Assembly: GCA_002269645.1 (NCBI GenBank)
Contig: NIVC01000377.1
Span: 18,623 to 82,622, forward strand
Direction: 5' to 3'
From: Macrostomum lignano
Taxonomy: Eukaryota
Length of the DNA: 64,000 nucleotides
The notes under the pieces were generated by a model. That model had not been told where the DNA came from and searched no databases. It was given only the letters and a program-made list of their open reading frames with translations. This document shows positions 1-64,000 of this stretch, piece by piece; positions within the stretch are counted from its first letter, which is position 1, and each line of letters begins with the position of its first letter. The position numbers were made by a program, and so were the translations under genes.

Positions 1-3000
1 GCTGAGTACACCGTCACCGTTGACTTCGGCGACGGCACCAGTTCGGTGCTGAAGCAGAGCGTCTTCTCGCATGCGTACAGCAGCGACGGCCAGAAGACGG
101 TGGTCATCAAGGTGGCCAGCATCTATGGGCAAAACTCTACGGAGATAACGCTGACGATCAAGAGTGAGTTGGTCTGAGTACTGTCGAACGTCTTTTAAAC
201 TCCAGGAATTTCCAATGGGTTCAAACCTATTAAGTGACATGCTGAACTGCACGAAAAAACTAGCTATTCAACAGTGTGAGTGGAGGGTGTACATTGTACA
301 TTCAGTGTACAGTAGGAGTACAGGCAATGGAACACCAAATCTCACTCATCCACACCAAGCAGTAAGCAGCTTTGCTTGAGGCTTTCGGAATAAAAGTGGA
401 CAACTAGGTTGACCTCCGGTTGTCAAGAAGAAGACTTGGTGTTGAAGACTTCAGATCAGATCTCATTTCTCGCCTTCCAAAAACAGCGAAAACCCCATGA
501 CAGTACTTAAAGTAGTAGTAGCTTGAAGCAGTAGCTCAGTGGTTCGAGCATCTGAATCTCGCTGCTTGTGGGGAATGGCTGCCTGCCTATCTGAGGGTCG
601 GCTGTCGCCTGTTGTTCAGATTCCACCAGCAAATCAAACACGTTTCCCCATCAACCGCAGACAAAGAGACTGAGGAGGCTGTGGACATCGACGTGGTCAA
701 GATATTTCCGGCGCAGAGCGGCACGGACAAGAGCGTCGCCTACACCGCCGTGATCGCCGGTCGGCTATCTAAGACGGCCACTATCTACGTGAATGGCGTG
801 CAGAAGGAGAAGTTCCAGGTAGCGGACTATTCCACGGTGAAGACCGGCACCGTTGCGGTGGATGCGTTCGGTTTCTACAACATTAGCATGTGCGTGAACA
901 ACAGCCGGACATTGAAGTGCTCAAGCGCCGTGGTGCTCATTGGCGACAGGGTGAATCGCAGGGCCATGTGTATCGGCACGGCCGACACTGACGTGGTTAA
1001 GATTGAATTTCCCATGGTGGACTCGATCTTGAGCAAGCTGAAAGTTGTTAGCCAGCCTGATGGAGCCGTGGTTCCTCACACAACGGGGCCAAACTCTCTG
1101 AGCGTCCGGTGCGCCAGCCTGGCCGCGCTCGGCCCTAGAGATCTCCAACTGATTGTGAAGTACGACTCGAACATGGTGGTGCTGCCTCTGCGTGTGCACA
1201 TGAACACCTGCCCTACTGTGGCTATCGTGGCCACCAAGCTGAGCGGCCTCAAGGACGACACCTTCCCTGTGAAGTTTCGCGTCGTTGGAGTCGGTCGCTA
1301 CGAGTTGCAGCTCTGCGACGGGCTGAAAGCTTGCGAGTTCCTTGTGGTTGACGGACTTAACGGCCAACTGGAGTTGGATCGGAACTACGTCTACGGCGCC
1401 ACTGGGGTATTCAACGTCACCCTACGTGCTGCCAACGACGGCTGCGCCCGCGACTCTGCCGTGATGCTCGGCACGCAAGTGCCGTTCAAAGACGCCTACA
1501 TCGTGGCCCAGCCGCTGAAGTCGCTGTCCGAGGACTTGGAGCTGTATCTTTATATCAACACGAAGTTCGGCCTGGCCATCGGCGGCGAGTCCAACTCTGT
1601 CGAGGTGCAGCTCACCGGAATGGAGGCCAAGACCTACTCGCTTGACGGCAACTTCGCCACCTTCGGCCCGTTCGTGCTCAAGTACAAGGTCTCACACTTT
1701 GGCAAGTTCACCATCACCGCCGTCATGAAGAACCTCATCGGCAGCCTGACCGTCACCAACCAGACCAGCGTGGGCGCCGAGATCAGCAACCCGGCTGTGC
1801 AGCTCATTCAGCCGGTCGGTGGCCCGAGCCGCTCCGTGCAGTTCGCTGTCACCATCTCCAAGGGCTTCCCGATCAGCTTCCAGCTCGGTGGTACCACAGA
1901 AGCCGGCGCCGCTGTTACCCAAACCATCAACAGCTTCAACCCGAACGATTACGCTGACAACACCACCATCTACCTGTGGAGGCCCAAGCTGGCATGGGAA
2001 AACACCACGATTCCTCTGAGTCCATCCGGTGCCATCACCTACAGCCTCACAACGGCAAACAGTCCACCAAAAAGTCTGGGCGCCGCCGACCCGGTGGGGA
2101 CAATGACGGTGTCGCGAGGCGGCCGGCTGTTCATGTTCGCTCTGCTGGGCTACAACTTCCAGCTGGGAAGGAATTCCGTCACTCTGCGGCTGTCAAATGT
2201 GTTCAGCACCGACGGAGGCGCTGAGCTCAACATGTGCGGCAGCATCATCTACACGCTGAACACGGACTCCTGCGCCCAGGAGGTGGAGTTCCGCCGCGAC
2301 GGCAGCCTTCTAGCCTGGGACTCCGTCATCCAGGTGGAGATGAGCACCGCTCTGACTATCACGGCCAGCTACAGCAGCACCTGCAGCCCGTCTACCTACT
2401 ATTTCAGCTGGCAAATTTTGAAGGTCCTGGACAGCGGTGCTTCGCTAAACGACCTGTTGAATTTGCAGCCGCTCAGCTACCAGTGCAGCGCGCCGCAGAG
2501 CGCCAGCTTCGTGCTGGACAAGTACGCCCTCACCTATGGCCTCTACCGTCTATCGGTGTTCCACAGCCCCACCAGCTATCCGGCGAACCTCCTGCCGAGG
2601 CAGCTGGGCACCATCAAGATTATCCCGTCCAGTTTAGTCTGCAGGTTCAAAGGCGAATCGGACATCGCCATCAGCCTGGGTGACATGCTCTACATTGACT
2701 ACTCGCTGTGCCGCGACCCCGACGACTTCCTTGGCAACAACTCCGTGCGGGTGGTGGTCGCCTGCGTTGGCGATAGCAGCCCCGTGGTCTACAACAACCT
2801 CGACTGCTGCAGCCAGGACTTCGGCAACGAGAACCACTGGACCCAGATCGGCCTCTACCCGAACGGCACAACGCCGAGTCCCAACGCCGCCGACTTCAAA
2901 ATGTACGACAAAAAAGGCAAGGGCAGCTGCTTCCCCAACCCGAACCTGCTCACCTACAAGGAGTCGGAGAAGGTCGTGCTAGCCGAGACGGAGGCGCTGA

Positions 3001-6000
3001 ATAATAACGACATGATGAAGATGTGCATCTGCGGATTTGACAAGAAGTCTCGGCAAGCCTCCGACCAGGCGCGCCTGCAGGTGCTGAACATCAACAGCAT
3101 CTCGGACGCCAACAACATCCTCACTAACTTGGACCCCACCAACCCGACCAAAGCGCTCTCCGTGATCTCCATGGTCAGCAGTACGTTTGTAAGTAGAGAG
3201 CAACTCTCGCCCCCTGACCACACTGCGGTCACTGCAAGCAAGCGCACCTCGATGCCAATTTCAGAAAGATTCCAACGACACAGACATGGTCCTGGCGGTG
3301 AAGGAGAGCGCCTGCGCCAAGGTTGATCAGGTGTCGCAGTTTCTAACCGACCCAAATCAGGCCATCACGCTGAGTAAAACCCTGGTGACCATTACCACGG
3401 ACGGGAGCAACGTCAATGCTCAGGTTCGTGTTGAACTCTTTAACTGTCAAAGCACTATTTCACCCCTCCATCCAAGGACTTCCAAAGTAGAGCCCTCAAA
3501 AATAGTCGAGCAGTAAAACTTCTGCAGCGTCTATTCAAATTCAGTTATGATTTTCTGTTTATTGGCCACAAATACAATAATAACCGGATGGGCCACTCAA
3601 TAAATTTACGTTTAAGCTACTTTCAGTTCAGTAGTAAGTTAAATAGAAGCATTTAAATGTGTTTTAGTTGCCCCCAGCTGAACCTTTCCCAATGTGCCTT
3701 TCCACTCAAAACTTCTACCCTCGCCCCAACATCCAACTTTTATTGCCCTTCCTCGCCCGGTGTTCCAGCCTGAAGCTGCGTGCCATGTACATTCTCATTG
3801 GCGCTGGGCCAATGTAAATTAGGGCTTCACCAATAGCAAGAGGCTGTTTACGTCTGCAAGTCACTCCAACTGCCTTTCTTTTTATGAGCTAAAAACTAGC
3901 TTACAAATCTACCTTGCTACGTACGACTGTTTCATGCAAGCAAATGCATGTCTGCCTGAGTGGCCCATCCACTTATTTAATATGTTTTAGGTCGGGGATT
4001 CGAATCCCGACCCACTTGTAACAATTTGTGTCGTTTAAGCAATACACTTAACCCTGCATCGCTTCAGTTCACCCAGCTATAAAATGGGTGCCAGCATTAG
4101 CTGGGGTAATTGAGGGTGGGTGTGGCGACCCCCAGTCCTTGGACTGAACAGCCGTACGCAGCCTTCAGATGCGCCGCGCAATAGCTGCGGCTGAGCTGTC
4201 GGTTGAACATGTGCCCATATCTGTGTTTTTGACGAGCTACTGTACTCTAATTATTTGCCGAAAAGTACAAAGTAGTAGCAGGTAAAAATCTCGCTTCAGA
4301 CCGGATAGATTCCGAGAATTCTAGAGAAAAACTTATTCCGTGATTTCTTGATAACCCTCCCAGCAAGTACGTTTTGCACTCTATTATTCCTATTTTCAAG
4401 TTTGAAATGTCGAATATTTACGGAAAAGTTATACACAGCCTGTAAAAACGGTCATTCCCATGTGTGCAGATCAGCTCAGCATCTGCGCTGGACAACACGG
4501 CCAAGAGCATGGCTTCCTTCCACTCCGCATCTCCGGAGCAGGTCGAGACAGCCACCGGAGGTAGGCATATCCACTATTACTTGTGCTTTTTTTAAATTCA
4601 GAGTTTAGATTTATTGTTTCTATTAGAACGAAACCAGCAAACCAGATAAACAGACGCGCTTACAAACTACGCGCTTACAAATAACTAGATGGGGCCACTC
4701 AGGCACATTTAATTAGTAAAACAGCTTTCTACTTTCAGTTCAGTAGCAAAGAAGAATACAAAAGCTATTTTATAAAGGCAGCTGAAATTACTTTGAATCT
4801 TTGATAAGTTTAGAAGCCCAAGCTTCCAGGCGTAAACAACTTGCTAATTGGTTCAGCAGTAATGTACATTAGCCAGTCCACTGAAATGCACATGGCAGCT
4901 TCTGACTGGAATTCTGATAAAGGCAATAAAATTGGGGTGCGCAGGGAGGGGTACTAAGGAAAGGCGCGGTTGGACGGTTTAGGCTTGGGGGTAAGAGCCA
5001 ATAAATGAGCCTTGGCTTTAAAAATACATTAAAATGCTTCAGTTTAACTTACTACTGAACTGAAAGTAGCTTGCACGCAAATGTGCTGAGTGGCTTATCT
5101 AAGTATTCTACGAGCGTATTATCTGTGTTACTGATTAGCATTTTTAATTTTCTTTGCAAATGCAGGCAGAAATTCTCAGTTTATTATTCATCCACCACGT
5201 CGCAGGCACCCTCGGCACAGTGGGCAACATCCAGCCCACCCTGACCCCGGCTGAAGAGGACATCCAGGCCTGCGTGAACAACATGGTGAACATTGTTGGC
5301 TGGTCGCCGGAGACCAGTCTGGACTGGTGCGACCCGGGCTCAGCGCCTGTCATGTCCATCGCCAGGCGTCGGCGGGCGGTCCGCGCGGCCCCGCTGGACC
5401 CCAGCCAGCACAAGGAGGAGCCCGAGAGGCCGAAGAGCACCAAGTGCCCGCTGCCTGACGGCGACTCGCTGCCGGACAATGTGTCAGTAGCTGGCTTCAT
5501 CAGTAGCTGTTGCTCTTGAAATCTAGGTGGAGTCGATAGCCGAATGAGTCAGCGCATTCGCTACCTTGCCAGGGGTCGCCATCATTAACCCGAATTATCA
5601 CAAACCCGAAATATCGACCATAAAACCGAGACTATCATAAGACCAACGCTATTTTCGTTTTCGGCGTTAGCTTTGTGATATTTCGGGTTTGTGATGTCTC
5701 GGTTTTGTGATTATGTTTCGGTTTTGTGATGTCTTCGGTTTTGTGATGTTTCGGTTTTGTGATGTTTCGGTTTTGTGATGTTTCGGTTTTGTGATGTTTC
5801 GGTTTTGTGATGTTTCGGTTTGTGATGTTTCGGTTTTGTGATGTTTGATGTTTCGGTTTTGTGATGTTTCGGTTTTGTGATATTTCGGGTTTGTGATGTT
5901 TCGGTTTTGTGATGTTTCGGTTTTGTGATGTTTCGGTTTTGTGATGTTTCGGGTTTGAGATGTTTCGGGTTTGTGATGTTTCGGTTTTGTGTTATTTCGG

Positions 6001-9000
6001 GTTTGAGATGTTTCGGTTTTGTGATGTTTCGGTTTTGTGATGTTTCGGGTTTGTGATGATTCGGTTTTGAGATGTTTCGATTTTGTGATATTTCAAACTT
6101 GTGATGCCCCCCTTGCTATAGCACTGCAAGTTAAGCTGAATTGGCCTCGGTTAGTACTGACCACTGAGCAGGCACACGCTCACACAGGGTGTACAGCGGG
6201 CCAGACTTTTCCCATCGTTTGTCCTTGGAGGCTGATCTTCATGAGCAAAAATAGCACTACAAATTTTAGAATTTTTTATCTTTTAATTGACGATGCTTAT
6301 AATTCATCATAATTTAGCAACAGAAAAATATGAATTTAATCATGGATTAAAACAACAAAATTCAATCCCTTGCAGATTTAGCTGCATAAAGAACTGCACC
6401 CAGCTGCAGAATCTGTTAAAGTACATGATGCCCGATATGCGAAACGAGCTGTGCAGCGAGAAGTACCAGGCTCTGCTGGGCCAGCAGGAGCAGAGGAAAA
6501 AAGCGGTAAGTGACGTTTTAAGTATCAATAAACGCAACCTGTTATTTGATAACACAGGAATTTTTCTAATTGCTTTCCATCGCCTGCAGAAAGCTCAAAT
6601 TTCTACGAAATCGATGAGTTCGCTGAAGACCTGCTCGGCCACCTCGTTGGGCAAGGGAGAAAAATCGCAGGTAGCCTCCGACAAGGTCACCGTTGCCAGC
6701 CTGAGAGCGCCCGCCAACTTTTCCAGCGAAGAAGGTTTGAAATTTCTTAAGGAATTGGCTTCGGTTTTGCACCACAGATACAGAAAAACAAGGTTGGGCC
6801 ACTCAGCACATTTACTTAGTAAAACAGCTTTCTACTTTCAGCTCAGTAGCAAAGAAGAATGCATAAGCTGTTATAAAATTAAGACAGCTGAACTGAGTTT
6901 GATAAGTTTAGAAGCCCAAGCTTGCAGGCGTAAACAACTTGCTAATTGGTTCAGCAATAATGTACATTAGCTAGTCCACTGAAATATTACATGGCAGCTT
7001 TAGGCTGGAATTCCGAGAAAGGCAATAAAAATTGGGGTGCGCGGGGGGGGGTAGTAAGGAAAGGCGCGGTTGAAGGGTTTAAGCTGGGGGTAAGAGCTAA
7101 TAAATGAGCCTTGGCTTTAAAAATACATTAAAATGCTTCTGTGTAAATTACTACTGAACTGAAAGTAGCTTACACGCAAATGTGCTGAGTGGCCCATCTA
7201 GTTATTCTAGTATCTGTAGTTTGCACTGTACCTGATTTTCTCGATAGGAAATCGGATAAGATAGCACATAAGAAATTTATAACACAAAAACAGCTATATG
7301 TTCTACTACAAGTAGTTATACCTATAGAAAATAACAAACTCCCGTTTCTTTCTAACCAGACGGTGTCGGCACTTCGTCGAACAATGGAGGCGTCAACGTG
7401 CCCAGGGATCTGCTGGGCGCTGGTCTGGGAATTGGGGTGAGACGGACTTATATTGAGATACTGAGACGCTAAAAATAATATCAAGGCAATAGACACAATA
7501 TGATACTAAAACTGAGCTACTGACACTTAGATACAATGATACTGACACTAGTATACAGAAATACTGACACTTGGATACAATGATACTGACACTAGGATAC
7601 AGAAATACTGACACTTGGATACAATGATACTGACACTAGTATACAGAAATACTGACACTTGGTTACAATGATACTGACACTAGGATACAGAAATACTGAC
7701 ACTTGGTTACAATGATACTGACACTAGTATACAGAAATACTGACACTAGGATACAGATATACTGACAAGGATACAATGTATACAGAGATACTGCAACTAA
7801 AACAAAGATGCTGAAAGAAAGACATAAAGATACTGACCCTAAAACACAAAGATACTGACAATAAGACACTGAGACGCTGAGACACAGAGACACTAATACG
7901 CTTCGAGTGTAAGACCCCAAAACTCTAAGGGACAATGACAATAATGCACTGATACTATAGGGGGCACTGGGACACTAAAAAGATTAGTCAATGTATTACT
8001 CAAACCCAAGCGCTCAAGCACTGAGTCCACACCGCCAATAACCCATTCCAGCTGCAGACATTCAAGAACAACCCGATCTGCCACGGCGACAGGGCTGTGA
8101 AGTCGCCTTTGACCTCAGTGACCATCAACAAGGTTGGCGGCGGCGAGGTGCCCACCAAAGGCGTAGCAAAGCCAATCTCCATCTTTATCAAGCGAGGAAC
8201 TCGTAAGTGTCGATATTGTTCTATTTGTCCTCGAATATACTTTGGTCTTGGGGTATGAAAAATCTGAGTTCGAGTTAAAGGTATAAGAAACAATAAAGTA
8301 GAAATACGCCTGATCCGCTGTAAAGTGACCAGGTGTGACAGTCGCCGTTGCAATGGGCTGTTATGGCTAGCGACTCCCACCCTGTATCTCTGCCATAGCT
8401 CGGAGATATCAGCTGCTTGCTAACCACGGCTAACTCTGCTTAAGTCGCAGCACTGGCACTGAATGCGCTAATCAACTAGGTTAAAGGCAACCAAAACAAG
8501 GCTTAAATAAAATGTCATGACAAAAATGTCTGGTTTAATGCTGACGATGAATACGATCTTAGACCATTTTCCGGAATCTTTAACTGGACCTGCAAGCCAG
8601 CTTCCGCCATCACATCGTTGCAGCCTTGCAGACCCGGCTGTACCCCATCAAGCACGACGATAAGGTGGGCAACTGCCACTGCGCCAACCTCACCCGGGAC
8701 AACCAGACCCTCGGCATCAGCCTTCGCGACCTGAAAAACGACACCTCAGTAACCGAAGTGAACTTCGCTATTTACCTGAACAACGGGTCCTGCCCGGAGC
8801 CCGAGGCGAACAATTTAACCTGGCTTACTTTCCTGCCCAGATCTATCGAAGAGATTAAGGCCAACCTGAGCCAGTCGGACGCGGCCATGCTGAAAGGCCA
8901 GAGCGGGCTTCAGCTGCAGAACGAGCTGCAGAATACTTACATATTCCCGGCTAACCTGACCAGCACTGCCGGGCTCTACTGCGTCTTTGTGACTCTGTCG

Positions 9001-12000
9001 CGTGAGTTGAGATCTACGCATTAGAAGGAGGCGTTCGGGCAAGAGAGAAAGTAGTAATGTGTAAAAACGATAATTACTCTTTTCAGAGGCAACGGTAAAA
9101 TTCGATACATCCACGAAGCCGATTAACCCGAACACCGTGTACGAATTTGCATTCTTTATTGACAACCCGGTGTACTTCGATGAAGAGAAGCAGAAATGGA
9201 AGACGGATGGAATTTCTGTGAGTGTCTGGCAGCACGTTGTATAAACCTACAGCTCACTCCCGAAATATTTCCAATCGCTGATTGGCTGAATTTGGAAATA
9301 TCTTTCTCTCCAACCCTCCTCATCGCTGATTGGCTGGATTTAGAAATATCTTTCTCTCCAACCCTCCTCATCGCTGATTAGCTGGATTTGGAAATATCAT
9401 TCTCTCTAACCCTCCTCATCGCTGATTGGCTGGATTTGGAAATATCATTCTCTCTAACCCTCCTCATCGCTGATTGGCTGGATTTGGAAATATCTTTCTC
9501 TCCAACCCTCCTCATCGCTGATTGGCTGGATTTGGAAGTATCTTTCACTTAAGCCCCCCCCTCTACTCTCTCAACCTTTCTTGGACATTGGCTTGTAAAA
9601 ATCGCGACATTAAAAGTTACAATAAACAATAAATAATTAAACTAAGTAAAGTGTTATACTTTCAAATGATCTCCTTAGGTTGGCCAGCTGTCTTGCCCTT
9701 CGCAAATGCACCTGGAAGTGACTCACCTGACGTCATTTGCTAGTGACATGGTCGTACCGCCGAACACCATCGACTTTAACACGGTGTGGAGCAAGTTCAA
9801 AAACCTCAGCGAGAATGCCGCAGTATTCTCCACCGTGATCAGCACGCTGATTCTGTACATCATCCTGATGATCTGGGGCCGCATCATGGATAAGAAGGAC
9901 ATCAAACGGTGGGGCGCCACCAACCTGCAGGACAATATTCCTAACGACACCTACCACTACCAGATCTCCGTGATGACTGGCTACAGGAAGGGCTCTGGCA
10001 CAAACTCGAAGGTCTATTTTATACTGTGCGGCGATAACGGCGACACTGGCATCCGCGAGCTGTCCGACGGCGATAGGAAGGTAAATCGGACGATTCTGCG
10101 TCAGTTTGCTTGGGTCAAGCAAGAAATTTACACTTACTGTTGCTATTTCTGTTCACCCAGGGATTCCCTCGAGGCGAGGTGTACAACTTCATCATGTCCA
10201 CGGAGAGCTCGCTCGGCTCTCTGACCTTCTTGCGGATCTGGCACGACAACTCCGGCAAAGGAAAGGAGAAATCCTGGTACTTGGACCAGGTGGTCATCAA
10301 TGACCTGCAGACGGGTGAAAAGTATGTGGTGACTTGGCTTGTTTGACCCAACTCGTTTGAATGTGTAAATCGATTTCAAAACTCTCCATGCTGAGTGACC
10401 ACCCCCGCCTCGTCAGTAGCTCAAATTCCTACCCCCTCATGACCCCCACCCCACGCCCCGCCTTGTCATTGGCTTAAATTCCTTCCCCCATTTCTCACGA
10501 CCCCCACCCCACGCCCGTCTACTCATTGGGTGAAATTCCTATTCCCTCGTGATCAAAACCCCACACAATTTTTCCTAAGCCTAATTCCTACTTCTAAACA
10601 CAAAATCAGGTCGTTTTTCCTGTGCAACAACTGGCTGGCTGTTGAGGAGGGCGACGGCCAGGTGGAGCGCATTCTGCCTGTCTCCGGACTCGCCGACCTT
10701 GTCGCATTCAAGCAGCTCTTCTCCAGCTCTGTGCAGCGTAAACTCCGCAACGAGCACCTGTGGTTCAGCATCTTCTCCAGGCCGACAAGGAGCGCCTTCA
10801 CCCGAGTGCAGCGCATCTCCTGCTGCTGTCGCTCCTGTTCCTAACCATGATTACCAACGCCATGTTCTTTAAGTCGTCTGACAACCTGGAGAAACGGACT
10901 GGCATAACCATTGGTAAGTGTGCCTACTGTCCTTGGTTTATTTCACTAGGATTAATATTAACCCTTCATTCATATTACTTGCAAGTAGGAATGCCAAGCC
11001 TTTAATTTCTTTATATAGATACTAGATAGTGAAGCCTTGATAAGTTTCTTTCTTAATACTGAACAAGTGCCGCAGTCCACGTTGAACACATGAAAACTCT
11101 GATCTTGACAATGGAATGGTAAAAAATCTTGACTGTCGTAAATTTTGTAAAGTAAAATTTTCACCAACACTTGTCTAGGTCCGATTACATTCACTCTGGA
11201 CCAGCTGTTCATCTCCGTGGTGTCCACCCTGATCGTGTTCCCGCCGTCGATCATTATCATCACTTTCTTCAAAAAGTGCAAAGCCAAGGCTGCTGGCAAC
11301 AAGGTGCTGCAGGCTAATCAGGACCTGAGCACAAAGTCCAGCAAGTACACCTGGCGCTCGGTCGGTCGCAGCACGGAGCTCTTCAACATCGCCGAGGAGG
11401 GCCAGGCCAGCGGCAGCTCGGCCGCCGGCTGGGACGGAGACGTTGATGTCAGCAACAAGAAGACCAACCGAGTCTGGGAGAGCCTCCGGAACATGCTCAG
11501 CTTCCAGTCTGGCCGGAAGGAGACCCGGGTAGAGGACCCGGAGCTGAAGAAGAGCAAGCCGTTCCTATTCCCGCACTGGTGCATCTACATCGCCTGGGTG
11601 CTCGTCTTCTTGAGCGTGTTCGGCTCGGCCTTCTTTGTCATCCTCTACAGGTGAGGGTTTTTTGCTTGAATAATGCACAGCTTCTGTTGACTACTCGCAA
11701 CTGTGCTCTCCCCTGCTTCCCCACCCAGCATGGAATGGGGCCGAGACAAATCGAACGACTGGCTGCTGACATTCCTGATGTCGTTCTTACAAAACGTCGT
11801 TGTGGTCCAGCCGCTGAAGGTCCTTCTACTGGCTGCCGTGATCTCCATGATAATCAAGAGGCCCGATATGGACGATGAGGAAGACGCTTTTGATGACGCC
11901 ATGCTGAAGCAAGACGAGGAGCTGCTGCAGAAGAAAGAGGTGCGTGTTGGATTTTTCAATTGCAGGCCTCATCTTCAATAAGACTGTTTATAAATAAGCT

Positions 12001-21076: not shown

Positions 21077-24000
21077 ATGTCCGACGAAGCCGAAGAGCAA
21101 CAGTGAGTTTTTTGTTCTATCAATCATTCTTTGCCATTCGCATATATTTACCCGTTGCTAAAGGACTCAAGTGTGGTACATACGGGGGTGTCGGAGCAGC
21201 TTCGTGGTTCCATTCGACCTGCTCCTGTAGACCTGAGGGGTTTGGTGTGTGATTCACGTCCAGCCGCCGCTGCACACCCTGTGTTAGGATGCACCTGCTT
21301 ATGCATCCGTGTGCGTGTTCGGGAGTCGAGCCCAGGACGCGTTACTGCTCCGCTCTCACCCTTGCAAGATGCACTATTTCAGACTACTTATATTTAAGCC
21401 ATAGACAGAAAACGGGACGTCAAATTTACTCAAGTTCTGCTGCGCTTCCATTGACAGAGAGGAGCAGCCGACCACGGAGGAGGAGCCGCAGGCGTCTGCG
21501 TCATCCGCTGCGCCGGCCGATAAGCCGAGACCAGTTTTCGGCGGCGAGTGAGTCGCAATTTCCTTGGGGTTAATCCGCTTCTAGAAGCAATGAAACTGCT
21601 TAAAATGCTAAGATATTGACTTCAAATAGGCTTCGGTTAAAGCCTACAAAATGGAATTATAAAAACATGATTTTTCAGGGAAGATAGCGGACGAAACGAG
21701 GCCCAAATTCGGATGGAGGTGAGCTGATAACGATGAACAGTTTTCCTACTGATCTATGAACATTGAGCTCGCCAATTTCTAATAGAAAATTAATTTTCAA
21801 TAACAGGAGGAGAAGAAGAAACGCATGGCCAAGATAGAGGAGGAGATGAAGGAGTACGAGGAGATGCGCAAAGAGGAGCGAGAGAAACTGCAGGCTGAGA
21901 TTGCTGATCTGCGCTCCAAGAGGGTGAGCTGTCTTTTACAAGTCTTTACAGGTGCCATCTACGGTAAAAAAATGCAGCCATGTGTCAAGCCAAAACTGTC
22001 TTTTTCTTGCAGGAGCAACGCAAAAAGGAGCGAGCCGAAGAGGAGAAGCGCCTGGCTGAAATGCGGGCAGTTGAGGAGCAGAAGAGACGCGCTGAAGAGG
22101 TTTGCATTTTCTATGGTGTCTGCGGATGTACATTGCTTATGGGCTGTAAAATTGGGGTAGGGATAATGCCTCAATTGGGGTAAGAGTTGGGCCTCAATAA
22201 AATTGGGGTAGGAGTGGTGCCTCAATGAAATTGGGGTAAGAGTTGGGCCTCAATGAAACTGGGGTAAGAGTTGGGCCTCAATGAAACTGGGGTAAGGGTT
22301 GGGCCTCAATGAAATTGGGGTAAGAGTTAGGCGTCAATGAAATTGGGGTAAGAGTTGGGCCTCAATGAAATTGGGGTAAGAGTTGGGCCTCAATGAAATT
22401 GGGGTAAGAGTTGGGCCTCAATGAAATTGGGGTAAGAGTTGGGCCTCAATGAAATTGGGGTAAGAGTTGGGCCTCAATGAAATTGAGGTAGGAGTGGTGC
22501 CTCAATAAAATTGAGGTAGGGGTGGTGCTTTAATGCAATCGGGGGTAGAAATGAGGGCTCAACTAATAAGGCAGACTGTGGTAGCTTGAAAGTGATCTTG
22601 ACCCAGAAGCAAGCTGCTACCAATCCCCCCCCCACAGGAGGAGCGGCAGCGTCGCAAGCGAGAGGAAGAGGCGGTGCGCAAGGAGGAGCGGGAGAGGCGC
22701 AAGCGCGAAGCGGAGGAGCGGCTGAAAACGGAGAGCCAGCGGAACTTCACCATCAGCAAGAAGTCAGGCGGGGAGGTAGGTGCAGCTTCTACTGCTAGCA
22801 GTTGACTTGCTGCTATGCATTGAAGTTTAATACAAAAAAGGTTTACGCTGGTAGTTAAATAATTGTTTATGACTTGGAAATACATTTTCGATAATTCATT
22901 TTAATGCTTTCACACTTTTACAGCATGAGACTCAGGTAAACAGATTAAATATGCTTGCTCCCTGTTAAATTCGGCTTGCTATTCGGAGTGCTATTCAGAT
23001 ATGTACTTTTAACTCACCGCGATTGTTATTCAATACTGTAGACGAAATTATATGCCATATAGTAGATTTCATTGAAATTGCACCAAAGAATTTCCTCAAA
23101 TGGTGGCAGGCACGATGGCAAGATATTATTCTGGTGGCTGGTTGTGGATAAGGAAAATTTGCTTTCTATACTCGTACGGCGTATCACGAATAACCGGACA
23201 AACAATAATTTAGATTGCTTGACTTGACTTTTACAACGGAACAATCAATTCTTTATTCCTGCTATTCCATGTCTCCTATACTACTTGAAGTAGCTGGTGA
23301 AATTCTGTCATCTCCGACTGTGGACTCTCTCCCCTGTCAAATGAATGTACATCTTTGGTGGGGGATTCTATACCCCTGTCAACTGAATGTACATCTTTGG
23401 TTGGGGGATTCTCTACCCCTGTCAACTGAATGTACATCTTTGGTTGGGGGATTCTTTACCCCTGTCAACTGAATGTACATCTTTGGTTGGGGGATTCTCT
23501 ACCCTTCTCAAATGAATGTACATCTTTGGTTGGGGATTCTCTACCCTTGTCAAATGAATGTACATCTTTGGTGGGGGATTCTCTACCCCTATCAAATGGA
23601 TGTACACCTCCGGTGAGGGATTCTCTACCCCTATCAAATGAATGTACATCTCCGGTGGGGGGTTCTCTAGTCCAAGTACGAGTAGTTTGGTAGTGGTAAA
23701 GGTCATGCACACATGCTATTTACTAGTATGTATCAAATAAATTAACCTAACATTATCGTCAAAGAATGAATGCACGCTATCAGCTTGAAAAAAGATTTGC
23801 AGCTTAAATTTAATCTATAGCAAGACAATGATTAACTTCTCAGACTCAGACCAGTCGGCCTCATTATTAACTACCCCCTCCCTTAGGCTGGCATCGGGGG
23901 TCTGGACGAATCGAAGGAGGGCAAAAGCAAGGAGCAGCTGGACGCGGAGAAGAAGGCCACGCTGGAGCAGCGAGTGCAGCCGCTGAAAATTGACGGCTTC

Positions 24001-24986
24001 AGCGAGCAGCAGCTGCAGGAGAAGGCCAAGGAGCTGTTCAAGCGAATCTACGACTTAGAAGGCGATAAGTACGATCTTGAGCAGCGGTTCAAGACGCAGA
24101 ACATGGAGGTGAGGCGCAGCCTCTGATTCATATTTGTCATATTCTATTTTTCACTTTTCTGTGGCAAAATTTCAGAATTGGACTTGATTCAATTTCAGAT
24201 TGTCGAGCTGTCGGAGCGAGCCCGGCAAATGCAGAAGGGGTTAGTATCCTTTGACAATTACCGCCTTTGACAGTTACCGCCTTTAATAGTTACCGCCTTT
24301 GATAGTTACCGCCTTTGATAGTTACCGCCTTTGATAGTTACCGCCTTTGATAGTTACCGCCTTTGATAGTTACCACCTTTGATAGTTACCGCCTTTGATA
24401 GTTACCGCCTTTGATAGTTACCGCCTTTGATAGTTACCGCCTTTGATAGTTACCGCCTTTAATAGTTACCGCCTTTGATAGTTACCGCTTTTGATAGTTA
24501 CCGCCTTTGATAGTTACCGCTTTTGATAGTTACCGCCTTTGATAGTTACCGCCTTTGATAGTTACCGCCTTTGATAGTTACCGCCTTTGATAGTTACCGC
24601 CTTTGACAGTTACCGTCTTTGATAGTTACCGTCTTTGATAGTTACCGCCTTTGATAGTTACCGCCTTTGATAGACCTTTGATAGACCTTTGATAGATTAC
24701 AAGTTATCACGTCTCTTCATTACAGAGGCCAAAAAGGATCGAGCAGCAAGGTGCAGACTGCTCCGTAAGTGTAAAAAGGAATTAAAAATACTGAACTTTT
24801 GTTTTATATTTAAAGATACAAAATATTACTTATTTTTTATTCTACAACTATTTGTAGTGACCCCCTTGCCGAGAAGCTTAGCGGAATTCCGGTACGTCCG
24901 TTGACTGTGAAAATTAGATAAATCATAATATATTATATAGATTGATAGATTGAAAGACACACAGACAGAGAGACAGACAGACAGTC

Positions 24987-25051
<65 letters not shown>

Positions 25052-25358
25052 GACAGACAGACAGAGACAGACAGACAGTCAGACACTCAGCTAACTGTCC
25101 CGCTGTCTCGCCCTCCAGCCCAAGATCATCATGTACAGCCAATACGAGCGAGTGAAGGACCATCGTGGCTTCGACGAGCGCCAGGAGCTGTACAAAGGCC
25201 CGCAGTACGGCGTTGAGTACCAGCGCATCAAGCCGACGAGCAAAGTGATCATCACCGACCAGGGGCCGCGGGTTATCGGCTCCGCCGAGGACGGCAACCA
25301 CGAAGACGGTGGCGCCGAGGCGGCGCAGCCAGCTGAAGCGGAGGCCGCGGCGGAGTGA
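21077..25358 (+). CDS. TNNT: Troponin T (invertebrate type), ~357 aa
   Basis: Exons 21077-21102, 21458-21547, 21679-21718, 21807-21923, 22013-22099, 22638-22775, (22924-22935 optional), 23887-24108, 24199-24239, 24726-24764, 24858-24891, 25119-25358; all GT-AG and phase-consistent. Acidic N-terminus and Glu/Arg/Lys helix ([24 protein letters not shown]). TnT motifs: NFTISKK; [21 protein letters not shown]; [25 protein letters not shown]; [18 protein letters not shown]. Confidence 0.93.
22160..22530. repeat. 28-bp minisatellite in a TnT intron
   Basis: aattggggtaagagttgggcctcaatga repeats. Confidence 0.9.
23320..23665. repeat. 42-43-bp minisatellite in a TnT intron
   Basis: ctctacccctgtcaactgaatgtacatctttggttgggggatt repeats. 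Confidence 0.9.
24250..24690. repeat. 16-bp minisatellite (gatagttaccgccttt)n
   Basis: Direct reading, ~26 copies. Confidence 0.92.
24955..25085. repeat. (GACA)n microsatellite
   Basis: Direct reading. Confidence 0.92.
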
Positions 25359-26749
25359 TCGCCGATCTAGCTTTTTTGTCATCGGCTTTTCTACAACTGT
25401 AGGCCAGAGTGAGTTCACTGCTCGAGTCCGGCCTACTGATGGCATAGCAGGCTTGAGCAGGGGAATTGAAAAACTCTCACCAATCAACCTTACACCGTCA
25501 CGCGTGCCCGCCTCCCCACTGTTGTTCGCTGCTGCACTTGTAAATCTATTAGCGACTTGGCTGCAATTATCATAATCTGCAGCCCTGGTGATTTGTTAGG
25601 TTTTGTAGGAGAGGCATCAATGCTAGGCCAGAGCCTCGTGAACTGCCTTATTGTACAGTTTTTGCTTCATCAAGACTCGTCAAAATCGAATGTGTGCCCA
25701 TTTGTATGCACTAAATTCAACAGTTCTTTATTTAAAATCTATTTAAAAATTGTAGGATTATAACAAAAAAGTGCATTCAGCCATCTAGTACTCTCGATTA
25801 GTTGAAATATATTTCACATAATTATTTCTCTGTACTTTGATCGCTCGCCTACCTCGCTTCTTATCAGTAAGATTGAAAATTTAATTAGTTAATTGCAATC
25901 ATAGCCAAGGACGTTTATGGGTCAATAGTGATCAAGGAAAGTTACAAGGACTTTTAGAGCTAGACTGGGCATACGTTACTGTCTGGTGTGAAATTCAATT
26001 TATTGAAGCCCCACTTCTAGCTGCACTTTTAACTGCCTATTTAACACATTTTTTGCTGAGGTGGTGCGAATATTTTCTTTGTGAAAGATAGTTAAATTTT
26101 GCTTTCTGTTGCCTCCAAACGTAGCGGAAACATGTTTTATCATTACTCGACTAAGTGGCTTTTTACTCTAGGCATTACTCCGAATTCAGCATTCATAAAT
26201 ATAGTCTGCATCTATGTGTATTGATTGACATTTAGCAATAGATCATAGGGTTAGTCAACTATTCAATCAAGCTTTTAAACCGTTTTGTTTCTGTGTACAC
26301 TATAAATATGTACACAGTGTTTTTAAACGCGCTGTTTATTTATTAGTCAAATATATATATTTATATACAATTCATATTTATACAATTCATATTTATTACT
26401 GAATAGCAATAATCGCTTGTGCCGCCGAAATGCTAACACAATCAATCTATGCAGTTGTGTCCATCATACTGTCTGTTTCGTTTTGTATATTTAACTAAAC
26501 AAACAATGGCTCCTTGATTGCAAGAACAGCACTTGCAAATAATGGCTCATCAACTCTTCTTAGTAGCAAGATTAGCGTTTTCGCCCATATAAAGTAAAAT
26601 TTAGAATTTATTTAATAGAAGTAATATTAGAAATTCTAACATTTATGAGCTTTTTAAAGTTTTACAAGCTGCAAGAATTGTCTCCCGCTTTCAACAAGCA
26701 GATCCATTAAATTTGCATCTGAATCCTGTTTGAAGCTGCATGTATAGCG

Positions 26750-27040
26750 AACAAGAAAGAAAAGGTGTGGTGCCCCAGCCCCAGTCAGGCCGATAAACAG
26801 TTTGGCTTTCATCTTGCCCGCTCGTGTCTGATTTTGATCTCTCTCCCTACTTCTCTCTCATTGGCTGAGCTAGATCAGGCCTGCCCCTAGTCTCTCCCTA
26901 CTGCTCTCTCATTGGCTGTGCTAGATTGGGCCTGCCACTAGTCTCTCCCTACTGCTCTCTCATTGGCTGTGCTAGATTGGGCCTGCCACTAGTCTCTCCC
27001 TACTGCTCTCTCATTGGCTGTGCTAGATTGGGCCTGCTCC
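26750..27040 (-). mobile_element. Interspersed element with ~50-bp CCAAT-containing tandem units, copy 1
   Basis: gtggtgccccagccccagtcaggccgataaacagtttggctttc plus three to four units; reverse complement recurs at 60040-60290. Confidence 0.65.
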
Positions 27041-27647
27041 TAGGTTGAGTTTCGTCCATCTTACGTTCACTTGTGTTATGTGTACATCGATTTATTTTTT
27101 TGTTCATTCTTAATCCCATATGCTGCTGAGGCCGCAAACCCCGAGGAAGGAAAGGGAAAGGAATTTTTGCTGCCACATTGAATTTAAGTGACACTGTGCA
27201 GGCAAACTACTAAAAAAGAGTAGACAATCTGCTTTTTTGTTTATTTACGAGTGGCATATCTAGGTATTTTAGTATCTGTACAAAATAGGGAGATCCAGAG
27301 GTAAATGTGAATAAATTTTAAATTTCATATCGATTTTTTAGATTTAAAGACACATTACACCAAGCAGATAGCATACACTGAGGAACCATACAGAATTACA
27401 AAATGTCATCATTAAATGATTAATAGCAAGAAAAGAATAACAAACTGTACACAAAGATTGTCCGGCAATGCTACTACAGCTCGTGAACAGTAGTGTAGTG
27501 TGAGGCATTCATTATAAAATAGTGACAAACAAAGCAATTGCATATCAATTTAAGAAATAGTATGCATATATAGCCTTATGAAAACAGTTAGATCACAATA
27601 AATGAATCCTGGTCATACGTAAACTAGGTCTTAGTCAGATCAGCCAG

Positions 27648-30600
27648 TCAGTCAGACTCCAGCGGCTTAGCTGGGCAGTCCCCACAGGCGATGCCGCTGT
27701 CTTGTGACCGGCCAGCCGCTTGCCGCAGGCGCAGGTTCTCCCTGCGCAGGCCGTCGAGCTGCTCGCGCATGTCGGCTCGCTCCACCAGCAGCTGCTGGCG
27801 CCACTGCTTGGCAGCGGAGTCAGCGTCCGCCAGCCGCAGCTCGCAGACCTGCCGCACCGACCGCAGCTCCGCCTCGGCGGCCACTCGGCGGTCCCGCTCG
27901 GCGTCGCAGCGGACCCGCAGCTGGCCCAGCTGGTCAAGGAGCCGCTGGCAGCGCCGCTCAGATTGCAGCAGCTGCTCATCCGGCACCGCCGCTGCGGCCG
28001 TGGCCGATGACGTCATCAGGCTCTCGGAGCTGCGTCGTCGGCGCTCCGGCTGAGCCAGCTGGTGGGCGCTCTTCGACTTCTGCACGGCTGCGGCTTCGGC
28101 TGCCGAAGCGGCGTCTCCGTCGGCGTTTTCGTAGTAGCCAGCGTCTCGCGAGCGACCGCGGCCGCCGCCGGAGCTGCGAGAGAACATCAGCAGGCGCTTG
28201 AAGCCGCTGCCTCCGCTGCCACCGCCGCTGCCGGTTTGGTCGGCGAGGTTCGCTGACTTCCACTTCTTGGAGCGGAAGAAGCCCAGCCGTCGCGACGACT
28301 TCCTGGTGAGCGCCCCGCCGCCGGGACTGCCGCCGCCTCCGCCCCCGTCAGCCGGTTGCAGCGGCGGCGGAGTTGTCGTGGAGGAAGACGACGAAATCTC
28401 AAAGGCGCCTGCACCACCTGAGCGATGATCGCCGAATGGTTCGAGGTCAGCTGAGGACACGCCGGAGCTGAAGCTCTGATCTGCAAGCGGCGTGTGTTGT
28501 TTTTTCTAAACAATGTCGTCTGTTTGGTTTTGTGGAATGCACTGCCATTTTCATACTGGCGGCGCAGGGCCCGCAACTTACCGTACTTGGCGCTCAGGTA
28601 GCTGCGAAAGTCGATCAGGCTGCGCAATTGTTTTCCAATCTCTGCTGCCGAGATTCTGAGCTGCGGCATCTAAAATTGGAATGAGTTTCAGTGATGCAAC
28701 TACAGTTTGACAACCAATTTTGATTGATGGAGTGTGTTTAAGCTGTTGTTTTCACTGAACCATGACCTTAGCATGACCCTAGCATGACTCTAGCATGACT
28801 CTAGCATGACCCTAGCATGACTCTAGCATGACTCTAGCATGACTCTAGCATGACCCTAGCATGACTCTAGCATGACTCTAGCATGACTCTAGCATGACTT
28901 TAGCATGGCTCTAGCATGACCCTAGCATGGCTCTAGCATGACCCTAGCATGACTCTAGCATGACCCTGGCATGACCCTAGCATGACTCTAGCATGACTCT
29001 AGCATGACCCTAGCATGACTCTAGCATGACTCTAGCATGACTTTAGCATGGCTCTAGCATGACCCTAGCATGGCTCTAGCATGACCCTAGCATGACTCTA
29101 GCATGACCCTGGCATGACTCTAGCATGACTCTAGCATTCCATCTGGACTTAGACTCTCAGCGTCAAAATCTGACAAAGACTACACCTGTCTAATTATCAG
29201 TATGTGACAAAGACTACACCTGTCTAATTATCAGTATGTGACAAAGACTACACTTCTCTATGAATGAGCAGAGGCAGAGAAACGGCAGCTTACGCTGTGC
29301 AGGCAGGATCGAATCAGATGGTCCAACGCCGCTGTGAGCTCTTTAGGCAGCAGCGGGGAGCTGAGCATGAGCGGGGGCGGCTGAGCACCTGCTGAGCAGT
29401 CGCTGGGCTGGCGGCCGTGAGAGAACAAAGACCAGACCAGCAGGCCGAGCGCCCAGACATCCGACGCGCAGGTGGGCAGCTGCCTGGCGCCACTCGCGAT
29501 CTCCGGACACAGAGGCGCCACTCGGCAGTACTTGCGCCACATCAGATGAACCAGAGGTCGCGGGCTCGAATCCTCGAATCGGGCGAACTCCAAGCCGGAG
29601 ACTTTCACGGTGAATCTGTCGGATCGTTCTAGCAGGCAGTTGTCCAGGACCTGTCGAGTCAATTCGGGGGTAGACATTCGGTTTATACTACTTAACGCTA
29701 TTCGTGAGATTTAGCTTTTAACTTTTATTAAAGTGAATTACATACAAATATTCAGATCTGGTCAAACTAAATGCTTTCCTTCAATCATTGTCATATCATA
29801 TTTTATTTTGAGTTCTAATTTTGTCAAAAATGAGGTCAGAATCAGAATCAGAAACTGCTCATTGGGTCATTTCATAGACGGTCAAAGATCAGGGTCATAA
29901 ATCAAGGGTCATAGTTAAGAGGGTCAAAGTCCGAAGGGTTATGGATCAGAGGGTCATAGATTAGAGGGTCATAGATTAGAGGGTCATAGATTAGAGGGTC
30001 AAAGATTAGAGAGTCATAGGTTAGAGTGTCATAGATTAGAGTGTCATAGATTAGAGTGTCATAGATTAGAGTGTCATAGATTAGAGGGTCATAGATTAGA
30101 GGATTATAAATTAGAGGATTATAAATTAGAGGGTCATAGATTAGAGGGTCAAAGATAGAGGGTCATAGATTAGAGGTTTATAAATTAGAGGGTCATAGAC
30201 TAGAGGGTCAAAGATAGAGGGTCATAGATCAGAGGGTCGTAGATCAGAGGGTCGTAGATTAGAGGGTCATAGATCAGAGGGTCAAAGATTAGAGGGTCAT
30301 AGATTAGAGGGGCATAGATTAGAGGGCCATAGATTAGAGGATTATAAATTAGAGGGTCATAGATCAGAGGGTCATAGATCAGAGGGTCATAGATTAGAGG
30401 GGCATAGATTAGAGGGTCATAGATTAGAGGATTATAAATTAGAGGGTCATAGATCAGAGGGTCATAGATCAGAGGGTCATAGATTAGAGGGGCATAGATT
30501 AGAGGGTCATAGATCAGAGGGTCAAAGATTAGAGGGTCATAGATTAGAGGGGCATAGATTAGAGGGCCATAGATTAGAGGATTATAAATTAGAGGGTCAT

Positions 30601-33600
30601 AGATCAGAGGGTCATAGATCAGAGGGTCATAGATTAGAGGGGCATAGATTAGAGGGTCATAGATTAGAGGATTATAAATTAGAGGGTCATAGATCAGAGG
30701 GTCATAGATCAGAGGGTCATAGATTAGAGGGGCATAGATTAGGTCATAATCAGAATATTATTATTCAAAGGAAGTGGATCATAGCTTATATGAGGTCATA
30801 GCTCAGAAAGTCATAGCTCAGACGAGGGGACAACTCATTAAGGGTCACTAAGTGCAGATTAGTGCTTAGCTTGGCACTGATGGGAGCAAACAATACAATA
30901 GCTGCAATTCACCAGCTCGTTGTGCACGACGCCCTTTCTGTGCAGGTAGGCGGAGGCGTTGGCCACCTGGCCGCCGAAGCTGATTAGGATTTCCCAGTCT
31001 CTCAGCAGCCGTTCGCCCTGCTTGTGCAGGAATTGACGCAAACTGCCGCAGTTGATGTGCTCGGTGATGAGGCAGTAGCCGGACATTGGGTGGCCGGGCG
31101 TGTGGTGCAGGCCCAGCAGCTTGATGAGGTTGGCGTGGTCCAGCAGCCTTTGGTGGGTGTTAGAAATGTTCCATTTTTGACAGGGTTTTACAAATCAATT
31201 TTGAAGTATGGCTCACTCTGGGTGCACCGCTACTAATAGAAAAGTTGTTGCATGATTGAGTCTGTTCTGTAAGCATGTAGGCTGTTCTGTAAGCATGTAG
31301 GCTGTTCTGTAAGCATGTAGGCTGTTCTGTAAGCATGTAGGCTGTTCTGTAAGCATGTAGGCTGTTCTGTAAGCATGTAGGCTGTTCTGTAAGCATGTAG
31401 GCTGTTCTGTAAGCATGTAGGCTGTTCTGTAAGCATGTAGGCTGTTCTGTAAGCATGTAGGCTGTTCTGTAAGCATGTAGGCTGTTCTGTAAGCATGTAG
31501 GCTGTTCTGTAAGCATGTAGGCTGTTCTGTAAGCATGTAGGCTGTTCTGTAAGCATGTAGGCTGTTCTGTAAGCATGTAGGCTGTTCTGTAAGCATGTAG
31601 GCTGTTCTGTAAGCATGTAGGCTGTTCTGTAAGCATGTAGGCTGTTCTGTAAGCATGTAGGCTGTTCTGTAAGCATGTAGGCTGTTCTGTAAGCATGTAG
31701 GCTGTTCTGTAAGCATGTAGGCTGTTCTGTAAGCATGTAGGCTGTTCTGTAAGCATGTAGGCTGTTCTGTAAGCATGTAGGCTGTTCTGTAAGCATGTAG
31801 GCTGTTCTGTAAGCATGTAGGCTGTTCTGTAAGCATGTAGGCTGTTCTGTAAGCATGTAGGCTGTTCTGTAGGCATGTAGGCTGTTCTGTAAGCATGTAG
31901 GCTGTTCTGTAAGCATGTAGGCTGTTCTGTAAGCATGTAGGCTGTTCTGTAAGCATGTAGGCTGTTCTGTAAGCATGTAGGCTGTTCTGTAAGCATGTAG
32001 GCTGTTCTGTAAGCATGTAGGCTGTTCTGTAAGCATGTAGGCTGTTCTGTAAGCATGTAGGCTGTTCTGTAAGCATGTAGGCTGTTCTGTAAGCATGTAG
32101 GCTGTTCTGTAAGCATGTAGGCTGTTCTGTAAGCATGTAGGCTGTTCTGTAAGCATGTAGGCTGTTCTGTAAGCATGTAGGCTGTTCTGTAAGCATGTAG
32201 GCTGTTCTGTAAGCATGTAGGCTGTTCTGTAAGCATGTAGGCTGTTCTGTAAGCATGTAGGCTGTTCTGTAAGCATGTAGGCTGTTCTGTAAGCATGTAG
32301 GCTGTTCTGTAAGCATGTAGGCTGTTCTGTAAGCATGTAGGCTGTTCTGTAAGCATGTAGGCTGTTCTGTAAGCATGTAGGCTGTTCTGTAAGCATGTAG
32401 GCTGTTCTGTAAGCATGTAGGCTGTTCTGTAAGCATGTAGGCTGTTCTGTAAGCATGTAGGCTGTTCTGTAAGCATGTAGGCTGTTCTGTAGCATGTAGG
32501 CTGTTCTGTAAGCATCTAAGCTGTTCTGTAAGCATGTAGGCTGTTCTGTAAGCATGTAGGCTGTTCTGTAAGCATGTAGGCTGTTCTGTAAGCATGTAGG
32601 CTGTTCTGTAAGCATGTAGGCTGTTCTGTAAGCATGTAGGCTGTTCTGTAAGCATGTAGGCTGTTCTGTAAGCATGTAGGCTGTTCTGTAAGCATGTAGG
32701 CTGTTCTGTAAGCATGTAGGCTGTTCTGTAAGCATGTAGGCTGTTCTGTAAGCATGTAGGCTGTTCTGTAAGCATGTAGGCTGTTCTGTAAGCATGTAGG
32801 CTGTTCTGTAAGCATGTAGGCTGTTCTGTAAGCATGTAGGCTGTTCTGTAAGCATGTAGGCTGTTCTGTAAGCATGTAGGCTGTTCTGTAAGCATGTAGG
32901 CTGTTCTGTAAGCATGTAGGCTGTTCTGTAAGCATGTAGGCTGTTCTGTAAGCATGTAGGCTGTTCTGTAAGCATGTAGGCTGTTCTGTAAGCATGTAGG
33001 CTGTTCTGTAAGCATGTAGGCTGTTCTGTAAGCATGTAGGCTGTTCTGTAAGCATGTAGGCTGTTCTGTAAGCATGTAGGCTGTTCTGTAAGCATGTAGG
33101 CTGTTCTGTAAGCATGTAGGCTGTTCTGTAAGCATGTAGGCTGTTCTGTAAGCATGTAGGCTGTTCTGTAAGCATGTAGGCTGTTCTGTAAGCATGTAGG
33201 CTGTTCTGTAAGCATGTAGGCTGTTCTGTAAGCATGTAGGCTGTTCTGTAAGCATGTAGGCTGTTCTGTAAGCATGTAGGCTGTTCTGTAAGCATGTAGG
33301 CTGTTCTGTAAGCATGTAGGCTGTTCTGTAAGCATGTAGGCTGTTCTGTAAGCATGTAGGCTGTTCTGTAAGCATGTAGGCTGTTCTGTAAGCATGTAGG
33401 CTGTTCTGTAAGCATGTAGGCTGTTCTGTAAGCATGTAGGCTGTTCTGTAAGCATGTAGGCTGTTCTGTAAGCATGTAGGCTGTTCTGTAAGCATGTAGG
33501 CTGTTCTGTAAGCATGTAGGCTGTTCTGTAAGCATGTAGGCTGTTCTGTAAGCATGTAGGCTGTTCTGTAAGCATGTAGGCTGTTCTGTAAGCATGTAGG

Positions 33601-36600
33601 CTGTTCTGTAAGCATGTAGGCTGTTCTGTAAGCATGTAGGCTGTTCTGTAAGCATGTAGGCTGTTCTGTAAGCATGTAGGCTGTTCTGTAAGCATGTAGG
33701 CTGTTCTGTAAGCATGTAGGCTGTTCTGTAAGCATGTAGGCTGTTCTGTAAGCATGTAGGCTGTTCTGTAAGCATGTAGGCTGTTCTGTAAGCATGTAGG
33801 CTGTTCTGTAAGCATGTAGGCTGTTCTGTAAGCATGTAGGCTGTTCTGTAAGCATGTAGGCTGTTCTGTAAGCATGTAGGCTGTTCTGTAAGCATGTAGG
33901 CTGTTCTGTAAGCATGTAGGCTGTTCTGTAAGCATGTAGGCTGTTCTGTAAGCATGTAGGCTGTTCTGTAAGCATGTAGGCTGTTCTGTAAGCATGTAGG
34001 CTGTTCTGTAAGCATGTAGGCTGTTCTGTAAGCATGTAGGCTGTTCTGTAAGCATGTAGGCTGTTCTGTAAGCATGTAGGCTGTTCTGTAAGCATGTAGG
34101 CTGTTCTGTAAGCATGTAGGCTGTTCTGTAAGCATGTAGGCTGTTCTGTAAGCATGTAGGCTGTTCTGTAAGCATGTAGGCTGTTCTGTAAGCATGTAGG
34201 CTGTTCTGTAAGCATGTAGGCTGTTCTGTAAGCATGTAGGCTGTTCTGTAAGCATGTAGGCTGTTCTGTAAGCATGTAGGCTGTTCTGTAAGCATGTAGG
34301 CTGTTCTGTAAGCATGTAGGCTGTTCTGTAAGCATGTAGGCTGTTCTGTAAGCATGTAGGCTGTTCTGTAAGCATGTAGGCTGTTCTGTAAGCATGTAGG
34401 CTGTTCTGTAAGCATGTAGGCTGTTCTGTAAGCATGTAGGCTGTTCTGTAAGCATGTAGGCTGTTCTGTAAGCATGTAGGCTGTTCTGTAAGCATGTAGG
34501 CTGTTCTGTAAGCATGTAGGCTGTTCTGTAAGCATGTAGGCTGTTCTGTAAGCATGTAGGCTGTTCTGTAAGCATGTAGGCTGTTCTGTAAGCATGTAGG
34601 CTGTTCTGTAAGCATGTAGGCTGTTCTGTAAGCATGTAGGCTGTTCTGTAAGCATGTAGGCTGTTCTGTAAGCATGTAGGCTGTTCTGTAAGCATGTAGG
34701 CTGTTCTGTAAGCATGTAGGCTGTTCTGTAAGCATGTAGGCTGTTCTGTAAGCATGTAGGCTGTTCTGTAAGCATGTAGGCTGTTCTGTAAGCATGTAGG
34801 CTGTTCTGTAAGCATGTAGGCTGTTCTGTAAGCATGTAGGCTGTTCTGTAAGCATGTAGGCTGTTCTGTAAGCATGTAGGCTGTTCTGTAAGCATGTAGG
34901 CTGTTCTGTAAGCATGTAGGCTGTTCTGTAAGCATGTAGGCTGTTCTGTAAGCATGTAGGCTGTTCTGTAAGCATGTAGGCTGTTCTGTAAGCATGTAGG
35001 CTGTTCTGTAAGCATGTAGGCTGTTCTGTAAGCATGTAGGCTGTTCTGTAAGCATGTAGGCTGTTCTGTAAGCATGTAGGCTGTTCTGTAAGCATGTAGG
35101 CTGTTCTGTAAGCATGTAGGCTGTTCTGTAAGCATGTAGGCTGTTCTGTAAGCATGTAGGCTGTTCTGTAAGCATGTAGGCTGTTCTGTAAGCATGTAGG
35201 CTGTTCTGTAAGCATGTAGGCTGTTCTGTAAGCATGTAGGCTGTTCTGTAAGCATGTAGGCTGTTCTGTAAGCATGTAGGCTGTTCTGTAAGCATGTAGG
35301 CTGTTCTGTAAGCATGTAGGCTGTTCTGTAAGCATGTAGGCTGTTCTGTAAGCATGTAGGCTGTTCTGTAAGCATGTAGGCTGTTCTGTAAGCATGTAGG
35401 CTGTTCTGTAAGCATGTAGGCTGTTCTGTAAGCATGTAGGCTGTTCTGTAAGCATGTAGGCTGTTCTGTAAGCATGTAGGCTGTTCTGTAAGCATGTAGG
35501 CTGTTCTGTAAGCATGTAGGCTGTTCTGTAAGCATGTAGGCTGTTCTGTAAGCATGTAGGCTGTTCTGTAAGCATGTAGGCTGTTCTGTAAGCATGTAGG
35601 CTGTTCTGTAAGCATGTAGGCTGTTCTGTAAGCATGTAGGCTGTTCTGTAAGCATGTAGGCTGTTCTGTAAGCATGTAGGCTGTTCTGTAAGCATGTAGG
35701 CTGTTCTGTAAGCATGTAGGCTGTTCTGTAAGCATGTAGGCTGTTCTGTAAGCATGTAGGCTGTTCTGTAAGCATGTAGGCTGTTCTGTAAGCATGTAGG
35801 CTGTTCTGTAAGCATGTAGGCTGTTCTGTAAGCATGTAGGCTGTTCTGTAAGCATGTAGGCTGTTCTGTAAGCATGTAGGCTGTTCTGTAAGCATGTAGG
35901 CTGTTCTGTAAGCATGTAGGCTGTTCTGTAAGCATGTAGGCTGTTCTGTAAGCATGTAGGCTGTTCTGTAAGCATGTAGGCTGTTCTGTAAGCATGTAGG
36001 CTGTTCTGTAAGCATGTAGGCTGTTCTGTAAGCATGTAGGCTGTTCTGTAAGCATGTAGGCTGTTCTGTAAGCATGTAGGCTGTTCTGTAAGCATGTAGG
36101 CTGTTCTGTAAGCATGTAGGCTGTTCTGTAAGCATGTAGGCTGTTCTGTAAGCATGTAGGCTGTTCTGTAAGCATGTAGGCTGTTCTGTAAGCATGTAGG
36201 CTGTTCTGTAAGCATGTAGGCTGTTCTGTAAGCATGTAGGCTGTTCTGTAAGCATGTAGGCTGTTCTGTAAGCATGTAGGCTGTTCTGTAAGCATGTAGG
36301 CTGTTCTGTAAGCATGTAGGCTGTTCTGTAAGCATGTAGGCTGTTCTGTAAGCATGTAGGCTGTTCTGTAAGCATGTAGGCTGTTCTGTAAGCATGTAGG
36401 CTGTTCTGTAAGCATGTAGGCTGTTCTGTAAGCATGTAGGCTGTTCTGTAAGCATGTAGGCTGTTCTGTAAGCATGTAGGCTGTTCTGTAAGCATGTAGG
36501 CTGTTCTGTAAGCATGTAGGCTGTTCTGTAAGCATGTAGGCTGTTCTGTAAGCATGTAGGCTGTTCTGTAAGCATGTAGGCTGTTCTGTAAGCATGTAGG

Positions 36601-39600
36601 CTGTTCTGTAAGCATGTAGGCTGTTCTGTAAGCATGTAGGCTGTTCTGTAAGCATGTAGGCTGTTCTGTAAGCATGTAGGCTGTTCTGTAAGCATGTAGG
36701 CTGTTCTGTAAGCATGTAGCTGTTAGGCTGTTCTGTAAGCATGTAGGCTGTTCTGTAAGCATGTAGGCTGTTCTGTAAGCATGTAGGCTGTTCTGTAAGC
36801 ATGTAGGCTGTTCTGTAAGCTTTTAGGCTGCTCTATAAGCTCTTAGGCTGTGCTTTTAGGCTGTTCAATAAACTTGCATACTGTTATTCAATACACTACT
36901 GCATTAGTTTTCTTTGTTAACCGCGCGTAAAAAGCTGTAGGCCCGAAGCCAGGAGTGAAAGCGAGAGGTTCCCACAATTAACAATTGACAAGTGCTGGAC
37001 AAGCTGCAGTCCAAGCAAAAAGCTGTTGCCGAAGTTAATTTAGCAAATCGACCCCCAAAAAGAAAATGAATTGCATAAAATTTCACAAAGAAAACTCTTG
37101 TACAGTGTCCGGAACTGTAATATCCTGAAGTTGCACTTCATCTCAGCTTTTTTTCTCTCAGCCTGACCATCGGAGGACGCGACAAGTGGGTACTCTGCAT
37201 TTGGAAGAAGCGTGTTGCGAGAACCAATGGTTATTAAGTTAATTGCTTGAGCGCTCAGCAAGGCGCGCTACAACCCCCCCATTGTGCGACGCCTTGCAAT
37301 TAACAGGCCGCTGCCGTGTTGTCGGCTGATTGACAGGGCGAAAATTGGCGAACTACCTACCACCTTTGCTCAGTGCCACCCCCGGGCCTCAACCTCAGTG
37401 CTTGACGCACCATTTCTATTGTAGGCGGAAACCAGCGCTTTCATTTTCTATCGTCAACCACTCAGATTTGACAGGTCGCGGTGGGTGGCAGGTTAAGTGC
37501 GGAGCTGGTTGAAGGCGAGGCTCGAGTGGACTGGAGGGTGACGGTCTGTTGTTAATAGCGCGAGCCGGTGCAGAGAGGTAGACAAATGTGACAGGCACTG
37601 ACAAGAACATTGAGGGCAGACATTGAGTCAGATCTATTTATGCTTTTCAGCGATGCTTGGGCTGAGTAACCAGTTACGAGTATAGTAAAAACGCTGTTTG
37701 AGCAATTGGAAAGGTAGTGGGGAATGTCAAGGAGGTAGTGTGGTGTCTTTTAAGATATTAGGGTGCCTGTAAAGGTATTTGGGTGTCTGAGAAGACAGCA
37801 GGGTGTCTGAAAAAGATAACGGGATGTTTGAGAAGACGGCAGGATATCTGAGAAGATGGCACAGTGTCTGGGAAGACAGCAGGGTGTTTGGGAAGACAGC
37901 AGGGTGTTTGAGAAGATAGCAGGGTGTTTGAGAATACATCAGGGTGTTTGAGAAGACAGCAGGGTGTCTGAGAATACATCAGGGTGTCTGAGAATACATC
38001 AGGGTGTCTGAGAATACATCAGGGTGTCTGAGAAGGCAGTGAGATGTCTGACATAACCCCCAAAGTCAGCGTGAACTCACATGAGCATGGAGGCGGCGTT
38101 CCTCAGACAGGCGGTCACTTCGTGCGAATTGTACCGCCGATTGATGGCGCTCACAGCCTCGTGACCGAATCTGCCGTGCTCGAGAGTCTGCGAGTGCGGT
38201 CAGGACAGAAAAAGTTAACTTTTTAAAGGCCGTTTATGACAGTGGCGCTGTGATAGTGTCTGACAGGCGGGACAGAGAAACAGATCGGTAGGGCATGCAG
38301 AGGGCATGGAAGCCATTGAGCTATCAGCTTGACACTCAGCTGCTGGCACTGAAGTGGGTCTCACTCTCTTCTCCTATGCTTGAGCACTGGCTGCCCAAGC
38401 CTGCTGCTACAGAGAGACACTGAGTTGAAGAGGTCGTGTAGGTGAGAGCGGGGGGGGCATCCACTTACAACACTTCCGAATGAGTTTGAGCAGACAGAAA
38501 TGAGACAAGCATGTCAGAAAAGAACTTGATTCCACGATCTTATAGCAGAAGAGTTATTTTATAAAGAAAGAAGAAACATGATTCCTTTACATATCCGGTT
38601 TCTGCGAGTGATTCCAAGTCTCCCCAGGAAGAGTCCAGTATCGAGTGACTTGATGAATAAACAAATTATTGTACAGCTTGGCTCCATTTGTTAGCTCCGA
38701 TTAAACCTGGCTTTTGTGCAGCTTGCCAAGCATCGTAAATACTATTGTGGCCAATCCTGTGCACACATTGGGCAGTCTGCCCCGACTGCTATGACTTACC
38801 TGCGCGGCCATACTTTAACTGGATGGTACGGGCTCATTTTGTGTGAGTGTTCAGGTCGTATCGGCTGACACCATTATCTCACTGTTCTATAAGATTTTGT
38901 TTAGCGCCACTTTTGACTGGTTTTACAGTACCGGCGCTTGCCCTGACAGTTAACTTGGCGCCTCCTGACTGGGTAAGAGTTTAGCGCCTCCCTGACACTC
39001 GGCATGGCGCCTCAGACTGGACAAGAGTTTAGCGCTCCCTGACACTCGGCATGGCGCCTCAGACTGGACAAGAGTTTAGCGCTCCCTGACACTCGGCATG
39101 GCGCCTCAGACTGGACAAGAGTTTAGCGCTCCCTGACACTCGGCATGGCGCCTCAGACTGGACAAGAGTTTAGCGCTCCCTGACACTCGGCATGGCGCCT
39201 CAGACTGGACAAGAGTTTAGCGCTCCCTGACACTCCATGGCGCCTGACTGGACAAGAGTTTAGCGCTCCCTGACACTCCATGGCGCCTCAGACTGGACAA
39301 GAGTTTAGCGCTCCCTGACACCCAGTGGACAAGAGTTTAGCGCTCCCTGACACCCAGTGGACAAGAGTTTAGCGCTCCCTGACACCCAGTGGACAAGAGT
39401 TTAGCGCTCCCTGACACCCAGTGGACAAGAGTTTAGCGCTCCCTGACACCCAGTGGACAAGAGTTTAGCGCTCCCTGACACCTAGTGGACAAGAGTTTAG
39501 CGCTCCCTGACACCCCCTCCCCTGACACTCGGCTTGGCGCCTCAGGTAGATAAGAGAGACGGGGAGGCAAGAGGGGCGAAGAGTTTTGTCGCCAGCCGCG

Positions 39601-42600
39601 TCGCCTTGCAGTCACTTTCCCTTTCTCCCTGTAGCCCCCAGCCAACACCTCACTCCACTCAACCTGCTACACCTTCCCACCTTGCAGCCTCAGTGGGCCC
39701 GCATACAACAGAGAATGTGTCGAGAAGAGAATAGGGGATCTTTGAATGTTTCATGAGGCGCGAAGGCCACCCACCCCTTCCTCCAGTCTCCCCAACCCCC
39801 GGCACGGGCGCGGCTGATTGTTATTGTTCTGAATTTGAAACCCGGAACTGTAAGTTTCTCTACTTCCCACCTTGAACGGGGCGCTTCCAAAGAAGCCGAA
39901 AGTGTCTATCAAACTCAGCAAACAGCTCCCACAATGCCTCCCCCGACGGCTGCTCAAGCCCTGAGTTTTTAACGACGACAATCTTGCAATTTCCCTTTAG
40001 TTTCAGAGAGCGTTAAAAAAATCCTTCACGAACCCCCCCCCCCGCCCCTGACGTGGCTGTGGCAGCTCCACGCCCAGGCCTCGGGCCGTTCAGTGGAGCA
40101 GGCATCTCAAACCTCAGCCGCTCCCTTCCCTCTGCCTGACCCTCTCCCCTCAGTCCAGCAGCTTCAATCGATTGCGCTTGGCAGATTCGCGTACACGCGA
40201 CTCAAAACTTGAACAAAAATTTGTTGAGTTCAGAGAGTACTTGAGCAACAGAATATCTTTTGGCATAGACATGCAGGCATCGATATAACATGTCCAACCA
40301 GAGTGGTTCGGTGGGGAGGACCGCGCAACAACTCGAAATGAGTTGATGGACTCAACTCACTGGAAGTGTTTAGAAATCAATGCTCAAGAGAAAGAAGAGA
40401 TAGGGAGAGAGAGAGTGACTGAGAGCATAATTGTGAAAGCTGGCCTCTGTCCATTAACAACTGCCATTCTATCATTTTGTTTAGATTAGTAGGTAAAAAA
40501 TTACATCGGAGCGTGGTAGGCTACCCGATAAGCGCAGGATCCACTAATGCCTAGGATACTATAAGCTACTCGATAAGCGCAGGATCCGCTAATGACTAGG
40601 ATACTATAAGCTACTCGATAAGCGCAGGATCCACCACTGTCTAGGATACTATACGACGTAAGCTTCCCGATAAGCGCAGGATCCACCACTGTCTAGGATA
40701 CTATACGACGTAAGCTTCCCGATAAGCGCAGGATCCACCACTGTCTAGGATACTATAAGCTACCCGATAAGCGCAGGATCCACTAATGCCTAGGATACTA
40801 TAAGCTACCCGATAAGCGCAGGATCCGCTAATGCCTAGGATACTATAAGCTACCCGATAAGCACAGGATCCACTAATGCCTAGGATACTATAAGCTACCC
40901 GATAAGCGCAGGATCCGCTAATGCCTAGGATACTATAAGCTACCCGATAAGCACAGGATCCACTAATGCCTAGGATACTATAAGCTACCCGATAAGCGCA
41001 GGATCCGCTAATGTCTAGGATACTATAAGCTTCCCGATAAGCGCAGGATCCACCACTGTCTAGGATACTATAAGCTTCCCGATAAGCGCAGGATTCGCTA
41101 ATGCCTAGGATACTATAAGCTTCCCGATAAGCGCAGGATCCGCTAATGTCTAGGATACTATAAGCTTCCCGATAAGCGCAGGATCCGCTAATGTCTAGGA
41201 TACCATAAGCTTCCCGATAAGCGCAGGATCCGCTAATTTCTAGGATACCATAAGCTTCCCGATAAGCGCAGGATCGGGGGTGACTAAGATTCAATGCAAT
41301 GAAAGCGCCTAACCGTCAGCGGGTTGACCAGCGAGCAGCTCCGTCCGTCAGAGCCGATCTCGATGTCGGCGGGCGGCAGACGCAGAAAATTCTCCACGTC
41401 CTCCGCCAGCGGGTAGCGCTGCAGACGCAGCCCGGCCAGGCCGCTGCACGGCGTGCTGCCGTAGTGCTGCACGAGCTCCTGCACGGAGTCGAATCGCTCC
41501 TGTGGCAGCAGGTAGCAACCGATTCCCGATGGGTCGGAGGTGATCCAGCAGTGTTTGACGGTTTGCTGCCAGCTGTGCGAGTTTAGGAACGGGTTGTACT
41601 GGTCCTATATAAGGCCCTTGACATAGCAGCATGCAAGATTGTCGATATACCGGTATAAATATATATTACAAGTTAAATATATATTTGAAGGATCGCTGTG
41701 GGCACCATGGCGCAACGCCTTTGTCCATTATATATATATATGGCGACGCAGAGAGTAGTACAGACAAAAAGAGATCTAGCTAGACTTTGCGCGGACGCGT
41801 TCGCAGAACAACCAAGAGGGGCAAGTCATGGCGGACTGGGGCTGAGCCCGATGGCCTGCAAGTCAGTCAGAAACGTATTATTTAGCGTCACAGTTCGGCC
41901 TTGGCCACGGCGCAGGCGCTCAGTGGGCTGATGCAGGAGAGCCAGCGCCAGAGGATTTTGCTCGCCGCGGCCGTGGCTTCTTAGACAGTGGGCCAAGTAA
42001 CATCTGACGGCGTTTACGGATAGTGCAGCTGAGCGCGGGAACACCAGCGCGAGTCATCAGGTCCCTGGTCGGCACAGTATCAGGGTAGTGCACGCCCAGG
42101 GCATAGCGGAGCAGCGACCTGTAGTGGGCATCCAGGGCTTGCTGTCGCGTTGCAGTCATTGGCACAGCCTCCATGCCATATAGGAGAATCGGCTCAACGG
42201 CAGTGCGGAAAAGGCGCATCTTTAGGTCGTCGCTAGCGGTTGAATTGAAGACGCTCCTGAGAATGCGTGCCGCACGCCAGGCCTGAGTCCTCCTGTCAGA
42301 GACAATGGTGTCGGGGCTCAAGACAAGGGAGCCGAGGTAGCGGAAGTCCTCGCACACCTTGACGACTTCTCCATTTGGAAGAGCTAGCGCAGGGGTAGTT
42401 GCAGTGCCCACGTGGACACCTCAGTCTTGGATGCGTTGATCACCAAGCCAACTCGGGTTGATCGCGAAGCGTTGATCACCAAAGCCACTGACTCCTGAGC
42501 GCATGCAAGCTAGCCAATATTGTACGGCCCTGACTGACTTTATCGTCAGGCATGTACACTCTGTGCCTTGGGGGTTGGCCCTCATTTGTGTGAATTGCAC

Positions 42601-43594
42601 CACAACCCCACGGCACCCACAGCACCGAGCACGAGATCAAACTAGGGGGTCGTGGCGCGTGAGTCAGACCTTCTAGACCTTCAACAGGATGAATAATTCG
42701 AATTACCTGAAAATCAGTGCTTAAAATGTAATCGATATTTGTCGTAAAATAATTATCATTAACTGATTCGCGGGATAAATATCAAATCTGCGCTACTCCT
42801 GTAAAAGTTAATTGGACAAGGATAAATATCGATCGGCTGTTTTAGTCGATACTTAATTAGTGGCGCTAGCACAGTAATGGAATGGGGGGAGGTAACCGGT
42901 TTGCAATATCCGTCCTAGCAACCAAGGCCGAGGGTATCGGATATGCCTTGCCCTGAACCACAGTTGGTGGCAAGCCCCGCAGCTCGATCTTGTTAAGATA
43001 AGCGTGGGGGTAAGTCGCACTAAGCCAGCTGACTGACTGGCTCTGGACCTGCTGCAAATCCAATCAATTCTTATCAACCCGACCAAAAAGTGCAGCAAAA
43101 CTCACACATAGGACAAAGCCAGGCGCTTCTTGAAGCAGCGCACGAGAAATGCGCCCTCATTGTTTGGCATCTTCTTCAGCAGCTCCGTCGCCAGCAGCGG
43201 AGACATTTCCTGGAAGAACCAGCTCTCATCCCGGACGTCCATGAGTTCGTGTCTTCTTCTTTCTGCGAGTATTTTTTTGATGTTGGCCGATCGCTTCAGT
43301 CCGGAGCTGGCTCTGTCAGAGAAATGGAAAATGAAAGCGAAAGGAATTATTGCATGCTAGCAAGGGAAGAATAATGACTTGGTCAATACTGGCGTGGCCG
43401 CTGGAGTCTTGCAACCGCGTGCAGGAAGTGAAAATGCGGGTTGGAGCCCCAAGCTGAAGGCAGAGCAGAGAGTTCAATGAAATTCTGTTAGAAATTTGAT
43501 CTCTCTTCCCCTCTTCTCACAGACTGACACTTCCTCCGTTGCGGGTTTCCGTCTGCAGCCGGCCCTGCGCCTCAAGCAGCCTTGACTTATTAGT
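27648..43594 (-). CDS. SH2-domain tyrosine-kinase-fold protein (predicted pseudokinase) with C-terminal coiled coil; >=719 aa; start exon not located
   Basis: Exons 43594-43521 (least certain), 43312-43106, 41572-41314, 38187-38081, 31147-30913, 29650-29294, 28669-28582, 28480-27648 total 2160 nt in one frame with canonical splice sites. SH2: SWFFQEM..GAFLVRC..LSYV|WQQTVKHCWI..FDSVQELVQHY. Kinase fold: LDHANLIKLLG, LITEHINCGSLRQFL, QVANASAYLH, SDVWALGLLVWSLFSHGRQP. Confidence 0.88.
28760..29137. repeat. 11-bp minisatellite (catgactctag)n
   Basis: Direct reading. Confidence 0.92.
29945..30745. repeat. 15-bp minisatellite (agattagagggtcat)n with higher-order duplication
   Basis: Period 15; the blocks starting at 30301, 30361 and 30421 are repeated at 30541, 30601 and 30661. 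Confidence 0.92.
31262..36835. repeat. Homogeneous 20-bp satellite (gctgttctgtaagcatgtag)n, ~278 copies, intronic
   Basis: Direct reading; few variants (~31871, ~32490, ~32516, ~36720); decays into flanking sequence at 36820-36870. Confidence 0.97.
37755..38040. repeat. ~20-bp degenerate minisatellite (cagggtgtctgagaagacag)
   Basis: Direct reading. Confidence 0.85.
38965..39530. repeat. Minisatellite switching from a 47-bp to a 32-bp unit
   Basis: gacaagagtttagcgctccctgacactcggcatggcgcctcagactg (47) then gacaagagtttagcgctccctgacacccagtg (32). Confidence 0.9.
40515..41277. repeat. 44-47-bp minisatellite (cgataagcgcaggatcc..taggatactataagct)
   Basis: ~17 units, most containing GGATCC; source of the spurious SCAYR ORF. 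Confidence 0.92.
41700..42515 (-). mobile_element. 5'-truncated, frameshifted non-LTR retrotransposon (RTE-like) fragment in an intron of the pseudokinase gene
   Basis: C-terminal RT motifs GLVINASKTE, FRYLGS, KMRLFRTAVEPILLYGME, then (after a frameshift near 42000) GHCLR; frameshifts are also present near 42415. Boundaries approximate. Confidence 0.8.
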
Positions 43595-44394
43595 CTGCAG
43601 CAAATTGGGAGCAGAAACTCGTCCACGCCTCCCAGGTGGTGGCTTTTGGCATGGACGCCTGGAGCCAGAGAGATCTGGACTAGAAAACCTTCCTCAAGTA
43701 CGCATTGTTCTACAGTTCTCTAAACTATTGAAAACTGATTGGGCTTCACAATTGTCAACTTCTGCTCATTATGGAGATACCTGATATTAGGCCCTTAAAA
43801 ACCGGTTGGGTAAAGCCTTTCGCTCCAGTCCTCCATCTCCAGCATCCCCTGGCTTTAGGCTGCTGGCTGGCTCTACTTCTGGCGGGCATCTGTGTGAAGG
43901 CGTTAACCATGCACCCTCTAGCACATTTTTCCCGACAGAACAGTCACTGATGGTTCGAGGAGGGGGGGGGGTTAATGACCGGGAGTTATTCGCACCCAGC
44001 TTCCGGGAATTTAAACTGCTGCTGCGCATTTTTATTCAAAAAAGCCGCGCGAAACTGCGAAATTTTTTCATCCTCAACCAGCTGCTGCCCAAATGGAGGT
44101 TGTTTACAAGCCTACACGGGATTAGCGCCGGATTAGTGGCTGCGAAGCTCTAATTAAGTCATAAATATCGGCATGAACAGGAAAACTCGCATAAACAACC
44201 GCTTTTTATGACTTTTCAATCTCTGGTCTTCTCTGACTGATCAACCGCATTGACAGGGCGGGTTAAAGGACTTGCGCTGACTTCTTTTGAAAGCAGAAAT
44301 CTCTATTTTGATCACGGTTCGTTGGGGCATAATTAGGCACCTGTTTTAAATTTGGGGACTAGATTTTCAGTAACTCTGAATTTCTAATAAGCCA

Positions 44395-44785
44395 GAGGCG
44401 GATTTAGAAATATAAAATGAGGGGGCGGGTTTTAACCATATGAGCTCGTAACAATGGGGGCGCCATAATACACTAGAGGGGCGCCATAATATACACTAGA
44501 GGGGCGCCATAATATACACTAGAGGGGCGCCATAATATACACTAGAGGGGCGCCATAATATACACTAGAGGGGCGCCATAATATACACTAGAGGGGCGCC
44601 ATAATATACACTAGAGGGGCGCCATAATCTAGACTAGAGGGGCGCCATAGTATACACTGGAAGGGGCGCCATGATCTACACTAGAGGGGCGCCATAGTAT
44701 ACACTGGAAGGGGCGCCATAATCTAGACTAGAGGGGCGCCATAATCTAGACTAGAGGGGCGCCATACTGAGCAATTTGAAACCTC
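44395..44785 (+). mobile_element. Interspersed element carrying a 23-bp minisatellite (ataatatacactagaggggcgcc), copy 1
   Basis: The unique flank ggcggatttagaaatat..ttttaaccata and the array both recur inverted at 53860-54110. Confidence 0.65.
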
Positions 44786-45139
44786 TGTGCAGCAGGTAAA
44801 TATCTAGATAGCGTACGGAGATTGGCGATAAAAGGAATGATGATGAAGATTCAGGGATATCGAAGGGCTATAAGCTGATTGGCACATCCAGAACCCCAGC
44901 CGCATGGAGTGCCAGTCACAGCGGCACTGACCGCTTCAGGTGTGCAGATGCTGCTTTTCTAGCTAAGTGGTTGCGTTGGATTACAATTACAAGTTTCCTT
45001 AGAAGTAATATTTCGATTACGTCATCATTAAGAGAAATAAGTGTTTTTAATAGCATGTAATCCGCTCAGCTGAGTCATCAGTTCGGCCGCTGATCAAGGC
45101 GACTTTGTAGAGGCAAGCAGCCGTGCCCGCCCTGACTTT

Positions 45140-45420
45140 CATCGTTAGAGCGTCGGACCTACGACTTAAAGGTCGGGGGTTCGATTCCCGATTCTAATGG
45201 ATCAATTTGTGTCCTTGAGCAAGACACTTAACTCTGCATTGCTTCAGTTCACACAGCTGTAAAATGGGCGCCAGCATTAGCTGGGGTAATTGAGGGTGTG
45301 TGGCGACCCCCCCCCGTCCTTGGACTGAACAGCCGTACGCAGTCTTCAGATGCTGCGGTTGAGCTGTCGGTTGCACATCTGGCCCAATCGGGGCAGTTGT
45401 AATCAATTATTATCATTACT
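45140..45420 (+). mobile_element. CORE-SINE copy 2
   Basis: gttagagcgtcggac..ggttcgattccc head, gtgtccttgagcaagacacttaac..gctgtaaaatggg core, (ATT)-like tail. Confidence 0.8.
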
Positions 45421-46639
45421 GCCATCAGTGTTAATACTAACTTATATTTTTCTTTGTTTACATTTCACCGCTAAGCAATATCGATTGTTCAATAATATTA
45501 AGATGCAGCTACCCTGGTGGCTGAGTGCGCTCCCGTTACGCTTGCTGAGTTTGCAACCCCACCTCCGGGAGCAGACAGGCAGGCAAGCAGGTGCAGCCGA
45601 AGCAGATATCCAGGCAAATTGGGGGGGGGGGAAGATTCTCGGGAAGAAGAGAAGCGCGGCTAAAGCTCCATGCAGCTTCTTTTGTTCCCCGCCATCCAGT
45701 CTGGGGAGTTGTTTGCTCGGCGTGTGCCCAGCTGCATCTGTGCCCCATCATTGCTAGGCTAGCTCAGGTCTCAAAAAGCCCACAGCCTCCCCACAGCATC
45801 CCGCGGTATCTCCCCAGATATCCTCCCTCCGACTTATCCCCAGCTCCAGCACGGGAAAGTAAGAGTGGGGGATGAAGAGGGGAAGCTGCATTAGGCAGGT
45901 TGAGGCTGAGTTCAGGTCCAGCGGCCTCAATGCAATTACAAGCGTCTGCAGAACTGTTGGTTCCTCTTTTATTTGCGAGATGGCTGGGTTGAGCTGTGTC
46001 ACGAAGTGGGTATTTTTCATAATTGTGAAAATTCATATTCACAACCATGAGGACGAACCCCCCAAGGCACAGAGACTGTACATGCCTGACGATTTGAAAG
46101 TCAGGGCCGCGGTACACCCTGTGTGAGCGTGTGTTTTATGAGTGCGTGCCCTGAGTGCAGCATGAAAAATTGCCCCGCAAAGTTAAATAATATTTCATTT
46201 GTTTAGGAAGCATGCGGGCTCGTGCCAACACACCCAGCCCCCCTCCGAGTGTTTTGGGTGTTGCGCAACCCGACATGACGGGGTTCCGCTCAGTCAGGTT
46301 GGCCTCAACTGTCAATTAATTCTGCCGCTGCACAGCGGGAGGGATTCGATTGTATAGAGAATGCCCCCCCCCGCCGTGAGCAGTGCTCAAGTGTTTATTG
46401 CTGTAGCCAATGTTGTAGCAAAATGATTCTCTCTGCACACAGGTGTCTAAATAATGCAGCTGGAATATTCAGGCGGAGGAGATGAAAGGAGAGCGTTAAG
46501 CCAGGAGAGTGATAATTTTCGTTAGAGCATTCAAAATTCAGAGAAATGTAACAAACTTCTGGGGCACTAGAAAGGTGCCTCTGCAGGGTGTCACAATGGT
46601 GTTTGAGTGGTGTGTCAGGAAGGTTGTCAGAAAGTGTAA

Positions 46640-47175
46640 ATAAAGTGTCAGAATGTGTCAAAATGGTGTCAGAATGGTTTCAGAATGGTTTCAGAATGGT
46701 GTCAGAAAGGTGACAGAAGGGTGTCAGGACTCAGAATGGTGTCAGAAGGGTGTCAGAAAGATTCAGAAGGGTGTCAGAAAGGTGTCAGAAGGGTGTCAGA
46801 AAGATTCAGACAAGTGTCAGAAAGGTGTCAGAAGGGTGTCAGAAAGGTGTCAGAAGGGTGTCAGAATGGTGTCAGAAGGGTGTCAGAAAGGTGTCAGAAG
46901 GGTGTCAGAAAGATTCAGACGAGTGTCAGAAAGGTGTCAGAAGGGTGTCAGAAAGATTCATAAGGGTGTCAGAAAGGTGTCAGAAGGGTGTCAGAAAGAT
47001 TCAGAAGGGTGTCAGAAAGGTGTCAGAAGGGTGACAGAAAGATTCAGAAGGGTGTCAGAAAGGTGTCAGAAGGGTGTCAGAAAGATTCAGAATGGTGTCA
47101 GAAAGGTGTCAGAAGGGTGTCAGAAAGATTCAGAAGGGTGTCAGAAAGGTGTCAGAAGGGTGTCAGAATGGAGTC
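46640..47175. repeat. Degenerate 10-12-bp repeat (gtcagaaaggt / gtcagaagggt)
   Basis: Direct reading. Confidence 0.88.
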
Positions 47176-47949
47176 TAAGTGAGGTGTCAGGTGCCGAAGC
47201 AGTTAACATTAATCGCTAATTTAGAATCTATATCAACATATTAGCAGCATAATTGTTAATGTTTACCGGCTTAGAGCATAGAAATATCCATAAGAAGGCA
47301 TTCCAATTCGCATTTATGATTATACTCATTGGAATAGAACCCTCAGCCTGGGTCGCCACTGGGTGGCGGGAGGATTTCGTGACATTGACAGAATTTCCCC
47401 GATCGGAGAAAAAAAACCACTGTTATTCTCCCTCTGGTGCTGCCCTGATCTCTCTTATGCTCACTGGTGCAGTGAAGCAAAAGTTTGTGTCGAATGTTTT
47501 TTTATAGAAAATGTGCAACTCAGCACAAAATTTGTCCGAACCGCTCAACTGCGCACTCGGCTGAGGCTTATTGCGCATTTATTATTTGTATTAGAACTGC
47601 TTGACGGTATTGGATGCTATTAGAATGCACTGGAATAGACACTGAAATATATGCTTTATCATAATGGCATTTGCTCAATTTTTATCTTATAGTTGCTATC
47701 AGCCTATCTGTGGGGTGGTCCCGCACGCCCGAATGCTATGTAGTGTGGCCTTTTGTTCGATTCTTGTTCTCATAGAACTCTCCATTGGAGCGACTCAGGA
47801 GGGGGGGTAGCATTGTGTCGGACAATAAAGCGAAAGTTTTACAGATTTTATCTCTGCTTTTTGGCCTATTCTACTTCGCTTTGGGCAACTCTGTTACTCG
47901 ATACAAATAAATTGCTGTCTCGCTTTGGTTCAAATACGAGCCTAGCAGT

Positions 47950-48795
47950 GATCCTTCAGGCTGTCTCACTACCATTCCTTCAGGGTGTCTCACTACTAGT
48001 CCTTCAGGCTGTCTCACTACCATTCCTTCAGGCTGTCTCACTACCATTCCTTCAGGCTGACACACTACCTGTCCTTCAGGCTGTCTCACTACCTGTCCTT
48101 CAGGCTGTCTCACTACCATTCCTTCAGGGTGTCTCACTACTAGTCCTTCAGGCTGTCTCACTACCATTCCTTCAGGCTGTCTCACTACCATTCCTTCAGG
48201 CTGACACACTACCTGTCCTTCAGGCTGTCTCACTACCTGTCCTTCAGGCTGTCTCACTACTAGTCCTTCAGGCTGTCTCACTACCATTCCTTCAGGGTGT
48301 CTCACTACTAGTCCTTCAGGCTGTCTCACTACTAGTCCTTCAGGCTGTCTCACTACCATTCCTTCAGGCTGTCTCACTACCATTCCTTCAGGCTGTCTCA
48401 CTACCATTCCTTCAGGCTCACTACTAGTCCTTCAGTCTCACTACTAGTCCTTCAGTCTCACTACTAGTCCTTCAGTCTCACTACTAGTCCTTCAGTCTCA
48501 CTACCATTCCTTCAGGCTCACTACTAGTCCTTCAGTCTCACTACTAGTCCTTCAGTCTCACTACTAGTCCTTCAGTCTCACTACTAGTCCTTCAGTCTCA
48601 CTACTAGTCCTTCAGTCTCACTACTAGTCCTTCAGTCTCACTACTAGTCCTTCAGTCTCACTACTAGTCCTTCAGTCTCACTACTAGTCCTTCAGTCTCA
48701 CTACTAGTCCTTCAGTCTCACTACTAGTCCTTCAGTCTCACTACTAGTCCTTCAGTCTCACTACTAGTCCTTCAGTCTCACTACTAGTTCTTCAG
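47950..48795. repeat. Minisatellite switching from 24 bp (ccttcaggctgtctcactaccatt) to 20 bp (ccttcagtctcactactagt)
   Basis: The transition occurs at ~48415-48430. Confidence 0.9.
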
Positions 48796-49669
48796 GCTTC
48801 CAGACTCCCCAAGTCAAAGGCTAAAAGGCTAATGAATAAAGTCAATTAGTTCAGACCCGCAACTTGCATCAAACTGTGACTTGACCACGTGAACTATCTC
48901 ACAGTCGAGAACAGTAAGTTAACCAGCCTCTGCTCCAAAACAGACAGGGACGCAGATTTTCAGTCTTACCTTCACCGCCTATCAACAACAGCACTGTCTC
49001 AGGCAGCCAAAAACCTATAGAGCAAGCCAAGGACCCCCTAATAAAAGTGTCCAATCCAGACATAAGAGAGCAGCGTCTCTCAGTCTGAGGCATCAAGAGT
49101 CTTAGCAGGTCAAGCGGCATTTACAATCCAAGCCAAAGCCAGTCAAAATGCAGCTTTGCTCACTCAAGCTGAACACAAAAAACCGAGAATTGAAAGAAAG
49201 AGAAAGAGAGAAAAGTCAGTGAAATTCAAGCCAGTCGCAGTCTGAATCCTCATTTGAGGACTAGCTTATGCTAAGCTAAACAGCCACTGCTCCACCCCCA
49301 ATATTTCGCACTTATTTTTCTCCAACACCCATGCAGGCCGCGCAGCTATGTGCTGGGAGCTGACACATTCAATATTGAAGCGCTTGACCAGAACAAACAT
49401 AATACCAGCTAACACCCTACTCGCATATTGGAGCTGCAGACTTTCGCTTGGCACCTTGCTTGCCTGTCTATCTGTGAAATACACTACTGGAGTGGCCGCT
49501 CCACCCTCTCTCTCTCTGTCTACATACACTGAGCCAGGCCCTTTTAATTCGTTTCACTCTCTCCTTACTCTACTGGCTCTGCGGAAGCTGTCTTTCAATT
49601 TAAAATTTGCTCATTTTTGGAAGTGCTGAACTCTTGTTGATTGTTGAGTGTTGACTCAGAAAAGATTGG

Positions 49670-49995
49670 ATGTCAGACCGATTGACGGGGTTGTCGGACC
49701 CATTGAGGGGGTTGTCAGATAGATTGACGGATTGTCAGACATATTGACGGGGTTATCAGACCGATTAATGGATTGTTAGACCGATTGACGGGTTGACAGA
49801 CCGATTAATGGATTGTCAGACCGATTGACGAGGTTGACAGACCGATTAATGGATTGTCAGACCGATTGACGGGGTTGACAGACCGATTATCAGGGTTGTC
49901 AGACCGATTGACGGCGTTGTCAGACAGATTGACGGGGTTGTCAGACAGATTGACGGGTTGTCAGACCGATTGACGGGTTGTCAGACCGATTGATT
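49670..49995. repeat. ~20-bp degenerate repeat (tgtcagaccgattgacggg)
   Basis: Direct reading. Confidence 0.85.
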
Positions 49996-50009
49996 GGGAT
50001 TGAGATATT

Positions 50010-50245
50010 AGGGGTGGGATGTCACAGATTGGGATATCAGGGGGTGAGATGTCACAAATTGGGGTATCAGGGGGTGGTATGTCACAGATCGGGATATCAG
50101 GGGGTGGGATGTCACACATTGGGATATCAGGGGGTGGGATGTCACAGATTGGGATATCAGGGGGTGGGATGTCACAGATTGGGATATCAGGGGCTGGGAT
50201 GTCACAGATTGGGATATCAGGGGTGGGATGTCACAGGTTGGGATT
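50010..50245. repeat. 30-bp minisatellite (ggggtgggatgtcacagattgggatatcag)
   Basis: Direct reading, ~8 copies. Confidence 0.9.
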
Positions 50246-51324
50246 TCAAGGATTGAAATGTCTACTTCCTGCTCATTACTCTCTACTCTCTACTCTTGAC
50301 TCTCTACTTTCTACCCTCTACTCTCCGATTCTACTCAGAGGTCAGGATGTCAGCCTGATTGGCAAAGATCTCAGACATCCAAAATTAACGGTCGGGATGT
50401 CCGACCGAAAGCAATGCTTAGGGGTCAGATCGGTTCGGATGGTTTGTCAGAACAGAATATCATATTGAATTTTAAGACTTTCTACTTTTTATAATGATTC
50501 AATAACGAAGTTTAAGCGTACGAGTAACTTACCTCAGATTACTGTCGGAGTTATCAGAGTGCTCGAGTCCAATCAAAAGCCGAGAACTTGATGGCGCCTT
50601 TAGCTTATCACTGCATTATAAAAGAGTTATTAATGCAATACTGAATAGTTAATAGCTTAACTATGACTCAATGGTGCTGAAGGCAGAACTATATGCAGAC
50701 AGACGGACAGTGAGAGTTTTCTATTTTGGACTTATCAATTGTCTCCAAATCTCTTATAAGACTGCCAGAGGCTATACCGAAGCATTCATTGGCCGTCAGC
50801 CCAACAGGCCAATGGCTCTCTCTGGTATGCAAGCCCCCCTAGCCCGCACGCATTCTATGTAGGGCTTAAGACCAAAATTCACAGGAGTTAATGACGGACA
50901 GGTGAAGAGGAGGCCCGCGACACAAATTATGACAGAAAAAATTATCATGCTATGATGCTATTTGTCTAGATAAAAAACATGTGTACCGCTTTTTTACACA
51001 GCTTAATAGGGGAGTTCCCCCCTCGTAGTCGCTAATGACTCATAAAGTGGGAATAATTGGCAAAGGACGCTGGGGTGATGGTGACTGGCTTTTTTAAATG
51101 GATATTGATGGATGTGGGGGACAGCTCGGCTTAGTGAGAAAGTGGCGCTGACCTGCAGGCTGTCGGGTGGGAGCCAGACTGGGGGGGACAGCTCAGTGGC
51201 TTGGGTGCCAGCAGTATAAACTTCTCGCGATTTCCTGAGCCCTCCGCATGCTCCATGACTCTGTTGTTGTGGGGGTGCTGTTAATGGGGTTAAGGGGGAT
51301 ATTAGGGGGTTCTTGGGGAGAGTA

Positions 51325-52280
51325 TGTTGTTGTCAGGGAGGGGCTGTTGTTGTCGGGGAGGGGCTGTTGTTGTCGCGGAGGGGCTGTTGTTGTCAGGAAG
51401 GGGCTGTTGTTGTCAGGGAGGGGCTGTTGTTGTCGGGGAGGGGCTGTTGTTGTCGCGGAGGGGCTGTTGTTGTCGGGTAGGGGCTGTTGTTGTCGGGTGG
51501 GGGCTGTTGTTGTCGGGGAGAGGCTGTTGTTGTCGGGAAGGGGCTGTTGTTGTCGGGTGGGGGCTGTTGTTGTCGGGTGGGGCTGTTGTTGTCGGGTAGG
51601 GGCTGTTGTTGTCGGGGAGGGGCTGTTGTTGTCGGGGAGGGGCTGTTGTTGTCGCGGAGGGGCTGTTGTTGTCGGGGAGGGGCTGTTGTTGTCGGGTGGG
51701 GGCTGTTGTTGTCGGGGAGAGGCTGTTGTTGTCGGGTGGGGGCTGTTGTTGTCGGGTAGGGGCTGTTGTTATCGGGGAGGGGCTGTTGTTGTCGGGTAGG
51801 GGCTGTTGTTGTCGGGGAGGGGTTGTTGTTGTCGGGAGGGGCTGTTATTGTCGGGGAGGGGCTGTTGTTGTCGGGGAGGGGCTGTTGTTGTCGGGGAGGG
51901 GCTGTTGTTGTCGCGGAGGGGCTGTTGTTGTCGGGTAGGGGCTGTTGTTGTCGGGCGGGGGCTGTTGTTGTCGGGGAGAGGCTGTTGTTGTCGGGGAGGG
52001 GCTGTTGTTGTCGGGTAGGGGCTGTTGTTATCGGGTGGGGGCTGTTGTTGTCGGTTAGGGGCTGTTGTTGTCGGGGAGGGGCTGTTGTTGTCGGGGAGGG
52101 GCTGTTGTTGTCGGGGAGGGGCTGTTGTTGTCGGGGAGGGGCTGTTGTTGTCGGGGAGGGGCTGTTGTTGTCGGGGAGGGGCTGTTGTTGTCGGGGAGGG
52201 CTGTTGTTGTCAGGGAGGGGCTGTTGTTGTCGGGGAGGGGCTGTTGTTGTCGGGGAGGGGCTTTTGCTGTCGGGGAGGGC
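51325..52280. repeat. G-rich 20-bp minisatellite (ggggctgttgttgtcgggga)n
   Basis: Direct reading; source of the spurious LLLSGRGCCCR ORFs. Confidence 0.92.
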
Positions 52281-53136
52281 CCCTAATGAGCCGTATTCTC
52301 AGCAGTCTTGTCATTATCAATGATTTTCAAAGCTTCGCCTCGCCAAAGTGCTCTGGCGATGGCAATTTTGATCTGTCATCCTTTATTTATATACACTACT
52401 TGTAGTATACAGATTAGTAGAAATCAGAATATTTGACGTTTTTAACTCAACGTGAACTCATAGAAAATGAATTTATTGTAAAAATTTTTTAATTTCTCAG
52501 ACATAAATTGAAAATTTTATCCCCGCAGCTTATTTATGTGGAGAGAATCGTTTTCTGTAGATAAAAAAAGTATTCTCAGGTTATTTAGTCTCTTTGCTGA
52601 TTAATTGAATTAAGATATTTAGGATTCAAGGAGTCGATAGGGTCGGCCGACCCCCACTGGGAAAATTCTGGACCCCACCTCTGTATCACCCGGAGTTTAA
52701 GAACAGTTGACCAAACTAAACTAACATTAGTTAATTATCCATACTAGCGATTAGTTAGCCCAGGGAATACGTACAGTATTCGGTGTCAGAGAGAAAGCAA
52801 AATTATCCCACTCTGGGAGCTGCCCGAATCTTCCCCACTTTTTCCGTATATACGAGCGCATTACTAATACGTAGGAGGCCAGCTAGAGGGGAAAGATGAA
52901 ATGAAAAATGGGGATTGGGGAGTTGTTCGTCCGGAAAGGGAGATGATTTCTGATGGCTGATGCAGGGAACGTTATCAGTAGCCTTGCTGTGAATCACCCC
53001 ATAGTGCTGGCCAATGGCAGAAAGTCCTGGATCTATATAGGAGGAGACATTTCCCACACCCCGGGGCCTACGAAGCGCTGCCAAAACAGCAGACAGCCCC
53101 AGTGTGCTCATAGCGCAAGTGCAGCCAAACTATTCG

Positions 53137-54389
53137 ATGTCGGACGACTCTGAGCAGCGACAGCAGCCGGCGCCTGCGGCCTTCCAGGTGCCCGTGGATG
53201 AGGAGAACATCGCCCAGACTGGCGGCCGGCGACCCAGGCATCTGGAGCAGAGGATGGAGGATCGCGAAGGCATCACAGCCGAGGTTATGACCCGGAGACA
53301 GGCGGAGGCTGAGGAGAGACGGAAGGTGAGATGAAGCGAAGCTAGATAGCTTAAAATTTATTTGAAATCGAAACAGTTGGCGAACCTGAACTGTTCGTTA
53401 CTGAATTCGTTTTCAGTAAAGAGTGGAAGATTTTATTTTAAGATTTTCCATGACTCATTTGCCATTTGCAGTCGGTCTCCGTCTGCCCCCCTCTCTCTTT
53501 CGACTCTTCCTTCATCCCTAGGGAGGATTCAACCAACCCAACCTCGTATAGCATTGGCCCCAGTAATGACTCAGGATTTACGATGCTCAAAGTTTATCTA
53601 TATGGAAATAAAGTGAATAGCAGCATCGCAGACAGGGCGGATTTAAGGGGGGGATGATGGCGCCCCTTTCCCTTTTGGGCTGGCAGCCCCAAATATGATC
53701 AATATTCTGAACTGTAATACTTTGAATAGACGGAGTGATTAAATCCAAAAACAGGAAGAAGTGCCGAAGACACAAGCATAGAAGTTGCCTGGCTAACTTC
53801 ATACTATGTGCTCAGGTCCTCATAGAAATAAAAAAGGTCTTCACCGCCCCCCCCCATTCAGTTTTCTCAGTTTAGCGCCCCTCTAGTGTATATTGTGGCA
53901 CCCCTCTAGTGTATATCATGGCGCCCCTCTAGTGTATATCATGGCGCCCCTCTAGTGTATATCATGGCGCCCCTCTAGTGTATATCATGGCGCCCCTCTA
54001 GTGTATATCACGGCGCCCCTCTAGTGTATATTGTGGCGCCCCCACTCTTATGGTTAAAATCCGCCTATCATTTTACGAGCGCATATTTCTAAATCCGCCT
54101 TTTATCGCAGATTGCAAGATATTTTCATTCCATGCTAACCGCGATGATGAATAGAATGAAAATTAACAATCACAGAATATTTTCTCTTTAACAGCTTGTC
54201 AAAGCCGTTACGATGCTACACTAATTGCAACGCAGTGAAGGGTCAGCTGAAATGAATTTTCTTTAACCACCCCTTTCGCCATAGAGAAAAGAGGCCGAGA
54301 CAATCAAGCGCGTCAGCATGCACCACGAGAAGGTGGACAAAATCTCCAAGGATGCCGAGGATCGCAAGAAGAGGGAGAGCGTCAGCTGA
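53137..54389 (+). CDS. Stathmin-domain (STMN/STMND1-like) small protein, 97 aa
   Basis: Exons 53137-53325 (donor AAG|GTGAGA) and 54285-54389 (acceptor CCATAG), phase 0. Translation MSDDSEQ..AFQVPVDE..RPRHLEQR..TAEVMTRRQAEAEERRK|RKEAETIKRVSMHHEKVDKI.. resembles the stathmin pattern AF(E/Q)..EEIQKKLEAAEERRK. Confidence 0.72.
53860..54110 (-). mobile_element. Same minisatellite-carrying element, copy 2, in the stathmin-like intron
   Basis: ggcgcccctctagtgtatatcat units followed by tatggttaaaatccgcc..atatttctaaatccgcc. Confidence 0.65.
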
Positions 54390-56915
54390 CGGCTGAAAAA
54401 GCTTGAACTGTCGACTAGTTTTTACTTTTATTTGCTTTTAGCGTGGTTTTGCTTTTATCTGCTGTTGGCTTCTTTGCTTTTTACTCCTTCCTTGCTTGAA
54501 AAGCAATCTCTTCTCAAGCGCTTTGATGCATATGGACTGTGATTAAAATGCACTTTCTATTGGCCATTATAAATGGAAGCAATTTTCAGACCCTTGCTTA
54601 AAGCTAAAGATGTAAGTCTGAATTTATTTTAAATCTCTTTTAAACCTTAAATATATGTGAGGATCGAATGTCAGCGGGTAGTGATGACTAAAATTTTATT
54701 CTAGGCTAACTTAATTAAAAAGCGCTGGGTGTAACTTTCTAGATAATTGTGCTCGCTTGATGCGCAACAGATCGCTAAACAGAAAGTTTTATAAAATTCA
54801 TTTTTCTTCTCTCTTGTTCATAAGTTTCGTACTGACATTCAAGGGTTGTTTTTTATGTTGAAAGTAATAAGTACAGTTATCACTGTCTTTAATCGGGCAA
54901 ATACTCGTAGCTGTTAAGTAATAGTCGAGCCTTTTTGCTACTATCATTTTACGGCGCCTTAGTACGGCATATTTACCAGCAGAGACCGCCTTTCAAAACT
55001 TATATTAGTTTGTGGACAAATAAAGAATTTTGTCGGTTGTCGCGATATGCATGCACTACTCTCGTTGAGTAAATTAAACGTACATGTACGTATAGTAGCG
55101 TTTTTCGGCTTTTTTTGGGATCAGGCTGGTAGTGTGATAAACCAAAACGTCTTGTAGTTTGGATACCAGCTTTAGTCAGAACGACACGACTGATGTTTTT
55201 CTATATAACAACAAGAGACCTATCGGAGTGATTCGGATGAGAATGGAAAAATCGTTCCTGAAAAAATATTACTTGTAATCTAAGTGTAATGTGTTTAATT
55301 TAAATATACGCCTTACTTTTCGCGACAATATAACAAAATGTACAGACATACGATATAAAAATTGCGTATATGATTATTCCATGAAGTGGAACTATAGCTA
55401 ATTGACTATTTCGTCTAAAAAGCCTAATGAAATAGAGTGTCATAGCGTTTTAGTGTCAAAGCCTTTTTCGGACTGGCTTTTACATCATAAACAAAGCAAA
55501 GGGAACCATTAAATCATTTCCTCCTTGACCTCTAAAGTCAGAACTTGTGCTACTTCGCTAGCCGTATTTATTTAATAAAATAATCTTAACGGCTAAGGCT
55601 AATTATTGTAGAGCTATTCTGTAAATCGTGTGAAAAGTGACTGTTCTGTTTCCATATTTGTTTTTGGTGCTTAGCAGAATTACTGTTTTTTATTTTTTTT
55701 GTTGTTGACATTTTGTAAAATATTTTACAGAGTATTTTCAAGTGAATACTAAATAGTGTGATATTTACTAGTTTAGGCCTAATTGAAGATTTTACTTTTT
55801 ATCAACCCTTTAAGACAGGCCCTAGTACAAGTATTGTAATTAGTTATAATTCAAGTTTTTATTAAATAAATATATCATTATATATAGTGAGGTTTTGAAA
55901 TAAGGGTTATAACAATATTTTAAAAAAGAACTTCTGCTGTTTTTGAACCATGTTTATTAATACATATGACATTTATCTATAAGTAGGTTAGTACTATAAA
56001 GCCTATGCTATGTAATGATAACATTATTGTTCTATTAGTGAATAGTTATATTGCTAGATTTAAAGATAGGCAACTAAGGCTAACTTCATTTAAGACTATA
56101 TGATAGTATTTTATGATTTCTAGCATTTGATATTTAAGTTATTAAAAAAATACATGTTTTCATTCCTATAGTATATATAATTAACTAGAAAATATATATA
56201 ATATATTGTATTATCTTTTTAAATACCTTTAATATTTTTAACCTAGTTCATTTGTTCGATTAGATTTAGAATATTGAAATATTTAAAAATTTATACTTGT
56301 TTCAATATATCATATATATCTTTTATATAAATAGAAGGCTTCTAGCTTCTACCTTCTAGCAAACTCCTAAGATGATTGACCAAAACAAAAAATATCATTG
56401 TTGATTGAAAGACTGGCTAAATAAAGACAGCTATCCAATATCTTAATCAAGATAAACAAATAATATTTTTAACATAATATAATAAATATATACAGTTTAT
56501 ATGAGTAAATAAGTCAAAGATTTATTTTATGTTTTTACTAGCAAATAAAATGTTATTTTCTGAAAATATAAAAACAAAAAATAGGCATAGGCCAAAGAAT
56601 TATTTGACCCTTTGAGTTCATTGTAGTACAATGAATGAAATCAGCAAGTATTTATACTTATCTTACATAAAAGGATTCTTTTAATTCTAAAATAATATCT
56701 AGTTAATATAGTTATAAAATTCTTTACAAAAAACCTTACAGGGCTTTAACTCTTTATCCAACTTTCAGTATTGCAGAACTTACTGCTCACAAAGCGCTGG
56801 GCGAGTTGCAGTGCCATTCTGCTCAGACTTCTTGCTGACAGCTGCTAGTCTTTGTTGCTGTGGTCGAGATTGAAACAAAGAGTGTTGAATAGCAAACTAA
56901 CTAAAGTACACCCCA

Positions 56916-59689
56916 ATGAAGCAGCAGTTTCGGCACAAAGACGGCTGCTGTATTTGTGCAACAAAGAGCAGCACAACCCGTTTCCAATTGTCAACCGATT
57001 ACGAAGCCAATTTCGCGCAGGTGTTTGGCGCCAAGGCGCGCAATCGATCTGGCCACATTTGCAACGCCTGCATCCTGTGCGTTAGGCGAGGCTGCGGCGG
57101 CGGCAGTCCCAGCTATGCAGGCTCAGGCATTAACAAAGCTCCATATGCTAATGTAAGCTGGCTGGCTGGCTTGAACTTGAAGCAGATTAATTAGTTGCTT
57201 CAGAGGGTCTAGGCCCAACCCTGGGGTAACCTAACACTTTCTTTTGACTTCGAATTTCTCATTATTCTTCGTCCAGGGCGAGGGAAAGGGGGGGCGGTTT
57301 TTTCGCCCAACTCATTATAAACAAGGCCACCTGAGGTCAATCGTGCCAGCATGGAGGGGACAAACTTCTTAGTGTACTATTAAAAGTATTCGTTAATGAA
57401 ACTTGTAAATTGTAATGCTTTTAAAGTTTATCAAATATTTTTAAAGGTACAAGATATACAGATGTCTAAGAATGTCTGTGCGTCTCTTCCAGTCCAGATG
57501 GTTCCAGGAGTCCACGAGAGTTCGTAAATGTCTGTACGATACGATAATAATAATAATAATTGATTACACCTGCCCTAATGCGCAGATGTGCAACCGACAG
57601 CTCAGCCGCAGCTATTGCGCGGCGCATTTGAAGACTGCGTACGGCTGTTCAGTCCAAGGACTGGGGGGTCGCCACACACACCCTCAATTACCCCAGCTGA
57701 TGCTGGCACCCATTTTACAACCGGGTGAAATGAAGCAATTCAGAATTAAGTGTCTTGCTCAAGGACACAAATTGTTCCGGGACGGTTAGGAATCGAACTC
57801 CTGACTTTCAAGTCGTAAGTCCGACGCTTCAACCACTAGGCTATAACCGCGTTGACCACCCGGACGATATAATATATATAAGCGTCTAAGAATATCTTCC
57901 AGTGTTTATAAGTGTTTCTTCCAGTCCAGATGGTTCCAGGAGTCCATGAGAGTTCGTAAATGTCTGGACGCTAATAAAGTCAGGGGGCGCTGTACAGTGT
58001 ACACCTTGTGTGTGTTGCGTGCTCAGGGGCCAGCGGAATAGGCACGACTGCTGGCCTCCGCGCTTGCTGCGGGGGCCGACTGTCGATCGCCTGTCTTTGA
58101 TTTTTGGCAGCGCCCTCCCTCTTACAATCTGACTGGCTAACTTATCATATAGTTAACGACTCCCTCAGGTCGTGGACTCGCGGCGCGGCACCGGCCCCAA
58201 ACACATGAAGCAAATCAGCAAACGGAATCGCCGGCGCGAGCTGCGCGAGGCGGCTGCTGCTAAACAGGCTAACGGCGGCGCCAGCGGAGGCGGCGGCGGT
58301 AGCGGCACATCAGGCGGCAGCGCCAACGGCAAACTGCAGCAGTTGGCGGAGGCCGCCGGCGTGTCCGTCGACTTGTCGGTGTCGGCGTCTGCTGCAGGAC
58401 TGGTCGGCTTGAACGGCGGGCCTTCGGGTGGCGGGTGCAGCGGAAACGGCGGCGCAGTCAACGGAAGCGGCTCAGCTGCCATGCCTAGACAGATCGGACA
58501 GGGTGAGGCAGACGGGCGCGGGCACTGAGACATTGATGAGGCCGACTCATGACATGATAACTGCCATTATAGGACACCAAGACAGAAGACAGACCTTAGT
58601 AGGACATTATATAGCACTGAGAGTATAGTATGACTTTACATGATTGCCGCAATGACATTTAAGGCAGATACTATGAAAGTAAAAGACTGACACTAATACA
58701 CAATAGAAGTGACGGACAAAATAACATTATAGGGGTTGTAGTTGTAGAGCGTCGGACTCGCGACTTGAAGGTCGGGGGTTCGACCCAATCCCACTGGAAC
58801 AATCTGTGTCCTTGAACAAGACACTTGACTCTGCATTGCTGCAGTTCACCCAGCTGTAAAATGGGTGCCAGCATTAGCTGGGGTAATCGAGGGTGTGTGT
58901 GGCGACCCCCCAGTCCTTGGACTGAACAGCCGTGCGCAGTCTTCAGATGCGCCGCGCAATAGCTGCGGCTGAGCTGTCGGTTGCACATCAGGTCAATTAG
59001 GAGGTGTTATCAAATAATATTATTATCATTATGACATTATTTGACTACGCTATTACACAATAAGAGGGCCAATATGACATTATAGGACTGATACTAATAC
59101 ACAATAAGAGTGACAATATGACATATGACTGACACTAGTACACAATAGGAGTGACAACATGACATTATAAGACTGACACTAATACACAATAAGGGGGTCA
59201 CTATAATCTCATAGGAAAAACGAAGTTTGGATTGGACACTAAGAAACTTTAAGAAAATTATGAAGTGCGTGTATGTTTCAAGAGCTTAACATTTATATTA
59301 TAGCGAAGCTCAATGCTTACCATCATCCTCCCTTTCACATTGCGCCTACAGACGGAGAATTCCGAACTCCCCTGGCGCCGCCATCGAATGGCGCCACAGG
59401 GCGGCGCCGTCAGCAATATTATAAGAAGCGGGTGATCATGCAGCCCGTGAAGATACCGGACAGCAAAGAGATTGGCGAATTATTCCAAGACGTCATGCAG
59501 TCTCGCTGTATGGCCCAATCGGACGGGCCGCTGTCATTCCAGCAGGTTCATTCGGCTTTTCTAACTACAAAACGGCGCCGATTGCTGGCCAGCAGCGGCT
59601 CCGAGACGGCTTCAGTCACTAGCACTGAGGCGCCGGAGTCGTTTACTAGTGACACTCCGTCCGCTGGCAGTATTGGACTTCAGCTGTGA
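56916..59689 (+). CDS. SINHCAF: SIN3-HDAC complex-associated factor (FAM60A) homolog
   Basis: Exons 56916-57152, 58169-58502, 59352-59689, phase-consistent. The N-terminus DGCCICATKSSTTRF..YEANFAQVFG..RSGHICNACILCVRR..VVDSRRG matches the FAM60A signature (GCCICRAKSSSSRF..RSGDICNACVLLVKR..VVDARAG) as recalled. Confidence 0.88.
57545..57851 (-). mobile_element. CORE-SINE copy 3 (near full length) in SINHCAF intron 1
   Basis: The reverse complement shows A box TAGCCTAGTGG, B box GAGTTCGATTC, the CORE block and an (ATT)n tail. Confidence 0.85.
58735..59030 (+). mobile_element. CORE-SINE copy 4 in SINHCAF intron 2
   Basis: gtagagcgtcggactcgcgacttgaaggtcgggggttcgacc head, CORE block, shared 3' body, AT-rich tail. 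Confidence 0.8.
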
Positions 59690-60039
59690 TTGGCCGGGTC
59701 AGGCTTAGGGCCTGGGGTTCAGGGTTACGTCACAGCAGGGGCCGATGAATTCGGGCCTCCAAAACAATTGAGTTTAGAAGCGAGCAATGTACTAGCGCAA
59801 ACCTTAGTGGGATCAGAGAATCTTCAGCCGTGTGGGGGACGCTAAAATAACTAGATATGTCACTCGAAATTAAATTAGTGAAAAGTATAGCGTGTACTAT
59901 TTTTAATAGTTTGTTTGCGCAGCGTCGCTTAATTTTTTGTGGTAGCTAAAATCTCCTTTCCTTAGTTTATGGGGTTGAGAATGAACGACAAGAATTTTAA
60001 TTCGATGTACTCAAGTGAACTCAAGAGAAGACACTCAGC

Positions 60040-60290
60040 CTAGAGAGGGGCAGGCCCAATCTAGCTTAGCCAATGAGAGTGCAGTAGGGAGAGACTAGGG
60101 GCAGGCCCAATCTAGCTCAGCCAATGAGAGAACAGTAAGGAGAGACTAGGGGCTGGCCCAATCTAGCTCAGCCAATGAGAGAGCAGTAAGGAAAGAAGTC
60201 AACGTCAGATATAAGCGGGCAAGAAGAAAGCCAAACTGTTTATCGGCCTGACTGGGGCTGGGGCACCACCCCTTTTCTCTCTTGCTCGCT
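60040..60290 (+). mobile_element. CCAAT-unit element, copy 2
   Basis: cccaatctagctcagccaatgagagagcagtaagg units then gaaagccaaactgtttatcggcctgactggggctggggcaccac. Confidence 0.65.
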
Positions 60291-63200
60291 CGGGTGTGGC
60301 AGCTTCTGGGTGGAGATGTTAATTTAATAAGTTTGCTTGTAGAAAGCCAGTAGCAATTGTTGCAGCTTTAAACACTTAAATACTCTTTAAAACTTTATTT
60401 AGCCTGTATAAAAACAAAAAACGGTAATTTTGCTACTGTTAAAGTGAAGATACTCGTAAGAGCACTTATGTGAGTGACATATCTACTATTCTTGTATCTG
60501 TGAACGTAAGCAGATGGCAAGTCTCGGTCAACTACTACTTTAACTTATGATCAGTCCGCACAGTTCTAGGTTTAGTCGTTATGATTTAGCCTATGATAAT
60601 ACTTTTCCAGTCTGCTTTTTATCTTGATAAGAAATAGATGAAGAGTTCTATTGTACAGCATTATTTACTGAGAAGAGCTGGTTTTTTAAAAACAGAATTC
60701 TTGTTGGCTATTATTTTTTGGCTATTTTGGATTATGTTTTGAGTACATTCATTAAGTTATTACGTTGTTGATGACAGGTTTAAAATTTGATTTTACTTGT
60801 TTTTACCGTCGCACAAAGACTGTTCAATAAGTAAATCATGTACTAGTAGTTTGTACTTCGTATACATATCTGCTGATTGCACTTCCCAGTATGCTTATTT
60901 TAAAAATGTGTTTGAATTGGCGCCAAGTTTCTCTTACACTGCATGACTGCACCCATGTTTAGGTAGCTATTAATGATGGTCGATACAGGCAGCTAGCAGT
61001 AGCAGTTACACAGTAGTAGTATGTGGCGCATATCGTTTGTCCCATATTTTTCTGTTGTCCATAAAACTAATGCGCAATCTATGTCTGTTATTTTGAGTCC
61101 ATTTTCCATCACTTGTATCTGGCTGTACAGTTATCACCTAGCCACTTTTGTCTTTTTCGAGTTGACTTGTCATTGTCAAGATTGACTGTGTATTGCTCCT
61201 GTTAATATTCAAATCAGTTCTGTCTGTGCGCTACGAGTATATTACTGTAGCTGTAGTACAGAGTATTATATATTAGAGTATATATAACTGTAGTACAGAG
61301 TAGGTCAAGATACTACATATATTTGCCTTGTTGCAACCCAACAATATTGAATAGTAGCAACCCATCGCTGTGGTTTTTTTGTGCTCGACTAAAATTTGGT
61401 TAGTAGTATCGGGTGCGCATGATTTTTTCATTTGTTACTTAGTTTCTTTAATTGTTAATTTAATAGCGCATCGGTTACCGGTTATTCTACGTTGTAAAGT
61501 CTCATTCTTGCTGGCATTTAATGCGTGAGCTAATTCGTTTTTTCCTATTTATTTAATAACATGTACGCGCGTATGATTATATAGCTATACACATATTTTT
61601 ATATAAATAGTATACCCAGCCATTTTGCGTTGAAGTTGCGTTTTGCTTAATTGGTTTTCCTTATCAGTAGAAGCCAACGGATTTATGATCCTTACTATTA
61701 TAGCATTGTACGTTTCACTTTTTTTATTGACCGCGGCTTCTTAGTCTGATAGCATCATGCTTTCCTGGAATTGAATATGTACATTCAAACGATTAGTTGT
61801 GCATTAGGGTCCGCTACTGTACTCGTATTCCATATGTTGAAATCTAAGACTTGCTGAGCTGCAAACAATTGGCTATTATACTGATTGAACTACAGGTGCT
61901 GAGCCGGCCAGGTAGGGCAATTAGAGGCAATTGCTATTTATTATAACAAATGACTATTTGTCCCAAGCAATGGCATTATAAACGACCCCATAGTTGCAGC
62001 TGAATAATGCTTTATTGAGCAAATACTTTTTACGTTTTCAAATTTTTTCTATAAAACTATTCTACATTACTTGCGCGATTGTAAAATCAATATTAAATTT
62101 TTTTCTTAAACGACCAATTTAAAAAGACGCTGAATCGCCAGAACACTTTTTGGTCTTAGTAAAGTTTTTTATTTACTACCGCAAATGTTACCCATTTAAT
62201 AACCCATTCTATTTTCCTTTTCCATGCTGTTATTCGCACCTTATTAGTTATTTTGACTATTTTTCTGCTTAGCTGACGACGTCTCATGGCCCCGATTAAT
62301 TTTAATGCAATGTAATACTGTTGTACTTGTATTAGTAAGGACTGCGCGTTACGTATTTGTTGCTAACTCGGGTTGGTTCTGAAGCACTGAGCCAGTTTGT
62401 GTGTTGTCTCGAAATTGCTATTTTTCACCTTTCCTGTCCTTATTTATACCAAATCGATCAGGGATATCTAATTTGCTTATATTTTAACTATTTTATTGTT
62501 TTCCTATTAATGATGGGTATGTAGTTACTTTTTAAAATATACAGCGTAGTTTTCCTACGAATAAAGTAAATTTAGATTTCGTATACATGCAATAAGTTAC
62601 ATTTTAATACTGCCATGTGGTGTGGCACGTTTTTAGACTTCTTTGTATTTTTATTATTCCGATAGTGTCTCGAAGTTTCTATTCAATTTTAAACAAAAAG
62701 TTGATTTAAAATTAAAGTTATTAAAGTACTCGTACCATTCATATTTTTCTACGAGGGTAGTTCCGTGATTTCGTAACCACAAGATGCGCGCCTTCTCAAT
62801 TCATTAACCTGCGTTTTTTATCTAATTAAACCGGTTTTTAGATATTTAGTGAATCAAGTAAAACTCAACGGATTGCGACCAAAAAAGAAACAATTATGCA
62901 GTGAACAGCACAACACCGCATGAGCAGGCGTACTGTTCACTAAAAACCCAAAATATCATACATGAAAATGCGTAACGTTTTGAAACTGAGTAGCGCACCT
63001 TTTACAGTAAACGTCCGAAATACTGTATCACAAACACAAAATATCATAACTCCGGGTTGTAGCAACCCCAACACTTTTGTTCTTTGGAGTTATGGTCTTT
63101 CGAGATTGTTAGCCTTCTTAAAAGCGTTTTTTTAAGCGATCTTTCGGGTTTGTGATATTTTCGCTTTATGATGATGGGATCGAATTGTGCTTTCAGAGTT

Positions 63201-63470
63201 GATTTTTCAGGATTATCATGACGACCTGTCCGGTGGACCACAATTGTGTACAATTGCTCACACTTTCTAAATAAAGTCTTAAGCAAGAACAACTCAACTC
63301 AACTGACTATTAGTATTGTCTTGAGATGAAACTGAGAGGCTCTTCATATTGCTTGTTCTTGTTCTAGAACCAGAACCAATTTGTAAAGTATAACTTTTGT
63401 CTCCTTAACTAGAGCGATATATTTGCTATAAACTCTTAATTATTGAGTCCAGGTAAAGGTACACCGTTTG

Positions 63471-63777
63471 AGAAAAGTCAGGAAAACGAAAGCAAAAGCG
63501 AACATCCGCATTGTATATTTAATAAAATTACAATTAATTGATCAATTTTCGCGCGACATGTTTCGCCGAAAACAATCGCATCTTCAGGCAAGGCAATATA
63601 TAGATTCATTATTATATATTACTCTGAATCTATATTATTGCTTTGCCAAATCTTTGCCAAAGATGAAGATGCCGATTGTTCGGCGAAACATGTCGCGCGA
63701 AGATTGATCAATTAATTGTAATTTTATTAAAGATAAAATGCGAATGTTCGCTCTGCTTTCGTTTTCCTGACTTTTCT
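63471..63777. repeat. Foldback palindrome (~145-bp arms, short AT-rich loop) inside a larger inverted repeat (63334-63938)
   Basis: agaaaagtcaggaaaacgaaagc..cgcgcgacatgtttcgccgaa.. is the near reverse complement of ttcggcgaaacatgtcgcgcg..gctttcgttttcctgacttttct; outer arms gaggctcttca / tgaagagcctc. Confidence 0.85.
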
Positions 63778-64000
63778 TAATTATTGAATGAAAATCGCCA
63801 AGAAGAAAGTGAAAAATTGTGCAAAGTGTGGCTGTTAAGGCAGTCAAATATTCACAGAGTTAAATAGTTATACTGCTGTTTTCCTTGAAGATCCGAACCG
63901 ATTCTGGTTCTGGAATTGGTAATGTGAAGAGCCTCTGAGTTAAATAGTCCTTGACCAAAAGACGTTAAAATTTTTAAGCATAAATAAAAGTCAAATTAAT

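What the first reader, a model, noticed from the sequence alone, without database searches (positions are those of the whole stretch)
27648..43594. SH2-pseudokinase-coiled-coil protein with all four catalytic motifs replaced
Seen in sequence: the spliced frame gives an SH2 domain with the phosphotyrosine-binding FLVR Arg intact, followed by a tyrosine-kinase fold. The Gly loop is degenerate (IEIGSDGRSCSLV). The beta3 VAVK Lys is absent (EAVSAINRR). The alphaC Glu position reads LRNAASML. HRDLAARN reads HNELVLDN across the exon junction, and DFG reads GLE (VKVSGLEFAR). Structural C-lobe motifs are kept (SDVWALGLLVW). An ~280-aa tail carries basic/aromatic patches (RRLGFFRSKKWK), a YEN motif and an ~90-aa coiled coil. 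Established: loss of K, E, D and DFG defines catalytically dead pseudokinases, and pYxN is a Grb2-SH2 ligand. Inference: the frame is intact over 15 kb and eight exons, suggesting a selected scaffold or dominant-negative adaptor. I do not recall this SH2-pseudoTK-CC architecture among the familiar cytoplasmic TK families (Src, Csk, Fer, Abl, Tec, Syk).
Basis: partly seen in the sequence, partly recalled or inferred. Interest (0 to 1): 0.75.

Follow-up and report, generated by a model that had tools for sequence, protein, structure and literature searches.

The report
Flatworm SH2-domain dead-kinase gene, conserved family
This is a real flatworm (Macrostomum lignano) gene for a phosphotyrosine-docking SH2 domain fused to a tyrosine-kinase fold that has lost its catalytic residues; a second copy in the same worm and a counterpart in a ribbon worm show it is a conserved, so far undescribed small family, probably a signalling scaffold, not an enzyme.

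Summary
The core observation holds. On the minus strand of this Macrostomum lignano window, a gene with GT-AG at every junction encodes three parts:
- a canonical SH2 domain with the FLVR Arg kept;
- a tyrosine-kinase-fold domain in which the Gly loop, beta3 Lys (to Ser), alphaC Glu (to Ala), HRD (HNE) and DFG (GLE) are all replaced;
- a tail of about 165 disordered residues and one 94-residue helix.

Corrections to the finding:
- No 5' exon at 43594 is supported. The database model puts it at 53241-53072.
- One acceptor differs (41572, not 41604).
- The product is 671 aa from Met 43242, or 751 aa from Met 53241.
- The YEN motif is not conserved.
- Classic heptad periodicity is not significant.

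The gene is not a one-off. A 52%-identical M. lignano paralog and an 'uncharacterized' protein of the nemertean Lineus longissimus share the architecture, the Lys and DFG losses, and HNEL..DN (Lineus). Three intron positions have identical phase in Lineus. The three proteins form a 100%-bootstrap clade.

Profile and fold searches place the domain nearest the Src-module kinases (Tec/Abl/Src), not JAK. I found no literature on it.

It is most likely a non-catalytic, phosphotyrosine-recruited scaffold or regulator. That function is inferred, not shown.

The parts
53072..53241 (-). Upstream exon E0. It is the annotated start of the UniProt model P0002 (ATG at 53241, donor GTAGGC) and is probably 5'UTR, not coding.
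   Evidence: tblastn of P0002 residues 1-57 at 90% identity; splice sites. It differs from P0002 at 3 of 57 residues, against 0 of about 190 in exons 1-3. The paralog P0156 starts at the Met just before its SH2 domain.
43106..43312 (-). Exon E1. In-frame Met at 43242 (MDVRDESWFF). It encodes the N-terminal half of the SH2 domain, including FLVR (Arg35 at 43140-43138). The donor is GTGAGT, phase 2.
   Evidence: Pfam SH2; intron of the same column and phase in the Lineus gene.
41314..41572 (-). Exon E2. It encodes the C-terminal half of the SH2 domain, the SH2-kinase linker and the degenerate Gly loop (IEIGSDGRSCSLV).
   Evidence: Acceptor 41572 matches P0002, the paralog and Lineus. The alternative acceptor at 41604 would insert 11 residues that no relative has.
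38081..38187 (-). Exon E3. It encodes beta3 with Ser145 in place of the catalytic Lys (AVSA), and alphaC with Ala163 in place of Glu (LRNAAS).
   Evidence: The phase-2 intron after SML(M) is shared with Lineus.
37158..37194 (-). Alternative terminal exon after E3 (...ML-I-VPTCRVLRWSG-stop). It would give a 179-aa SH2-only product.
   Evidence: It matches the C-terminus of P0002. Actual use in transcripts was not verified.
30913..31147 (-). Exon E4. It encodes the hinge, alphaD-alphaE and the start of the catalytic loop, HNEL (HRD replaced).
   Evidence: The phase-0 intron HNEL^VLDN is shared with Lineus HNEL^MVDN.
29294..29650 (-). Exon E5. It encodes VLDN (catalytic-loop Asn kept), GLE in place of DFG (29596-29588), the activation segment with PE, and SDVWALG of alphaF through alphaH.
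28582..28669 (-). Exon E6. It encodes the end of the kinase fold (MPQLRISAAEIGKQLRSL).
   Evidence: Pfam match runs to the profile end.
27648..28480 (-). Exon E7. It encodes the 276-aa tail and the stop codon. The tail has a low-complexity disordered part with the basic/aromatic patch and YYEN, then the long helix.
27699..27980 (-). The 94-residue predicted helix (protein residues 562-655). It contains CELRLADAD, which is conserved in the paralog.
   Evidence: AlphaFold2 helix with pLDDT >95. A separate BLASTP match to the paralog tail: 42% identity, E=3e-9. Weak and atypical heptad signal.

Best explanation
What it is: a protein-coding gene of Macrostomum lignano. Its product is an SH2 domain, a short linker, a tyrosine-kinase-fold pseudokinase domain, a disordered tail and one long helix.

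Family: it belongs to a small conserved family with a paralog in the same species and a counterpart in a nemertean. The family most probably descends from the SH3-SH2-kinase 'Src-module' cytoplasmic tyrosine kinases (Tec/Abl/Src lineage). The M. lignano proteins have no SH3 domain.

Shown here: the gene structure, the domains, the replaced catalytic residues, the conservation, and the nearest known relatives.

Inferred: the protein does not phosphorylate anything. The SH2 domain, which keeps Arg betaB5, His betaD4 and a basic BC loop, docks it on phosphotyrosine sites. The intact but inert kinase fold and the tail helix then act as protein-binding and self-association surfaces. The protein would therefore work as a phosphotyrosine-dependent scaffold, allosteric partner or competitor of active tyrosine kinases.
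For: - Gene model: GT/AG at all junctions and no stop codon across 7 coding exons.
- Domains: SH2 E=9e-9 and TK fold E=2e-28.
- Catalytic residues replaced.
- No other kinase-like exon in the 64-kb window that could restore them.
- Organism and database fragments: P0001 and P0002 at 99-100% identity.
- Paralog P0156: 394 bits, 52% identity, with the tail helix also matching.
- Lineus P0154: 157 bits, E=7e-44 over SH2 plus kinase. Every other one of the best 150 library representatives scores 95 bits or less.
- Motifs, in the order this gene / paralog / Lineus: beta3 Lys position S/T/T; DFG position GLE/GLL/GFH; HRD position HNE/HCD/HNE. The catalytic-loop Asn and the ARFE, PE, DVWAxG and PQxR motifs are kept in all three.
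- Three of six introns lie at the same column and phase as introns of the Lineus gene.
- The clade has 100% bootstrap support.
- Family kinase profile against PDB: BMX/ITK/BTK 104-108 bits, the Src-Abl ancestor 104.5, ABL about 99, JAK1 domains 54-57 each.
- The nearest named hits to the Lineus protein are Tec (BMX-like, 131 bits) and Abl.
- Foldseek best hits of the Lineus model are full SH3-SH2-kinase structures of Abl, Src and Hck.
- The SH2 domain is canonical by sequence: PLCgamma1, Grb2 and Src-family SH2 domains are the best PDB matches.
- The tail is disordered and ends in a 94-residue helix. Lineus has a 90-residue helix at the equivalent place.
Against: - No experiment and no transcript data were available here. 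Inactivity is predicted from sequence only, and some pseudokinases with similar losses retain weak activity or bind nucleotide.
- The catalytic-loop His and Asn, plus an acidic residue at the HRD position (Glu here, Asp in the paralog), are conserved. That could hint at a residual function of the site.
- The SH2 domain lacks Arg alphaA2 and Ser betaB7, so phosphotyrosine binding is likely but not assured.
- Placement among tyrosine kinases is unresolved in the tree (19-52% bootstrap). The Tec/Abl/Src preference in scores is modest.
- Only two species carry detected members, so 'spiralian family' rests on a thin sample.
- The database splits this locus into two models (P0002, P0001).
Confidence: 0.6

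Rival explanations
1. It is an atypical but active enzyme, or a nucleotide-binding switch. The kinase fold would still bind nucleotide and catalyse transfer by a non-canonical mechanism, for example with the Glu of HNE as base and a compensating basic residue elsewhere.
For: His and Asn of the catalytic loop are invariant in all three family members. The HRD acidic position is Glu/Asp/Glu. From established knowledge, precedents exist for activity without canonical residues: WNK, JAK2 JH2, HER3, CASK.
Against: The Gly loop is unrecognisable and differs in all three proteins. The beta3 Lys is S/T/T, and the DFG Asp is Gly in all three. No Lys or Arg that could compensate is conserved in the Gly-loop region. 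Losing all of the phosphate- and metal-binding residues together is typical of pseudokinases that bind no nucleotide.
Confidence: 0.12
2. The locus makes two separate products, as the database models suggest. One is an SH2-only adaptor ending in the alternative exon at 37194-37158. The other is an N-terminally truncated pseudokinase-plus-tail protein starting at Met in exon E4. On this reading the SH2-pseudokinase fusion is not the main product.
For: P0002 ends in that alternative exon, which has a proper AG acceptor and a stop codon. P0001 starts at MSGYCL in E4.
Against: The paralog is modelled as one 798-aa SH2-to-tail protein, and Lineus has one gene with the same order. The E3 donor and E4 acceptor complete a Met codon at exactly the position and phase of a Lineus intron. 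A kinase fold lacking its N-lobe would not fold. A 5.6-kb tandem array sits in this intron and is a likely cause of split models.
Confidence: 0.1
3. It is merely the fast-evolving, degenerate ortholog of a known kinase (Tec/Btk or Abl) in these worms, not a separate family.
For: Tec-family and Abl kinases are the best-scoring named relatives in the sequence, profile and fold searches.
Against: Identity to them is only 25-30%. PH, SH3 and F-actin-binding domains are absent. The clade does not group with Tec or Abl in the tree. Two deeply diverged paralogs (52% identity) in M. lignano and a nemertean member all share the same derived losses, so the pseudokinase state is old.
Confidence: 0.1
4. 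It is a decaying duplicate (unprocessed pseudogene) whose open frame is a coincidence.
For: Loss of catalytic residues is what decay of an enzyme gene would also produce.
Against: The frame is open and every splice site intact over seven coding exons. Structural kinase motifs are kept. There is a domain-specific conservation gradient against the paralog. The same losses occur in a different phylum, with shared introns.
Confidence: 0.03

Closest known systems
Src-module cytoplasmic tyrosine kinases (Tec/Btk/Bmx/Itk, Abl, Src family)
   Same: The order SH2, short linker, tyrosine-kinase fold is the same. They give the best profile scores for the kinase domain (BMX/ITK/BTK 104-108 bits, ABL about 99). 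They are the best named hits to the Lineus member and the best Foldseek hits (Abl, Src, Hck).
   Different: There is no detectable SH3, PH/TH or F-actin-binding domain. The Gly loop, beta3 Lys, alphaC Glu, HRD Asp and DFG Asp are all replaced. Identity is only 25-30%. There is a long disordered tail with a 94-residue helix. The protein does not cluster with these kinases in the tree.
JAK family JH2 pseudokinase domain
   Same: To my knowledge it is the only well-known case of an SH2(-like) domain directly followed by a tyrosine-kinase-fold pseudokinase. The proposed regulatory, non-catalytic role is the same.
   Different: JAKs have an N-terminal FERM domain and a second, active kinase domain (JH1); neither is present here. 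JH2 keeps the beta3 Lys. The family profile scores each JAK1 domain at only 54-57 bits, against 104-108 for Tec kinases.
PEAK1 / PRAG1 (Pragmin) / PEAK3 pseudokinase scaffolds
   Same: They are tyrosine-kinase-like pseudokinases with long disordered regions that act as scaffolds in phosphotyrosine signalling and self-associate through helices next to the pseudokinase domain. This is from established knowledge and was not tested here.
   Different: They carry no SH2 domain themselves; they recruit SH2 proteins such as Csk, Grb2 and Crk. Their dimerisation helices flank the pseudokinase domain. No sequence relationship appeared in any search here.
Uncharacterised relatives: M. lignano A0A1I8I8K7 (P0156) and Lineus longissimus LOC135490620 (XP_064631961/2; P0154/P0020)
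   Same: Same architecture. Same loss of the beta3 Lys and the DFG Asp. HNEL..DN is shared with Lineus. Three intron positions are shared with Lineus. Each has a long helix in the tail.
   Different: The paralog keeps the alphaC Glu and an HCD Asp. Lineus has about 100 extra N-terminal residues and a tail of about 750 residues. The tails are barely alignable outside the helix.

Membership tests
Protein kinase fold, tyrosine-kinase group (Pfam PF07714) | Significant match to the TK/TKL profile across the C-lobe and most of the N-lobe | tested here: met
   PF07714 E=2.1e-28, residues 153-390, profile positions 32-258 of 258. PDB tyrosine kinases match at 52-66 bits.
Catalytically competent protein kinase | GxGxxG loop, beta3 Lys, alphaC Glu, HRD Asp and DFG Asp | tested here: not met
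   The Gly-loop region does not align to the profile. The other positions read Lys to Ser145, Glu to Ala163, HRD to HNE and DFG to GLE. Of the catalytic-loop residues, only His243 and Asn250 are kept.
SH2 domain (PF00017) | SH2 profile match with the phosphotyrosine-binding Arg betaB5 (FLVR) and His betaD4 | tested here: met
   PF00017 E=9.1e-9, full profile length. The best PDB matches are PLCgamma1 C-SH2, Grb2 and Src-family SH2 domains. R35 and H53 are invariant in the family. Arg alphaA2 and Ser betaB7 are absent.
Src-module kinases (Src/Abl/Tec/Csk/Frk) | SH3 domain immediately N-terminal to the SH2 domain | tested here: not met
   Pfam finds no SH3 in this protein or the paralog. A purpose-built SH3 HMM finds no SH3-like exon in window 43000-54000. 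For the Lineus N-terminus the result is inconclusive: it aligns positionally with SH3, and AlphaFold2 gives low-confidence beta strands, but there is no sequence significance.
Src-module kinases (Src/Abl/Tec/Csk/Frk) | Kinase domain most similar to this group | tested here: inconclusive
   They give the top profile, sequence and fold hits, but the margins are small and the tree is unresolved.
Tec family | N-terminal PH domain and Btk (TH) motif | tested here: not met
   Neither is found in any family member.
JAK family | FERM domain upstream and an active JH1 kinase domain downstream of the pseudokinase | tested here: not met
   There is a single kinase-fold domain and no FERM domain. The window holds no further kinase exon.
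Fes/Fer family | N-terminal F-BAR/FCH coiled-coil region before the SH2 domain | tested here: not met
   Nothing precedes the SH2 domain in the paralog. In this gene only a short, non-domain extension precedes it. The long helix is C-terminal.
PEAK/Pragmin pseudokinases | Split helical dimerisation domain flanking the pseudokinase, and no SH2 domain | not tested
   No PEAK-family protein appeared among the sequence or fold hits. No direct comparison was run.

The most novel reading that the evidence does not exclude
This gene and its relatives are the founding members of an old family, at least as old as the flatworm-nemertean ancestor. The family consists of SH2-coupled tyrosine-kinase pseudokinases that split from the Src-module kinases. 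It would be the only such pairing known outside the JAKs. The proteins would act as self-associating, phosphotyrosine-recruited scaffolds or allosteric regulators in spiralian signalling.
Probability: 0.45. Interest if true: 0.55.

Novelty: new variant of a known kind. Interest (0 to 1): 0.42.

Why it matters
Pseudokinases are recognised regulators of signalling. Apart from the JAK JH2 domain, I know of no tyrosine-kinase pseudokinase that is directly coupled to an SH2 domain.

A conserved SH2-pseudokinase family in two spiralian phyla would add a new branch to the cytoplasmic tyrosine-kinase tree. It would also be a natural example of a Src-module kinase turned into a non-catalytic reader or scaffold.

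Macrostomum lignano is a transgenic and RNAi-tractable regeneration model, so the function can be tested directly.

On the practical side, the public models for this locus are split into two fragments, and the paralog is auto-named 'Tyrosine-protein kinase'. Both should be corrected.

Tried and rejected
- **Acceptor 41604 for exon 2 (my first model).** Rejected. It inserts 11 residues absent from P0002, the paralog and Lineus, and it breaks the shared phase-2 intron.
- **A 5' exon near 43594.** No ATG-initiated exon is there. The only supported upstream exon is 53241-53072.
- **Hidden exons restoring Lys/HRD/DFG.** tblastn of active kinases and family members against the whole window finds only the modelled exons.
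- **MET receptor as closest relative.** This was the top single-sequence PDB hit. It was not upheld by the family profile, which prefers Tec/Abl/Src.
- **JAK JH2 relationship.** Low scores and the wrong architecture.
- **Top library hits with 3-10 matched stretches (P0004-P0010).** These are proteins with many tandem kinase domains. Their summed scores inflate their rank, and they are not relatives.
- **SH3 remnant in the Lineus N-terminus, and an SH3 exon in the M. lignano intron.** There is positional and low-confidence structural resemblance only. Pfam, PDB phmmer and a purpose-built HMM find nothing.
- **Classic coiled coil.** a/d-core counting and 3.5-residue periodicity are not above shuffles. 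Only the 7/3 harmonic is significant.
- **YEN as a conserved Grb2 site.** It is absent from the paralog and Lineus.
- **Technical limits.**
  - The first homology search timed out.
  - The spliced protein was not accepted by the representative search or by structure prediction. P0001 was therefore searched, and the Lineus protein (P0020) was modelled instead.
  - The word-indexed searches missed P0156 and P0020.
- **Literature searches.** Six searches and look-ups found no description of this family. Kwon et al. 2019 on pseudokinase evolution was not held.


Full report
**Gene model**

The finding lies on the minus strand. Reading the boundaries gives a chain of exons with AG acceptors and GT donors at every junction.

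| Exon | Window coordinates | Note |
|---|---|---|
| E1 | 43312-43106 | in-frame Met at 43242 |
| E2 | 41572-41314 | |
| E3 | 38187-38081 | |
| E4 | 31147-30913 | |
| E5 | 29650-29294 | |
| E6 | 28669-28582 | |
| E7 | 28480-27648 | includes the stop codon |

From Met 43242 the product is 671 aa.

**Domains and catalytic motifs**

- Pfam finds a full-length SH2 domain (residues 8-93, E=9e-9). It also finds a tyrosine-kinase-type domain (residues 153-390, E=2e-28) that starts only at profile position 32, so the Gly-loop region does not align.
- The alignment to MET kinase structures puts Ser145 on the beta3 Lys (AVKSLNR / AVSAINR), HNE on HRD and GLE on DFG.
- By spacing from the conserved HxN motif and by alignment to the paralog, the alphaC Glu position is Ala163.
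- The catalytic-loop His and Asn, the PE of APE, DVWAxG and the alphaI Arg are kept.
- The SH2 domain on its own matches the PLCgamma1, Grb2 and Src-family SH2 domains. It keeps Arg betaB5 (FLVR) and His betaD4 but lacks Arg alphaA2 and Ser betaB7.

**Organism and database models**

The protein search identifies the organism as the free-living flatworm Macrostomum lignano. The database holds two fragment models of this locus.

- P0002 covers the 5' exon, the SH2 domain and the N-lobe.
- P0001 covers the C-lobe and part of the tail. It differs from the window at 1 residue of 291.

P0002 corrected my first model in two ways.

1. The E1/E2 junction is donor 43106 and acceptor 41572, giving LALSY-V-WQQ.
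2. That exon differs from P0002 at 3 of 57 residues, while exons 1-3 are identical. The paralog begins at the Met just before its SH2 domain. So E0 is probably untranslated and Met 43242 is the likely start. If E0 is translated, the product is 751 aa.

P0002 also ends in an alternative exon (37194-37158) that would give an SH2-only product of 179 aa. The E3/E4 intron holds a 5.6-kb array of a 20-bp unit, which probably explains why the locus was modelled in two pieces.

**Relatives**

An exhaustive HMMER search of 1.84 billion cluster representatives with P0001 gave 5272 hits. Nearly all of them reflect generic kinase similarity. The top-ranked hits are multi-kinase-domain proteins whose summed scores inflate their rank. 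BLAST of the full product against the best 150 separates three true relatives from the rest.

- **M. lignano paralog** (P0156 and fragments, UniProt A0A1I8I8K7, 798 aa): 394 bits, 52% identity over 430 residues. There is a separate match in the tail helix of 42% identity, E=3e-9.
- **Lineus longissimus 'uncharacterized protein LOC135490620'** (Nemertea; P0154/P0020, 1216/1200 aa): 157 bits, E=7e-44, 29% identity over SH2 plus kinase.
- **Everything else:** 95 bits or less. These hits come from a taxonomic mixture that includes Balamuthia, nematodes, a plant and amphioxus.

**What the family shares**

| Position | This gene | Paralog | Lineus |
|---|---|---|---|
| beta3 Lys | S | T | T |
| alphaC Glu | A | E | Q |
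| HRD | HNE | HCD | HNE |
| DFG | GLE | GLL | GFH |

- The Gly loop is unrecognisable in all three, while the structural motifs are conserved. The ancestral state is therefore loss of the Lys and of the DFG Asp. The Glu-for-Asp and alphaC changes are not family-wide.
- Between the paralogs, identity is 53-58% in the SH2 and kinase folds but 32-34% in the tail.
- I solved the exon structure of the Lineus gene exactly on its genomic locus; it has 13 coding exons. Three of our six introns fall on the same alignment column with the same phase: one in the SH2 domain, one after alphaC, and one inside HNEL^xxDN.
- A neighbour-joining tree of kinase domains groups the three proteins with 100% bootstrap. 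Their position among tyrosine kinases is unresolved, at 19-52% bootstrap.

**Nearest known kinases**

- A profile of the three kinase domains against PDB sequences scores Tec-family kinases highest per domain: BMX 108, ITK 105. The reconstructed Src-Abl ancestor scores 104.5, ABL about 99 and PTK7 99. Each JAK1 domain scores only 54-57.
- The Lineus protein's best named hits are BMX-like kinases of sea stars (131 bits) and Abl (about 105 bits).
- An AlphaFold2 model of the Lineus protein has a confident SH2 domain and kinase fold, pLDDT about 80-95. Its best Foldseek matches are the SH3-SH2-kinase structures of Abl, Src and Hck, followed by Fes and BTK.
- No member has a detectable PH, SH3, F-BAR or FERM domain, or a second kinase domain.
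- The Lineus N-terminus lines up positionally with the SH3 domain of Abl and Tec and is predicted as low-confidence beta strands. No sequence method supports an SH3 domain there, and no SH3-like exon exists upstream of E1 in the window.

**Tail**

- AlphaFold2 on the last exon gives about 165 disordered residues and one uninterrupted helix. The helix spans tail residues 167-260, which are protein residues 562-655, at pLDDT >95. Lineus has a 90-residue helix at the corresponding place.
- Core-position counting and 3.5-residue periodicity are not above shuffled controls. The 7/3 harmonic is significant in both M. lignano paralogs. A coiled coil is therefore plausible but not shown.
- The basic/aromatic patch is partly conserved in the paralog only. 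The YYEN motif is conserved in neither relative.

**Interpretation**

- The identity is well supported: this is a conserved SH2-pseudokinase gene and not a decaying copy.
- The mechanism is inferred from the anatomy and from how other pseudokinases work. SH2-mediated recruitment to phosphotyrosine sites would bring in an inert kinase fold and a long helix that serve as interaction or self-association surfaces.
- I found no paper describing this family. The public names are 'uncharacterized protein', 'SH2 domain-containing protein', 'Protein kinase domain-containing protein' and, misleadingly, 'Tyrosine-protein kinase'.
- I rate it a new variant of a known kind. It is a real and tidy case of moderate interest. 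Lineage-restricted pseudokinases are common, but an SH2-coupled one outside the JAKs is unusual.

**Surroundings**

- No Pfam domain, Rfam family or tRNA was found on either strand within or next to the gene.
- The plus strand at about 500-15000 carries a polycystin-1-like gene.

Noticed in passing
window 522-14989 (+): Exons of a polycystin-1-like gene. There is a REJ domain in the 934-aa open frame 522-3323, a PLAT hint at 9679-10221, a Polycystin domain at 12867-13265 and a PKD cation-channel domain (E=8e-42) at 14168-14989.
   Followed up: partly
window 31262-36851; also 28761-29137, 29891-30742, 38956-39515, 40520-41275, 51325-52279: The introns of the gene are packed with near-perfect minisatellites. 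The largest is a 20-bp unit repeated 279 times (5.6 kb, 99% matches) in the E3/E4 intron. It reads as fake ORFs of 1400-1850 aa in all three minus-strand frames. It is a likely cause of the split database gene models.
   Followed up: partly
window 37158-37194 (-): An alternative terminal exon after E3, with an AG acceptor, encodes I-VPTCRVLRWSG-stop. It would give a 179-aa SH2-only isoform and matches the C-terminus of UniProt model P0002.
   Followed up: partly
window 41923-42420 (-): A 166-aa open frame inside the E1/E2 intron looks by eye like the C-terminal part of a non-LTR retrotransposon ORF2. Pfam finds no family.
   Followed up: partly
L001 3001-4905 (GCA_029980185.1), L002, L003: P0003 is an intronless 634-aa protein with CARD, SH2 and an active tyrosine-kinase domain. 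It lies on small contigs of two assemblies and one metagenome. It is a weak sister (52% bootstrap) of the pseudokinase clade. The architecture is unusual and the organism was not identified.
   Followed up: partly
L004 16744-17699 (+): In Lineus longissimus the gene next to the SH2-pseudokinase homolog encodes a caveolin-domain protein. No caveolin gene was seen next to the M. lignano gene, so no synteny is evident.
   Followed up: no
window 53242-53243 (-): The ATG of the annotated upstream exon E0 is immediately preceded by CAG. This could be a splice or trans-splice acceptor and not a true transcription start.
   Followed up: no
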